Source: a virus. Taken from it: DNA of 34,486 bases. Position numbers and translations under genes: made by a program. This document shows positions 1 to 34,486 of the stretch, one piece after another (position 1 is the first letter of the stretch; each line of letters starts with the position of its first letter). The notes below the pieces were generated by a model. It did no database searches. It saw nothing but the letters and a program-made list of their open reading frames with translations, and was not told the DNA's origin. The DNA lies in the IMG/VR virus record IMGVR_UViG_3300003779_000001, positions 1-34,486 of that record; one strand, written 5' to 3'.

Positions 1-99
1 GACTGTTAGCCAAACTCGTTTTCCCGAAGTCGATCCAGGTACTCGTTCACGGGGTAGCCCTCGGTAAACTCACTGTCCTCGATCTTGTCGAGGTCCACC
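1..99. repeat. Terminal direct repeat copy 1 (identical to 34388..34486); circular-assembly overlap
   Basis: Bases 1..99 (gactgttagccaaactcg...cgaggtccacc) recur base-for-base at 34388..34486. The window is a 34,387-bp circle opened inside the 3' end of a minus-strand gene. Confidence 0.95.
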
Positions 100-446
100 T
101 CAGGGGGCTGGATGAAGACTACGGCGCCATCCACTACTCGAATAACCTTTCCTTGCTCATCGTAATTGAGCGTGCCCCGAACCCGCACTCGCTTGTGCTG
201 CCAAACGTCGCCGGCGGCCATAGCCACGCTAATCTCATCTCGCGTTGCCACGCTAACTCGGCACCAAAAACGACGCCCCATGTTCTTTTCCTCCAGTTGC
301 AATGCCGGCTCGTTGTAATCTGTGCCAATATCGACTAACCGGCCTTCAACAGAACCGACCTCTCGGCGGGACGTTCTAGGGAATAGGTAGCTATGTAGGG
401 ACTCCACAGGGGCAAGAATCTCTCCAAAACATCTGTTAGCGGACAT
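6..446 (-). CDS. Hypothetical protein (146 aa), last gene of the leftward early/replication operon
   Basis: ORF track gives 6..476(-). I prefer the ATG at 446 (MSANRCFGEIL...) because GGAG lies 7 nt upstream. No family recognised. The segment HKRVRVRGTLNYDEQGKVIRVVDGAVVF gives a weak beta-rich/OB-like impression only. Confidence 0.6.
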   Translation of the reverse strand: MSANRCFGEILAPVESLHSYLFPRTSRREVGSVEGRLVDIGTDYNEPALQLEEKNMGRRFWCRVSVATRDEISVAMAAGDVWQHKRVRVRGTLNYDEQGKVIRVVDGAVVFIQPPEVDLDKIEDSEFTEGYPVNEYLDRLRENEFG

Positions 447-544
447 GATATATCTCCAACTTTTTGATTCCATCAATACGATTCAAAGATCGGGTACGTT
501 AGGTATAATAACGCCCTTTTTGACCAGGCATTTCGTCGCCATAG

Positions 545-2209
545 TCAGCAATCTATCCGCCTCAAGACGACGGAGACAGGCAAGTCCAAGTCCAGGAGAT
601 CGCCGCCCTGCATCAGAAAAACGCTCTCCTGCCTAAAACAAAGCTTCTTGCCGTATTCCGCATTCCGCTGCTTTTCGATCGTCACCATAATTCCTCCTTC
701 CGCAGCTTCATCTTCCTGCTCTTCATCCGGCTCCTGGCTCACCATGCTCAGCACGCTGTCTGCCGCTCCCAACAAGGCGTTCGAGCCGCGCATCCCCCTA
801 GCAACATCCTTGCCGGAATGATGAATTAAAAGAACGGCACAACCCAACGCATTGCGTAGCAAGTCAACGCTTCTGACAACCGCACCAACGTCTTGCGCGC
901 TATTCTCGTCGCCGCTCATCGAGCGTGCCAGCGTGTCGAAAACGATGAGCGACAAGGACGACATTTCTTCCACAGCATTCACCGCCGCAACGAAATTCTC
1001 CATATCTTCTAGCGAAGAAAGATCGACGCCTGCCAATGAAAAATAAGCTCGTGAAGTCAGCGGCAGACCAGCATCCCAATGCCAGGTCGTTATGCGTCCC
1101 TTCAACCCGCCAAGTCCTTCGTTCATAACGTATAAAATATCAGACGCACCGGAAACCCCATGGCCCTGCCAGCTTACGCCATTGGCAATGCTCAGGACCA
1201 TGTCCAGCCCGAGAAAGGTCTTGCCGACCCCCGGCGGGCCATACAAGACCGCCAAGCCATGCCGCTCAATGATATTCGAGATAAGCCATTCCTGAGGCGG
1301 AAGAGCCATAAGCTCGCCGGCGGAAAGAAACCGCTTGAAACGAGTATCGGGACCTGGCGCCGATCGATGCCGGACGTATTCGTCGGATACGTGATCCCCC
1401 AGCGACGACCCGTCCAGTCCTTTTGGGAGCAGACGGTCGGGTTTACCACCAGGTCCCGATACCAATGGTTTAGCCGCATCAGCAATATCAAGTAAAGCGG
1501 TTCTCGTGCCACCATCGTCTATCCAGTCGGATGCGTCATACCCCCGCTGGCATTCGCCCGTCGAGGCCTCCGCAAGCGAGACCACCGTGATCGTTCGAGC
1601 AACGCCGTCCAGCTGCCGACACACGTCCTCGGCATGCTTCATGCCGGCTTCATCGTGATCAGGAAGAATAATCACATTGCGGTCGGCAAACCACTTGTTC
1701 AGCCGCGCCGACCAGTTGCTTGCACCACCATCGCTAGTTGTCGCCAAGACGCCTAAGCGGTTCAGCCGATCAGCGTCTTTCTCTCCCTCGACAATGAATA
1801 TCGGCTCGTCACTACGCTCGATGAGCTCGGGAAGCCGGTAGGGAACACGGGCGCGATTGCCGCGGCCCCACACCGTCTCTGCCCCGACCCGGTGCCGCAT
1901 TCTGAAGGTCTTGGGAATATACCGGACAACCTCATAGGCAACGGCACCGCTCTCGTCATGATATGGATAAACCGCTTCCGGTTCCATGCGGTCCGGCATC
2001 GAAACCCCTCCCTGGAAACGCCCGATGAAATCCTTGATGCCGCCGCCAACAGCGTTTTCGTGGTCGTACCATATGCCTCGGTCGAGATTAACGATCAGCG
2101 AACCATGATTGCCCCACCGCAACTCCGTCTTGCTCGAAAGTCGGCGGTTCGCTGGTCCCAGAATATCTGTGGCGATGCGCTCCAATTCTCCCCTAGAAGG
2201 GAATTTCAT
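545..2209 (-). CDS. Bifunctional DNA primase / replicative helicase (Toprim + RecA/DnaB-like P-loop ATPase)
   Basis: 574-aa ORF. The likely start is the ATG at 2209 (MKFPSRGELERIA). Toprim motifs are IFIVEGEKDADRL and ILPDHDEAG. The C-terminal ATPase has Walker A VLYGPPGVGKTF, Walker B-like LSLIVFDTL, and LLIHHSGKD. The architecture matches P4-alpha/RepA-type primase-helicases. Confidence 0.85.
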   Translation of the reverse strand: MKFPSRGELERIATDILGPANRRLSSKTELRWGNHGSLIVNLDRGIWYDHENAVGGGIKDFIGRFQGGVSMPDRMEPEAVYPYHDESGAVAYEVVRYIPKTFRMRHRVGAETVWGRGNRARVPYRLPELIERSDEPIFIVEGEKDADRLNRLGVLATTSDGGASNWSARLNKWFADRNVIILPDHDEAGMKHAEDVCRQLDGVARTITVVSLAEASTGECQRGYDASDWIDDGGTRTALLDIADAAKPLVSGPGGKPDRLLPKGLDGSSLGDHVSDEYVRHRSAPGPDTRFKRFLSAGELMALPPQEWLISNIIERHGLAVLYGPPGVGKTFLGLDMVLSIANGVSWQGHGVSGASDILYVMNEGLGGLKGRITTWHWDAGLPLTSRAYFSLAGVDLSSLEDMENFVAAVNAVEEMSSLSLIVFDTLARSMSGDENSAQDVGAVVRSVDLLRNALGCAVLLIHHSGKDVARGMRGSNALLGAADSVLSMVSQEPDEEQEDEAAEGGIMVTIEKQRNAEYGKKLCFRQESVFLMQGGDLLDLDLPVSVVLRRIDC

Positions 2210-2777
2210 CGTCCAGGCTTTGCGCACCCACCGTACCCACTGCGGGCGGCGCATGAACAGGCGGCGCAACGTTACCCGAGCTCTTGCCGGATTCCGGAAG
2301 CGTGGCGCGATCGACCGTCTTCACGAAAGCGAGCTGAGGAACGTTCAGCATCGTATTCCCGGCGGCGACATTCTCGACGCCGGTTATTTGAATGACCGGC
2401 AAGACGCCAGACTGGGCCGTCTTACTCACCACGGTCGGCCAAACTCGTGAAATGGCAAGCCGCGACGCCTTGCCCGTCGTTGACCAGGTGAGCCAGCCGT
2501 GCGCATTGTCATAGAGATCAATCGTAAAACCCCGACGCCAAGTCATTCCAGGAGTGTCTTCTGGTTTGGCGTCTTGACGCCCAACGACCGTATCCCATTG
2601 CCATTCCGTCCGGTTGCTACTTTGCGAGAAACATCCCCACCCCGTGCGCAAGGTGACAGGGTCGAGAACGAAGTGAACCAAGGTCACGACTTCCTTGTTC
2701 ACCACCCACTGATTGGCTACCGATCGGTAGTTAATAAAAGTCCTGTTTTCGTCTAAAATTTGAAGAGGGTCGTTCAT
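2193..2777 (-). CDS. SSB-like early protein with the bacterial SSB C-terminal tip motif (DDEIPF)
   Basis: 194 aa, with RBS GGAGAA 6 nt before the ATG at 2777. A Trp-rich N-terminal domain (WQWD, WRRGF, GWLTW) is followed by a Pro/Ala/Gly linker (SGNVAPPVHAPPAVGTVGAQ) and the terminal SLDDEIPF. It overlaps the primase-helicase start by 17 nt. The fold is not recognisably a canonical OB SSB. Confidence 0.6.
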   Translation of the reverse strand: MNDPLQILDENRTFINYRSVANQWVVNKEVVTLVHFVLDPVTLRTGWGCFSQSSNRTEWQWDTVVGRQDAKPEDTPGMTWRRGFTIDLYDNAHGWLTWSTTGKASRLAISRVWPTVVSKTAQSGVLPVIQITGVENVAAGNTMLNVPQLAFVKTVDRATLPESGKSSGNVAPPVHAPPAVGTVGAQSLDDEIPF

Positions 2778-2800
2778 TGTCGCTTCTCCATTTCAGGTTC

Positions 2801-2836
2801 CAGCCCCCCTTCTCTCCTAAGAGAGAAGGGGGGCTG
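2801..2836 (-). promoter_or_regulatory. Perfect 16-bp-stem hairpin between the TM-peptide ORF and the SSB-like gene
   Basis: cagccccccttctctc / ctaa / gagagaaggggggctg. No U-tract follows on either strand, so it is more likely an RNA processing/stability element or a protein site than an intrinsic terminator. Confidence 0.5.
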
Positions 2837-2841
2837 ATCAA

Positions 2842-2949
2842 CTAGATCATCATGATGATCAGCCAAGCTACGAAAGCGCCGACCAGTATGGTTATCTTGC
2901 TTGGTCCGGCTCGAACAGTTTCAGCCATCTGATTCTTTTCGTCTGTCAT
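2842..2949 (-). CDS. Small membrane peptide (35 aa), not in the ORF track
   Basis: Hand translation gives MTDEKNQMAETVRAGPSKITILVGAFVAWLIIMMI*, with one hydrophobic helix. AAGGAAA lies upstream of the ATG at 2949. It fills an otherwise empty gap in a tightly packed operon. Confidence 0.4.
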   Translation of the reverse strand: MTDEKNQMAETVRAGPSKITILVGAFVAWLIIMMI

Positions 2950-3056
2950 TCGATTTTCCTTTCTTGACCACAGAGCATTTTAAGCCTCGTACAGAGGCGA
3001 GGCCGTCTTCGGGTAGCCAGGTACGAAAACATCAGAGATACGCATCCTGGACCATC

Positions 3057-3392
3057 CTAGGGCCTCCTGGAGGGCTTTAAACTGCAAGGCTTCCAAAACG
3101 ATAATTCTTCGGGATTTTCCCGGTAATAAGAACATGCTGGCGTTTTGGGCGGCAGCTGATTGATAAAAGACTTCGTATAAGCCGTATATTTTGCGCAGTG
3201 ACCTGGCTTAAGCTGATTGCCGCGCCTTCGGTTCGTCGCCGAATAGTAGCCGTTATTATTGAAAAATTGACAATTAAAGCAGAAAGTATATGCCGGACCC
3301 GTGCCGGCCAGGTACATCATGCCGGAAGGTGATTTTTTGAACGCTCGCTTCAGTTCCGAATCATAAAGGTTCGTAAGATTTTCCCGTTTCAT
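3057..3392 (-). CDS. Cys-rich small protein (111 aa), possible zinc-binding
   Basis: ORF track gives 3057..3539. The ATG at 3392 (MKRENLTNLYD...) has GGGAGA 7 nt upstream. Cysteine pattern is CFNC...HC...C...C. The gene is AT-richer than its neighbours. Confidence 0.6.
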   Translation of the reverse strand: MKRENLTNLYDSELKRAFKKSPSGMMYLAGTGPAYTFCFNCQFFNNNGYYSATNRRRGNQLKPGHCAKYTAYTKSFINQLPPKTPACSYYRENPEELSFWKPCSLKPSRRP

Positions 3393-3522
3393 GTGCAATT
3401 CTCCCGAAACTTCCGAAATCACAAAAATTTTCTGCCACGGGGAGCAGACACTGCTAGCCCCCCCGCCCCCCCCTAAACACTTCTCGCGCGCGGCGTTGTG
3501 TGTAAAAAGGAGCCTCTTGTAA

Positions 3523-3542
3523 CGCGTGACCATGGTCACGCG
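3523..3542. promoter_or_regulatory. 20-bp perfect palindrome just downstream of the wHTH gene stop
   Basis: cgcgtgac catg gtcacgcg, forming an 8-bp stem with a 4-nt loop in RNA. It lies in the 3393..3549 intergenic spacer. Confidence 0.45.
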
Positions 3543-3549
3543 CTAGAAG

Positions 3550-4242
3550 TCACAGCAGCCCCGCAGCTTTGGCGACAACCCCCAGAGAAGCCGTGGAAGC
3601 TCCAGTTTCCGCAGCTTTCAGCACTGCGTCCCGTACATCCTCGGGCGTGCATCCGCGCTCTGCGAGCTGCTGTGCGTCCTTTATCTGCTGCGACGCAATG
3701 CGGAGCGAGCCAGTCGCTCGCTCCACAGCGTGAGTGAATGTGTGTGCGAGGATATTGGCTGACGCCTCGATTTCCCTGAATCCCTTCGTTCTCGCGTCCT
3801 CTTCCGGCACGACGCCTGTTTCTGCGGTATCATCGGCGATCTTCGGTCGCGGAGCGTAGAATTGCTCTCGCGACGGCAGTTCGGATTGCGGCCCGTCGAA
3901 CAGGACCTGATACCTGTTAGTACGCCAACGGGACTTTTGCTGTACCGGCATTGGATACTTACGCGGCTGCAACTTGCGGACATAGCCGGCGTTAATGAGG
4001 CGAGTCATATGGCGTGAGACGGTACGAGGACCGCGAGAGATATGCCGACCGAGAGTAATCTGGCTCGGCCAGCAAATTCCGTAGGCGTTGGTATGCAAAC
4101 ACAATGCGGCCAGCACACGTAATGTCGTGATATGCAGCTGGTCGTCCTGAACGGCGCGAGCGGGCAGGACGGAGTAACGACGGATTTTAGGTTTCGATTT
4201 TGGCACGGGCGAGATCGTAGTGGAGCGCGTTTGACCAGTCAA
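3550..4242 (-). CDS. Winged-helix/HTH DNA-binding protein (regulator or origin-binding initiator), first gene of the leftward operon
   Basis: The ORF opens with TTG at 4242. There is no in-frame ATG before residue 79, and GTG at 4206 is an alternative start. The HTH-like core is LRVLAALCLHTNAYGICWPSQITLGRHISRGPRTVSRHMTRLINAGYVRK. Confidence 0.75.
   Translation of the reverse strand: MTGQTRSTTISPVPKSKPKIRRYSVLPARAVQDDQLHITTLRVLAALCLHTNAYGICWPSQITLGRHISRGPRTVSRHMTRLINAGYVRKLQPRKYPMPVQQKSRWRTNRYQVLFDGPQSELPSREQFYAPRPKIADDTAETGVVPEEDARTKGFREIEASANILAHTFTHAVERATGSLRIASQQIKDAQQLAERGCTPEDVRDAVLKAAETGASTASLGVVAKAAGLL
4214..4242 (-). promoter_or_regulatory. Candidate leftward promoter TTGACT-17-TACGAT (would make the wHTH mRNA leaderless from GTG 4206)
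   Basis: On the minus strand: TTGACT (4242..4237), a 17-nt spacer, TACGAT (4219..4214), then 7 nt to GTG at 4206. It competes with the TTG-4242 start call. Confidence 0.3.
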
Positions 4243-4277
4243 CTATCTAACTAACGATACCGTCCGGTATTAGAACG

Positions 4278-4325
4278 CAGCACCTTATTTCCCCCCCCTT
4301 TAAGGGGGGGGGAAATAAGGTGCTG
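4278..4325. repeat. 21-bp-arm inverted repeat with C8/G9 homopolymer core in the divergent early control region
   Basis: cagcaccttatttcccccccc (4278..4298) / tttaag / ggggggggaaataaggtgctg (4305..4325). It lies between the two divergent early operons, 18 nt upstream of the rightward -35. Confidence 0.6.
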
Positions 4326-4342
4326 ACTGCTGCATTTTTATG

Positions 4343-4371
4343 TTGACACTGCCTGATACATGCGGTATAAA
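4343..4371 (+). promoter_or_regulatory. Near-consensus sigma70 promoter for the rightward early operon
   Basis: TTGACA (4343..4348), exactly 17 nt of spacer, TATAAA (4366..4371). It is followed by RBS GGGAGA and the ATG at 4401. Confidence 0.7.
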
Positions 4372-4400
4372 GAATATTAATTACATAAAAGGGAGATAAA

Positions 4401-5024
4401 ATGACCGAATTAAGCACATTCACACGCTATCTGACGGCTGACGAATATCATGCAGCCGTCGGAGACGACGACTATCTTGTTGCAGCCGGCCACAACGTAG
4501 TCGTAACTGTCTCGGCTGACACTGCCTGGCATAGCTATCGTCTTGACGGTTCGCTCGACGGCTCGATTTTCGTCATTGGCGACGGCGCTGGCGATGCGAT
4601 CCGCAGTGGCGACGGCGCTGGCGACGCTTGGCGCAAGGGCCCTGGCGCTGGCGATGCGATCCGCAGTGACGCTGGCGCTGGCGATGCGATCCGCAGTGGC
4701 GTTGGCGCTGGCAATGCGCTTCGCCACGACAGTGGCACTGGCAATGCGATCCGCAGTAGCGACGGCGCTGGCGACGCTTGGCGCAAGGGCCCCGGCGCTG
4801 GCGATGCGATCCGCAGTGGCGCTGGCGATGGTGATGCGATCCGCAGTGACGCTGGCGCTGGCGATGCGATCCGCAGTGACGACGGCGTTGGCAATGCGAT
4901 CCGCAGTGGCGCTGGCGCTGGCAATGCGCTTCGCCACGACAGTGGCACTGGCAATGCGCTCCGCAGTGACGCTGGCGATGGTGATGCGATCCGCAGTGGC
5001 GCTGGCAAAGGCCGCGCGATTTAG
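4401..5024 (+). CDS. Decapeptide-repeat protein (61-aa N-domain + ~14.6 x G-[AD]-G-[DN]-A-[ILW]-R-x-x-x), function unknown
   Basis: RBS aaGGGAGAtaaaATG. Only this frame has a start/RBS context; the other five open frames are repeat artefacts. By my count it has 30 acidic and 20 basic residues. Confidence 0.8.
   Translation: MTELSTFTRYLTADEYHAAVGDDDYLVAAGHNVVVTVSADTAWHSYRLDGSLDGSIFVIGDGAGDAIRSGDGAGDAWRKGPGAGDAIRSDAGAGDAIRSGVGAGNALRHDSGTGNAIRSSDGAGDAWRKGPGAGDAIRSGAGDGDAIRSDAGAGDAIRSDDGVGNAIRSGAGAGNALRHDSGTGNALRSDAGDGDAIRSGAGKGRAI
4578..5021 (+). repeat. Tandem 30-bp coding repeat (~15 units) with higher-order structure
   Basis: The unit is about gacggcgctggcgatgcgatccgcagtggc. Units 2-6 and 7-13 share the same start (GAGDAWRKGP) and end (GAGNALRHDS, GTGNA[IL]RS..), which indicates a higher-order duplication. 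Confidence 0.9.
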
Positions 5025-5058
5025 GAACGGAATTGGAGACCAAAGATAGGAAACGACC

Positions 5059-5427
5059 ATGTCGACATCACTCGGGGAACGAATTCGAGAACAGCGCCGG
5101 AAGAAGGGGCTTACACTCGAACAACTTGCCGCCGCAAGCGGGTCTAGCAAGAGCTATATGTGGGAGATTGAGAACAAAGACGTCGCGCGCCCCTCGGCGG
5201 AGAAGCTGCAAGCCATAGCCCAGGCGCTTAATACGACAATGGATTATTTGTTGGCCGCCGAAGGTGTTACAGAGGCTGGTGCCTCCGATCGAGCGTTCTT
5301 TTACAAGTACCGAGAAATGCCAGAAAAGACCAAACGGAAGCTCCAACGCATACTTGAGCTGCTTGATGATGACGAAGAGGAAGGGAAAATGATCGGAACT
5401 ATAACTTATGGGCTTGACGCCGGTTGA
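5059..5427 (+). CDS. XRE-family HTH transcriptional regulator (Cro/CI/Aca-like)
   Basis: LGERIREQRRKKGLTLEQLAAASGSSKSYMWEIENKDVARPSAEKLQAIAQALNTTMDYL is a canonical HTH_3/XRE domain. The tail is acidic (DDDEEEG). Confidence 0.85.
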   Translation: MSTSLGERIREQRRKKGLTLEQLAAASGSSKSYMWEIENKDVARPSAEKLQAIAQALNTTMDYLLAAEGVTEAGASDRAFFYKYREMPEKTKRKLQRILELLDDDEEEGKMIGTITYGLDAG

Positions 5428-5494
5428 GAAGGCACCGGACAACAAAACCTACCGCTTATAAGCCCATAACTTATGATCCCGAAAGAGACCAAGC

Positions 5495-5623
5495 ATGAAT
5501 CTGATGAGTATCTTCCATCGATTTCCTGATCAAGAAGCCTGTATCGAATACATGGAACGTGTACGTTGGAGCGACGAGATGCATTGTCCGCACTGCAGCT
5601 CCACCCTTGATTTCGGATTTTGA
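5495..5623 (+). pseudogene. Remnant of an IS1595-type transposase zinc-ribbon N-terminus (42 codons)
   Basis: Hand translation gives MNLMSIFHRFPDQEACIEYMERVRWSDEMHCPHCSSTLDFGF*. It matches the ..F.rFPDeeAC..Yl...RW......CP.C.. start of Zn_Tnp_IS1595 domains, but stops after the first Cys pair. It ends 4 nt before the TerS ATG. Confidence 0.5.
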
Positions 5624-5627
5624 TTCT

Positions 5628-6035
5628 ATGACAGCCAAACCGAAGCCAGCCCCGCGACCTTCCGTGCGTAAACTACGGAGAGGGCTGGTCACTGGAACGG
5701 ACAGAGAACGCGAGCGGGTCAAGGACGAGTTACACCAGCTGGCAACGTCGGACATTGCGGACGTTATGGCATGGGACGACGGCAAGCTGGTGCTGAAAGA
5801 CTTTGATCTGATCCCCGCGGGTGCGCGTCGATGCATCAAAAAGATTCGGGTGGTTTCAAATAATCACGGCATGCAATTGGAGGTCGAACTACACGATAAA
5901 CTGTCGGCGCTCCGCATTCTCGCTAGACATTACGGACTTCTTGAAACAGGCTTGATGCATTCGTCAAAGCCTAGCGTTGTTGGCATCAATCTTCGCGGAC
6001 CCGTGCTTATTGACGAAGAAGACGGAAGGAATTGA
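5628..6035 (+). CDS. terS: Terminase small subunit (Terminase_2-like core, no recognisable N-terminal HTH)
   Basis: ATG at 5628 (MTAKPKPAPRP). The segment IKKIRVVSNNHGMQLEVELHDKLSALRILARHYGLLE matches the DK.kALe.L.kHlGl core of P27-type small terminases. It abuts TerL through a TGATG junction. Confidence 0.75.
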   Translation: MTAKPKPAPRPSVRKLRRGLVTGTDRERERVKDELHQLATSDIADVMAWDDGKLVLKDFDLIPAGARRCIKKIRVVSNNHGMQLEVELHDKLSALRILARHYGLLETGLMHSSKPSVVGINLRGPVLIDEEDGRN

Positions 6036-7582
6036 TGGCGAGACGGCGTGGCGCGACAGGCAAGGCAAAAGAGGCGAAAGAAACCTCTACCATTTTTGAC
6101 GGCTTGGACTTCGACTTTAGTGGCAGTCCGACAATATGGCGATTTTTGCACGACAATTCGTTTTTCCGAGGGATCATGGGTCCGGTCGGATCGGGGAAGA
6201 GCTTCGCTTGCGCAGCGGAGGTATTCTTGCGTGCCGTCAAGCAAACGCCTACCGCATCCGATAATATCCGCTATACGCGATTTGCCGTCATTCGTAACAG
6301 CTATCCCGAATTGCGAACGACGACAATTAAGACGTGGAATAGTATTTTCCCGGAAAATATCTTCGGGCCCATGCGATGGTCTCCACCATTGAGCCATCAT
6401 ATTCGGCTCCCACCTCGTGGCAATGCTGCGGGAATAGACTGCGAAGTCATCTTCCTGGCCTTAGATCAGCCCAAGGACGTTCGGAAACTATTGTCTCTCG
6501 AACTGACAGGGGCCTGGATCAATGAGGCGCGGGAGATTCCCTTGGGAGTCGTCCAGGGATTGACCCATCGTGTCGGTCGCTATCCGTCCAAGATTCATGG
6601 CGGTCCTGATTGGAGAGGGATTTGGGCAGATACGAATCCGATGGGAAATGATTCATGGTGGTACCGCCTGGCGGAAAAGGAGCCCATCAAGGGCCGGTAC
6701 AAATGGACCTTCTTCAAGCAGCCTGGCGCGATGATTCGGACCGACCGCGCCGATGAGGGAATTCCCGCCGCCGGCAAGTATTGGAGACCAGGGGAAAACG
6801 TTGAGAATATACAGAACCTGCCCATCGGCTACTACGAGCAGCAGCTGGGCGGCAAATCGCTCGATTGGATCGAATGTTACGTTGGCGGCAATTATGTCTA
6901 TGTGCAGGAGGGCCTTCCCATCTGGCCAGAGTATGATGACACGATCATGGCCACTGATAATCTGATACCCGACAAGGACCTTCCAATTCAAGTCGGTCTC
7001 GACTTCGGCTTGACACCCGCCGCCGTCATCGGGCAACGTTTTCCCACCGGGGTTTGGCATGTTCTGAACGAAATCGTCACGGAAGACATGGGGCTAGAAC
7101 GGTTCGGTCTCATGCTTCTGCATGTGCTGAATACCCAGTATCCCGGTTATGAAATCAAATGTTGGGGTGACCCGTCCGGCACCAAACGAGACGAGATATT
7201 CGAGGTTACGTCGTTCGACCACCTGAGAAGTATTGGGCTGACGGCATACCCCACCGCTTCGAACGCCTTTCGTGTCCGCCGTGAGGCAGGAGCTCTTCCC
7301 ATGACACGTCTGTTCAGGGGGCGGCCCAGCCTTTTGGTTGCCGATACATGTAAAAAGCTGCGGCGTGCGCTAGCGGGTGGATACCATTTCAAAGGTGCGG
7401 CGACTGATGCGTTGGATGGTCGCCGCAGGGACCTACCATACAAGAATGACAGTTCACATGTGGGCGATGCCTTTGGATATTTGATGCTGGGCGGCGGGGA
7501 GCACAGGGTCTTGACGCGCCCACCCGGCATGCAGCAGCATGAGCCCCTGATCATAGCCGATCATGATTTCCGGGTGATCTGA
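6035..7582 (+). CDS. terL: Terminase large subunit
   Basis: The track starts at TTG 6032. I prefer ATG 6035, which has GGAAGGA upstream. Walker A is GIMGPVGSGKSF, followed by IRNSYPELRTTTIKTW, Walker B-like TGAWINEA, and nuclease-half motifs VGLDFGLTPAA and CWGDPSG. Confidence 0.9.
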   Translation: MARRRGATGKAKEAKETSTIFDGLDFDFSGSPTIWRFLHDNSFFRGIMGPVGSGKSFACAAEVFLRAVKQTPTASDNIRYTRFAVIRNSYPELRTTTIKTWNSIFPENIFGPMRWSPPLSHHIRLPPRGNAAGIDCEVIFLALDQPKDVRKLLSLELTGAWINEAREIPLGVVQGLTHRVGRYPSKIHGGPDWRGIWADTNPMGNDSWWYRLAEKEPIKGRYKWTFFKQPGAMIRTDRADEGIPAAGKYWRPGENVENIQNLPIGYYEQQLGGKSLDWIECYVGGNYVYVQEGLPIWPEYDDTIMATDNLIPDKDLPIQVGLDFGLTPAAVIGQRFPTGVWHVLNEIVTEDMGLERFGLMLLHVLNTQYPGYEIKCWGDPSGTKRDEIFEVTSFDHLRSIGLTAYPTASNAFRVRREAGALPMTRLFRGRPSLLVADTCKKLRRALAGGYHFKGAATDALDGRRRDLPYKNDSSHVGDAFGYLMLGGGEHRVLTRPPGMQQHEPLIIADHDFRVI

Positions 7583-8083
7583 ATGCTGCTGGAAAAAATA
7601 CAAATCATTACGCCGGCGGAAGTCACGGCTTGGTTCGGGCTCGATGCCGTCCCATTCCAAGAAAAACACTTACGGAACATCCAGTTAACGCCAAACGATC
7701 GTGAGTCATTGGAGAGAATGCCATCACATTATCAAGCCATCTTGCAGCAAAGCCATGATCAGGTGGCCTACGCGCTGCTTGACGCCGATGATGTGGTTGC
7801 CATATTCGGCCTTTATTCCATGTGGCCGGGCGTCGCGGAGCTTTGGGCTATCCCTTCGATAATCTCACCAGGCAGGGGCATCCGTGCCGTTCGTGGAGGC
7901 CGAAGATTTTGCGAGGCCGCTGCGGTCAAACTGGAATTGTGGCGGCTGCAAGCGGTTGTGAACTCTCGCTGGCTCGCGAATTCCAGATTTGTGAAAATGC
8001 TTGGCTTCGAGAAGGAAGCCACGCTATTCTGTTTTGGACCTGAACGTGAAAATTTCCATGTCTATGCGAGGTTTTTCGAATGA
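7583..8083 (+). CDS. GNAT-like small acetyltransferase-fold protein
   Basis: LWRLQAVVNSRWLANSRFVKMLGFEKEATL resembles the GNAT RL.a.V...N..S.rf.ekLGF..EG signature. From memory it resembles small phage DUF2833-type proteins. It has a TGAATG junction with terL and an ATGA overlap with the next gene. Confidence 0.55.
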   Translation: MLLEKIQIITPAEVTAWFGLDAVPFQEKHLRNIQLTPNDRESLERMPSHYQAILQQSHDQVAYALLDADDVVAIFGLYSMWPGVAELWAIPSIISPGRGIRAVRGGRRFCEAAAVKLELWRLQAVVNSRWLANSRFVKMLGFEKEATLFCFGPERENFHVYARFFE

Positions 8084-8610
8084 CAATACCATCCAAATGG
8101 GTGAGCTTTGGCCAGGCGATCCGCAAGGCCCGCAAGGCCAAGGGGCTTACTCAGAAAGGGCTTGCCGCCCTTGTTATAAAGCAAGATCGTGCGGGCGATA
8201 AGTGGCCGCCTTTGCCACGCACGTCAATTTCGGTGCCATACCTGAGTGACATCGAACGTGGCTACCGTCGTCCTACGGCAGACCATATCATCCGCCAGTT
8301 CGCGCAAGCGCTTGATGAAGACGAAAGATATCTGTTCGCGTTGGCTGGCAAAATCCCTGACGGCGTTCGTAAACTCGCCGAATATCAAGATCGAGACATA
8401 GTCATCAAAGCATTTAGTAATTTCATGGAGACCCTTTGGAGGTTAAAAACAGCAGACTTGGAATCAATACGCTCTACTCCTACTTTTCGTGCTCGCGACA
8501 TCGATGAAGAGTTGAGAGTGATAAAGGGAGAAAAGGAGCCGCAAAGAAGCTATTCCAATGAGGAGGGGGCTATCCTGAAAATGACGTTGATTCAAGAGCG
8601 CAACAACTGA
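8080..8610 (+). CDS. XRE-type HTH protein with an unknown C-terminal domain, embedded in the packaging/portal block
   Basis: FGQAIRKARKAKGLTQKGLAAL....ISVPYLSDIERGYRRPTADHIIRQFAQAL is an XRE HTH with an inserted loop. The C-terminal ~80 aa are AT-rich and unassigned. Confidence 0.75.
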   Translation: MTIPSKWVSFGQAIRKARKAKGLTQKGLAALVIKQDRAGDKWPPLPRTSISVPYLSDIERGYRRPTADHIIRQFAQALDEDERYLFALAGKIPDGVRKLAEYQDRDIVIKAFSNFMETLWRLKTADLESIRSTPTFRARDIDEELRVIKGEKEPQRSYSNEEGAILKMTLIQERNN

Positions 8611-8622
8611 GAGAGGTTTCCA

Positions 8623-8898
8623 ATGACTAGAGTCGTTAAAACACTCTTTGGTGGCTTTTCCGAATCGCCATCGACACCAGCCGCGGCCCAGGCTGCGCAA
8701 TCGGAAAGCCTGGCCAAGATCGAGCTGGAGCAAAAGCGGCTTGATGAAGAGCAGAAACGTCTCGACGAAGACCTAAAAAAAAGGCAAGCGAAAGTTTCAA
8801 AGCCAAAGAAAAGCATCCCTGGGTATAGTCTTCTGTTGTCGCCTTATCGTGAAGACGCGGCACGAGGAATTAGGGGCAGTAAGAGCGTGAGGCCATAA
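8623..8898 (+). CDS. Small charged coiled-coil protein (91 aa)
   Basis: RBS GAGAGG. Contains KIELEQKRLDEEQKRLDEDLKKRQAK. It overlaps the portal start through TAATG. Confidence 0.6.
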   Translation: MTRVVKTLFGGFSESPSTPAAAQAAQSESLAKIELEQKRLDEEQKRLDEDLKKRQAKVSKPKKSIPGYSLLLSPYREDAARGIRGSKSVRP

Positions 8899-10424
8899 TG
8901 CCTTCTAGTGAAGAGGTGCTGCGCCGCTCGGAGCGTGCGTTTTCCCGCAAGGCACAGTGGCGCAGGCTTTATGAAGACTGCTACACCTACGCTCTTCCAC
9001 AGCGGAATCTCTATTATGGAGGCTATGAATTTGGCGCTGATGGCCAGAGCAAGACCGCGCGGGTTTTCGATTCGACGGCAATCAATTCGACTCAGCGGTT
9101 TGCCAATCGCATTCAATCTGCTCTCTTCCCTCCATACCGACGTTGGTGCCATTTGCGTCCTGGCCATGACGTGCCTGGCGAAAGCCACGACGAGGTAGCC
9201 GCGTCATTAGACTTGATTACCGAGCAAATGTTCACACTTCTACGCCAGACGAATTTTGATCTGGCGATATCGGAATTTCTTCTCGACCTTTGTGTCGGCA
9301 CGGCGGTTATGCTTGTGATGCCAGGCGATGAGGACACACCGATTCGATTCCAGGCGGTTCCGCAATACCTTGTCAGTATCGAGGAGGGTCCGCATGGAAC
9401 CGTGGATAACGTCTACCGCAAGGTGCGCGTGCGGGCGGATACGATAGTACGGCAATGGCCGGATGCCGTGCTGCCCGACAGGATCCAGCATCAAATAGAG
9501 GACAAGCCGGACAGCGACTTGATGTTGCTGGAAGCGACATTGTGGTCCCAGGACGATGGGGCCTATACCTATCATGTGATCTACTCCGAAGACCGCACTG
9601 AATTGGTGCACCGACTGATGCCTGTCAGCCCATGGGTTGTCGCACGCTATACGAAAGTTGCCGGCGAAGTCTACGGAAGGGGGCCGTTAGTGTCCGCTTT
9701 GCCTGACATCAAGACCTTGAACAAAGTCAAGGAACTGCTTCTAAAAAATGCGTCGCTTGCCGTGACGGGTGTTTACACAGCAGCCGACGACGGGGTTTTG
9801 AACCCGAACAATATCTCGATTGTCCCCGGAGCTATCATCCCTGTGGCCCGCAACGGCGGGCCACAGGGCGAAAGCCTGCGACCGTTGCGGGCCGCTGGCG
9901 ACTTCAACATTACCCAGCTGATCATCAATGATCTGATCGTCAGCGTGAAAAAAACGCTACTGGACGATACGTTGCCGCCAGAGACACAATCAGCACGTTC
10001 GGCGACGGAGATCGCCGAACGCATGAAGGAGCTCTCGCAGAATCTCGGGTCGGCTTATGGTCGTCTTATCATCGAGTGTATGATGCCGATCGTCGATCGC
10101 ATCCTTCATGCGCTGAGCGAACGCGATCATATCCATTTGCCCTTGCGCGCGGATGGCAAGGTCGTCAAGGTCGTCCCGGTTTCGCCTCTGGCACGGGCTC
10201 AAGATATGGAAGACCTGGACAGCGTTCTGCAATTCCTGAGTCTGGCCGAACGTGGCGGCGTCGCTGCGCAAGTCGCGGTCAATCAAGACGAGGCGATTGA
10301 TTATATTGCTGACAAGCTGTCCGTTCCGGACAGCGTGCTTAATTCTCGGGAACAGCGTGAAGCCATCCTGGCGGAGATGCAGGCTATCGCCGCCGCTCAG
10401 CAGCAGCAACAGCCTGAAGGGTGA
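8898..10424 (+). CDS. Portal (podovirus head-to-tail connector type)
   Basis: 508 aa. The N-terminus (RRSERAFSRKAQWRRLYEDCYTYALPQRN..FDSTAINSTQRFANRIQSALFPP) resembles T7 gp8-type connectors. It sits downstream of the terminase genes. Confidence 0.85.
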   Translation: MPSSEEVLRRSERAFSRKAQWRRLYEDCYTYALPQRNLYYGGYEFGADGQSKTARVFDSTAINSTQRFANRIQSALFPPYRRWCHLRPGHDVPGESHDEVAASLDLITEQMFTLLRQTNFDLAISEFLLDLCVGTAVMLVMPGDEDTPIRFQAVPQYLVSIEEGPHGTVDNVYRKVRVRADTIVRQWPDAVLPDRIQHQIEDKPDSDLMLLEATLWSQDDGAYTYHVIYSEDRTELVHRLMPVSPWVVARYTKVAGEVYGRGPLVSALPDIKTLNKVKELLLKNASLAVTGVYTAADDGVLNPNNISIVPGAIIPVARNGGPQGESLRPLRAAGDFNITQLIINDLIVSVKKTLLDDTLPPETQSARSATEIAERMKELSQNLGSAYGRLIIECMMPIVDRILHALSERDHIHLPLRADGKVVKVVPVSPLARAQDMEDLDSVLQFLSLAERGGVAAQVAVNQDEAIDYIADKLSVPDSVLNSREQREAILAEMQAIAAAQQQQQPEG

Positions 10425-10892
10425 TCAAGCCAAGAAAAGCGACATTTCGGCATCGCGTCGAATCACAAGACCCCTTAGAATGCGACCGCCGGCCAGCCTC
10501 CATTTCGGGAATTCCCCGGCCGCGCCGTCGTAGTCACCACGGTTCAGCTTTTGGCGAAGCGTTGACGCCTGTAAGTTTCCCGAGCCAACATTGTAGGTGA
10601 ACGAAACGAGCGCCGAAAATTGGTTGCTGGACAGTTGAACGGGTATCAGCAGCTCGACAGCGCGTTCGGTTAGCTTAACCTCGCGGAGCAATAAACCCTC
10701 GGCGGCGGCCTCCGAGATCGGCGGATGGTCCATCGTTACCCGCTTCCGGTCCATCCCATAGATACAGCCGTAACCGATCGTCGGCACGCCGATGGGGTCG
10801 AGGTACGGTTCCAGCATCGGAGTCCCCGGCTTGCCATCGCCAAGACCCTCGAACCGCTTGATGAGCGCAATGCCTTCGGGAGTGATTCTCAC
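10425..10892 (-). CDS. Endolysin, GH24 (T4-lysozyme-like) muramidase
   Basis: IKRFEGLGDG....YLDPIGVPTIGYG carries the E-D-T catalytic triad pattern. The track start is TTG 10931. I prefer GTG 10892 (MRITPEGIALIKRFEG), which overlaps the holin stop as GTGA. Confidence 0.85.
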   Translation of the reverse strand: MRITPEGIALIKRFEGLGDGKPGTPMLEPYLDPIGVPTIGYGCIYGMDRKRVTMDHPPISEAAAEGLLLREVKLTERAVELLIPVQLSSNQFSALVSFTYNVGSGNLQASTLRQKLNRGDYDGAAGEFPKWRLAGGRILRGLVIRRDAEMSLFLA

Positions 10893-11335
10893 GTTTGCCG
10901 CTGCCGCGAAAACGTCCGCGAGCCGAACCAAAACGAGATGACCGCCGCCCAGACCGCCTGAATTTCAGAATTCCAGATCAGCCGGTACAGTTCTCCGTCG
11001 ATCATTCCGAGAGCCAGCAGCCAGGTCAAAACGAAGAATTCACCGAACAGCAGGTAGGTGATCAGCGGTCGAACCGTCGCCGCGAGATTCACCACCCATT
11101 GTGCAGCGTACCCTTGCAGGGCTCGCGAATGTTTTATGAGCGCTCGGCTTTCGGCTATGTCGGCATCGACGTTGCGCGTCTTGAGCGCCATTTCGCCCAT
11201 GCGTTCCTGACGTTCGGTTTGTCGCTCCATAACCGCGAGCTCGTGCTTTTTGTCCTGCCTGTCTTGGAGATAATCCATGATCTTCGGCAGGAAGGATGTT
11301 CCGAACCCTAGCAGGCTACCGATTAAGCTAAGCAT
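10889..11335 (-). CDS. Holin, GTA-type 3-TM family
   Basis: The ATG at 11335 has AGGAGA 8 nt upstream (MLSLIGSLLGFGTSFLPKI...). It has a charged coiled middle, two further TM segments, and ends in VWAAVISFWFGSRTF, which is typical of GTA_holin_3TM proteins of Alphaproteobacteria. Confidence 0.7.
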   Translation of the reverse strand: MLSLIGSLLGFGTSFLPKIMDYLQDRQDKKHELAVMERQTERQERMGEMALKTRNVDADIAESRALIKHSRALQGYAAQWVVNLAATVRPLITYLLFGEFFVLTWLLALGMIDGELYRLIWNSEIQAVWAAVISFWFGSRTFSRQRQT

Positions 11336-11351
11336 GGTGTTGTCTCCTGTG

Positions 11352-11672
11352 TTAGAGCTCACTCAACAGGGTCGCGTAACCGACAAGATCGATTTGGGTA
11401 TCAGCGTGATGCGGATTCTCGATGAGACGGCTGCCTTTCAGTGCGAGCGCCATGAGCAGGACCCAGTCCGTCGGCGTCACCCAGTATCCCGGCTTGAGTT
11501 TGTCCTCCAAGATGATGGTGGCGATCGCGGCGGCGCGGTCGAAATTGATGGCCGGCGAGCCGTATTGAAGTGGCCGCTGGACGATGGCTTTTCTGGCTTC
11601 TGTCAGGATATCTTTAGCGTGAGAGCTCAGACCCTCTACTTCGTGTACTGATTCAGGGTGCTTGAGCATCAT
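11352..11672 (-). CDS. Conserved phage protein (DUF6378/SaV-like pattern)
   Basis: QRPLQYGSPAINFDRAAAIATI....VTPTDWVLLMALALKGSRLIENPHHADTQIDLVGYA fits the ..YG.p..nf..iA......t..Dv...m..lK..Rl..np.H.D...D..GYa pattern as I recall it. ATGA overlap with the upstream gene. Confidence 0.55.
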   Translation of the reverse strand: MMLKHPESVHEVEGLSSHAKDILTEARKAIVQRPLQYGSPAINFDRAAAIATIILEDKLKPGYWVTPTDWVLLMALALKGSRLIENPHHADTQIDLVGYATLLSEL

Positions 11673-11983
11673 TGGTCACCTTCTTTCAACAGGGCAAAGA
11701 AGTCCTCAAGGTCCAGAACGGCCAGAGGCCGTTGCCGGTCAGCGCCAATAATAAGGGCGTCCGCGGTCGCCAACCAAGCATAAATTTGCTTGAAGCCTCC
11801 AGCCCGTTTCTTGACTTCAAGACGCCAGGGCTCACCGTGGGGAGCTCTGACGATGACGTCGTCCTTGAACCCGGCGGCAGCCCCGGACAGCGGCACGCGG
11901 ACAGCCTTGAGGTCATGCTCAAGAGCGGTGGCCACGATCTGACGTTCGAAGCGATTACCCTTATCTCTGGATGCGCGAGTCAT
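11669..11983 (-). CDS. Holliday-junction-resolvase-like PD-(D/E)XK endonuclease (Hjc-type)
   Basis: 104 aa. Contains KGNRFERQIVATALEH..VRVPLSG....DDVIV......LEVKKR, i.e. the D...E-x-K arrangement. Confidence 0.7.
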   Translation of the reverse strand: MTRASRDKGNRFERQIVATALEHDLKAVRVPLSGAAAGFKDDVIVRAPHGEPWRLEVKKRAGGFKQIYAWLATADALIIGADRQRPLAVLDLEDFFALLKEGDQ

Positions 11984-12010
11984 TCGGCTACCAAAGGCTT
12001 CTGCCGTTCA

Positions 12011-12394
12011 TTATTTATCTCTCAGACTCTTATTTTGAAATACATCCTCTTCTGCTTCAAGCAAAGTCATAGAACGCTTGATCGGCGGAACGTACTTTTC
12101 CGGATAGCGGACATACAAGTTGAGCAGGTGACGCAGCTGCGCCGATGGCTGCACGCCATGTTCCTTGCAAAGCGCAAAAAAGTCTTCCTTTTGTTGAGTA
12201 AGGAGGCGCGTCGCAATAAAAACAGGATCAGTCGTTATTTTTTCGGTTGTTAGCAATTCGTGTGGGGTTTTCAAGAAAAGTCTGATCATATGCCGCAAGC
12301 TGCTTGTTGGTGAATTGCCATGTTCCTTGGCCACGGTATGAAATTTGTCGTGAAGTTCTCTCGAAACATACACAGTTAATGGGATGGCTTTCAT
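12011..12394 (-). CDS. Single-chain tandem ribbon-helix-helix (2 x RHH) DNA-binding protein
   Basis: Two internal RHH-like units: PLTVYVSRELHDKFHTVAKEHGNSPTSSLRHMIRLFL and VFIATRLLTQQKEDFFALCKEHGVQPSAQLRHLLNLYV. Low-GC gene. Confidence 0.6.
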   Translation of the reverse strand: MKAIPLTVYVSRELHDKFHTVAKEHGNSPTSSLRHMIRLFLKTPHELLTTEKITTDPVFIATRLLTQQKEDFFALCKEHGVQPSAQLRHLLNLYVRYPEKYVPPIKRSMTLLEAEEDVFQNKSLRDK

Positions 12395-12425
12395 GTTTTT
12401 TCCTTTTCTTGTTGCGGACCAGGGC

Positions 12426-12455
12426 CACCCCGTCAGCCGTTGGCTGACGGGGGTG
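12426..12455 (-). promoter_or_regulatory. GC-rich hairpin between the two RHH paralogs
   Basis: caccccgtcagcc / gtt / ggctgacgggggtg (one bulged G). No U-tract follows on the minus strand. Confidence 0.4.
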
Positions 12456-12466
12456 AGGTTGACTAT

Positions 12467-12949
12467 TTATTCGTCGTTCTTTGTCTCCTTAATTTCGGCT
12501 ATGTATGAGCCAACGGAGCGAGCACGGTTTTCTGGTGCTTCCGCAACCTTTCGCGTTGTATCGCGAAGCAATGCCTCTTTGAGCGCAGCCTCTTCCGCCT
12601 CAGCTTGATCTTGATCCGGAGTATACTTGTCCGGATCAGCGAAATACAGGTTGATCAGATAATAAAGCGTCCCGTCAACATCTAAGTTCAGCCGTTTACA
12701 GACAGCATGAAAATCGTCACCTTGTTCGGCAAAAATCGGCACTGTGACTATGGCTCCATCAGTCTTCATTGGCTTAGTAGTTGTCATGTCCATCGGGTTT
12801 TTAATAAACTGTTTGATCATATGCCGTGCAACGCTCGGTATCGTAACTCCGCGCTTTTCTACTACATGGCGAAGTTCCTCCTGAAACGCTTTTGTAATAA
12901 TCACGAGCAGGTTATTAACTTCAAAACCAAGGCTTGTTTTTTTCTTCAT
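12467..12949 (-). CDS. Single-chain tandem RHH protein, paralog of 12011..12394, with an acidic C-terminal tail
   Basis: Units LLVIITKAFQEELRHVVEKRGVTIPSVARHMIKQFI and IVTVPIFAEQGDDFHAVCKRLNLDVDGTLYYLINLYF. Both proteins share ..NLY[VF].[YD]P[ED]KY[VT]P after unit 2. Confidence 0.6.
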   Translation of the reverse strand: MKKKTSLGFEVNNLLVIITKAFQEELRHVVEKRGVTIPSVARHMIKQFIKNPMDMTTTKPMKTDGAIVTVPIFAEQGDDFHAVCKRLNLDVDGTLYYLINLYFADPDKYTPDQDQAEAEEAALKEALLRDTTRKVAEAPENRARSVGSYIAEIKETKNDE

Positions 12950-12990
12950 GTTATTCCCTTCCTTTTGTTAGATAAATGATGGTTTACGAC

Positions 12991-13017
12991 CCTATAGCAT
13001 CACTTTAATCGCGTCAA
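12991..13017 (-). promoter_or_regulatory. Candidate extended -10 promoter for the RHH/resolvase/lysis operon
   Basis: On the minus strand: TTGACG (13017..13012), a 15-nt spacer, then TGcTATAGG (12999..12991). It overlaps the cassette-boundary motifs described in the findings. Confidence 0.35.
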
Positions 13018-13108
13018 GCTGATAATTTTGATAGTCCGGTTAAAATTTTCTATTGCTCCACCAAGCATGTTCATGCTAGTCTCAAATAAACCAATTAAAG
13101 AGGCGATC

Positions 13109-13798
13109 ATGGAAAAATTTGAAGGATACATCTCCTATCTTCGTGTTTCGACGCAACGTCAAGGTCAATCCGGCCTCGGGCTAGAGGCTCAACGCAAGAC
13201 AATCTGCGATTTTCTTGGCAACACAAAGCCGCTTGCGGAATTTGTTGAGGTGGAGTCGGGAAGAAAGGACGAAGATGAACGACCACAACTTGAAGCAGCT
13301 ATCATTCAATGTCAGAAATTGAATGCGATATTGGTCGTCGCAAAGCTTGATAGATTATCTCGGAGCTTGGCCTTCATCACGAGGCTAAAGAAGGCAGGCA
13401 TTCGATTTGTTGCCTGCGATATGCCAGACCTACAGGATCCGGCAACATCAGGTCTCTTTCTAAATTTCATGGGCGCGATTGCCGAGTTTGAAAGCAAGCA
13501 AAACTCCCAACGTGTCAAAGCGGCTCTAGCGGCCAAGAAAGCTCGTGGCGAAAAGAAAAGACTGCCTGAAAACTATAAAGAGCTTGCGGCGAAAGCCAAT
13601 GAAGCCTACCGAAAAAAAAACCACGAGTGGACGAAGTCCGTATGGGTGATCATCCAGGAACTGGAAGCCTATGGCTGTACGACGCTGAAAAAAATAGCCG
13701 AAGGCTTGGAGGCGCGCGGCGTCAAAACGTTCCGTGGGCATAGCAAATGGTCCGAATCGAGCGTGATGTCGGTTCGCAACCGAATGAGGGGCACCTGA
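13109..13798 (+). CDS. Small serine recombinase (resolvase/invertase catalytic domain + short recombinase-type C-terminal HTH region)
   Basis: ATG at 13109 with AAGAGG upstream. YISYLRVSTQRQGQSGLGLEAQR contains the catalytic Ser. Also LVVAKLDRLSRS and AEFES. The C-terminus TLKKIAEGLEARGVKTFRGHSKWSESSVMSVRNR resembles the recombinase domain of large serine recombinases. Confidence 0.85.
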   Translation: MEKFEGYISYLRVSTQRQGQSGLGLEAQRKTICDFLGNTKPLAEFVEVESGRKDEDERPQLEAAIIQCQKLNAILVVAKLDRLSRSLAFITRLKKAGIRFVACDMPDLQDPATSGLFLNFMGAIAEFESKQNSQRVKAALAAKKARGEKKRLPENYKELAAKANEAYRKKNHEWTKSVWVIIQELEAYGCTTLKKIAEGLEARGVKTFRGHSKWSESSVMSVRNRMRGT

Positions 13799-13805
13799 CC
13801 GACGC

Positions 13806-14075
13806 CTAGACGGTCATCGATGCCCGGAACCAAGTCAGGATAAGGCCGACACTAAGGGAGACGATGGCACCGATGATCAGCCAGATGAAACGCTCGAAAC
13901 GCCTTTCGATGGCTTCCCGTCGAATCAGGTTGTTTTCCACCAGCCGGAGACGATTGGAGATATCTCCAATCGTGTCCGTGTGGTTCTCGATCGCATCCGC
14001 AATATGGTTGAGCTTTTCCTCGATGCGGGCGACCGCGACAATGATGGAATCGAAATCGGCGTGCGGTTCTGCCAT
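13806..14075 (-). CDS. Tail-anchored coiled-coil membrane protein (XhlA-like architecture)
   Basis: 89 aa. The N-terminal heptad-like region is IEEKLNHIADAIENHTDTIGDISNRLRLVENNL, and there is a single C-terminal TM, FIWLIIGAIVSLSVGLILTWF. The functional call rests on architecture only. Confidence 0.55.
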   Translation of the reverse strand: MAEPHADFDSIIVAVARIEEKLNHIADAIENHTDTIGDISNRLRLVENNLIRREAIERRFERFIWLIIGAIVSLSVGLILTWFRASMTV

Positions 14076-14115
14076 AACAGGTCAACTCTAGACGTTCGAA
14101 AGCAAGAAAGTCAAG

Positions 14116-14430
14116 CTAGAGGGAATGACTACGTTCATAGGTCTTTTGAAGGTTTAGGAAATACTCGGCAGAAATCCCAAAAGCCTTGGAAAGCGATTGC
14201 GCCATGTCCGGGCTGATTTCTTGCTTTCCAGCAAGGATCATGTTCACTGCTCGCTCTGGAACGTCAAGGATATACGCAAGGTCCCGCTGCACCCATCCGC
14301 GTGCTTCCAATTCATCTCGAATGAACTCTCCTGGATGAGGGACTTCGTTCAACAGTGCTGCAATGCTCATCTTGTGTGCCTCGTCTGTATATATCCGTGT
14401 CAAATCGTCATTTGCGAACTTTATTTCCAT
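14116..14430 (-). CDS. higA: HigA-type XRE antitoxin-like protein carrying a ~20-aa HigB-like N-terminal stub
   Basis: PHPGEFIRDELEARGWVQRDLAYILDVPERAVNMILAGKQEISPDMAQSLSKAFGISAEYFLNLQKTYE is a classic HigA pattern. Residues 1-20 (MEIKFANDDLTRIYTDEAHK) look like the start of a HigB/RelE toxin. The internal ATG at 14370 has GAGG upstream and may be the real start. Confidence 0.8.
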   Translation of the reverse strand: MEIKFANDDLTRIYTDEAHKMSIAALLNEVPHPGEFIRDELEARGWVQRDLAYILDVPERAVNMILAGKQEISPDMAQSLSKAFGISAEYFLNLQKTYERSHSL

Positions 14431-14460
14431 GTTGACTCAACATATACCGTCTTATTCCCC

Positions 14461-14507
14461 ATCAAAATAAACGACTTAACGCCATGCGTTAAGTCGTTTA
14501 TTTTGAT
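14461..14507. repeat. Perfect palindrome, 22-bp arms with a 3-nt centre
   Basis: atcaaaataaacgacttaacgc / cat / gcgttaagtcgtttattttgat. It lies between the late-operon terminator and the HigA-like gene start. Confidence 0.9.
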
Positions 14508-14530
14508 ATATGCTTGACTATCGATCACTT

Positions 14531-14552
14531 TAAAAAACTGCCGATGGGCAGT
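14531..14552 (-). terminator. Rho-independent terminator of the late (virion) operon
   Basis: The minus strand reads actgcc-catc-ggcagt followed by TTTTTTA, 5 nt after the fibre-gene stop. Confidence 0.65.
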
Positions 14553-14556
14553 AAAC

Positions 14557-17157
14557 TCAGCCCAACCTGATGAACGACAGACGCGTGGCGTAACGCTTGA
14601 TTTTGATGTGTTTTTTGCTCGTCGATATGATATCGCCTTCCGACAGGGTGACGATGCGCTTGAAGCTGACTCTGTCAGCTGCTGATGCCGGGGCTGACGC
14701 CGCCGCTTGAATAAGGGGGGTAACAAGGCTGACACGGGCGGTAACGAGTCCAGTAATATCGCCAGAATCGTCATCATCGTCATCATCATCGTCGTCATCG
14801 CCGCCACCCTTGATGGTGGCAAGCGTTGCCCATCCCTCGGCTTTGGCTACATTTCCCACAAGAAGCTCAAGACCGAATGCACTGAGCTTGTTCCCGGCGA
14901 CATCCAGGCAAACCTCGAGATCAATATGATAGAGCCCTGTTGACCTGCATATGAGCACGCTTGCATCGCTGTCCGTATCCAGCATGAAGTCCTCGCCGGA
15001 TGGAAGGGCCGGAGGCGCGACCTCTACCGTTCTGGCGGTCCCCCACCGCTCGCCGCTGCCTGAGAAATCCTTGAACAGGTCTTGCTTCCCCGCCGTTGCA
15101 AGATTCAATCCCGCCATCAGCACCGCGTTCGTATAGACCTTGTTGGTGAAAGTAATGACACCGTTGGCGCCGATCTCGAACCCGAGATCAACGCCGAGCT
15201 TGTCGGCGGTGACGCTGTCATCCGCCAGCTTGCTCGTATCGACGATGCCGTTGATGAGCGCGTTCCTGTTGACGCTGTCATCCGCCAGTTTCGCTTCGGT
15301 CACGGCATCGTCGGCGAGTTTCGCTCCGGTTACCTGTCCGTTCAGAATCTTGTCCGTTGTAACCGCGTTCTCGGCCAGCTTGATGGTATTGACGCTGTTG
15401 GCGGCGAGCTTCGGCTCGGTGACCGCGCCGTTGGCCAGCTTGGCGGTGGTGACATTGGTGTCCTTGATCTTGTCGGTCGCGACGACGTTACCGCCAAGCT
15501 TGTCTTCTCCCACGGCACCATCGGCCAGGAACCGCTCGACGATGACCCCGTCGGTGAGGACGGCGTCAGGGATTGCGCCAGCGGCAAATTTCTCAGCGGT
15601 CACCGATCCATTGGCCAACTTCTCGGTCGTGACCGCCTGGTCGTCCAGTGCGCGGGTCGTGACCGCGTCATTGGCGAGCTTCAGCTCGGTGACGGCGCCA
15701 TCACCGATGCTCGCCTGCGGGATGGCGTTCGGATCCAGCTTCTCTGCAGTCACGGCGTTGTCGGCGATCTTGTCCGTCGTGATGCTCAGTGGTCCGACGC
15801 CGAACTCGGAGAAGACGCTATGGCTAATCTTGGCGGCGGTCACCGCCCCGTCGGCAAGCTTTTCCTCGGTCACCGCCAAGTCATTGATCTTGAGCGTGGT
15901 AACCGCGCTTCGGCCGAGCTTCGGCGTGGTCACGGCGTCGTTCAGAATCTTGTTGGTCGTCACGGCATTCGGATAGATTTTCTCTTCGCGGACGCATCCG
16001 TCGGCCAGGCGATCGAACGTGATCGCGCCGTGGCCGATCTGATCCGCGAGGACGGCTCCGTCCGCAATCTTTTCGGTGATCACCGCATCGTCGGCCAGCT
16101 TGTTCCACGTCACAGCTTCGAGATCAAGCTTGACGGACGTGACCGCCCCGTCGTCGAGCTTGGACTCGGTAACCGCATTGGGAGCGATTTTCGGTGTGGT
16201 CACGGCGTCGGTGCCGAGCGCCCGCGTCGTGACCGCCTCGTGCGCAATCTTGGGCGCGGTCACGGCATCCGGACCCAGCTTCTCTTCCGTGACCACATGA
16301 TCGGTCAGCTTGATGGTGGTTAGGGAGTCGTCGGCGATCTTCGTCGTGCCGACGGCATTGTCCTTGATCTTGGCCGTTCCCACCGCGTCATTGGCCAGCT
16401 TCGGCTCGGTGACGGCGTCATCCGCCAGCTTCGAGGGCGTTACCGAGCCGCCGCCAAGGGCGCGCTCGGAGATCGCCCCGGCGTCCAGCTTCGGCTCGGT
16501 GACGTTCCGGTTCCTGATCGAGCGGGTGACGATCGCGTCCGAGGCGATCTTGGGCTCCGTCACAGCATGAGAAGCGATCTTGTCCTCGATGACGGAATCC
16601 GACTGAAGGGCCGCCGACGTGACGGACGACGTGGCCAAATTGCGGTCTCTGACCGCATTGGCGGCGATCGATTCATATGTGACGGCATTGTCGGCAAGCT
16701 TGGAGGCGGTAACGGCATCCTGCGCGATCTCCGAGGTGTCAACGGCATCCTCGGCAATGGCGTAAGCCGTGACCGCGTTCTCTCCGATCTTGTCAACGGT
16801 CACGCTATGGCGAGCCAGCTTGGGTTCGATCACTGCATCGTCGGCCAGCTTGGCCGCTGTGATGGTGCCGTCGGCCGGCTCGGTCGCCCTACCGACGTGC
16901 CCGAGGACACGGATGAAATCGATCGTATCCCCATCAACGAACGTACGAGCGATCGTCAGTTGATTCCCCGCCAGCCGCAATTCGGACGACGGGACTAGGC
17001 TTCCATTGACGCTGACGAGTAGGTTGTTGACGGAAGCCGGATTGAACTCGTCGCCGGCGAGAAGCAGGTCATACGTCTGCTTGCCGGCGACGACCGTAAC
17101 AGGGTCAAGATCGGCAAAGAGTCCGGTTGATGGAAGGTCGCGCCCGATTGTTGGCAT
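14557..17157 (-). CDS. Long tail fibre: N-terminal anchor domain, 56 x 10-aa repeat shaft, C1q/TNF-like C-terminal tip with a poly-Asp loop
   Basis: 866 aa, with AGGAGA 8 nt before the ATG at 17157. The N-terminal domain is similar to that of the 18271..18972 product. The tip pattern is STGLYHIDLEVCL..FGLELLVGN..VTLSEGDII..RLSFIRLG. Confidence 0.85.
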   Translation of the reverse strand: MPTIGRDLPSTGLFADLDPVTVVAGKQTYDLLLAGDEFNPASVNNLLVSVNGSLVPSSELRLAGNQLTIARTFVDGDTIDFIRVLGHVGRATEPADGTITAAKLADDAVIEPKLARHSVTVDKIGENAVTAYAIAEDAVDTSEIAQDAVTASKLADNAVTYESIAANAVRDRNLATSSVTSAALQSDSVIEDKIASHAVTEPKIASDAIVTRSIRNRNVTEPKLDAGAISERALGGGSVTPSKLADDAVTEPKLANDAVGTAKIKDNAVGTTKIADDSLTTIKLTDHVVTEEKLGPDAVTAPKIAHEAVTTRALGTDAVTTPKIAPNAVTESKLDDGAVTSVKLDLEAVTWNKLADDAVITEKIADGAVLADQIGHGAITFDRLADGCVREEKIYPNAVTTNKILNDAVTTPKLGRSAVTTLKINDLAVTEEKLADGAVTAAKISHSVFSEFGVGPLSITTDKIADNAVTAEKLDPNAIPQASIGDGAVTELKLANDAVTTRALDDQAVTTEKLANGSVTAEKFAAGAIPDAVLTDGVIVERFLADGAVGEDKLGGNVVATDKIKDTNVTTAKLANGAVTEPKLAANSVNTIKLAENAVTTDKILNGQVTGAKLADDAVTEAKLADDSVNRNALINGIVDTSKLADDSVTADKLGVDLGFEIGANGVITFTNKVYTNAVLMAGLNLATAGKQDLFKDFSGSGERWGTARTVEVAPPALPSGEDFMLDTDSDASVLICRSTGLYHIDLEVCLDVAGNKLSAFGLELLVGNVAKAEGWATLATIKGGGDDDDDDDDDDDSGDITGLVTARVSLVTPLIQAAASAPASAADRVSFKRIVTLSEGDIISTSKKHIKIKRYATRLSFIRLG
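14767..14799 (-). repeat. (GAY)11 tract encoding 11 consecutive Asp in the fibre tip
   Basis: The minus strand reads gat gac gac gat gat gat gac gat gat gac gat, in the context GGG-D11-SGD. Confidence 0.95.
15190..16869 (-). repeat. 56 consecutive in-register decapeptide repeats (x-A-V-T-x-x-K-[LI]-A-[DN]) in the fibre shaft
   Basis: Residues 97-656 parse into 56 ten-residue units without a single indel (GTITAAKLAD ... DSVTADKLGV). The periodic stop-free DNA explains the long antisense ORFs here. Confidence 0.9.
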
Positions 17158-17169
17158 TTATATCGTCTC

Positions 17170-18267
17170 CTACTCAGCCTCGGCTGCCCAATTCAGATAA
17201 AGATTGAAGGTTGTATTCAAGGACTGTGTAAACACAGCGAAACCTGCGGGCGACACCCTCTGAATGTTCGCATTCTGATGCGTAGTACCGTTCTTTGAAA
17301 CCTTCCCTTCCGCATGGTTGAGCGCCCATGTCGTTATATCCGGCGACTCTCTCTTTGTCTCTCTGAAATAGACCTGCCCGCCGCTCCATGCATTTGACGC
17401 CGTGCCTGATACAAGCATGATCCGATGAGCGTCGTCGCCTCGGTTGTTGACGGGCACGGCCTCTCCCGGGAAAGAGTGTTCGAAATAGCGCTGGCACTTC
17501 CTAAGCTCCGTCGAATAGTCCGTATGTATGAACGGCGTCGGTTCCGGCAACGGCTCCAATTGCACGCCCGTAAACGCTATATATGCATCCGTTACGGCTC
17601 CGAGATCGGTCTGGCCGGTCGCACGGGAGGCATTGAGGTATCCGGCCCATTCCGTCTGCAAGGGGTCGGACGTGAAAGAAGGCCCGGCCGCCAACCAAAA
17701 CATCACATACAATTCGTACTTGGTGCCGTTCGAATAGTCAAGCGTAGCAAGGGTATTGGGCGGGAAGATAATCGTCTTGTATTCCCAAACATTCGCCTGC
17801 GTGATCTCATAGGCCCTGCTGATCTGATGCCCGACATTCAGAAGGCGCAGCTCAGCGATATATGTCCCTGGAATGGAGCTAAACACCCAGAAGGAAAGGG
17901 TCAAGGGCGTGGCGTTCACCGTTCCAATGCGGGCCGGCGACAGGAAGTTGGTCTCGATACGCTGTTGAATGATGACGTGGCGGGTGCTGATCGTCGCCGC
18001 CGCGCCTGACGTCACCGTGCATTTGAGGCAATGATTGAACGGCGTGCCAGCAGCGGACCATGCACTCTCCCGGCCGATCTTCCATGATGCGTCGCTGGTC
18101 TTGATCAGCTCCCAGCGGTCTACGGTTATGGTACTGGCCGTGGGCGCGCTCTGCTCGACCACGGTCCGCTGGGCGATGCGCATGTCGCCATTGATGAGCA
18201 GGTTGATGCGGTTGGCGTCGCGGAAGTCCCGTTCGTACTGCGGCAGCCTGACTACGCTCAGCGGCAT
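17170..18267 (-). CDS. Tail fibre / receptor-binding protein (jelly-roll type with N-terminal NLL.NG..R..QR and CQRYFE motifs)
   Basis: RINLLINGDMRIAQR...TVDRWEL... and LRKCQRYFEHSF recur in a widespread phage fibre family, as I recall it. It sits inside the fibre cluster. Confidence 0.65.
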   Translation of the reverse strand: MPLSVVRLPQYERDFRDANRINLLINGDMRIAQRTVVEQSAPTASTITVDRWELIKTSDASWKIGRESAWSAAGTPFNHCLKCTVTSGAAATISTRHVIIQQRIETNFLSPARIGTVNATPLTLSFWVFSSIPGTYIAELRLLNVGHQISRAYEITQANVWEYKTIIFPPNTLATLDYSNGTKYELYVMFWLAAGPSFTSDPLQTEWAGYLNASRATGQTDLGAVTDAYIAFTGVQLEPLPEPTPFIHTDYSTELRKCQRYFEHSFPGEAVPVNNRGDDAHRIMLVSGTASNAWSGGQVYFRETKRESPDITTWALNHAEGKVSKNGTTHQNANIQRVSPAGFAVFTQSLNTTFNLYLNWAAEAE

Positions 18268-18270
18268 GGT

Positions 18271-18972
18271 TCATACTCCCACGAGCGATATGACAGCATA
18301 GGTGCTGTAGCCCGGATCCACATTCCGCCAATAGGTGACGGTTCCTAGGGTGTGGTTCATGAAGCGGAGCGTCGTGCCGCGGAGGAAGTAGGCCATGTAT
18401 GTGCCATGCTGCTGTGAAGCGGCCGGCCCGTCAATCAGTCGGATGTCGGCAAGCCCATTTATGGCTAGGCCAAACTGCATGCGTGCATCAGGATCGCCGC
18501 TTGGAGCTTCACCCAGGACCGAAAGATGAATGAGATATGTCCCGGAGAACGGCGTCGTATAGGTATATGTTATTCCGTCATAATCAGCCAATCCCGTTCC
18601 GGCGTAGGTCAAGAGCGCATTAAAAGGGAGGGCGTTATTGGGCTCGACCGTATCTAAATCGTTGCCGTCAGGATGGTCGAAGACGGCCGTTATCTGGCTA
18701 AAGTGTCCTGTGGCCGCCGTGAAGACGGCTTTTCCCTGATAGACGACATAGAACGGTGTGCCAGCGGGGATGGGCTCGGACATGGCCAACGTGGTGCTAT
18801 AGGCCCAATAGGCCTCAACGGGCTCCTGGCGCACATTGTTGACGAACACTTCCACTTCGGTCGAAGCGGTAACGGGAATGTCGAGAACATAAGTGGAACT
18901 CCCGTCCGCCGTAATAGTCTGCTTCTGCACATGAGTGTAAGCATTGATGAGAGGATTACCGAAATACGGCAT
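18271..18972 (-). CDS. Short tail fibre with a C1q/TNF-like C-terminal domain
   Basis: ATG at 18972 (MPYFGNPLINAY). The N-domain is QTITADGSSTYVLDIPVTASTEVEVFVNNVRQEP. The C-terminus FSGTYLIHLSVLG..MQFGLAINGL..YFLRGTTLRF..YAVISLVG fits the C1q jelly-roll pattern. Confidence 0.65.
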   Translation of the reverse strand: MPYFGNPLINAYTHVQKQTITADGSSTYVLDIPVTASTEVEVFVNNVRQEPVEAYWAYSTTLAMSEPIPAGTPFYVVYQGKAVFTAATGHFSQITAVFDHPDGNDLDTVEPNNALPFNALLTYAGTGLADYDGITYTYTTPFSGTYLIHLSVLGEAPSGDPDARMQFGLAINGLADIRLIDGPAASQQHGTYMAYFLRGTTLRFMNHTLGTVTYWRNVDPGYSTYAVISLVGV

Positions 18973-18977
18973 GGCGG

Positions 18978-19307
18978 TTAGACTTCGCTGATTGTGTCGA
19001 TGACCGAAAGCCAAACATCCAGGGAACTCTCGCAATCCGATACGATGTTTAACGTATCCCCGGCCTCCAGAACGAACTTAGCTCCGCCGTCGATGAATTG
19101 AAGGGCCGCTCCGGGCATGATCGGAATGAGTCTGCCGATGTAATAATCGATCCCACTGTTGGTGATCCATATATCGACAAGGACCTGGCAAAGCTCGGTA
19201 TTGGCGATATGAATGCCAATGATCAGGTCGGTGCTGTCGGTAGCGGCGAACGCTTGTGCGGTCGTTCCAACATCCTTCAAAAAATAGCGTTTAAAATTCT
19301 GTGCCAT
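18978..19307 (-). CDS. Small virion-module protein (109 aa), unknown
   Basis: Clean ATG ORF between the fibre adaptor and the fibres. No motif recognised. Confidence 0.55.
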   Translation of the reverse strand: MAQNFKRYFLKDVGTTAQAFAATDSTDLIIGIHIANTELCQVLVDIWITNSGIDYYIGRLIPIMPGAALQFIDGGAKFVLEAGDTLNIVSDCESSLDVWLSVIDTISEV

Positions 19308-19316
19308 GAGCCTTTC

Positions 19317-20180
19317 CTAAAGTGATGCAGCCATTGCAAGAATGAACCCCTTGTCCAGTTCGGCAACCGTCGTGGTCGTCGTCGAGGTTCCAGCCGGAAT
19401 GACGAGAACAGACCAGGACATGTCATTAATATCGTAGATTTTGAGCCCATCATCAAGATTGTAATAGATCGAGCCATCTTCCAGCGGGCCTCCTTCATTG
19501 TTGAGGCTGGGGTCGGAAGACTTCGCGCCAAGATACAGGGGGCTGAACATGCCCCAGCTGGCGATAAGCTGTTGTAGCTGAGCGAGCAGCGGGCCTGCGA
19601 TCAACAGCAGATTGGCTAAGGCGTTGGCATCGAGACCGACGGTCGGCAGACCGAAATCCTTGTCGAAGATGAGCAGCTTGTTTTTTCGTTCTTCCGCCTG
19701 CGGAAGACTGAAATTCGCACCAATTGGATCGGTCAAATGTCCGGAGATCGACAGGTCGAGACGTTCAGAAAGCTGCTGATTGAAGATCGTTTGCGAATCC
19801 AACTCCCTGTTCAGGTCCCACGTCCTGAGGGTATCGCCTGTAATGAAGTCGCTTACACGCTCAACAGATCGCGCGCCGATCAGAACGATCGTGTCTTCGG
19901 CCTCGGCAGCCATCTCCAAAACCACATATCCCGTTCCTGTCGTCTGCCCCGTGCTTTCGTCAATATCATCGAAAATATAAACTTGATAATCCAGCCCATA
20001 GGTCAAACGCTTTAAAAGAGAATTCGGCTTTTGGATGTAAACGCCAACATCCTTTCTATCAAGAACTTCAAAGTTGAAGTAATACGGCCCCGTCCCCGCG
20101 CTCCCGTCATACAAAAGCCTGCGCCGAATTGAATTGATGTAGTAGTCAGCGATATGCGGAAGTATTGTTTGATCGACCAC
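19317..20180 (-). CDS. Tail-fibre adaptor / T7 gp17 N-terminal-domain-like protein
   Basis: GTG start at 20180 with GGAGAG 8 nt upstream. IVLIGARSVERVSDFITGDTLRTWDLNRELDSQTIFNQQLSERL matches the ..R.t....v.df.dgs.L.a..LN....Q.....QE pattern of the T7 tail-fibre N-domain. Confidence 0.7.
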   Translation of the reverse strand: MVDQTILPHIADYYINSIRRRLLYDGSAGTGPYYFNFEVLDRKDVGVYIQKPNSLLKRLTYGLDYQVYIFDDIDESTGQTTGTGYVVLEMAAEAEDTIVLIGARSVERVSDFITGDTLRTWDLNRELDSQTIFNQQLSERLDLSISGHLTDPIGANFSLPQAEERKNKLLIFDKDFGLPTVGLDANALANLLLIAGPLLAQLQQLIASWGMFSPLYLGAKSSDPSLNNEGGPLEDGSIYYNLDDGLKIYDINDMSWSVLVIPAGTSTTTTTVAELDKGFILAMAASL

Positions 20181-20182
20181 GA

Positions 20183-22621
20183 CTATTGCTCTCCAAGTGC
20201 CGCGGAAATATCCGGCGCACGTTCAGGAACGAGAACGCCAGGACGCCACCAATGTTCCTGATTATAATCTTTTAAATATCGTCTTTCCATGTTCCTGAAA
20301 CGTTTCCGCGCATTAGGGTCAGCCATCAGCCGCAGCCGGTCTAAAATGCCACGCTCAATCGCAAGCCTCAGGTACCATGTCGAAGCTCCGGGGACATGGC
20401 GACCAAAGAAGTCCACCGTTTCAAGAGCGGCATTCGTCTTCTCTCTCCGCGCAACCTCCATCGCATTGCCAAGCGTCAACCGGCGAAGATCATTTAAAAA
20501 CTGGATCCTGGGGCCCGCAATCGTCTCCGTCAGACCACCGCCAAACCTGTTAACGTCATTGAATAGAAAGTCCCCGTAGATTCCAAGCCCGCCTCCGGTC
20601 AACAACGCTTTGCCCCAAAACTCAGAAGTGTCCATGGCAACAGGGTCGCGCCCTTTCGTTATCTCGCGCAACTGGATGGCAAGAGCGGCCATTGCCGTGC
20701 TCGTGATGAGCAAGTCTCCGGCAATAGACAATTTACGCCCCATGCTCGGCTGATGAAGGGCCGCTCGAATATGGTTCAAATAAACAGTAACAGGGAAGTT
20801 TTTGAACATCGCAAATGATCTTGCGATCTCACCTGTTACCGTTCCGGGCCTCGTGCCCCCGACAAGAGCCGCGCGTCCACGCGTGGACGCTACCGGCACA
20901 GCCAAATTCGTCATGCCCTGGACCATTTCGAGAACCTTGAACGCCAGGTCGCGGTTCTCTTCAAAGATTTCGTCAGGACGAAGAAACTTCGCCCCCTTGA
21001 ACTCATATTGCCTGTATTTTCGAAGATCGGCCCAATCCACGTCCGAAATTCCATACCGCGTCAATGTCTCTCTAAAATCGGGATTGAGTGACTTGTAGGA
21101 TTTTTTCGTATTGTCGGCGATGAATCCCATGAACTCCATGCCGAAGGCCCATCGTCCTGCCTGGGTAAATGGCGATAGCAAGGAAATGTTCATAGCTGCA
21201 TGCGATATCGCCTCGGACATTTTCCCGCCCAATACGTCGCGCGCATATCGAGCCTGTCCATAAGCGATGGAAGACCAGTTCTCAGCAATAAGCCCCTGAC
21301 GTATGACCTGCGATTTCGTCGCCTTGCTGGCGGTCAACATCCGGAACGCCTGCTTGAATGATGACTGGAATACGTCCATCCCCGCCATACGCTTGGTGAT
21401 GCGCGTAAAATTGGGGTCGGTCATGACCGCAAGGATGGACGTTGACCCAAGATAGGCCGCTGTCAGGAGATTTCCCAAGCCCGCAAAAGACCTAGCGACA
21501 GTCTCATTAACGGGCATATGAGAGGTTCCTGTGATAAGGTTGTACATGTCATCGAACGTCGCAAGCGAAGCCCGAAGCTTCGCCATCCGCTTGCCGGTGC
21601 CCGCCGCAGCGTCCGCCTCCGCGGCGGCCTTCTGCGCCTGAGTCTTCAGGAACTGTACCGTGGTGTTTGGATTAGGCCCGAGCACAGACAGCAGGGCTAT
21701 GTCTCTCGACATACTGTCAACATAGTTCATCATGATGGAAAAGGGCTCGCCGGAACCAAATCGCTCGCTGTACTCCATCCACTCTTGCGCACCCCGGAAG
21801 TGAAAGAACCGACTGTCCTGACGACGGCGCGCAAGCGACCTCCCCGGCCCCGCCACGGCCGTCTCCTTGACCTTCGAAAAGCCCTCGGTGGCGATCGTCT
21901 CCCAAACTTCTACAAGAATCTCTTCCAGCCGTTCCGCTGTCAATGGCTCGCCGGTTTCATAATCTTTCATTTTGTTACGCGCCAAGCGCGGGTGAATAAA
22001 ACTGTACCACTCCGCGAAACCGGCTTCGCGAACAGCGGCACTGTCATGCATTTGGGGCATGCCCCAGTCGTTGCGTTCCGGGATATCGCCACCCAATGAA
22101 TTGAATTCCTTGCGCAGAAATTCCTCTGCCTCGGTCCACCCTTTCGCCATATCCTTGGCAAAAGCATTACCCGACGACTCGCCGAAAACTTCCCTCACCA
22201 TGTCCATGGCCGACACGGCGGCCCGTCTCGAGACTCTGCCTAGAACGGCGGTTTTCCGCAGATTGGAAATTGTCGTCTCCATCATGGCGTGCGCCATACC
22301 GCGCATGGCGTTCTGCCGGGCAACGACATTGGTGTAAGGAGCACGCCCGGAGCCATCGCGTTCCAAAAGAGCGATAAGCGCTTCCCCGATATCATCACCC
22401 TCGAAGCGGCTCAAATCGTCAAAGGCACGCTTCTGTGCTTGATGTTGCAAGTTCAGCCGCCTGACCCGCTGCTCGACTTCACGCTCCAACGCGACGTAGG
22501 CGGCGGACCCCGGCTTCGGTTCGTTTTCAAACGCTGTCGCAAGCCGGCGCACCCGAGCCGCCTGCTCTTCCGTAATAACGCCTTCAGCAAGAGCGGCATC
22601 AATACACTCATTGAACGGCAT
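20183..22621 (-). CDS. Large internal-virion/ejection-region protein (812 aa)
   Basis: The call rests on synteny (the gp15/gp16 position of T7-like modules). The protein is largely helical with hydrophobic stretches, and I recognise no lytic transglycosylase motif. Confidence 0.6.
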   Translation of the reverse strand: MPFNECIDAALAEGVITEEQAARVRRLATAFENEPKPGSAAYVALEREVEQRVRRLNLQHQAQKRAFDDLSRFEGDDIGEALIALLERDGSGRAPYTNVVARQNAMRGMAHAMMETTISNLRKTAVLGRVSRRAAVSAMDMVREVFGESSGNAFAKDMAKGWTEAEEFLRKEFNSLGGDIPERNDWGMPQMHDSAAVREAGFAEWYSFIHPRLARNKMKDYETGEPLTAERLEEILVEVWETIATEGFSKVKETAVAGPGRSLARRRQDSRFFHFRGAQEWMEYSERFGSGEPFSIMMNYVDSMSRDIALLSVLGPNPNTTVQFLKTQAQKAAAEADAAAGTGKRMAKLRASLATFDDMYNLITGTSHMPVNETVARSFAGLGNLLTAAYLGSTSILAVMTDPNFTRITKRMAGMDVFQSSFKQAFRMLTASKATKSQVIRQGLIAENWSSIAYGQARYARDVLGGKMSEAISHAAMNISLLSPFTQAGRWAFGMEFMGFIADNTKKSYKSLNPDFRETLTRYGISDVDWADLRKYRQYEFKGAKFLRPDEIFEENRDLAFKVLEMVQGMTNLAVPVASTRGRAALVGGTRPGTVTGEIARSFAMFKNFPVTVYLNHIRAALHQPSMGRKLSIAGDLLITSTAMAALAIQLREITKGRDPVAMDTSEFWGKALLTGGGLGIYGDFLFNDVNRFGGGLTETIAGPRIQFLNDLRRLTLGNAMEVARREKTNAALETVDFFGRHVPGASTWYLRLAIERGILDRLRLMADPNARKRFRNMERRYLKDYNQEHWWRPGVLVPERAPDISAALGEQ

Positions 22622-23427
22622 CAGAATCCATAGACCTCTTTGCCGGCGGTTTTTGCCAAAGCGCTGTTCCAGTAAAACGATTCATAGTCGGGAACCAAAA
22701 GCCCAACCAACTCATTACGATCTTTCGACAAGGCCAGGAAGCGCCCAAGCCGCAATGCGATTTGACGCAAGCTCTCCAAATGACACCGTTTCTCTCCCGA
22801 TGACAATTCCAGGGACACGGATGCACACCCGTCTTTCTTCCTGGCAGCAGACTTTACGTAGACGAATACCATTGCATAGTTATCATAGGCTTTTGCATAA
22901 ACCGCTCCCTGGCGAGCGTGGGACGTTCTTATGGAAGATGGAAGTCGATCGGTGGTTTTCAGATCGACGATCACTCCAAGGTCGTCAAAACGCCAATCCG
23001 TATAACCGATAACGGGGACGGGCACGTCATCGAGATTGATCTCTACACGGTCTTGTACGCCGCTCGGCTTGCCGTACTGGCTCAAGACTTCAAAGCCATT
23101 ATAGACATAACCGGAAATCCTCTTCCGTTCCCTTTCGGCAGCCGTGGAATAATCTTCACCGTCGAACGCATACTCCAATACCGAGTTATCAAAGATCGTT
23201 TCAGCGGTGCGAACACAAATATCTTTATGGGCGAAACCATACGTCGGTCTTTGCAATCCAATATTAATACCTTGCTCTACCGCCGTCCCACGAATTGCCG
23301 ATACCCCGGGCGGGAATTTATGGCCCAACAGCTTATTCATCGCCCAAAAGGCTGGCTCCGTAGCCCACAAATTAAGCGAAGACGGCGAAAGATGATCAAG
23401 TCCATGAGCCTCGAAAGGATTGGTCAC
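22621..23427 (-). CDS. PD-(D/E)XK (RecB/Cas4-like, no Cys cluster) nuclease inside the ejection-protein operon
   Basis: VIGYTDWRFDDLGVIVDLKTT gives D...D-x-K, and ARQGAVYAKAY gives QxxxY. The N-terminus is LSPSSLNLWATEPAFW. I prefer GTG 23427 (AAGGAG 8 nt upstream), which overlaps the upstream stop as GTGA. The stop overlaps the next ATG as TGATG. Confidence 0.7.
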   Translation of the reverse strand: MTNPFEAHGLDHLSPSSLNLWATEPAFWAMNKLLGHKFPPGVSAIRGTAVEQGINIGLQRPTYGFAHKDICVRTAETIFDNSVLEYAFDGEDYSTAAERERKRISGYVYNGFEVLSQYGKPSGVQDRVEINLDDVPVPVIGYTDWRFDDLGVIVDLKTTDRLPSSIRTSHARQGAVYAKAYDNYAMVFVYVKSAARKKDGCASVSLELSSGEKRCHLESLRQIALRLGRFLALSKDRNELVGLLVPDYESFYWNSALAKTAGKEVYGF

Positions 23428-24578
23428 AAGAGACACTCCTTCATTCGTTCAAGCATTATACGGTCCTGGGCCACGATTGTGCGCGCCTCGCCAACAGAAA
23501 TTTCCCGGCTGATCGGCTGATTATCGACGATCTCTTCGATAAGGAAAATTTCATCATCTAATGCCGTTCCAAAAAGATCGTCCGTCTCCGGCAACCGCCC
23601 GGTAACAGGGACTTCACCTGTTTCCATCAAAGGGGCGTCATGTCCTGGAACGCTGCCTCGTTCGAAGGAATCCGAAGCCTCCGCCACTAGGGCGGAGGCT
23701 TCGGCGGCGTCCACATCCGGGGGCGTAGCCTGGCGCAATTCGTCAAAGTCTTCTAGGACGTCATCAACCAAATCCGCCTCCTTGGCCTTACCGCCACGCC
23801 CCCGATAGGCGCGAAGCCCTTCTCTTATCAAACCAACCCCCTCGCCAGCCGCATGTAGCACTGGCGGGAAAGCCGCGCCGAGCGCGGTTGCCGCAGCGAC
23901 ATTCTTGAAGAAATCCGCATACGAATAATCCAGCCCCAGCTTTTGATACCAATCCATGATCCCTGATTGCAGGGAGGCTTCAATCCCGCCACTGATCACC
24001 GCTTCACGCAGCGCGGCAAGCCCGAGTCCACGCGCTCCCACTCCCATGCTCATGCCAGAGACCATCACGGGACCAAGCATGAGCGCTTGCTCAAAAAATG
24101 CATCATCAGCAATGATTCCGCCCATGCTCCCAACAAAACCGCCGAGCGTTCCAAGCATGTCCTCACGCGCAGCCGCTTCCTGGCCCTTTTGAATCGCTTC
24201 CAAAGCCGTCGTCTTTATTCGCTCATCCAGACTTTCCGGGGTCATGTCCGTGAACTCAGGATAGATATCCTCATTTTCATTGACGTGATCCAACAGCTTG
24301 TTCAAATAATGCCCGCGCATTTTTTCGTTATGCCCTAAACTGTCAGACCCGCCGAAGAAACGCCCCGGATTGACAAACGTCACATCCTCCCGCTCCTGGA
24401 TTGCATCAATGACCGGCGTGAGCTCTTGCGTCATCAAGAGCGTATACGCGTCGATGTTCAGCCCCCTAGTTTGAGCGGAATATGCTTCGGACATAGCATC
24501 GAAAAACCCGATGTCCTCACCGCCATATCGTAGAGGCGTGTCACCAAAACCGCTATTGTTGTATCGTTCAAAAAACAC
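23424..24578 (-). CDS. Internal-virion-region protein (384 aa) with a Gly/Met-rich hydrophobic core
   Basis: GTG start. Contains TLGGFVGSMGGIIADDAFFEQALMLGPVMVSGMSMGVGARGLGLAAL. Placement is by synteny only. Confidence 0.55.
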   Translation of the reverse strand: MFFERYNNSGFGDTPLRYGGEDIGFFDAMSEAYSAQTRGLNIDAYTLLMTQELTPVIDAIQEREDVTFVNPGRFFGGSDSLGHNEKMRGHYLNKLLDHVNENEDIYPEFTDMTPESLDERIKTTALEAIQKGQEAAAREDMLGTLGGFVGSMGGIIADDAFFEQALMLGPVMVSGMSMGVGARGLGLAALREAVISGGIEASLQSGIMDWYQKLGLDYSYADFFKNVAAATALGAAFPPVLHAAGEGVGLIREGLRAYRGRGGKAKEADLVDDVLEDFDELRQATPPDVDAAEASALVAEASDSFERGSVPGHDAPLMETGEVPVTGRLPETDDLFGTALDDEIFLIEEIVDNQPISREISVGEARTIVAQDRIMLERMKECLL

Positions 24579-24585
24579 GATTCTG

Positions 24586-27171
24586 TTACTCAGAAAGCTT
24601 AAGATGAAGACGCGGTATCTCCCTGGAAACGCGCGTCAAATCAATAAGATAGGGCCGCCCGTTGGGAGCGAACAAAATCTCGTCGCGGTACATGAGCTTA
24701 TAGATACCATCGCCTACGCTAATAAGTTGTGATTTTTGGATGGTCTTGAGAGAAACCCGCTGCTCATTCACGACTCCAATCGGCAGCCGATCATAGCTCA
24801 CGAATTCGCCGCTTTCTTCCTGGGCGACCGCAAGCGGCAGAATGTCTTCGGCGGCCTCCATGTCGTCAAAGATATCTTCAATGCCGTCCTGAGAAACGTT
24901 TACAGGCAGCAGAATATTTTTTCCATTGTACTCGACAAAGCCCCCGAACCGCTCTCCGTCAATCTCGCGCATACCAGCTGCATGTTGAAGGGCGAGCTCG
25001 TAAGCGCTCGCATCGAAATAACCGGAGGCGCTTCCGCCCTGGCCCAAATAGATAAGATCGCCAACCGACTTAATCCGATGCACAACGTCGATGACAGCAC
25101 GAGACCCGGTAAGTCCGGACAGCACCCTCATTCGTCTATCCCGCATGTCGAAGAACTCGCCTAGAGCACGGTCTTCTATCCCCGCCCGAACGGCGCGGCC
25201 CTTCAGGGCCGCGTCAACGACAGGCAAGGGGGCATCGAGGGCCATCAAGCCTCCTATATGCGCCAGTTCCGGCGCTCCGGCCCCCAATTGTTCCATAACA
25301 ATCATGGCGTCTTTTCCAAACCCGGAAACAATCTGGCCCAGCGCTATCGCCTGCTCGCCAATCGGCATGCTTTCCAAGGCAGCCGACAAAGCAAGAGCCT
25401 CGTTCCCGGTCAGGAATTTCGGGGGGACCGTATAATGCGCCGACATTTTGTCCGCGTCCTGCCGACGGCGCAACAGTCTCTGCTCGTCTTGTGCCAGAAT
25501 GGCGGGAACGATATCACGGTCCAGAGTGATCACCCCCGCCTCATCCGCCCAGGACAGCGGGTCCTGCTTCAACGCCGTTTCCATGGCCGACAACCGTTTA
25601 TCGAAAGCGTCGAGAAACTCGCCGCCGCCCCGTTTACGTAAGGCCGCCACCTTCGCTTCCAAAACCAGGCTATTGTCGTCAGCAATATCATTGAAAAGGT
25701 CTCGCATCGACAGCAAGCGAGACGCATCTTCTCGAACCGGTTGAATCAGCGCCCCTGGCACGCCGGCGAACTCCAAGGCGCTTACGGTATCGAGAACCTC
25801 GGAAATCTCGGCGTCGCCAACACGACGAAACGCCTTAACGTCGCCTTGAAGTCGCTCCATTGCATCAATCGCGGGCGATATGAACTTTTTCCACCTGCCC
25901 TTTTCCGTCGCAATCGATTCCAAATGCCGCTTGATATCCGTAAGCCTCATAATGTCTTCGGGAGTAACATTCTCGCCCAACCCGATTTCGGCGGCGAGAC
26001 GATCGCGCTCCGCGAGAAGGCCTTCCAACGGCAGGTCCCGAATTGCCCGCATGTACAAGATGCGCCGCTCCGCGGCTTCTACGCGCTCACCCACTGCAGC
26101 AAGTTGAGCGCGTGAAGCCCCGCGCTCCCGCAGAGCTCCCAATTCGGCCCGCGCCTCAGCAAGCAGCTTTGTATCCGGAATGCCGCCGGCGGAAACGACC
26201 GACAGGATTTCGTCGTCGATAGACTCCCGCAACCCTCGGACTTCCGCCGTTACGGCGCTCGCCTGACTGGCCACCCTGCGGCGAAGGGCCTGAGCCAGAG
26301 ACGTGGTGTCCCGCAAGGACAGGTCTTCGAGAGGTTCCGCTTCGAGCTTCTCGATGAGTTTTTGTCTCCCGGAAACGGACTCGGCCCGCTCGAACTCCCC
26401 CATGACCCTGGCGATGGCCGCACGCCTCTTCGACGAAGATATCTCCCGCGCGATTGCATCACTGTCATAGCCTTGGCCACGCAGCCAGTCAGCCATGCCA
26501 TCTATTTCTTGCTTTATCAGCCCCTTGACATTACTGACCGGCGATGCGGCCAGGTTCTCAAGACCAATATTCAACGCATCTAGTCTAAGCGCCGCCTCGG
26601 CACGCTTTCGGGCGCGCGTTTCTTTCAGACTAAAATCCGAAAAACGCACGAATTGAGCGTTTCGATACTCATCCAGCTTGACTGCGAGCTCCCTAGCGGT
26701 CGCAGGATTCAGCAACTCAAGCGTTTCGGAGAAACCGCCAGTGACCATATCGAGCCGCTCGCCAAGCGCCGCAGGGCCTTCCTTATTATCAAGGGCTTGC
26801 AGGTATTGCAGCCCCATCTCTTTCTTGGCTTCGACCTCGACCTCGACAGCCAGCTGATTGGTGGCAGCCTGCCACGCCGCCGCCTCTTCCGGGCCCAGCA
26901 TCGCGGGGTCACGCCCGCGCAACCCTTCCAACACGCCACGAGGGTCCCCGCCGCCACGGATTGACCCATGAATTTTACCTCGCCTTTCTTCCTCCCGAGC
27001 GGCGTAGCCGACGAGATTCTCGATCATGCCGACCGCCGTGCCGGCAAGCCGAGCCGTGGCATGGCCCGACCGGGCCGCCTCACGATGCCCGACAGGATCA
27101 AACCTTGGCAGACGACCAGGCCCCACGGACTGGACGAACCTCGAAGATGGCCGTGGATACCGGTCAGCCAT
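24586..27171 (-). CDS. Large helical internal-virion/ejection protein (861 aa, gp15-position)
   Basis: The ATG at 27171 overlaps the upstream stop (ATGGCTGA). The composition is long and alpha-helical, rich in Ala/Glu/Arg/Leu. Confidence 0.6.
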   Translation of the reverse strand: MADRYPRPSSRFVQSVGPGRLPRFDPVGHREAARSGHATARLAGTAVGMIENLVGYAAREEERRGKIHGSIRGGGDPRGVLEGLRGRDPAMLGPEEAAAWQAATNQLAVEVEVEAKKEMGLQYLQALDNKEGPAALGERLDMVTGGFSETLELLNPATARELAVKLDEYRNAQFVRFSDFSLKETRARKRAEAALRLDALNIGLENLAASPVSNVKGLIKQEIDGMADWLRGQGYDSDAIAREISSSKRRAAIARVMGEFERAESVSGRQKLIEKLEAEPLEDLSLRDTTSLAQALRRRVASQASAVTAEVRGLRESIDDEILSVVSAGGIPDTKLLAEARAELGALRERGASRAQLAAVGERVEAAERRILYMRAIRDLPLEGLLAERDRLAAEIGLGENVTPEDIMRLTDIKRHLESIATEKGRWKKFISPAIDAMERLQGDVKAFRRVGDAEISEVLDTVSALEFAGVPGALIQPVREDASRLLSMRDLFNDIADDNSLVLEAKVAALRKRGGGEFLDAFDKRLSAMETALKQDPLSWADEAGVITLDRDIVPAILAQDEQRLLRRRQDADKMSAHYTVPPKFLTGNEALALSAALESMPIGEQAIALGQIVSGFGKDAMIVMEQLGAGAPELAHIGGLMALDAPLPVVDAALKGRAVRAGIEDRALGEFFDMRDRRMRVLSGLTGSRAVIDVVHRIKSVGDLIYLGQGGSASGYFDASAYELALQHAAGMREIDGERFGGFVEYNGKNILLPVNVSQDGIEDIFDDMEAAEDILPLAVAQEESGEFVSYDRLPIGVVNEQRVSLKTIQKSQLISVGDGIYKLMYRDEILFAPNGRPYLIDLTRVSREIPRLHLKLSE

Positions 27172-27703
27172 CTTTATTCCCGCCACCACGGCTCAGCGAG
27201 TATCGACCGACGGCGCTGGCAACATCGAGACCGGCGTTCAATGCATTGACGTATCCCTGGTGCCGGGCATTCCTTCCGGCCAGTTCATATTCCTGCTGCT
27301 GCAACGCCCCGCCGGTCTCCAACAACTGCGCCTCCAATTCAAGCATTCGTCGATTCTGCACAGTCACGTCGAAATCTCGTACTCCACGCCCACGGATAAG
27401 TTCGGCCGTGTTCAAGATGGAACCCGAAAATGGATTTATCGCGCCGGCGGCTGCACGGGCATTGAGTGTCGCTATATCGCTGGCCGTTTTTTCCAAAATG
27501 GCAATGCCTTGCCGCTTATGGTTTAGCAACTCGGTACGCGTGCGAAGAACGTCCAGACGTGTGTTCAGGGCAGCCTGCTTCGCTTGAAGCTGATAGGCTC
27601 GCTGACTTGCCTTGCCTGCCGAAAGGCTTGCCGAGGCCCCCGCCAGACCACCAATGACTTGTACTCCCAGAAGGAGCGTGGAAGCTGCGGCGAGACTAAC
27701 CAC
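27164..27703 (-). CDS. Small internal-virion protein with an N-terminal TM segment (gp13/14-position)
   Basis: GTG start with GAGAGG upstream. The N-terminus is VSLAAASTLLLGVQVIGGLAGASASL, followed by coiled coil. Confidence 0.6.
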   Translation of the reverse strand: MVSLAAASTLLLGVQVIGGLAGASASLSAGKASQRAYQLQAKQAALNTRLDVLRTRTELLNHKRQGIAILEKTASDIATLNARAAAGAINPFSGSILNTAELIRGRGVRDFDVTVQNRRMLELEAQLLETGGALQQQEYELAGRNARHQGYVNALNAGLDVASAVGRYSLSRGGGNKDG

Positions 27704-27722
27704 CCTTTAAACCTCTCGAGCT

Positions 27723-30700
27723 TTACCGGCCTAGACTGATTTTATAGTCCAACGCGGTCAATGTCATGGGAAGAGGAACGGTTTGCGTAATCTTTATAAT
27801 GCCATAACTATCGTATCCAAAAAACGGCCCTTCGGTCTTAACGCCAGTGAACTTCTGAACCGGACCGTCAATGCCGGACACGCTGCCGGTCCGGAGGCTG
27901 TCAAACGGCAGCTCAACGTCGTTGATGGTCAGAGATTGCGTATCGACGACACGGGCGTTAACCTCGACCACGCGCTTCTTGATCCCCATGGTCGAAGGGT
28001 CATGCACCTGCGGTTCGACCGGAAGAGTTTCCAGGTGAACATCGAAGTTCCACCCGTACTCTATGGGATGACCAGGGGGCGCATATCCAGGAAGAATCCA
28101 AGCCTCCGGGTTTATCTCACTCATGCTCTGTACCTCAGCCATGGAAAAGGCGCGATCATAAAACCGAATATCGGAAATGTTGCCAACCACTTTGTGAACT
28201 TGCGGTCTGCCGAGGTCGTCCGCCAGGGGTCCTGAATAAATGTCCGGCAGGTTTTCCGGATCCCCACCGACAAAGACCTTCGCGCCGGGAGCAGGCGTTT
28301 GACTGGAAAAATCGGCGCTGCCGAATGTCGTTGAAAGGGTCAAATGGCCCGGCTCGTCCGCGATCCCACCGGCTACCTCTGGTGTATCAGCCACTTTAAC
28401 CCAAAGATAGCAATCACCATCCCGGTCCCACGTAAAGGCCAAATAATAAGCGACGTTCTCCTCCAAAACCGTTTCATTGCGAGCAGAGACAGCGGCTTGA
28501 CCGACGCCATCGATATATATGGCGGCTCTTACCTCATCAGGATTATTCTCGGAATGTTGCAAACGTATTTCCCAGCGATACCCCAGAACTTTGGTACCGC
28601 TGGGACGATTGTGCATTTGAATGAGGACCTGACGCCATTTCGGATTGATCGACACAGGATCAATCCACTCGGCCGTGTCCGTATCATCATCGTCGTCGTC
28701 ATCATCATCGTCGTCGTCATCAGAGTCCTCAACCCAGGGAAGACGAACGAACTTACATATGACAGTAAAATCCTGGTTAGGACCGTGATCGAGGATATGC
28801 ATCGCATCCTCGATCTCAAATGCGGTATCTCCCCTTTTATATTGATAACTTCTGCTGCGAATGGGCGTATCATAGAAAGCGTACGTAGCGCCTATGTTCT
28901 CGATGGTGCGCACACGATCATTGACGATAAAACTCGCTTTAGTGTTTTGCAGCCGTTCGGGAATAGGCGTTAGTCCGACTCTATACTCCTCCGGATCGGT
29001 CACCTTTCCAGCCAAATCCAGCCGATAGTCCTTCTTGAACACCTCCACGGTCCATTGATATGCGTTGATCCCTCCGCCGACGGCATATTTAGGACGCTTA
29101 ACAAGAACATAGACATTATCGTCAACCACACTGATCATCTTGAACTCGCCACGCGTCGTCCACCGTGTCGCTCCGACGAGATTCTGGGATTTCTGCAAGG
29201 TGAAAACGGCGAGCGTGCCATCTCCATTGACAATCATCACACGCTCGCCCTCTCCCTCGAAAGAGGGAAGGATGGCCAGCGTAACCGGGTCATTTATCAT
29301 ATGCGTCGCCAGGAGCGAAAGAGGATGGCTCAGATACGCGTTATTCTCGTCTGAATAAATGAGCTCACGAAGCGCCTTACCGCCACGCTGAATGAACAGC
29401 GTGCTAACGCCGATGCCAGCAACAGGAGTATGCTGATCCTTGCCGGCATGGCCGGCTGCACGGATTGCAATATTGCTCGGCGTGATCGCCTCGAACTGCC
29501 CCGTCTGCGGAATGTAAAATTCCCCGCCAGTCGTAAATATCTGAAGATTTCCTCCCGAATAAAGATCGACAACATCATTCAATGTTGTGGAAACAATCTC
29601 CACTACAATGCCGTCGTCATCTAAACCGCCGCCAAGACCGAAATCAGTGAAGTCTCCTATCCGAGACCCAAAGATTATCGATGGCTTGCTCCTGGTTCCT
29701 CCAAGCCACAGCCTGCCCTCATGAAAACATACGGAGCGCGGCCACTGTGGACCCGTGGCGGAATCACCGCCGGTCAGAACGGGCACAGCCCTCTGAATAA
29801 GCTTTTTCCAATCCTGATATGAATATTCACCCTGTGTAACAGCATCCACAACCTCGGCTAGGCAGGTATTACCATCGACCTTCTGAGTAATTCTAAGCGA
29901 CCCACCGTCAGTCAAAACGATGCGGCTGCCAATAAGCGTGGCCGCGTCTTCATCAAAAGCAACAAGGTCCGCTGGCTCGCGATCAATAGTCTCAACCTTG
30001 ATAATCTTACCCGGCTGACCATCAAGGTGAGCTCTAAAAAAACCGTCAACATCAGTACGCTCTAACTTAAGAGTCGCATTGGGTTCGAGCTCGTCCTCCG
30101 GAAAATGCTCTCTAACGACGGGCGTAATCGAAAAGTCGATCGTATCGACAGCCCATCTATTATGCCTATTGCCACGTACGATCCTGATGGGGTGCATATC
30201 CGCATGAACAATAATGAGCGTATCGGCCGCCTGAGCGAATTTCATATCTTCAAGCTGGTCAACAGATAGACCCTCGATTTCCAGATAAGCAGTGCCTACA
30301 TCAACAACAGCAGAGTCATCGGGGTCATCGACATCACTCATGAAAACCAAGTTGGGCACATGCTCATCTTCCTCCACGCCAGTCGCTTGAATGGCTGGGC
30401 GGAAAACGTACATGCCGACCTTCTTGGCATCGACGCCAACGGCGTTAGCAGCGCCAATCGGAGCGAAGACGAGCATGTAATGGTCTTCAACGTTAAAATC
30501 GAACGGGACAAAGCGAGGCGTGAAGGTATCGAAACGTGTCGATCCATCAGACAGAGTGTAGATATATCGCAACCCAGGGCGGCGCTTCACGCCGCCCTGG
30601 GGAATGACGACGACGTTCTCAGCCCTGGCAAGACCGGAAAAGTATTGCTTCAGGTCAATCCGGCTTGTCGCCCTGGGATCAACCTCACCAACGGTGAAAT

Positions 30701-30728
30701 CCGTCTGGACATGAACGATCCGGCTCAC
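27723..30728 (-). CDS. Tail tubular protein B (T7 gp12-like nozzle) with a ~235-aa LamG/ConA-like insertion
   Basis: The N-terminus VQTDFTVGEVDPRATSRIDLKQYFSGLARAENVVVIPQGGVKRRPGLRY has the gp12 pattern. The C-terminus is IEYGWNFDVHLETLP...TQTVPLPMTLTAL. The GTG start overlaps the upstream stop as GTGA. 1001 aa, versus ~790 for typical gp12 as I recall it. Confidence 0.85.
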   Translation of the reverse strand: MSRIVHVQTDFTVGEVDPRATSRIDLKQYFSGLARAENVVVIPQGGVKRRPGLRYIYTLSDGSTRFDTFTPRFVPFDFNVEDHYMLVFAPIGAANAVGVDAKKVGMYVFRPAIQATGVEEDEHVPNLVFMSDVDDPDDSAVVDVGTAYLEIEGLSVDQLEDMKFAQAADTLIIVHADMHPIRIVRGNRHNRWAVDTIDFSITPVVREHFPEDELEPNATLKLERTDVDGFFRAHLDGQPGKIIKVETIDREPADLVAFDEDAATLIGSRIVLTDGGSLRITQKVDGNTCLAEVVDAVTQGEYSYQDWKKLIQRAVPVLTGGDSATGPQWPRSVCFHEGRLWLGGTRSKPSIIFGSRIGDFTDFGLGGGLDDDGIVVEIVSTTLNDVVDLYSGGNLQIFTTGGEFYIPQTGQFEAITPSNIAIRAAGHAGKDQHTPVAGIGVSTLFIQRGGKALRELIYSDENNAYLSHPLSLLATHMINDPVTLAILPSFEGEGERVMIVNGDGTLAVFTLQKSQNLVGATRWTTRGEFKMISVVDDNVYVLVKRPKYAVGGGINAYQWTVEVFKKDYRLDLAGKVTDPEEYRVGLTPIPERLQNTKASFIVNDRVRTIENIGATYAFYDTPIRSRSYQYKRGDTAFEIEDAMHILDHGPNQDFTVICKFVRLPWVEDSDDDDDDDDDDDDDTDTAEWIDPVSINPKWRQVLIQMHNRPSGTKVLGYRWEIRLQHSENNPDEVRAAIYIDGVGQAAVSARNETVLEENVAYYLAFTWDRDGDCYLWVKVADTPEVAGGIADEPGHLTLSTTFGSADFSSQTPAPGAKVFVGGDPENLPDIYSGPLADDLGRPQVHKVVGNISDIRFYDRAFSMAEVQSMSEINPEAWILPGYAPPGHPIEYGWNFDVHLETLPVEPQVHDPSTMGIKKRVVEVNARVVDTQSLTINDVELPFDSLRTGSVSGIDGPVQKFTGVKTEGPFFGYDSYGIIKITQTVPLPMTLTALDYKISLGR
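28683..28721 (-). repeat. (GAY)13 tract encoding 13 consecutive Asp inside the LamG-like insertion
   Basis: The minus strand reads gat gac gac gac gat gat gat gac gac gac gat gat gat, in the context WVEDS-D13-TDTAEW. Confidence 0.95.
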
Positions 30729-31384
30729 AAGCGCACCCGAAGCAAGGAATCATCGCTGACATATTTGGTCTGACGGTTCTGACTGTCCATGAAGGCGGCA
30801 AGGCGAAAGAATCCGCCGCGCATGTTCTCGCCCTCCGTCCCAACCGCTATTCGCTTATAATATTTCGCCTTGTCAAGCTGGTCGGTCACGGCCTCGGCAA
30901 TGTTCCACGCCATCATGTACTTCAGCAGCTGAACGAAGAACGGCGGCATGTAAGCTTCTGGCGTGCGGTATTGATATTCAATGATGATCGTTTTGTAATC
31001 AGAGATCAAATAGTCGCCAAAAACCGTCCAGCCTTCCGCGATCGGACAGGCGTCCTTGTCCGTCGTGTTGAAAACGGCCCAAACATTATTGATGCGGTTT
31101 GAAGGCAGCGTGAACACACGGCTGCCCGTGGAGAGCGCAATGGGATGAAGAGCACTGTTGATACTGACAGCGTCCAGACTCGATAATTGCGATAACCTTA
31201 CCCGCGTGAAGGAAAAAGACCACGGATACATGCCGATGGCACTGTCGCGCACATCGTCATAGACGGCATTGCTGAACCGGGCCGCCGGGGGAATCTCGGC
31301 ACCGGTAAGGGCCGTAAGCGCCTTGCCTCCCAGCAACTGGTTGGCCTCTGAGCAGATCGAGAGCTTGCTGTCGTCGGCTGCCAT
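30725..31384 (-). CDS. Tail tubular protein A (T7 gp11-like gatekeeper/adaptor)
   Basis: 219 aa. ICSEANQLLGGKALTALTG...AVYDDVRDSAIGMYPWSFSF matches the gp11 N-terminal pattern. It lies immediately upstream of the gp12-like gene. Confidence 0.8.
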   Translation of the reverse strand: MAADDSKLSICSEANQLLGGKALTALTGAEIPPAARFSNAVYDDVRDSAIGMYPWSFSFTRVRLSQLSSLDAVSINSALHPIALSTGSRVFTLPSNRINNVWAVFNTTDKDACPIAEGWTVFGDYLISDYKTIIIEYQYRTPEAYMPPFFVQLLKYMMAWNIAEAVTDQLDKAKYYKRIAVGTEGENMRGGFFRLAAFMDSQNRQTKYVSDDSLLRVRL

Positions 31385-31397
31385 GATTATAAACCTA

Positions 31398-31796
31398 TTA
31401 CGGCAAACGGAATAAGTCGGTTAACGTCACCTTATCCCTCTTGCCGGAATAGTCGACGAGCGGGTCATCGGCACCGTCTTTTATATACTCGCTGACGTAG
31501 TAAAGAACCACGTGCGGAGCAGACGGATCAATGGAGGTCGATAAAATAAGGTCTCCCCTCCTGACGGGAGTATTCGGTATGCTAAGGGCGAAAGATGGGA
31601 TATCGGCGTGCCGGACAACACCGCCCCTCCAAAAAGGAGCCGTATAAAAAAATAAATAAGCGGCCCGCTTGTGCGATGTATTGCTCGGATCGGCCTCATG
31701 GGCCATGCGATGAAGACCCCGAATATCGAACAGGAGAAACCCGTTACCGGTGTCGTACCACCTGCCGTTCGAGTATTCCCAGAGTGCCGTTGCCAC
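31398..31796 (-). CDS. Small virion-module protein, paralog 3 of 3 (132 aa, N-terminally extended)
   Basis: GTG start. It shares FDI.GL....E..PSNTSH.R....F.Y and NTPVRRGDLILST..VVLYYVSEY with the two upstream genes. Confidence 0.6.
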   Translation of the reverse strand: MATALWEYSNGRWYDTGNGFLLFDIRGLHRMAHEADPSNTSHKRAAYLFFYTAPFWRGGVVRHADIPSFALSIPNTPVRRGDLILSTSIDPSAPHVVLYYVSEYIKDGADDPLVDYSGKRDKVTLTDLFRLP

Positions 31797-31826
31797 AGCT
31801 TATTACCCCCGCACAGCTACATAACG

Positions 31827-32135
31827 TTAGGGCCAATCAGCCATCTTTTCCAGCTGGACATGATCATTGCCGCCAGGCGTGTCGGCCTTCGTGTACTCTT
31901 CCACCCAGTACAAGGTCACTTTCTTGGACGCCGAGCTATCGCCGGTTACGGTCGATAGAATAATGTCACCTCTCCTGACAGGCGTGTCCGGCACTTCAAG
32001 CCCCGTATCGGGGATCACGCTATCGTCGTCTCCCTGTGTCGAATAGAGAAACATCCGGACCGGCCGCTGATGCGATGTATTGCTCGGACGAGTCTCCCAA
32101 CCGAGAAGCTGCAAGCCGCAAATATCAAAAGCCAT
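31827..32135 (-). CDS. Small virion-module protein, paralog 2 of 3 (102 aa)
   Basis: MAFDICGLQLLGWETRPSNTSHQRPVRMFLYSTQGDDDS...DTPVRRGDIILSTVTGDS..VTLYWVEEY aligns along its length with the 32143..32490 product. Confidence 0.7.
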   Translation of the reverse strand: MAFDICGLQLLGWETRPSNTSHQRPVRMFLYSTQGDDDSVIPDTGLEVPDTPVRRGDIILSTVTGDSSASKKVTLYWVEEYTKADTPGGNDHVQLEKMADWP

Positions 32136-32142
32136 GGTCCGA

Positions 32143-32490
32143 TCACGTCACCGCGGTCGACGTCCACTTATCGAGCCGACCCAAGGTAACCGTGTCCTTG
32201 CGATCGTTCTCGGCGGCGGCGTCGGGATCGCCCGCCGTATAGCCAGACACCCAAAAGAGGGCCGCCCTGGCGCTCCCGTCGCTGGTGCCGGAGTCGCCGG
32301 TCACGACCGACAGGATGACATCTCCCTTGCGAACAGGCGTGTTCTCCACCTTCAGATTACCAGGAGTGATCTCACTGGTATCGTCTCCCTGCGCCGTATA
32401 AATGAACAGCCGGACGGGCCGCTCGTTCACCGTATTGCTCGTCGCCGTTTCCCAGCCGACAAGATGCAAAGCATTGATATCAAAAGCCAT
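32143..32490 (-). CDS. Small virion-module protein, paralog 1 of 3 (115 aa)
   Basis: GGAG lies 6 nt before the ATG. MAFDINALHLVGWETATSNTVNERPVRLFIYTAQGDDTS...NTPVRKGDVILSVVTGDS. It lies directly after the capsid gene. Confidence 0.7.
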   Translation of the reverse strand: MAFDINALHLVGWETATSNTVNERPVRLFIYTAQGDDTSEITPGNLKVENTPVRKGDVILSVVTGDSGTSDGSARAALFWVSGYTAGDPDAAAENDRKDTVTLGRLDKWTSTAVT

Positions 32491-32506
32491 AACTTACTCC
32501 GTATGA

Positions 32507-33340
32507 TTAGGTTACCGTCCAACGAGCGGCATAAATGCCATCAGGATCGATCCCCACCGCGCCGGCGGAAAACATCGATGCCACGAGATATGACGTTTTC
32601 TCCGGCACGTAATCGATTTTCGTCGTCATGTCCATCGCCGTGCCAAGACCGATAGCATTCTTGTGCCATGCATACATATCGACCCAAGTCGACGGATCGG
32701 CGTCGTGCCTCGGCAAACCGCCCTCGCTACGATCTCCGATACAAACGATTTTCATGCCGAGATACGTATTGAGCTCGCCGGAGACCAGGGCTTTAACGGT
32801 ATGATAATCGGACGAAGTCACCGTCGCAAGCTCCAGAAGCTTCGCCAGATGTTCAGCATGAATCAGGCACGTCCGGTCCTCATGCGGGACATTCTTCTTA
32901 TCGAGAGCGGTCTTGGCCTTGATGAACTCCCCCAGATCAATAGTTTGTGCCGTCAGGGTCGCGGTATTGGCGCTCGTGAGCGCATCGATGATGACCTGGT
33001 CCATCCGCCGCCCGATGGCACCGGCGACGACCGTGACGAGCTCGTTGCGCTCGTCCCAATTGATGTGACTCTGATTGAAGATGTCACTGAATTCCGCAGC
33101 AATCCAATCGTCGAGCGTCGCCGTCACCTGGGCATGGTCCACATGCATCGGCATGACATCGACCATGGGCGAGCGCCTGCTCGCGACACCCTCCCCAAGG
33201 GTCGGAAACTTGACCGTCTTCGCCCCCTGCGCGCTTTTCTCTCGAACGGTCCCGGCGAGAGCCCGCTGGGCCTGATAAGCATGTTTAACCTCTGTGTCGA
33301 ACAGAGTGACAAAAGCTTTGCTAACACTCGAAACTGCCAC
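32507..33340 (-). CDS. Major capsid protein (HK97-fold, short podovirus type)
   Basis: GTG start with AGGAGA 7 nt upstream. FVTLFDTEVKHAYQAQRALAGTVR...GAIGRRMDQVIIDAL fits the f...v..ayQ...L...vr ... alGR..D..ii.A capsid pattern. It follows the scaffold gene. Confidence 0.8.
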   Translation of the reverse strand: MAVSSVSKAFVTLFDTEVKHAYQAQRALAGTVREKSAQGAKTVKFPTLGEGVASRRSPMVDVMPMHVDHAQVTATLDDWIAAEFSDIFNQSHINWDERNELVTVVAGAIGRRMDQVIIDALTSANTATLTAQTIDLGEFIKAKTALDKKNVPHEDRTCLIHAEHLAKLLELATVTSSDYHTVKALVSGELNTYLGMKIVCIGDRSEGGLPRHDADPSTWVDMYAWHKNAIGLGTAMDMTTKIDYVPEKTSYLVASMFSAGAVGIDPDGIYAARWTVT

Positions 33341-33434
33341 GAAATTATCTCCTGATCACAAAATAGAGCGGAAATAATACCGCACTGAAACGGCTGCGTC
33401 TAGAAGACATGACTTATGTCCTACAGAAGCTTTA

Positions 33435-34202
33435 CTACTCGTCTTCATCAAAAAACCGTTTAAACGCATCCTCGACCCGCCTCGTGTAAATCATATCAAC
33501 GCCATAACGCTTATCCGCAACCATAGCATCGAGATCTTCACGATCACGAAGGGCGCTCGTCTCGGAGGCGGGCGTGTCAGGAATTCCGGGGCTCCTATAG
33601 GCATTGCGAATCTTCTGCAATGCCCGAACGCCATCCGCCGTCTTGACCCCGCTCACCAACGCATTCGCCTCTTCGACAGAAATGTCCTTCGAATCAACCA
33701 GCTTGCCAAGCCACCGGTTCACCTCCCCGATAACATTGTCCGCCCCCGGCCCCAGGAGCTCCCGCTCCCGCCTTGCATTCCCCTCAAGCTCATCCACTAC
33801 GCCGAGATACAAACGCATCCCGTCATCATACATCTCTTGAGTGAACCGATGCTTGCGCGCGAGCTCGGTGTACTCGGACAGCTTCTCATCCTCAGCGTCA
33901 ATCCCCATCTCCGCCGTGAGATCGGAAGCGTAAACACCGTCTTCCGGAATGCCCGCATCCCTTTCGGAAACCTGTTTTTCCAAGTCCAGGTACGCCGCCC
34001 CTAACCCTTTGGTGTCAATCCCGCGCTCATCAGACCAAAACTTTTCAGGGATATACTCGGGCCGGGTGGCGGGAGCATCCTCAGGAGCGGCATCAGAGGG
34101 TTTGCCCTCTGTAGCCGTATCGGCAACACCGTTATCGGCGGGACTCAATAACGTTTCAGCAGGAGTGTCCTCAGTATTCACAGACGCTTCTTCGGGCACC
34201 AC
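33435..34202 (-). CDS. Scaffolding protein (T7 gp9-like)
   Basis: Acidic 255-aa protein. PEYIPEKFWSDERGIDTKGLGAAYLDLEKQV resembles the scaffold IPEKF....L.ksY.eLEk motif. There are two adjacent GTG codons (34202, 34199) after GGGAGA. It is the first gene of the late operon. Confidence 0.7.
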   Translation of the reverse strand: MVPEEASVNTEDTPAETLLSPADNGVADTATEGKPSDAAPEDAPATRPEYIPEKFWSDERGIDTKGLGAAYLDLEKQVSERDAGIPEDGVYASDLTAEMGIDAEDEKLSEYTELARKHRFTQEMYDDGMRLYLGVVDELEGNARRERELLGPGADNVIGEVNRWLGKLVDSKDISVEEANALVSGVKTADGVRALQKIRNAYRSPGIPDTPASETSALRDREDLDAMVADKRYGVDMIYTRRVEDAFKRFFDEDE

Positions 34203-34232
34203 AATCTCCCTTTCATCATATGACGAACAAAC

Positions 34233-34260
34233 ATTATCAATCTATTGCCCAGACGGTCAA
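34233..34260 (-). promoter_or_regulatory. Candidate sigma70-type late-operon promoter TTGACC-16-GATAAT
   Basis: On the minus strand: TTGACC (34260..34255), a 16-nt spacer, GATAAT (34238..34233). It sits ~25 nt upstream of the scaffold RBS/start. Confidence 0.55.
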
Positions 34261-34273
34261 GCCAGTGTATAAT
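34245..34273 (+). promoter_or_regulatory. Candidate rightward promoter TTGCCC-17-TATAAT, back-to-back with the late promoter
   Basis: TTGCCC (34245..34250), a 17-nt spacer, then a perfect TATAAT (34268..34273). Its -35 region overlaps the -35 region of the leftward promoter. Confidence 0.55.
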
Positions 34274-34279
34274 CACCAT

Positions 34280-34364
34280 CTCGCCATCGATGGTTAGCCG
34301 CATCGATCATACCCTCCCTGACCAAACTGGTCCTCCCTTCCTCCCAAGGGAGGACCTCTTTTTT
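34280..34364 (+). ncRNA. Candidate ~85-nt small RNA delimited by the orphan promoter and orphan terminator
   Basis: There is no plausible + strand CDS. The predicted RNA has a 5' hairpin (atcgatgg/ttag/ccgcatcgat), a single-stranded C/U-rich stretch (acccucccug), and a terminator hairpin whose loop contains CCUCC. Confidence 0.4.
34329..34364 (+). terminator. Rho-independent terminator on the + strand
   Basis: ggtcctccct / tcctccca / agggaggacc followed by TCTTTTTT. In the minus orientation no U-tract follows. Confidence 0.7.
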
Positions 34365-34387
34365 GGCATCCCAGTAGTATTTCGACC

Positions 34388-34486
34388 GACTGTTAGCCAA
34401 ACTCGTTTTCCCGAAGTCGATCCAGGTACTCGTTCACGGGGTAGCCCTCGGTAAACTCACTGTCCTCGATCTTGTCGAGGTCCACC
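34388..34486. repeat. Terminal direct repeat copy 2 (identical to 1..99)
   Basis: See copy 1. It duplicates the 3' end of the 6..446(-) gene. Confidence 0.95.

What the first reader, a model, noticed from the sequence alone, without database searches (positions are those of the whole stretch)
4343..5427. Strongest promoter in the genome drives a decapeptide-repeat solenoid-like protein followed by an XRE regulator (candidate host-takeover/anti-defence operon)
A textbook TTGACA-17-TATAAA promoter and a GGGAGA RBS precede a 207-aa protein. It has a 61-aa N-domain and then ~14.6 copies of G-[AD]-G-[DN]-A-[ILW]-R-x-x-x. By my count it has 30 acidic and 20 basic residues, with one invariant Arg and one or more Asp per unit.

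The repeat does not fit RTX nonapeptide repeats (GGxGxDxUx) or pentapeptide repeats (A[DN]Lxx), but it has the same beta-roll/beta-helix flavour. Pentapeptide-repeat and other acidic solenoids are established DNA mimics (Qnr/MfpA, and by analogy Ocr/ArdA).

The arrangement of a strong promoter, an unknown protein, and then a small HTH repressor is the architecture established for acr-aca anti-CRISPR operons. I cannot assign any known family, which makes this my best candidate for an undescribed early effector.
Basis: partly seen in the sequence, partly recalled or inferred. Interest (0 to 1): 0.8.

Follow-up and report, generated by a model that had tools for sequence, protein, structure and literature searches.

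The report
New phage decapeptide-repeat solenoid protein family
A small phage gene behind a near-consensus promoter encodes a soluble beta-solenoid built from a ten-residue repeat that no database has named. The regulator after it is not a dedicated partner but a broken-off CapH-type immune/prophage repressor that has lost its protease and its cleavage-site arginine.

Summary
Gene 4401..5024 encodes 207 aa: a 59-aa N-terminal cap plus 14.8 decapeptide repeats. It sits behind the only 11/12 sigma-70 match in this circular 34.4-kb podophage genome and ahead of an XRE gene.

The protein is real. Gly5 and Ala7 codons change only synonymously, and AlphaFold2 gives one short strand per repeat (pLDDT 85.6; 94-98 for the cap and first repeats).

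It belongs to a large unnamed family: 282 cluster representatives. Consensus: G-x-G-x-G-[DN]-A-hydrophobic-R-x. There is no Pfam, PHROG, NCBIfam, PADLOC, PDB or Foldseek match. Members lie in phage accessory regions, often as tandem paralogue arrays.

Two parts of the interpretation fail:
- DNA mimicry: the repeats are nearly neutral (21 acidic, 18 basic).
- acr-aca architecture: six homologous loci have no HTH neighbour.

The XRE is CapH-like (PADLOC 7e-29). All 44 homologous loci pair it with a CapP protease. Here capP is cut after four codons beside an IS1595 relic, and the cleavage-site Arg is Tyr.

Best reading: an accessory binding scaffold with a variable surface, function untested. It is a new family within a known fold class.

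The parts
4257..4270 (.). Perfect 14-bp palindrome ATACCGTCCGGTAT in the divergent intergenic region; candidate operator. The half-site CGGTAT recurs at 4363-4368, overlapping the -10 element.
   Evidence: Single occurrence in the genome against 0.01 expected. Half-site list. No binding protein assigned.
4278..4325 (.). 22-bp-stem palindrome/hairpin with C8/G9 tracts, ending 18 nt upstream of the -35 element.
   Evidence: Longest inverted repeat in the genome. Folds at -47 kcal/mol, z = -6.4. It lies between divergent genes, so it is not an obvious terminator.
4343..4371 (+). Sigma-70-type promoter: TTGACA, 17 nt, TATAAA.
   Evidence: Only 11/12 match in the genome. Chance expectation 0.2 per genome. 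Sequence.
4391..4395 (+). Ribosome-binding site GGGAG, 5 nt before the ATG.
4401..4577 (+). N-terminal cap domain (residues 1-59; strand-helix-three strands) ending in the lead-in LDGSIFVIG.
   Evidence: Conserved across 20 aligned family members: consensus YTAxEF...EADGxDV.I.V...Y.L.G...GSITV.G. AlphaFold2 pLDDT 97-98 with the 47-sequence alignment.
4578..5024 (+). 14 full units plus one partial unit of the decapeptide x-x-G-x-G-[DN]-A-[ILW]-R-x, then the stop codon. There is no C-terminal cap.
   Evidence: Only synonymous changes at G5 and A7. One short strand per 10 residues, alternating 4- and 3-residue strands.
5059..5427 (+). CapH-like XRE repressor (122 aa). Tyr82 replaces the P1' Arg of the CapP cleavage site, and a 15-aa C-terminal read-through extension is present.
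   Evidence: PADLOC capH 7.1e-29, full profile length. PDB 7t5u_A, 2.8e-17. FFYKY here against F[FY]RKY in all 27 distinct homologues.
5389..5400 (+). Remnant of the capP/immA start (ATG ATC GGA ACT = MIGT), now fused in frame to the end of the XRE gene.
   Evidence: The homologue L028 CapP begins MIGSRRKSP. In homologous loci capP starts at this position, overlapping the capH stop.
5393..5482 (.). 23-nt inverted repeat (83% complementary, 44-nt spacer). Each arm holds the palindrome ATAACTTAT. It marks the breakpoint that removed capP.
5495..5623 (+). 42-aa fragment of an IS1595-type transposase zinc ribbon.
   Evidence: Pfam Zn_ribbon_IS1595, 5.2e-8.
5628..6035 (+). Small terminase subunit, followed by the large subunit at 6032..7582. 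Probably co-transcribed from the 4343 promoter.
   Evidence: Pfam Terminase_2. Gene call in the identical ENA contig. No terminator-like site on the + strand between 5024 and 6035.
3550..4206 (-). Divergently transcribed replication-initiator gene (HTH_36; O-like).
   Evidence: Start at 4206 according to the ENA gene call. Weak promoter-like site at 4242-4214 on the - strand.

Best explanation
SHOWN
- Gene 4401..5024 is a genuine protein-coding gene of a complete, circular podophage genome. That genome is distantly related to Methylophilales phage MEP301.
- The product is soluble: it has no signal peptide or membrane segment.
- It has a small N-terminal cap followed by a beta-solenoid of ten-residue repeats, with no C-terminal cap.
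- It belongs to a large, unnamed family of repeat proteins known almost only from metagenomes.
- The odd repeat positions (G1, G3, G5, A7, R9) are conserved. Positions 2, 4 and 10 are highly variable and polar; position 6 is mostly D or N; position 8 is mostly hydrophobic.
- Family genes lie in accessory or early regions of phage contigs, often as tandem paralogues with very different repeat numbers.
- Here the gene is an add-on. It sits with a broken CapH-CapP regulatory module and an IS1595 relic at the head of the rightward operon. The related phages sampled have neither gene.

INFERRED
- Two repeats make one coil, as in an RTX beta-roll. Position 8 points inward.
- The invariant Arg, probably with the position-6 Asp/Asn, ties the glycine-rich turns together in place of the calcium ions of RTX rolls. 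This would let the roll fold in the cytoplasm.
- The variable outward-facing positions form a long, flat binding surface.
- The protein therefore most likely acts stoichiometrically, binding and blocking or sequestering a host or rival-phage macromolecule (a conflict or takeover protein).
- It is made in quantity from the near-consensus host-type promoter.
- It is not a DNA mimic, because its repeat surface carries no net charge.
For: Real gene
- RBS and ATG. The same 207-aa gene is called in the identical ENA contig.
- Among the 14 units, G5 and A7 codons differ only synonymously (24 synonymous pairs each, none non-synonymous). All amino-acid changes fall at positions 1, 2, 4, 6, 8 and 10.

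Family
- An exhaustive phmmer search finds 282 cluster representatives at E<=1e-3 and 129 at E<=1e-10. About 125 of the top 150 show the same period of 10.
- Logo from 1169 units.
- The N-cap is conserved in 20 aligned members.

Fold
- AlphaFold2 gives pLDDT 85.6 and pTM 0.84, with one strand per repeat and 4- and 3-residue strands alternating with period 20.
- With 47 sequences, pLDDT is 94-98 for the cap and first seven repeats.

Soluble
- Only 2-3 of 149 members have a membrane-like segment.

Phage accessory context and paralogue arrays
- L003 (DNA polymerase/PDDEXK region), L004-L006, L010 (a two-gene island between terminase and capsid genes), L012 (three copies beside RusA/Erf/YqaJ-like ORFs) and L001/L002.
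- Arrays with 15 of 21 (L009) and 8 of 9 (L007) consecutive genes carrying 6-29 units.

Add-on status
- Relatives with 66-71% TerL identity have repinit followed by terL within about 550 bp. They have no tblastn match to the repeat protein or the XRE.

Charge
-.
Against: - No experiment or informative homologue bears on function. 'Binding scaffold in a conflict' is inferred from architecture, variability, paralogue expansion and genomic position, and is generic.
- The tools return no model coordinates. The coil geometry, the inward or outward assignment of residues and the Arg-for-calcium idea could not be checked.
- Foldseek finds no RTX roll, and nothing at all with E<0.5.
- The promoter match alone is only marginally unusual genome-wide, and expression timing is unknown.
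- With no terminator before terS, the gene could simply be the first gene of a late or packaging operon.
- Several loci with large arrays (L007, L008, L009) could not be shown to be viral.
Confidence: 0.5

Rival explanations
1. This is an acr-aca-type anti-defence operon. The solenoid is an acidic DNA mimic that blocks restriction, CRISPR or gyrase-type targets, and the XRE is its dedicated Aca-like autorepressor acting on the 4343 promoter.
For: - A strong promoter, a small unknown gene and an HTH gene 34 nt downstream in one transcription unit.
- Solenoid fold.
- Whole-protein pI 4.76.
- A unique palindrome and a half-site overlapping the -10 element could be operators.
Against: - The repeat surface is nearly neutral (21 acidic, 18 basic), and the family mean is 1.35 acidic and 1.44 basic per unit.
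- There is an invariant Arg in every unit.
- No pentapeptide or other DNA-mimic family match.
- No HTH neighbour in six homologous loci.
- The XRE is a CapH-type repressor whose conserved partner is a protease, not an upstream effector.
- The palindrome GTTCG-N6-CGAAC, conserved upstream of 39 of 44 homologues, is absent from the whole genome.
Confidence: 0.08
2. The counter-defence activity lies in the XRE, not the solenoid. The phage carries a captured CapH repressor made uncleavable by the Arg-to-Tyr change at P1' and by loss of capP. Expressed strongly on infection, it would hold host or prophage CapH/CapP-controlled immune operons (CBASS and others) repressed despite the ssDNA/DNA-damage signal. 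The repeat protein would be unrelated cargo.
For: - PADLOC capH 7.1e-29 over the full profile. CapH N-terminal domain structure 7t5u, 2.8e-17, with S32 and R44 conserved.
- FFYKY replaces the F[FY]RKY that is invariant in 27 distinct homologues.
- CapH is cleaved between F82 and R83, and the R83A mutant is uncleavable (bioRxiv 10.1101/2022.04.27.489752; PMC13228613).
- The Arg codon needed two base changes (CGC to TAC).
- capP is cut after four codons.
- No family-type operator occurs in the phage genome.
- The gene lies behind the best promoter in the genome.
Against: - A simpler reading is decay after an IS-mediated deletion.
- There is only one sequence, so selection cannot be tested.
- The five closest homologues also lack the GTTCG-N6-CGAAC operator, so the target specificity of this branch is unknown.
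- The host is unknown, as is whether it has CapH-regulated operons.
- The 15-aa read-through tail might impair the dimerisation domain.
Confidence: 0.12
3. The solenoid is a self-associating structural or scaffolding protein with no role in conflict. It would be an uncapped beta-solenoid that polymerises end to end or coats something during replication or packaging, expressed as the first gene of the packaging operon.
For: - No C-terminal cap: the protein ends inside a repeat.
- No terminator before terS/terL.
- In L010 two copies lie between the terminase and capsid genes.
Against: - Absent from related phages with the same packaging module and from MEP301, so it is dispensable.
- The surface positions are hypervariable and the repeat number ranges from 3 to 29, which is unusual for a conserved assembly part.
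- No PHROG structural family match.
Confidence: 0.1
4. The locus is a recombination scar. The repeat gene, the truncated CapH-CapP module and the IS relic are hitch-hiking DNA with no current function, and the repeat array is simply an expanding minisatellite.
For: - IS1595 fragment, truncated capP and a read-through XRE.
- Gene order differs from relatives at exactly this junction.
- Block duplications within the array: units 2-6 recur as units 7, 8, 10, 12 and 13.
Against: - Intact ORF with a good RBS and promoter.
- The synonymous-only pattern at the conserved codons.
- The N-cap and repeat consensus are conserved over hundreds of divergent homologues.
Confidence: 0.1
5. The 30-bp tandem array acts at the DNA level, for example as iterons for the adjacent replication initiator, and the ORF is incidental.
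For: - 14 direct 30-bp repeats lie about 370 bp from the divergent replication-initiator gene.
- ORFs are open in all six frames across the array.
Against: - The frame-specific pattern of synonymous and non-synonymous change.
- Protein-level homologues are found in unrelated contexts that have no adjacent initiator gene.
- The array is 69% GC and lies inside a gene that has a conserved N-domain.
Confidence: 0.02

Closest known systems
RTX nonapeptide beta-roll (GGxGxDxUx; Pfam HemolysinCabind PF00353)
   Same: - A glycine-rich turn followed by a 3-4-residue strand with a mostly hydrophobic middle residue.
- Asp/Asn at repeat position 6.
- The predicted strands alternate 4 and 3 residues long with period 20, which suggests two repeats per coil (inference).
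   Different: - Period of 10, not 9.
- Glycines at positions 1, 3 and 5 instead of 1, 2 and 4.
- Invariant Ala7 and Arg9.
- Cytoplasmic, with no type I secretion signal (established knowledge for RTX proteins).
- No PF00353 match in the window protein or in 118 relatives.
- No RTX structure among the Foldseek hits.
Pentapeptide-repeat proteins (Qnr, MfpA, AlbG, McbG; A[DN]LXX)
   Same: Both are beta-solenoids made of very short repeats, soluble and cytoplasmic. Pentapeptide-repeat proteins act by binding and protecting or inhibiting a target (gyrase), which is the kind of action proposed here.
   Different: - The repeat period and consensus do not fit.
- No Pfam Pentapeptide match in 118 members.
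- The only hint is an NCBIfam penta_MxKDx score of 17.7 bits against a cut-off of 41.
- No net negative charge on the repeats.
acr-aca anti-CRISPR operons
   Same: A strong promoter, a small gene of unknown family, then an HTH gene in the same transcription unit.
   Different: - The HTH is CapH-type with a truncated protease partner.
- No operator has been demonstrated.
- The association is not conserved in the repeat family.
- The transcription unit appears to continue into terS and terL.
CapH-CapP / ImmR-ImmA / DdrO-IrrE repressor-protease switches
   Same: - The XRE matches the whole capH profile and the CapH N-terminal domain structure.
- It keeps S32, R44 and the C-terminal core residues F, Y, L, L at the expected spacing.
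- Homologues at 58-79% identity are always followed by capP.
   Different: - Here capP is reduced to four codons.
- The P1' Arg is Tyr.
- The stop codon is lost, adding 15 residues.
- The gene lies downstream of another gene instead of heading its own operon.
- The conserved GTTCG-N6-CGAAC palindrome is missing.
Moron-type accessory genes of tailed phages
   Same: An insertion with its own promoter that is absent from close relatives, placed between functional modules. In L010 the family forms a two-gene island on the opposite strand inside the structural module.
   Different: No terminator closes the unit here, and whether the phage is temperate is unclear.

Membership tests
RTX / HemolysinCabind beta-roll | Tandem nonapeptides matching GGxGxDxUx | tested here: not met
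   The period is 30 nt (10 aa) with no indels. The consensus is G-x-G-x-G-[DN]-A-U-R-x.
RTX / HemolysinCabind beta-roll | Match to Pfam PF00353 | tested here: not met
   No Pfam hit at E<=0.1 for the window protein. PF00353 is absent from the families hit by 118 relatives.
RTX / HemolysinCabind beta-roll | Calcium-dependent folding, with Ca2+ bound between turns | not testable with these tools
   Needs model coordinates or biophysics. The invariant Arg9 suggests a calcium-independent variant (inference).
Pentapeptide-repeat proteins | Period-5 repeats A[DN]LXX; Pfam Pentapeptide models | tested here: not met
   Period of 10. No Pentapeptide family among the hits of 118 members. Only a sub-threshold NCBIfam penta_MxKDx score.
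DNA-mimic proteins (Ocr, ArdA, Qnr-like) | Surface with a strong net negative charge imitating the DNA backbone | tested here: not met
   The repeat region has 21 acidic and 18 basic residues. The family mean is 1.35 acidic and 1.44 basic per unit. Charge layout in three dimensions was not examined.
acr-aca operon | HTH gene directly downstream of the effector gene in one operon | tested here: met
   34-nt gap, same strand, no intervening promoter-like or terminator-like site.
acr-aca operon | The HTH protein binds inverted repeats in the operon promoter and represses it | tested here: inconclusive
   Candidate palindromes at 4257-4270 and 4278-4325 and a half-site over the -10 element. The operator conserved in the XRE's own family is absent. 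No binding data.
acr-aca operon | The same HTH family recurs next to varied effectors (guilt by association) | tested here: not met
   In the 44 homologue loci the XRE heads its own operon and is followed by capP. Six repeat-family loci have no HTH neighbour.
CapH (CapH-CapP / ImmR-ImmA class) | XRE HTH domain plus C-terminal two-helix dimerisation domain; profile match | tested here: met
   PADLOC capH 7.1e-29, residues 1-107 against profile positions 3-103 of 103. PDB 7t5u_A, 2.8e-17.
CapH (CapH-CapP / ImmR-ImmA class) | Adjacent CapP/ImmA metallopeptidase gene | tested here: not met
   Only four codons (MIGT) remain at 5389-5400. Homologous loci all have it: Peptidase_M78 and PADLOC capP 5.1e-59.
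CapH (CapH-CapP / ImmR-ImmA class) | Phe-Arg cleavage site in the first C-terminal helix | tested here: not met
   FFYKY in the window against F[FY]RKY in all 27 distinct homologues. The site is defined in bioRxiv 10.1101/2022.04.27.489752 and PMC13228613.
New decapeptide-repeat solenoid family (this work) | N-cap ending in G-S-I-x-V, then at least 3 units of G-x-G-x-G-x-A-x-R-x | tested here: met

The most novel reading that the evidence does not exclude
The two genes together form a new kind of phage counter-defence cassette with two parts. (1) A captured CapH repressor has been made uncleavable (Arg-to-Tyr at P1', protease partner deleted). It keeps host CapH/CapP-controlled immune operons switched off during infection. 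(2) The other gene is the founding member of a calcium-independent 'arginine-ladder' beta-roll family, whose hypervariable faces neutralise host proteins. That would explain the family's tandem amplification in other phages.
Probability: 0.1. Interest if true: 0.85.

Novelty: new variant of a known kind. Interest (0 to 1): 0.6.

Why it matters
- **A new repeat class.** If the structure prediction holds, this is a widespread beta-solenoid repeat class with no entry in Pfam, PHROGs, NCBIfam, PADLOC or the PDB. It has hundreds of 50%-identity clusters and arrays of 15 or more paralogues.
- **A possible design principle.** An invariant arginine may do the job of calcium in RTX rolls. That would be a new way to build a beta-roll that folds in the cytoplasm.
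- **A family worth screening.** Its place in phage accessory regions, its variable surface and its copy-number expansions are typical of conflict proteins. That makes it a sensible target for anti-defence or host-takeover screens.
- **The orphan CapH.** A CapH repressor with a mutated cleavage site suggests phages could silence DNA-damage-induced immune operons with a dominant repressor. This is directly testable.

Tried and rejected
**Homology searches that found nothing**
- Sequence: Pfam, PHROGs, NCBIfam and PADLOC gave no family for the repeat protein. PDB phmmer gave nothing below E=0.16.
- Structure: Foldseek with two models against PDB, and one against BFVD, gave only generic beta-helices at E>0.5.
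- tblastn of the window protein against GenBank phages and PLSDB plasmids, and of a less repetitive relative (P0032) against phages, found nothing. BLAST's low-complexity filter may contribute.
- Megablast of 6 kb around the locus against phages found nothing.
- Literature searches for 'decapeptide repeat' with phage or solenoid, and for six repeat strings, gave no relevant paper.

**Searches limited by the tools**
- The word-indexed protein search found only two relatives. The exhaustive search was needed.
With the 3-sequence alignment it found one genome locus.

**Leads that did not hold up**
- Extra domains of long family members: only sporadic Hexapep, SEC-C and TrAA12 hits.
- An invertible segment linking this junction to the serine recombinase: no matching long-range inverted repeat.
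- The repeat array as iterons: rejected on codon evidence.
- Repeat-number variation in close relatives: the only other copy of this genome is identical.
- The XRE-family operator GTTCG-N6-CGAAC at the 4343 promoter: absent. The closest homologues lack it too, so this says little.
- The divergent two-gene cargo beside capH-capP in homologous loci has no Pfam or PADLOC match.
Full report
**The genome.** The window ends in a 99-bp direct terminal overlap, so it is a circularly assembled genome of about 34.4 kb. It is identical, over the 8.1 kb compared, to ENA contig ERZ27247877:k141_531470. The genes are those of a short-tailed phage:
- On the minus strand: a primase-helicase (545..2269) and an O-like replication initiator (3550..4206/4242).
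- On the plus strand: terS, terL (6032..7582) and portal (8898..10424).
- On the minus strand: capsid and tail genes.

The closest cultured relative by TerL is Methylophilales phage MEP301, at 61.5% identity. There is no nucleotide-level match in GenBank phages.

**The observation.**
- TTGACA-17-TATAAA at 4343-4371.
- GGGAG five bases before ATG 4401.
- A 207-aa ORF with a 59-aa N-terminal part and 14 full plus one partial ten-residue units.
- 30 acidic and 20 basic residues.

The promoter is the only 11/12 consensus match on either strand. One such match per genome is not rare by chance: 0.2 are expected, and 18% of Markov shuffles have at least one. Its credibility comes from where it sits, in a 42%-GC divergent intergenic region at the right distance from an RBS.

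The downstream gene 5059..5427 is an XRE-type HTH.

Small corrections:
- Three units have no Asp.
- The invariant positions are G3, G5, A7 and R9.
- Most of the net negative charge is in the N-domain. The repeat part has 21 acidic and 18 basic residues.

**A real protein, not a DNA repeat.** All six frames are open across the GC-rich array, so the reading frame needs support.
- Among the 14 units, the Gly5 and Ala7 codons vary only synonymously (GGC/GGT and GCG/GCT; 24 synonymous pairs each, none non-synonymous). Every amino-acid change falls at positions 1, 2, 4, 6, 8 or 10.
- The N-terminal domain is conserved in many relatives.
- An independent gene call gives the same 207-aa product.

This rules out an iteron-only reading, despite the replication-initiator gene next door.

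**The family.** The word-indexed search found two relatives. The exhaustive search of 1.84 billion cluster representatives found 282 at E<=1e-3 and 129 at E<=1e-10. About 125 of the best 150 show the same strict ten-residue period.

From 1169 units, anchored on G3, G5, A7 and R9, the consensus is:

| Position | Residues |
|---|---|
| 1 | G (81%) |
| 2, 4, 10 | highly variable, polar |
| 3, 5 | G |
| 6 | D 39%, N 20%, S 11%, H 9% |
| 7 | A |
| 8 | V, I, L, Y, W or F in about two-thirds of units; R 9% |
| 9 | R |

- The mean is 1.35 acidic and 1.44 basic residues per unit.
- Many members share the window's N-cap: YTAxEF...EADGxDV.I.V...Y.L.G...GSITV.G.
- A second cap type (LPxGVxVxTxLPYxV...DSxEDGDL) heads the members in the large arrays.
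- One actinophage-like IMG/VR contig has a twelve-residue variant, G-x-G-x-G-[DYN]-A-x-S-x-R-x.
- Only 2-3 of 149 members have a membrane-like segment.
- No Pfam, PHROG, NCBIfam or PADLOC family covers the repeat. All database members come from metagenomes and none is named.
- I found no paper on it.

**Structure.**
- With three sequences, AlphaFold2 gives pLDDT 85.6 and pTM 0.84. The N-terminal part is strand-helix-three strands. After it there is one short strand per repeat, with 4- and 3-residue strands alternating at a period of 20.
- With 47 sequences, the cap and first seven repeats reach pLDDT 94-98. The C-terminal half, where the short homologues give no coverage, falls to about 55.
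- Foldseek against the PDB (both models) and BFVD (first model) returns only generic right-handed and left-handed beta-helices at E>0.5 and TM<0.4. No RTX rolls and no pentapeptide proteins appear.

From the alternating strand lengths and the sequence pattern I infer a two-sheet roll with two repeats per coil and position 8 inside. I also infer that the invariant Arg9, probably with Asp/Asn6, stabilises the glycine turns. The tools return no coordinates, so this is inference, not a result.

**Genomic context of relatives.** Members lie in phage contigs among early, DNA-metabolism or accessory genes:
- L003, with family A DNA polymerase and PDDEXK genes.
- L004-L006.
- L010, a two-gene island on the opposite strand between the terminase and capsid genes.
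- L012, three tandem copies beside RusA-, Erf- and YqaJ-like ORFs (as read from the translations).
- L001/L002, three or four copies.

Tandem amplification is common. Counts are 5 copies in L004, 8 of 9 consecutive genes in L007, and 15 of 21 consecutive genes in L009, with 6-29 units per gene. None of ten neighbouring genes in six loci has an HTH or any other Pfam domain.

In IMG/VR relatives of this phage (TerL 66-71% identical), repinit runs co-directionally into terL within about 550 bp. Neither the repeat gene nor the XRE is present. MEP301 has other small genes at that position. The gene is therefore an accessory insertion.

**The XRE is a CapH remnant.**
- The XRE matches the PADLOC capH profile end to end (7.1e-29). 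It also matches the crystal structure of the CapH N-terminal domain (7t5u_A, 2.8e-17).
- Forty-four IMG/VR loci encode homologues at 58-79% identity. In those loci the gene is followed by a gene of roughly 200-310 aa that overlaps its stop. The three downstream products tested are Peptidase_M78, and one is also PADLOC capP at 5.1e-59.
- In the homologous loci examined, the pair faces a divergent two-gene operon (about 395 and 320 aa) that has no Pfam or PADLOC match in those tested.
- In the window the capP start survives as four codons (MIGT, 5389-5400), fused in frame to the XRE. It breaks off at a 23-nt inverted repeat (5393-5482). A 42-aa IS1595 zinc-ribbon fragment follows (5495..5623).

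CapH is cleaved by CapP between Phe82 and Arg83, and the R83A mutant is uncleavable (bioRxiv 10.1101/2022.04.27.489752; PMC13228613). All 27 distinct homologues keep F[FY]RKY at this site. The window alone has FFYKY, a two-base change of the Arg codon.

A palindrome, GTTCG-N6-CGAAC, lies about 95 nt upstream of capH in 39 of 44 loci. It is absent from the whole window. The five closest homologues also lack it, so this is not decisive.

The XRE is therefore not a dedicated Aca-like partner of the solenoid gene. It is the surviving half of a repressor-protease switch, either decaying or put to a new use.

**The control region.**
- Between the divergent genes lie a unique 14-bp palindrome (4257-4270; 0.01 expected) and the longest hairpin in the genome (4278-4325, -47 kcal/mol). 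The hairpin ends 18 nt before the -35 element.
- E. coli CapH binds a conserved 22-bp region just upstream of a -35 element (bioRxiv 10.1101/2022.04.27.489752). The position is suggestive, but nothing ties the XRE to these sequences.
- No terminator-like site lies between the repeat gene and terS/terL. The promoter probably also feeds the packaging genes, so 'early' expression is not established.

**Conclusion.** Shown:
- A real, soluble, confidently predicted beta-solenoid protein.
- It belongs to a large repeat family that none of the databases searched describes.
- Here it is carried as an accessory gene behind the best host-type promoter of the phage.

Inferred, at about even odds: it works as a binding scaffold whose variable faces engage a host or rival-phage target. 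The specific DNA-mimic and acr-aca readings are not supported.

The most novel reading still open is a two-part counter-defence cassette made of an uncleavable CapH and the solenoid.

Noticed in passing
window 5059-5427 (residue 82) and 5389-5400: The CapH-like repressor has Tyr where all 27 distinct homologues have the P1' Arg of the CapP cleavage site. Its capP partner is reduced to four codons, fused in frame to the repressor. This could be a phage-borne uncleavable repressor of DNA-damage-induced immune operons, or simple decay.
   Followed up: partly
window 5393-5482 and 5495-5623: A 23-nt inverted repeat whose arms each hold the palindrome ATAACTTAT, followed by a 42-aa IS1595 transposase zinc-ribbon fragment. 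This is a relic of an insertion/deletion event at the junction before terS.
   Followed up: partly
window 4278-4325: The longest inverted repeat in the genome (22-bp stem with C8/G9 tracts, -47 kcal/mol). It lies between divergent genes, 18 nt upstream of the -35 element. It is not an obvious terminator. An operator, an origin element or a packaging signal are all possible.
   Followed up: partly
window 4257-4270 and 4363-4368: A unique perfect palindrome ATACCGTCCGGTAT (0.01 expected). The half-site CGGTAT recurs over the -10 element of the 4343 promoter.
   Followed up: partly
window 4344-4355 and 4517-4528: An exact 12-nt direct repeat, TGACACTGCCTG. One copy covers the -35 element and the other lies inside the N-domain coding sequence (0.08 expected with one mismatch allowed). 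Unexplained.
   Followed up: no
L009 1-20498 (ENA ERZ23495076 scaffold_196, 142 kb, 69% GC); L007 (63% GC): Very large tandem arrays of the repeat family. Fifteen of 21 consecutive genes in L009 and 8 of 9 in L007 carry 6-29 units each, headed by a second type of N-cap. The nature of these contigs (giant phage or bacterium) is unknown.
   Followed up: partly
L001 5117-7149 and L002 668-3068 (IMGVR_UViG_3300031965_000037): Three or four tandem paralogues with a twelve-residue variant of the repeat (G-x-G-x-G-[DYN]-A-x-S-x-R-x) and the N-terminal motif HYTHDEWIAGAV.
   Followed up: no
L016-L056, about 460-2870 (minus strand), e.g. L020 491-2606: A conserved divergent two-gene operon (about 395 and 320 aa) shares a promoter region with capH-capP in the prophage-like IMG/VR contigs examined. 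The members tested have no Pfam or PADLOC match. It is a candidate uncharacterised CapH/CapP-regulated system. A GTTCG-N6-CGAAC palindrome lies in the shared promoter region in 39 of 44 loci.
   Followed up: partly
L008 11741-20577 (594-kb circular contig): A family member lies a few genes from a PLD-SNF2 helicase and an MmeI/Eco57I-type methyltransferase. This looks like a defence-island neighbourhood.
   Followed up: no
window 8080-8610: A second XRE-type HTH gene (176 aa) sits between the terL-adjacent gene and the portal gene, an unusual place for a regulator.
   Followed up: no
window 13028-13798, 13939-13984, 14461-14507: A small serine recombinase (resolvase/invertase type) lies next to the tail-fibre genes, with two strong palindromes nearby, one a perfect 22-nt-arm hairpin. 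Tail-fibre inversion or integration is possible. No long-range inverted repeat was found.
   Followed up: partly
window 545-4242 compared with L060-L076: In related phages the order is primase-helicase, replication initiator, terL, all on one strand. Here the replication genes are on the opposite strand and in the reverse order relative to the packaging genes. The finding's locus therefore sits at a module rearrangement junction.
   Followed up: partly
window 1-99 and 34388-34486: A 99-bp exact terminal direct repeat, which indicates a circularly assembled complete genome.
   Followed up: yes

Follow-up and report, generated by a model that had tools for sequence, protein, structure and literature searches.

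What is a nuclease gene doing among the genes for the proteins that a phage ejects into its host? The question is raised by IMG/VR record IMGVR_UViG_3300003779_000001, a viral sequence analysed here over its whole stretch of 34,486 nucleotides (the window). [quoted passage not shown] The features of the locus are as follows.

20183..22621, minus strand: 812-aa IVP-D homologue (T7 gp16 / epsilon15 gp17 / VP5 gp18 family; phrog_684 E=4e-154)
22621..23427, minus strand: predicted PD-(D/E)XK nuclease, RecB/Cas4/RecE-like, 268 aa (motifs, profiles, fold model)
22998-22996, 22965-22963, 22959-22957, 22911-22909 and 22899-22897: predicted catalytic codons for D144, D155, K157, Q173 and Y177
23436..23440, minus strand: Shine-Dalgarno-like AGGAG, read from the sequence, within the 3' end of the upstream 384-aa gene
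23424..24578, minus strand: 384-aa internal virion "slot" protein, epsilon15 gp16/VP5 gp17-like, minimal form
24586..27189, minus strand: 867-aa large internal virion protein in the epsilon15 gp15 position, IVP-C-like (weak phrog_992 match)
27164..27703, minus strand: 179-aa protein that follows tail tubular protein B directly, in the IVP-B position (synteny, position alone)

The nuclease and its place in the ejection operon

Motifs, profiles and a fold model together indicate, well beyond chance, that the gene product is a PD-(D/E)XK nuclease of the RecB/Cas4-like branch with its catalytic residues intact, as the first-pass annotation had proposed. The motifs GYTD (D144), VDLKT (D155-L-K157) and QGAVY (Q173...Y177), the last matching the QxxxY motif of the RecB family, are kept in the window protein and invariant across the family alignment. 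A homologue search returned 298 homologues (E down to 1e-88) and a profile search matched phrog_10230 with E=4.6e-24; the score against Pfam PF12705 (PDDEXK_1) was 21.9 bits for a cut-off of 22.0, and many homologues 50-56% identical to the protein carry a precomputed match to this entry. Neither Pfam nor PHROG profiles gave homology to any IVP family. The AF2 model (pLDDT 91.3) contains the core alpha-beta-beta-beta-alpha-beta fold, and Foldseek matched it with probability 1.0 to Cas4-family ACE1, AdnAB/AddB nuclease domains, RecE and MGME1, and to phage PD-(D/E)XK nucleases at TM values reaching 0.80. We infer that the enzyme is active.

RecE/lambda Exo-type exonucleases have the same catalytic fold and motifs, RecE (3h4r) being among the top Foldseek matches, but no detectable sequence similarity to the nuclease, whose family profile found no match among PDB sequences. 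For the Cas4/Argonaute-associated ACE1 and AddB/AdnAB/RecB systems, the best structural matches (9iab, 9np6, 6ppr, 4ic1 and 3u44, at probability 1.0) had TM values of 0.31-0.56, Cas4 4ic1 being the weakest (0.31-0.33). Unlike those systems, the window nuclease is a stand-alone protein of 268 aa with no Fe-S cluster and no CRISPR, Argonaute or helicase association. It has three Cys in all (71, 201, 215), one alone conserved in the family, so the earlier remark that a Cas4-type 4-Cys Fe-S cluster is absent agrees with both the Cys count and the family alignment; phage genes, not CRISPR-cas adaptation genes, surround it in the window and relatives in about 80 loci. It matches its relatives in early modules (258-260 aa) in length and termini, with no added N- or C-terminal domain.

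The gene runs on the minus strand from GTG 23427-23425 to TGA 22623-22621. Although its ORF is open as far back as GTG 23436, we place the start at 23427, because AGGAG (23440-23436) lies 8 nt 5' of this codon and the first residue of the homologues matches the position that it encodes in the family alignment. Both of the overlaps described earlier are present in the sequence: the stop of the upstream 384-aa gene (TGA 23426-23424) overlaps the nuclease start as GTGA, and the start of the downstream 812-aa gene (ATG 22621-22619) overlaps the nuclease stop as TGATG. A programmed frameshift or readthrough joining the 384-aa protein to the nuclease was rejected, since the sequence at CTCTTGTGA is not a slippery one and the upstream protein of 384 aa finishes with the native C-terminal motif of its family. 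The flanks are not of moron type: with both ends overlapping neighbours, no promoter- or terminator-like site flanks the gene, and such sites are no commoner than in shuffled sequence. Its GC content is 0.50 and its GC3 is 0.53 (genome means: 0.545 and 0.607), values akin to those of other accessory genes.

The nuclease had been placed between two large proteins in gp15/gp16 position. It does lie inside the IVP operon, with tail tubular protein B on one side and the fibre genes on the other, but its upstream neighbour, of 384 aa, is not large. The 812-aa protein gave tblastn matches to VP5 gp18 and phiV10p20, both listed as IVP-D (PMC4819975); the matches obtained gave no link to the Pa223 ejection proteins, and the epsilon15/VP5 IVP-D link is the one used here. 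The 867-aa protein was also assigned by synteny with sister phages and phiV10, and the 179-aa protein had no Pfam or PHROG profile match.

The usual setting of the family and the insertion in one lineage

Relatives 39-57% identical to the window nuclease are found in about 80 other phage or prophage loci. This context set comprises two (pro)phage contigs and 80 IMG/VR loci recovered by an alignment-based scan; IMG/VR scans with the nuclease or the 384-aa protein as single-protein query gave no match. The first-pass statement that such nucleases usually occupy replication modules held in all of the ~80 loci examined: the gene stands close behind the repressor, among the first of an early operon that runs rightward, and the module reads repressor, nuclease, SSB-like protein of ~210 aa, primase/helicase. 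The downstream neighbour belongs to one ~210-aa family in 61/77 cases, 41 of the 80 loci have a primase/helicase homologue after the nuclease, and a PHROG scan of 150 flanking ORFs found primase/helicase and CI-like repressors, with no structural family among the top 25. In phage C72C1, the genes that come directly after a distant homologue encode a Sak-like annealase and an SSB. In temperate phages, a member of this family usually stands first in the early replication/recombination operon.

The window phage has two other members of this module elsewhere in the stretch.

2193..2777, minus strand: SSB-like protein orf194, 194 aa, with the tail ...DDEIPF (neighbour-family HMM E=1.5e-14)
545..2269, minus strand: primase/helicase, 574 aa, third member of the canonical module

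Orf194 belongs to the family whose genes directly follow that of the nuclease in other phages, and here lies in the replication module, about 20 kb from the nuclease in the late operon and hence not adjacent to it. The relatives of the nuclease resemble RecE/lambda Exo-type modules in standing directly upstream of a single-strand-binding-type gene in an early operon; the window phage differs from such modules in the distance of the partner, in the late position of the nuclease and in that the partner family is uncharacterised. This family has a P/A-rich linker and an invariant terminal Phe. Neither hhalign of this family against T7 gp2.5 nor a comparison with PDB sequences gave a match, and the single-sequence AF2 model of orf194 had a pLDDT of 35; homologue searches with orf194 and with the 384-aa protein returned the query alone. 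A tblastn search for a remnant nuclease in the rest of the window, with the 279-nt gap upstream of orf194 covered as well, gave noise alone (E>0.6). The first-pass annotation was mistaken in giving this phage a separate Holliday-junction resolvase: none was found in any ORF tested, and the single "Resolvase" match is a serine site-specific recombinase at 13028-13798.

Among the relatives compared, the window phage alone has this arrangement. By tblastn and by family HMM, 0 of the 132 backbone relatives with upstream sequence had a nuclease in the ejection operon. Three sister genomes, near complete and with TerL identities of 66-71%, carry orf194 and the primase/helicase but had no nuclease anywhere in the ~90% of each that was examined. 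The phages nearest to the window in the nuclease (55-57%) have a primase/helicase that shares only 25-28% identity with its own, and in the group nearest to it in the primase/helicase the nuclease reaches only 40-45% identity. A megablast search of GenBank phages with 20 kb of the window as query was negative. The absences among the 132 relatives and in the portions of the sisters examined, together with these discordant identities and the GC values, indicate that the nuclease gene is foreign to this operon and was acquired horizontally by one lineage.

It would have entered exactly at the junction of two ejection-protein genes, a site that appears to border a recombination hot spot where relatives exchange cargo domains. 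The junction can be seen in a relative (L113) in which a 399-aa slot gene abuts the IVP-D gene with a TAATG overlap. Because the essential IVP-D relies on translational coupling, only an insertion that preserved the overlap could survive.

A selfish gene of homing type, inserting itself between two conserved structural genes, would also be confined to one lineage and sit at a precise intergenic junction, and a homing endonuclease is noted in the IVP operon of Pf-WMP3 (PMC4819975). We nevertheless hold this to be very improbable here. Across the ~80 loci the family is stably linked to the SSB-like protein and primase/helicase, fixed in replication modules and never scattered among structural genes; in fold it is nearest to exonucleases that process ends (RecE, AddB/AdnAB, Cas4, MGME1), not to homing enzymes, and the protein has no added DNA-recognition domain.

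The window copy has diverged more than its relatives. Its branch is longer than any other in the family (root-to-tip 0.326 vs 0.251 +/- 0.045); it shows 10 changes in 72 highly conserved columns where relatives show 2.3 +/- 3.0, and has replaced three non-catalytic residues that are invariant in 81 relatives (H150L, R187V, P193S), which could mean a changed role instead of the canonical one. The same branch length and the same 10 changes, three at invariant positions, would also be expected of a passenger gene under relaxed constraint or in decay, tolerated only because IVP-D expression is preserved, and its being a singleton would fit as well. The only other contig recovered (ENA, 34,528 nt) showed 100% identity to the window across the 20.8 kb that were compared and so offers no variation from which to gauge selection. 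A decaying passenger is nonetheless improbable for a full-length ORF with all catalytic residues, a confident AF2 model and 62/72 conserved residues kept despite ~43% divergence from its nearest relatives, in a compact phage genome of 34.5 kb.

Where the nuclease would act

The reading to which we give a little better than an even chance is that of a borrowed replication/recombination exonuclease, made late and free in the cytoplasm, perhaps acting with the phage's own SSB-like protein. The nuclease would most probably resect DNA ends, for recombination-dependent replication, concatemer formation or end processing, and could plausibly cooperate with orf194 (2777..2193), the conserved neighbour of the family elsewhere; we infer that it would be absent from virions. 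The cooperation is not obligatory, as the sisters have the SSB-like protein without the nuclease. Several observations speak against this reading: the gene overlaps both neighbours within an operon that otherwise encodes virion-internal products, the adjacent slot family carries enzymatic cargo, so that injected activities are encoded there, and the long branch and three replaced residues set this copy apart. In favour of the reading, the protein has no segment that would tether it to the virion, and the window genome is otherwise rearranged relative to its sisters, which makes gene position a weak guide to function here. If the gene does encode a displaced recombination enzyme, it offers a clean, datable case of a foreign gene spliced into a tightly coupled structural operon, beside a domain-exchange hot spot, with translation of the essential downstream gene left intact.

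The late operon and the intact catalytic residues would also suit a cytoplasmic nuclease with no part in recombination, one that might break down host or competitor DNA for nucleotides, clear branched or unpackaged DNA ahead of packaging, or counter DNA-based defence. The three lost family-invariant residues may alter substrate or partner specificity, and absence from the sisters is expected of an accessory fitness gene. We think such a role doubtful, as nothing specific supports any of the substrates proposed and the linkage of the family to the SSB-like protein and primase/helicase points to replication and recombination.

The first-pass conclusion of stoichiometric expression, and with it the idea of packaging, does not follow from the overlaps, since coupling shows neither, and the overlaps would be kept in any tolerated insertion upstream of the essential IVP-D. 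Delivery by the virion, in which the nuclease co-assembles with the IVPs, is ejected with the DNA and acts at entry, is a possible but unsupported and less likely reading, to which we give a low probability. Such an enzyme might be directed at nucleic acids of the host or of its defences, or might resect the ends of the genome for annealing and circularisation with the SSB-like protein. In its favour, the gene lies between IVP genes and is coupled on both sides, the neighbouring slot protein carries enzymatic domains in relatives, and the place of the family just after the repressor in early operons fits a very early need; the faster divergence and the three lost residues could reflect a new role. 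There are also precedents in IVPs that host domains destined for the cytoplasm (PMC4819975) and in virion-packaged enzymatic effectors encoded among late genes (PMC5512222).

Other features of the locus argue against delivery. The nuclease is a separate ORF lying past the native C-terminus of the slot protein (conserved AQDxxMLERxKxC motif), not at the internal cargo position, and has no added targeting or tethering segment. In enzyme-bearing IVPs, such as the T7 gp16 transglycosylase, the N4 vRNAP in an IVP-D homologue and the H66 gp60 methylase (PMC4819975), the activity is covalently within the virion protein, whereas the nuclease, in the same type of operon and next to a slot protein that carries cargo in relatives, is a separate polypeptide without homology to virion proteins. 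It likewise differs from packaged effectors of the polyvalent type in having no fusion to a virion-targeting or structural domain. PD-(D/E)XK is not among the DNase domains reported for phage polyvalent proteins, in which no other DNase fold occurs alongside the ParB-like DNase or in place of it (PMC5512222). None of the 132 relatives shares the arrangement of the window phage, its coupling is accounted for by the need to keep IVP-D translated, and a packaged end-resecting DNase would adjoin the phage's own genome ends. A gene in an IVP operon need not encode a virion component, as the homing endonuclease of Pf-WMP3 and the non-structural T7 IVP-A/gp13 illustrate (PMC4819975), although the nuclease differs from both in belonging to another protein family that is otherwise stable in replication modules.

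A more specific form of delivery, which we consider somewhat less probable still, is that the nuclease was recruited as a non-covalent passenger of the ejection complex and acts before any phage gene is expressed. The ejected passenger might resect terminally redundant ends for annealing-driven circularisation, or destroy host or defence DNA. If true, this would extend the effector repertoire of the cargo-carrying IVP locus to free-standing proteins. It would also be, to our knowledge (general, and from two reviews, not a systematic survey), the first PD-(D/E)XK DNase known to be delivered by a podovirus virion. Packaging would add a new enzyme class to the injected proteins and raise the question of how a DNase stays harmless beside the packaged genome.

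Cargo domains of the slot protein

Homologues of the 384-aa slot protein carry variable central inserts, among them Zeta toxin, GNAT, RelA/SpoT, SLT and tail lysozyme domains. In many uncultivated podoviruses, the hosts of which are probably Alphaproteobacteria and marine bacteria, the family thus carries toxin-like and muralytic domains that differ from one phage to another, and this pattern of cargo may be a more general finding than the insertion of the nuclease.

The nuclease and its gene

The product of the gene considered here belongs to a known class of enzyme, the phage PD-(D/E)XK exonucleases, in an atypical genomic position. The first-pass annotation had proposed a PD-(D/E)XK nuclease, and this is borne out by profiles, homologues, invariant motif residues and the predicted fold. 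Pfam PDDEXK_1 scores 21.9 bits, marginally below its cut-off of 22.0, and the protein matches phrog_10230, a family without assigned function (4.6e-24), and phrog_69, an exonuclease family (2e-5). A large protein database yielded 298 homologues, mostly 258-260 aa long and 48-56% identical, many of them with a precomputed PF12705 hit. E51, D144, D155, K157, Q173 and Y177 are invariant in alignments of 20 and then 82 members and are kept in the window nuclease. An AlphaFold2 model built on the family alignment is confident (pLDDT 91.3); its closest PDB structures are the Cas4-family ACE1, the AdnAB and AddB nuclease domains, 3l0a (a putative exonuclease), RecE, Cas4 SSO0001 and MGME1, and its closest viral structures are phage PD-(D/E)XK nucleases (TM up to 0.80). 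Only one of its three cysteines is conserved across the family, and it therefore lacks a Cas4-type Fe-S cluster, as had been suggested.

Nuclease gene and its neighbours
24578..23424, minus strand: 384-aa internal virion protein (slot protein), stop TGA 23426-23424
23427..22621, minus strand: nuclease, 268 aa, GTG 23427 to TGA 22623-22621
22621..20183, minus strand: 812-aa protein (IVP-D), ATG at 22621

The nuclease reading frame is open further upstream, to GTG 23436. An AGGAG at 23440-23436 lies 8 nt ahead of GTG 23427, and the homologues begin at the residue equivalent to GTG 23427. Both overlaps described earlier are present in the sequence, the nuclease start sharing GTGA with the upstream stop and its stop sharing TGATG with the downstream start.

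An insertion confined to one lineage

The late operon runs, on the minus strand, from a scaffold gene of the T7 capsid-assembly family through the major capsid protein, three small paralogues, tail tubular A-like, tail tubular B-like, 179-aa, 867-aa and 384-aa proteins, the nuclease, and 812-aa and 287-aa proteins to the fibres. The nuclease does lie between ejection-protein genes, as proposed, since its downstream neighbour matches phrog_684, virion structural protein (4e-154), and finds by tblastn VP5 gp18 (YP_024981) and phiV10p20, the epsilon15 gp17 equivalent. The VP5 gp18 and epsilon15 gp17 group constitutes IVP-D, the T7 gp16 homologue, and epsilon15 gp15 and gp16 are IVP-C candidates (Hardies et al., PMC4819975). 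VP5 gp17 (390 aa) occupies the place equivalent to that of the 384-aa protein.

Scans with the 812-aa protein retrieved 77 IMG/VR loci, 10 genome loci and 80 metagenome loci, and 132 of these loci include 1.5 kb or more of sequence ahead of the IVP-D start. By tblastn and family HMM, none of these 132 has the nuclease there. Gene order was examined in 60 of the IMG/VR loci, and there one slot protein, homologous to the 384-aa protein, either abuts IVP-D or ends no more than ~50 nt from the estimated IVP-D start. In the closest relative (L113), whose IVP-D is 64% identical, the slot protein is 399 aa long, ends in ...gtgtgcgcaTAATGggc, and overlaps the IVP-D start with its stop. No diverged copy of the window phage came to light from which selection could be measured; the one further contig recovered shows 100% identity across the 20.8 kb compared.

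Primase/helicase and TerL scans recovered the other half of the sister genomes, so that three near-complete sisters could be assembled from locus pairs (L355+L086, L353+L087 and L341+L118; e.g. IMGVR_UViG_3300030101_002651, 34,395 nt, ~90% seen) and compared with window 1-34486. They are 66-71% identical to it in TerL, 67-68% in portal and 54-62% in IVP-D, and are collinear on one strand: serine recombinase, orf194, primase/helicase, repO, TerS, TerL, orf166, portal, scaffold, capsid, tail A, tail B, IVPs and fibres. No nuclease was found within the portions seen (~90%). Its absence from these portions and from the 132 relatives marks it as an accessory acquisition of this lineage, not an ancestral gene relocated within the genome. 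Two further features agree with a foreign origin: phages with the closest nuclease have the primase/helicase most distant from that of the window, and the converse, and the nuclease GC (0.50) and GC3 (0.53) lie ~1.2 SD under the genome mean, like those of other accessory genes.

Relative to the sisters the window is heavily rearranged: its scaffold-to-fibre and replication blocks are on the minus strand and TerS-TerL-portal is on the plus strand. This makes position less informative about function here than it usually is. The order of repO, orf194 and primase/helicase also differs. All 10 genome loci with prophage-like IVP-D relatives (L163-L172) are alphaproteobacterial (Sphingobium, Geminicoccus, Polymorphobacter, Devosia, Aestuariivirga and Sandarakinorhabdus) and one nuclease homologue comes from a Rhodospirillaceae bacterium, so the host is probably an alphaproteobacterium.

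The slot protein as a cargo carrier

Slot-protein homologues are 399 to 1244 aa long. Conservation covers the N-terminal ~330 aa and, at the C-terminus, a ~20-aa motif (AQDxxMLERxKxC). The middle varies. In the closest group it holds a Zeta-toxin kinase domain (L086, 1.9e-21), and elsewhere a GNAT domain (L132), a RelA/SpoT domain (L150), an SLT transglycosylase (L125) or a phage tail lysozyme (L135, L142). The slot protein of the window and its VP5 counterpart are minimal forms free of cargo.

Slot proteins in the window and in related loci
window, 23424-24578, minus strand: cargo-free
L086, 5866-8004: Zeta-toxin kinase
L125, 6205-8004: SLT transglycosylase
L132, 4528-8004: GNAT
L135, 5371-7839: phage tail lysozyme
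L150, 4846-8004: RelA/SpoT

The Zeta-toxin and RelA/SpoT cargo agrees with reports (PMC5512222) that phage polyvalent proteins associated with virions can contain zeta-toxin-like kinases and RelA/SpoT domains, and across uncultivated podoviruses the family looks like a polymorphic carrier of injected effectors. That the locus encodes injected activities is the strongest circumstantial point for the earlier proposal that the nuclease is packaged and injected with the DNA. The ejection-operon location on which it drew stands; packaging itself we hold to be an unlikely, minority reading. The nuclease lies outside the cargo position: it comes after the slot protein has reached its native C-terminus and stop codon, and it has its own ribosome-binding site. 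It has no extra virion-tethering segment relative to its early-module relatives, and the arrangement is a singleton. The kept overlaps would be required of any viable insertion before the essential, coupled IVP-D and do not argue for co-assembly, and a domain-exchange hot spot is likewise permissive for illegitimate insertion. In surveyed phage polyvalent proteins the sole DNase is ParB-like, and other DNase folds neither accompany nor replace it (PMC5512222). Non-structural genes in IVP operons also have precedent, since T7 IVP-A is non-structural and the Pf-WMP3 IVP operon holds a homing endonuclease (PMC4819975); that the window nuclease is itself of homing type is extremely improbable.

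The usual home of the family and the proposed role

The claim that the location is unusual holds up quantitatively. An alignment-based IMG/VR scan gave 80 loci with nuclease homologues (39-57% identity), and metagenome contigs gave two more contexts, one within a 2-Mb bacterial chromosome; none of the 80 loci and two contigs has window-type structural-protein homologues near the nuclease. HTH/CI-like repressors lie upstream of the gene in these loci, and a ~210-aa protein follows directly, a single family accounting for 61 of 77 immediate downstream ORFs. A primase/helicase related to that of the window comes next in 41 loci. In a PHROG scan of 150 flanking ORFs from 28 non-redundant loci, the commonest neighbours were primase/helicase families (20 loci) and repressors, and the top 25 PHROGs included no structural family. 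In GenBank phage C72C1 the gene for a 26%-identical homologue immediately precedes those of a Sak-like annealase and an SSB.

Window counterparts of these neighbours
2777..2193, minus strand: orf194, 194-aa SSB-like protein
2269..545, minus strand: primase/helicase, 574 aa

An HMM of the ~210-aa family matches orf194 at 1.5e-14. Members of this family combine an N-terminal domain of ~150 aa with a linker rich in proline and alanine, and their C-terminal phenylalanine never varies; orf194 ends in ...SLDDEIPF, which is similar to the acidic tip of bacterial SSB. It matched neither T7 gp2.5 (hhalign) nor PDB sequences, Pfam or PHROG.

We therefore lean, with little better than even confidence, towards a displaced cytoplasmic replication/recombination nuclease. 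The data show the fold, the motifs, the context of the family, and an insertion that is both unique and precise. What we infer of its activity, timing, partner and cellular location is that the enzyme would be a soluble product of the late operon, a metal-dependent exonuclease of RecB/RecE/Cas4 type working on DNA ends, plausibly partnered with the phage's own SSB-like orf194. It would thereby feed recombination-dependent replication, the formation of concatemers or the processing of ends. Another late cytoplasmic role is distinctly unlikely.

The divergence of the protein bears on this reading. Among the 82 sequences of the family tree, the window nuclease has the longest root-to-tip distance (0.326 vs 0.251 +/- 0.045). 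It departs at 10 of 72 highly conserved columns (2.3 +/- 3.0 in other members), and three of its changes, H150L, R187V and P193S, fall where none of the 81 relatives varies. This could stem from relaxed constraint, from a new role or from the loss of a partner interface. The long branch and the three substitutions thus keep alternatives alive: a new role could suit a packaged nuclease, and relaxed constraint a decaying passenger, to which we give a low probability.

The separate Holliday-junction resolvase of the first-pass annotation is not supported. The only Resolvase-family match is a serine site-specific recombinase (13028-13798), and nothing RusA- or RuvC-like was found among the window ORFs tested. 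The recombinase is invertase-like and is encoded in a rearranged genome. Between it and the fibre genes lie a 104-aa HigA/plasmid-antitoxin-like HTH protein (phrog_1381, 2e-16) and an 89-aa ORF without a match (13806-14430, minus strand), which may be a toxin-antitoxin-like accessory pair.

The three tandem small paralogues that separate the capsid gene from the tail tubular A gene (132, 102 and 115 aa; 31398-32490, minus strand) have common motifs, e.g. PSNTSH.R and TPVRRGD.ILS, with no family match and no homologue in the sister phages. Two structural proteins carry uninterrupted poly-aspartate runs in mixed GAT/GAC codons, 11 Asp at aa 787-797 of the 866-aa fibre (14767-14799, minus strand) and 13 Asp at aa 670-682 of the 1001-aa tail tubular B-like protein (28683-28721, minus strand). 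A 166-aa protein (7583-8083, plus strand; phrog_308 'internal virion protein', 1.9e-8) adjoins TerL in the window and its closest sisters; in more distant relatives (L112, L116, L150 and others) its homologue opens the IVP operon, directly after tail tubular B.

Follow-up and report, generated by a model that had tools for sequence, protein, structure and literature searches.

A candidate small RNA gene at the junction of the early and structural operons of an uncultured marine podovirus and its resemblance to alphaproteobacterial anti-Shine-Dalgarno RNAs

Introduction

The alphaR8 small RNAs of alphaproteobacteria are defined by a Rho-independent terminator and by a single-stranded 10-mer, UUUCCUCCCU, that lies downstream of a weak hairpin (PMC12559287). 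Members of this Hfq-dependent family, which include MmgR of Sinorhizobium meliloti and SisA-D of Caulobacter crescentus, are encoded by independent genes on bacterial chromosomes; the Rfam model of the family (RF00519, suhB/MmgR) is 77 nt long and SisA is 83 nt long. In Caulobacter, SisA represses a TonB-dependent receptor and nutrient-uptake genes. SisA-D are in turn sponged by CrfA, in which a G/A-rich stem-loop is complementary to the 10-mer of alphaR8 RNAs (PMC12559287). The cuckoo or alpha-r14 RNAs (RF02344; NfeR1, CcsR1-4/RSs0680a-d) are defined by two to four adjacent hairpins of 24-50 nt, each with a loop of 9-27 nt that carries the anti-Shine-Dalgarno (anti-SD) motif CCUCCUCCC (PMC4615179). 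Lateral spread has already been inferred for the alphaR8/cuckoo family of small RNAs.

Among phages, the closest described systems are the OOP RNA of lambda (77 nt) and the sar RNA of P22 (68/69 nt), each of which has its own constitutive-type promoter and an intrinsic terminator, lies at a regulatory junction and is transcribed in the direction opposite to a phage operon. The sar RNA covers the ribosome-binding site of ant, and OOP overlaps cII at its 3' coding end. Phage-encoded anti-sRNAs, namely AgvB and AsxR, have also been described. Phage small RNAs are known mainly from temperate phages of enterobacteria, and the lambda PR/PRM pair is the familiar case of divergent promoters that act as a switch. 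To our knowledge, almost nothing has been reported on small RNAs of marine or alphaproteobacterial phages, and we know of no clear account of how late genes are timed in small podoviruses without an RNA polymerase of their own.

We describe here a region between the early and structural operons of such a phage for which an original prediction, made from the DNA sequence, had proposed overlapping promoters, a terminator that served no gene and a small RNA between them. The window is the whole stretch of DNA that was analyzed, with a length of 34,486 nt.

Results

The first 99 bases of the window are the same as the last 99 (1..99 = 34388..34486), indicating that the assembly in the window is circularly closed and that the genome has 34,387 bp. 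The source is an uncultured marine phage, a podovirus of T7-like structure. The scaffold (capsid assembly) gene (33435..34199, - strand; PF05396), the product of which is 254 aa long in the gene call of contig L082, is the first gene of a leftward structural operon; the major capsid protein (32507..33340, - strand; major head protein phrog_3437, 8e-52) and tail tube, internal and fibre proteins are also encoded on the - strand, while the small terminase, large terminase and portal genes are on the + strand. The primase/helicase gene (545..2269) is on the - strand, and at least four HTH proteins are encoded (5059..5427, 8080..8610, 14116..14430 and 3550..4242). None of the large ORFs of the phage was found to contain an RNA polymerase domain, in agreement with the earlier view that it lacks its own polymerase.

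The nearest cultured relative was Methylophilales phage MEP301, with a capsid identity of 52%. Terminase, portal, scaffold and capsid genes are colinear in MEP301 and in a related contig, L083, and relative to both of these the terminase-portal block is inverted in the present genome. The junction between replication and capsid genes thus exists only in this lineage, and the only other contig retrieved with the junction was the public contig L082, in which the 14.4 kb retrieved were 100% identical to the present genome. In IMG/VR, relatives of the scaffold protein were only about 30% identical and came from genomes in which the portal gene precedes the scaffold gene; a search of 5.8 billion proteins with the scaffold protein returned only the phage itself and one 36% identical relative. 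The identity of relatives of the primase/helicase did not exceed 35% over most of the length of the protein. The G+C content of the junction region is 48% as opposed to 55% for the genome. The adjacent gene has homologues in an Acidimangrovimonas contig and on a Methylobacterium plasmid, which hints at an alphaproteobacterial gene pool. A Parvibaculum host, suggested by the assignment of L083 to a metagenome-assembled genome, was rejected; the G+C content of L083 is 38% and the contig is probably mis-binned.

Promoters were sought on both strands by scoring all positions with an E. coli-type sigma-70 weight matrix. Both of the promoters previously proposed for the junction were found at the expected coordinates with the expected sequences. 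The rightward promoter, P(+), is of the sigma-70 type (TTGCCC-17-TATAAT, 34245..34273, + strand, 10/12 match) with a predicted start at about 34280. The leftward promoter, P(-), reads (C)TTGACC-16-GATAAT (34260..34233, - strand) with a predicted start at about 34226, and is followed by the SD sequence GGGAGA (34210..34205) and the GTG start codon of the scaffold gene (34199/34202). P(+) ranked first in the genome with a score of 15.1 bits, sites as good occurring at a frequency of 0.63 per Markov-shuffled genome, and P(-) ranked thirteenth with 12.8 bits. The same matrix recovered operon promoters at 4343 (TTGACA-17-TATAAA, before GGGAGA and ATG 4401) and at 4242, which indicates that the sigma-70 model suits this phage. 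P(+) sits in one of the few intergenic regions of the genome and, as had been noted, faces no gene, there being no + strand gene downstream. The overlap of the two promoters was borne out for the back-to-back cores, which share 16 bp and have predicted starts about 54 bp apart, but not for the -35 hexamers, which do not overlap each other; instead, each -35 hexamer lies inside the spacer of the other promoter and the two are 10 bp, or one helical turn, apart.

A strong intrinsic terminator was identified on the + strand at 34329..34364 (dG -20 kcal/mol; d = +10.4 by a d'Aubenton-Carafa-type score). It consists of a hairpin at 34329..34356, with an 11-bp stem and the loop CCUCCC, followed in the RNA by UCUUUUUU and, on the + strand of the DNA, by TCTTTTTT at 34357..34364. 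Some details of the original prediction required correction. Thus, the stem, given as 10 bp of G-C, contains 7 G-C and 4 A-U pairs, and the terminator, placed about 55 nt past the predicted start, has a stem that begins 49 nt after 34280 and a U-run that ends at +85. Moreover, while no + strand gene accounts for the terminator, its description as an orphan holds only in part because circular permutation puts the 3' end of gene 6..446, a - strand gene, beside the hairpin, with the stop codon of that gene 37 nt away.

The strand-specificity of the hairpin was evident from its scores. On the - strand, where the tail reads AGUUUGGUC, the T-score was 0.96 and d was -25.6, so that the U-tract on both strands that characterizes a bidirectional terminator was lacking. 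The computed score therefore favors the + strand only, contrary to the case, raised along with the original prediction, of a hairpin that acts solely on minus-strand transcripts. A true bidirectional terminator is present at 14472..14496, with scores of 12.3 and 10.9 on its two strands. Terminators with d of at least 10 numbered three in the genome versus 0.2 in shuffled sequences. The other strong terminators lie at 14472..14551, where an operon ends, and their T-runs are on the transcribed strands, which indicates that the phage places canonical terminators, correctly oriented, at the points that require them.

The joint chance of finding such a promoter and such a terminator within 150 nt on the same strand was about 3e-4 by a rough product estimate. 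The promoter-terminator unit is real in the sense that it is unlikely to be due to chance; it is a discrete, statistically unusual + strand unit without an ORF. Three reading frames in the region were considered and rejected, namely a + strand ORF from ATG 34290, which has no SD sequence and runs through the terminator, a - strand ORF of 41 codons from ATG 34303, which has a good SD sequence but contains the late promoter, and an ORF of 47 codons that joins a vapC remnant to intergenic sequence and is not a credible gene.

The transcript expected from this unit is a non-coding RNA of about 85 nt (34280..34364, + strand) without a usable ORF. Its predicted fold has a minimum free energy of -29.5 kcal/mol (z = -4.6), nearly all of which comes from the terminator. 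The layout originally described, that is, a 5' hairpin, single-stranded UACCCUCCCU and the terminator loop, was reproduced by the fold, the loop being CCUCCC. The 5' hairpin (34286..34307, + strand) is weak, with 7 bp, -8.3 kcal/mol and z = -1.2, and is formed by two ATCGAT palindromes 16 bp apart, one of which is part of CCATCGATGG, a perfect 10-mer palindrome. Palindromic arms of this kind are more typical of a protein-binding site in DNA than of an RNA stem. The pattern ATCGAT-N10-ATCGAT is unique in the genome (0.03 expected) and lies at +7..+28 of P(+) and at about -60..-81 of P(-). ATCGAT itself occurs 18 times in the genome, mostly within ORFs, and a scan for a shared operator revealed no copy of the twin palindrome at another promoter. 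Downstream of the hairpin is an unpaired stretch of about 21 nt (34308..34328) that contains the C/U-rich, anti-SD-like sequence UACCCUCCCUG (34310..34320, + strand; unpaired probability about 0.9 or more), while two of the three CCUCC motifs in the predicted RNA are held, in part or completely, within the terminator stem. The - strand RNA of the region folds more stably, as an extended structure of -38.7 kcal/mol (z = -4.5).

The ribosome-binding sites to which the RNA was said to be complementary are real; GGGAGA is found at 4391 (ATG 4401), at about 3405 (ATG 3391) and at 34210..34205 (GTG 34199). However, specific complementarity to phage ribosome-binding sites was not supported. When the single-stranded region of the RNA was paired with 39 phage translation-initiation regions, with shuffled seeds as the control, the mean energy was -10.7 kcal/mol versus -11.8 kcal/mol for the shuffled seeds, and 94% of the shuffles were at least as good. 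The pairing is thus of the generic SD/anti-SD kind, with 5-7 bp, and no better than that of shuffles. In contrast, the proposal that the RNA is antisense to read-through from the early operon follows from the geometry of the locus, as that operon, which ends at 34393, lacks its own terminator on the - strand.

Comparison with Rfam revealed no match in the region at gathering thresholds. Below these thresholds, the only bacterial small RNA families that matched the region were RF00519 (alphaR8; 22.0 bits as opposed to a gathering threshold of 41) and RF02344 (ar14; 21.1 bits as opposed to 58.8), and both matches were full-length, on the + strand and coincident with the predicted RNA. E-values were 0.02 over the 337 nt searched and 2 over the whole window for RF00519, and 0.051 for the local search with RF02344. 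The anti-SD-like appearance of the RNA, on which the original prediction had remarked, is thus echoed by two alphaproteobacterial families of anti-SD small RNAs, the matches being sub-threshold and mostly restating the CCUCCC motif and terminator already seen.

The elements of the candidate occur in the same order as those of alphaR8 RNAs, and its predicted length of about 85 nt is close to that of SisA and of the Rfam model. The terminator described above supplies the Rho-independent 3' end, and the 10-mer UACCCUCCCU (34310..34319), which agrees with UUUCCUCCCU at 8 of 10 positions and contains the exact core CCUCCCU, lies downstream of the weak hairpin at 34286..34307. Matches to the alphaR8 10-mer at 8 or more positions numbered 22 on the whole + strand, and three of these fell within 37 nt in this region. 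Like alphaR8 RNAs, the candidate would be an independent gene with its own predicted promoter; unlike them, it is borne by a phage rather than a bacterial chromosome and has extra copies of CCUCCC in its terminator. The likeness to alphaR8 is accordingly described here as a resemblance in sequence and layout and not as demonstrated homology or family membership.

With cuckoo RNAs, the candidate shares a repeated anti-SD motif and two adjacent hairpins. CUUCCUCCC (34337..34345), at the top of the terminator hairpin, agrees with CCUCCUCCC at 8 of 9 positions and spans both stem and loop. In contrast with the cuckoo pattern, the loop of the first hairpin (22 nt), GUUAGCCG, does not contain the motif, and the second hairpin (28 nt) has a loop of only 6 nt (CCUCCC) with the motif partly in the stem. 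In the literature searched, no paper was found that links alphaR8 RNAs or RNAs with CCUCCUCCC to phages.

In organization, the candidate is also comparable to OOP and sar in that it has its own promoter and intrinsic terminator, does not exceed 100 nt and runs opposite to a phage operon, all of these features being predicted in silico. There was no sequence similarity between the candidate and either RNA, and the candidate overlaps neither a 3' coding end, as OOP does, nor a ribosome-binding site, as sar does. Instead, it ends at 34364, 28 nt short of the stop codon at 34393..34395, and would be antisense just to the 3' UTR, or read-through, of the early operon up to the boundary of the vapC remnant. 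The promoter pair resembles lambda PR/PRM in that two close promoters face outward, occupancy of one should affect the other and palindromes are nearby, but differs in that one promoter drives only a predicted RNA of 85 nt and the operator is just a candidate.

Searches for relatives of the unit were negative in all collections covered. The hairpin was absent from IMG/VR in an exact-pattern scan. The 20-mer ACCCTCCCTGACCAAACTGG had one match in a metagenome collection, which was dismissed as due to chance since it fell inside an ORF of 470 aa without the hairpin. A covariance model built from the candidate (R1) was run over 1.6 Mb of related loci, both phage and bacterial, and yielded no match with E less than 0.2. 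Plasmids and phages searched by blastn with the 96-nt unit contained only matches of the strength expected by chance. With no homologue of the promoter-terminator unit found in the IMG/VR, metagenome, plasmid and phage collections searched, there was no alignment and hence no conservation or covariation signal to weigh.

Discussion

The unit at 34245..34364 probably makes a non-coding RNA of about 85 nt that resembles bacterial RNAs known to mask ribosome-binding sites, and on the sequence evidence this would probably be a new phage-encoded small RNA. That the unit is a self-contained small RNA gene of the + strand is, in our estimation, an evenly balanced proposition. According to the model that we favor, host sigma-70 RNA polymerase would start at P(+) near 34280 and release the transcript about 85 nt further on, at the intrinsic terminator. 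The exposed C/U-rich stretch might then pair with purine-rich ribosome-binding regions of mRNA and reduce translation, as alphaR8 RNAs do, with targets more likely in the host than in the phage. Because the promoter cores overlap, polymerase on P(+) would be expected to exclude polymerase from P(-), and the RNA together with convergent transcription may oppose read-through of the early operon into the structural genes, while the terminator would keep the antisense transcript out of the leftward early operon. The unit could in this way combine the function of a small RNA gene with that of a brake on late transcription in the leftward direction, and the twin ATCGAT palindromes are a candidate site for a phage protein that would shut P(+) later.

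A much more ambitious version of this model seems to us quite unlikely, namely that a marine podovirus without RNA polymerase carries a copy or mimic of a host small RNA of the alphaR8/cuckoo class, with which it would hijack the Hfq network and gate the transition from early to late genes. The same doubt attaches to the associated suggestion that such a mimic would be expressed from the strongest promoter in the genome and that the phage would be a vector for lateral spread of the small RNA family.

Several other interpretations of the locus deserve consideration. A 3' structure of the leftward operon would in any case be expected at the position of the hairpin, and the hairpin may be no more than that, acting as a weak or factor-assisted terminator, mRNA stabilizer and insulator at the 3' end of the early operon, with P(+) a fortuitous or weak antisense promoter and no functional RNA. 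This explanation, which we regard as rather unlikely, is consistent with the position of the hairpin 37 nt past the last stop codon of the early operon, with the lack of any other - strand terminator before the late genes and with the even more stable fold of the - strand RNA; in addition, a second antisense promoter-like site at 482..509, in an intergenic gap of the same operon, indicates that such matches occur there. It is difficult to reconcile with a U-tract on the wrong strand for this purpose (AGUUUGGUC, with the low scores given above), with T-runs that elsewhere in the phage are on the transcribed strand, and with the first rank of P(+) and the low joint chance of promoter and terminator. 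Alternatively, and in our opinion rather unlikely, the locus may be a switch at the level of DNA in which P(+) competes with the late promoter P(-), the RNA is a by-product and the terminator serves to stop decoy antisense transcription. A phage HTH protein bound to the twin palindromes would, by this same unlikely account, block P(+) and free or activate P(-). A core overlap of 16 bp and a distance of one helical turn between the -35 hexamers are as expected of such a switch, as are two self-palindromic elements, CCATCGATGG and ATCGAT, in a unique arrangement and at distances classic for repressors and class I activators, the four or more HTH proteins encoded by the phage and the weakness of the 5' hairpin as RNA. 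Nevertheless, the palindrome pair has no second copy at any other promoter, the binding protein is hypothetical, the best -10 element in the genome is more than a decoy promoter would need, and the three CCUCCC motifs and alphaR8-like layout are left unexplained.

The remaining interpretations appear weaker. That the functional RNA is that of the minus strand, with the 3' UTR of the early operon serving as a sponge for host anti-SD small RNAs or as a ribosome-binding decoy, we consider very unlikely. Such a 3' UTR would display GGGAGG in a hairpin loop and single-stranded CAGGGAGGGU, and from the geometry of the locus, the minus strand would be transcribed whenever the early operon is. Furthermore, UGGGAGGAAG could pair with UUUCCUCCCU through 8 Watson-Crick pairs and one G-U pair, and precedents exist in CrfA, with its G/A-rich stem-loop complementary to the alphaR8 10-mer (PMC12559287), and in the phage anti-sRNAs AgvB and AsxR. 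However, these motifs are the mere complement of those on the + strand, so that sequence cannot decide between the strands, the host small RNAs presumed to be its targets are hypothetical, and both the top-ranked + strand promoter and the + strand U-tract are left unexplained. Least probable of all, to the point of being nearly negligible, is a coincidence of consensus-like motifs without function in an A+T-richer intergenic region. The lower G+C content of the region and the abundance of 9/12 promoter-like sites in simple scans (18 per half genome versus about 11 expected) are in keeping with coincidence, but it would have to place the best promoter of the genome no more than 150 nt before a terminator that is one of just three strong ones, with both on the same strand and in a rare non-coding gap, for which the joint chance was about 3e-4.

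If expressed, the small RNA gene would join promoter competition, antisense transcription and a trans-acting anti-SD RNA in one cassette of 120 bp and would thus provide a compact and testable model, and it might be the first case of a phage that carries an alphaR8-like regulator. Expression would also suggest a simple rule for mining phage small RNAs from metagenomes, namely to look for the best promoter and, without an intervening ORF, a strand-specific terminator. If not expressed, the locus is an ordinary intergenic region with a terminator.

The origin of the sequence next to the unit can be read from the adjacent gene. This gene (6..446, - strand; 3' end at 34393..34486; stop codon 34395..34393), the last of the leftward early/replication operon, encodes an antitoxin-like protein of 146 aa, of the kind that partners VapC. 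Homologues of the product that are 60-69% identical were found in bacterial contigs, one of which is labeled Acidimangrovimonas, and a 35% identical homologue was found on a Methylobacterium plasmid. A PIN/VapC toxin gene adjoins the homologue in one bacterial contig (L087) and on the Methylobacterium plasmid. In the phage, a remnant of the 5' end of vapC is present at 34365..34392 on the - strand (..KYYWDA; translation LANSRSKYYWDAKKEV..), and as only the first six toxin codons are left, the antitoxin-like gene of the phage is an orphan that may serve in anti-defence. Homology to the bacterial toxin-antitoxin loci ends exactly at the A-run that abuts the hairpin, and the promoter-terminator unit appears from this alignment of boundaries to begin precisely at the scar left by acquisition of the antitoxin-like gene.

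Genome closure and the antitoxin-like gene

Positions 1..99 of the window are repeated exactly at 34388..34486, and this 99-nt terminal overlap identifies the window as a circularly closed assembly with a unique genome length of 34,387 bp. The - strand ORF truncated at the window end is the same gene as that at 6..446 (-), an orphan antitoxin-like gene with bacterial homologues. Identity to its homologues was 60-69% in four bacterial contigs (L086, from Acidimangrovimonas, and L087-L089) and 35% on a Methylobacterium plasmid. A PIN/VapC toxin gene adjoins the homologue in L087 and on the Methylobacterium plasmid; in the phage, the toxin gene is reduced to its first six codons (KYYWDA, 34365..34392). 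The antitoxin-like gene may serve an anti-defence function.

The 98-bp gap between this gene and the primase/helicase gene contains a second antisense-oriented promoter-like site at 482..509 (+), TTCAAA-16-TATAAT, which scored 13.3 bits (rank 8) in the genome-wide sigma-70 weight-matrix scan. This site has no terminator downstream.

Ribosome-binding sites and intergenic structures

An identical 10-mer, AAAGGGAGAT, heads two operons: at 4388..4397 the rightward one (ATG 4401), and at 34204..34213 the leftward structural one (GTG 34199). A third operon-leading gene (ATG 3391) carries CGGGAGAA. The gap between two early genes at 3391..3545 (-) contains a perfect 14-bp palindrome (GTGACCATGGTCAC), a G-run (GGGGGGGGCGGGGGGG) and, on the - strand, a weak terminator-like hairpin with AAATTTTTG, all of which lie ahead of the SD sequence GGGAGA and ATG 3391. 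The true start of the gene listed as 3057..3539 is probably at 3391.

Divergent promoters at 4242 (-) and 4343 (+) flank a near-perfect 38-nt palindrome at 4283..4320 (CCTTATTTCCCCCCCC-TTTAA-GGGGGGGGAAATAAGG, about -32 kcal/mol), which might act as an operator, as an origin or as a barrier in both directions. At 2803..2834 there is a strong hairpin (about -30 kcal/mol) in which one arm is purine and the other pyrimidine (GCCCCCCTTCTCTCC..GGAGAGAAGGGGGGC). It lacks a U-run and immediately follows a 35-aa ORF (2842..2949, -) that has a hydrophobic C-terminus and is called as a gene in L082, the second public contig of this phage.

Terminator controls, recombinase segment and gene order

Internal positive controls for terminator scoring were provided by a textbook bidirectional terminator at 14472..14496, with T-runs on both strands (d'Aubenton-Carafa-type scores d = 12.3 and 10.9), and by a second terminator at 14538..14551 (-), just past the tail-fibre gene. 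The segment at 12000..14500, which encodes a serine recombinase (PF00239; 13028..13798, +) and an HTH_3 protein (14116..14430, -), is of lower G+C and mixed gene orientation and may represent a lysogeny or inversion module.

Contig L083 (NZQM01000224.1, 'MAG: Parvibaculum sp.') is a 12-kb phage fragment with the gene order TerS-TerL-portal-scaffold-capsid-tail tube, the proteins of which are 31-58% identical to those of the window. Its membership of a Parvibaculum genome bin is doubtful because its G+C is 38%. Compared with both L083 and MEP301, the nearest cultured phage, the terminase-portal block of the window is inverted.
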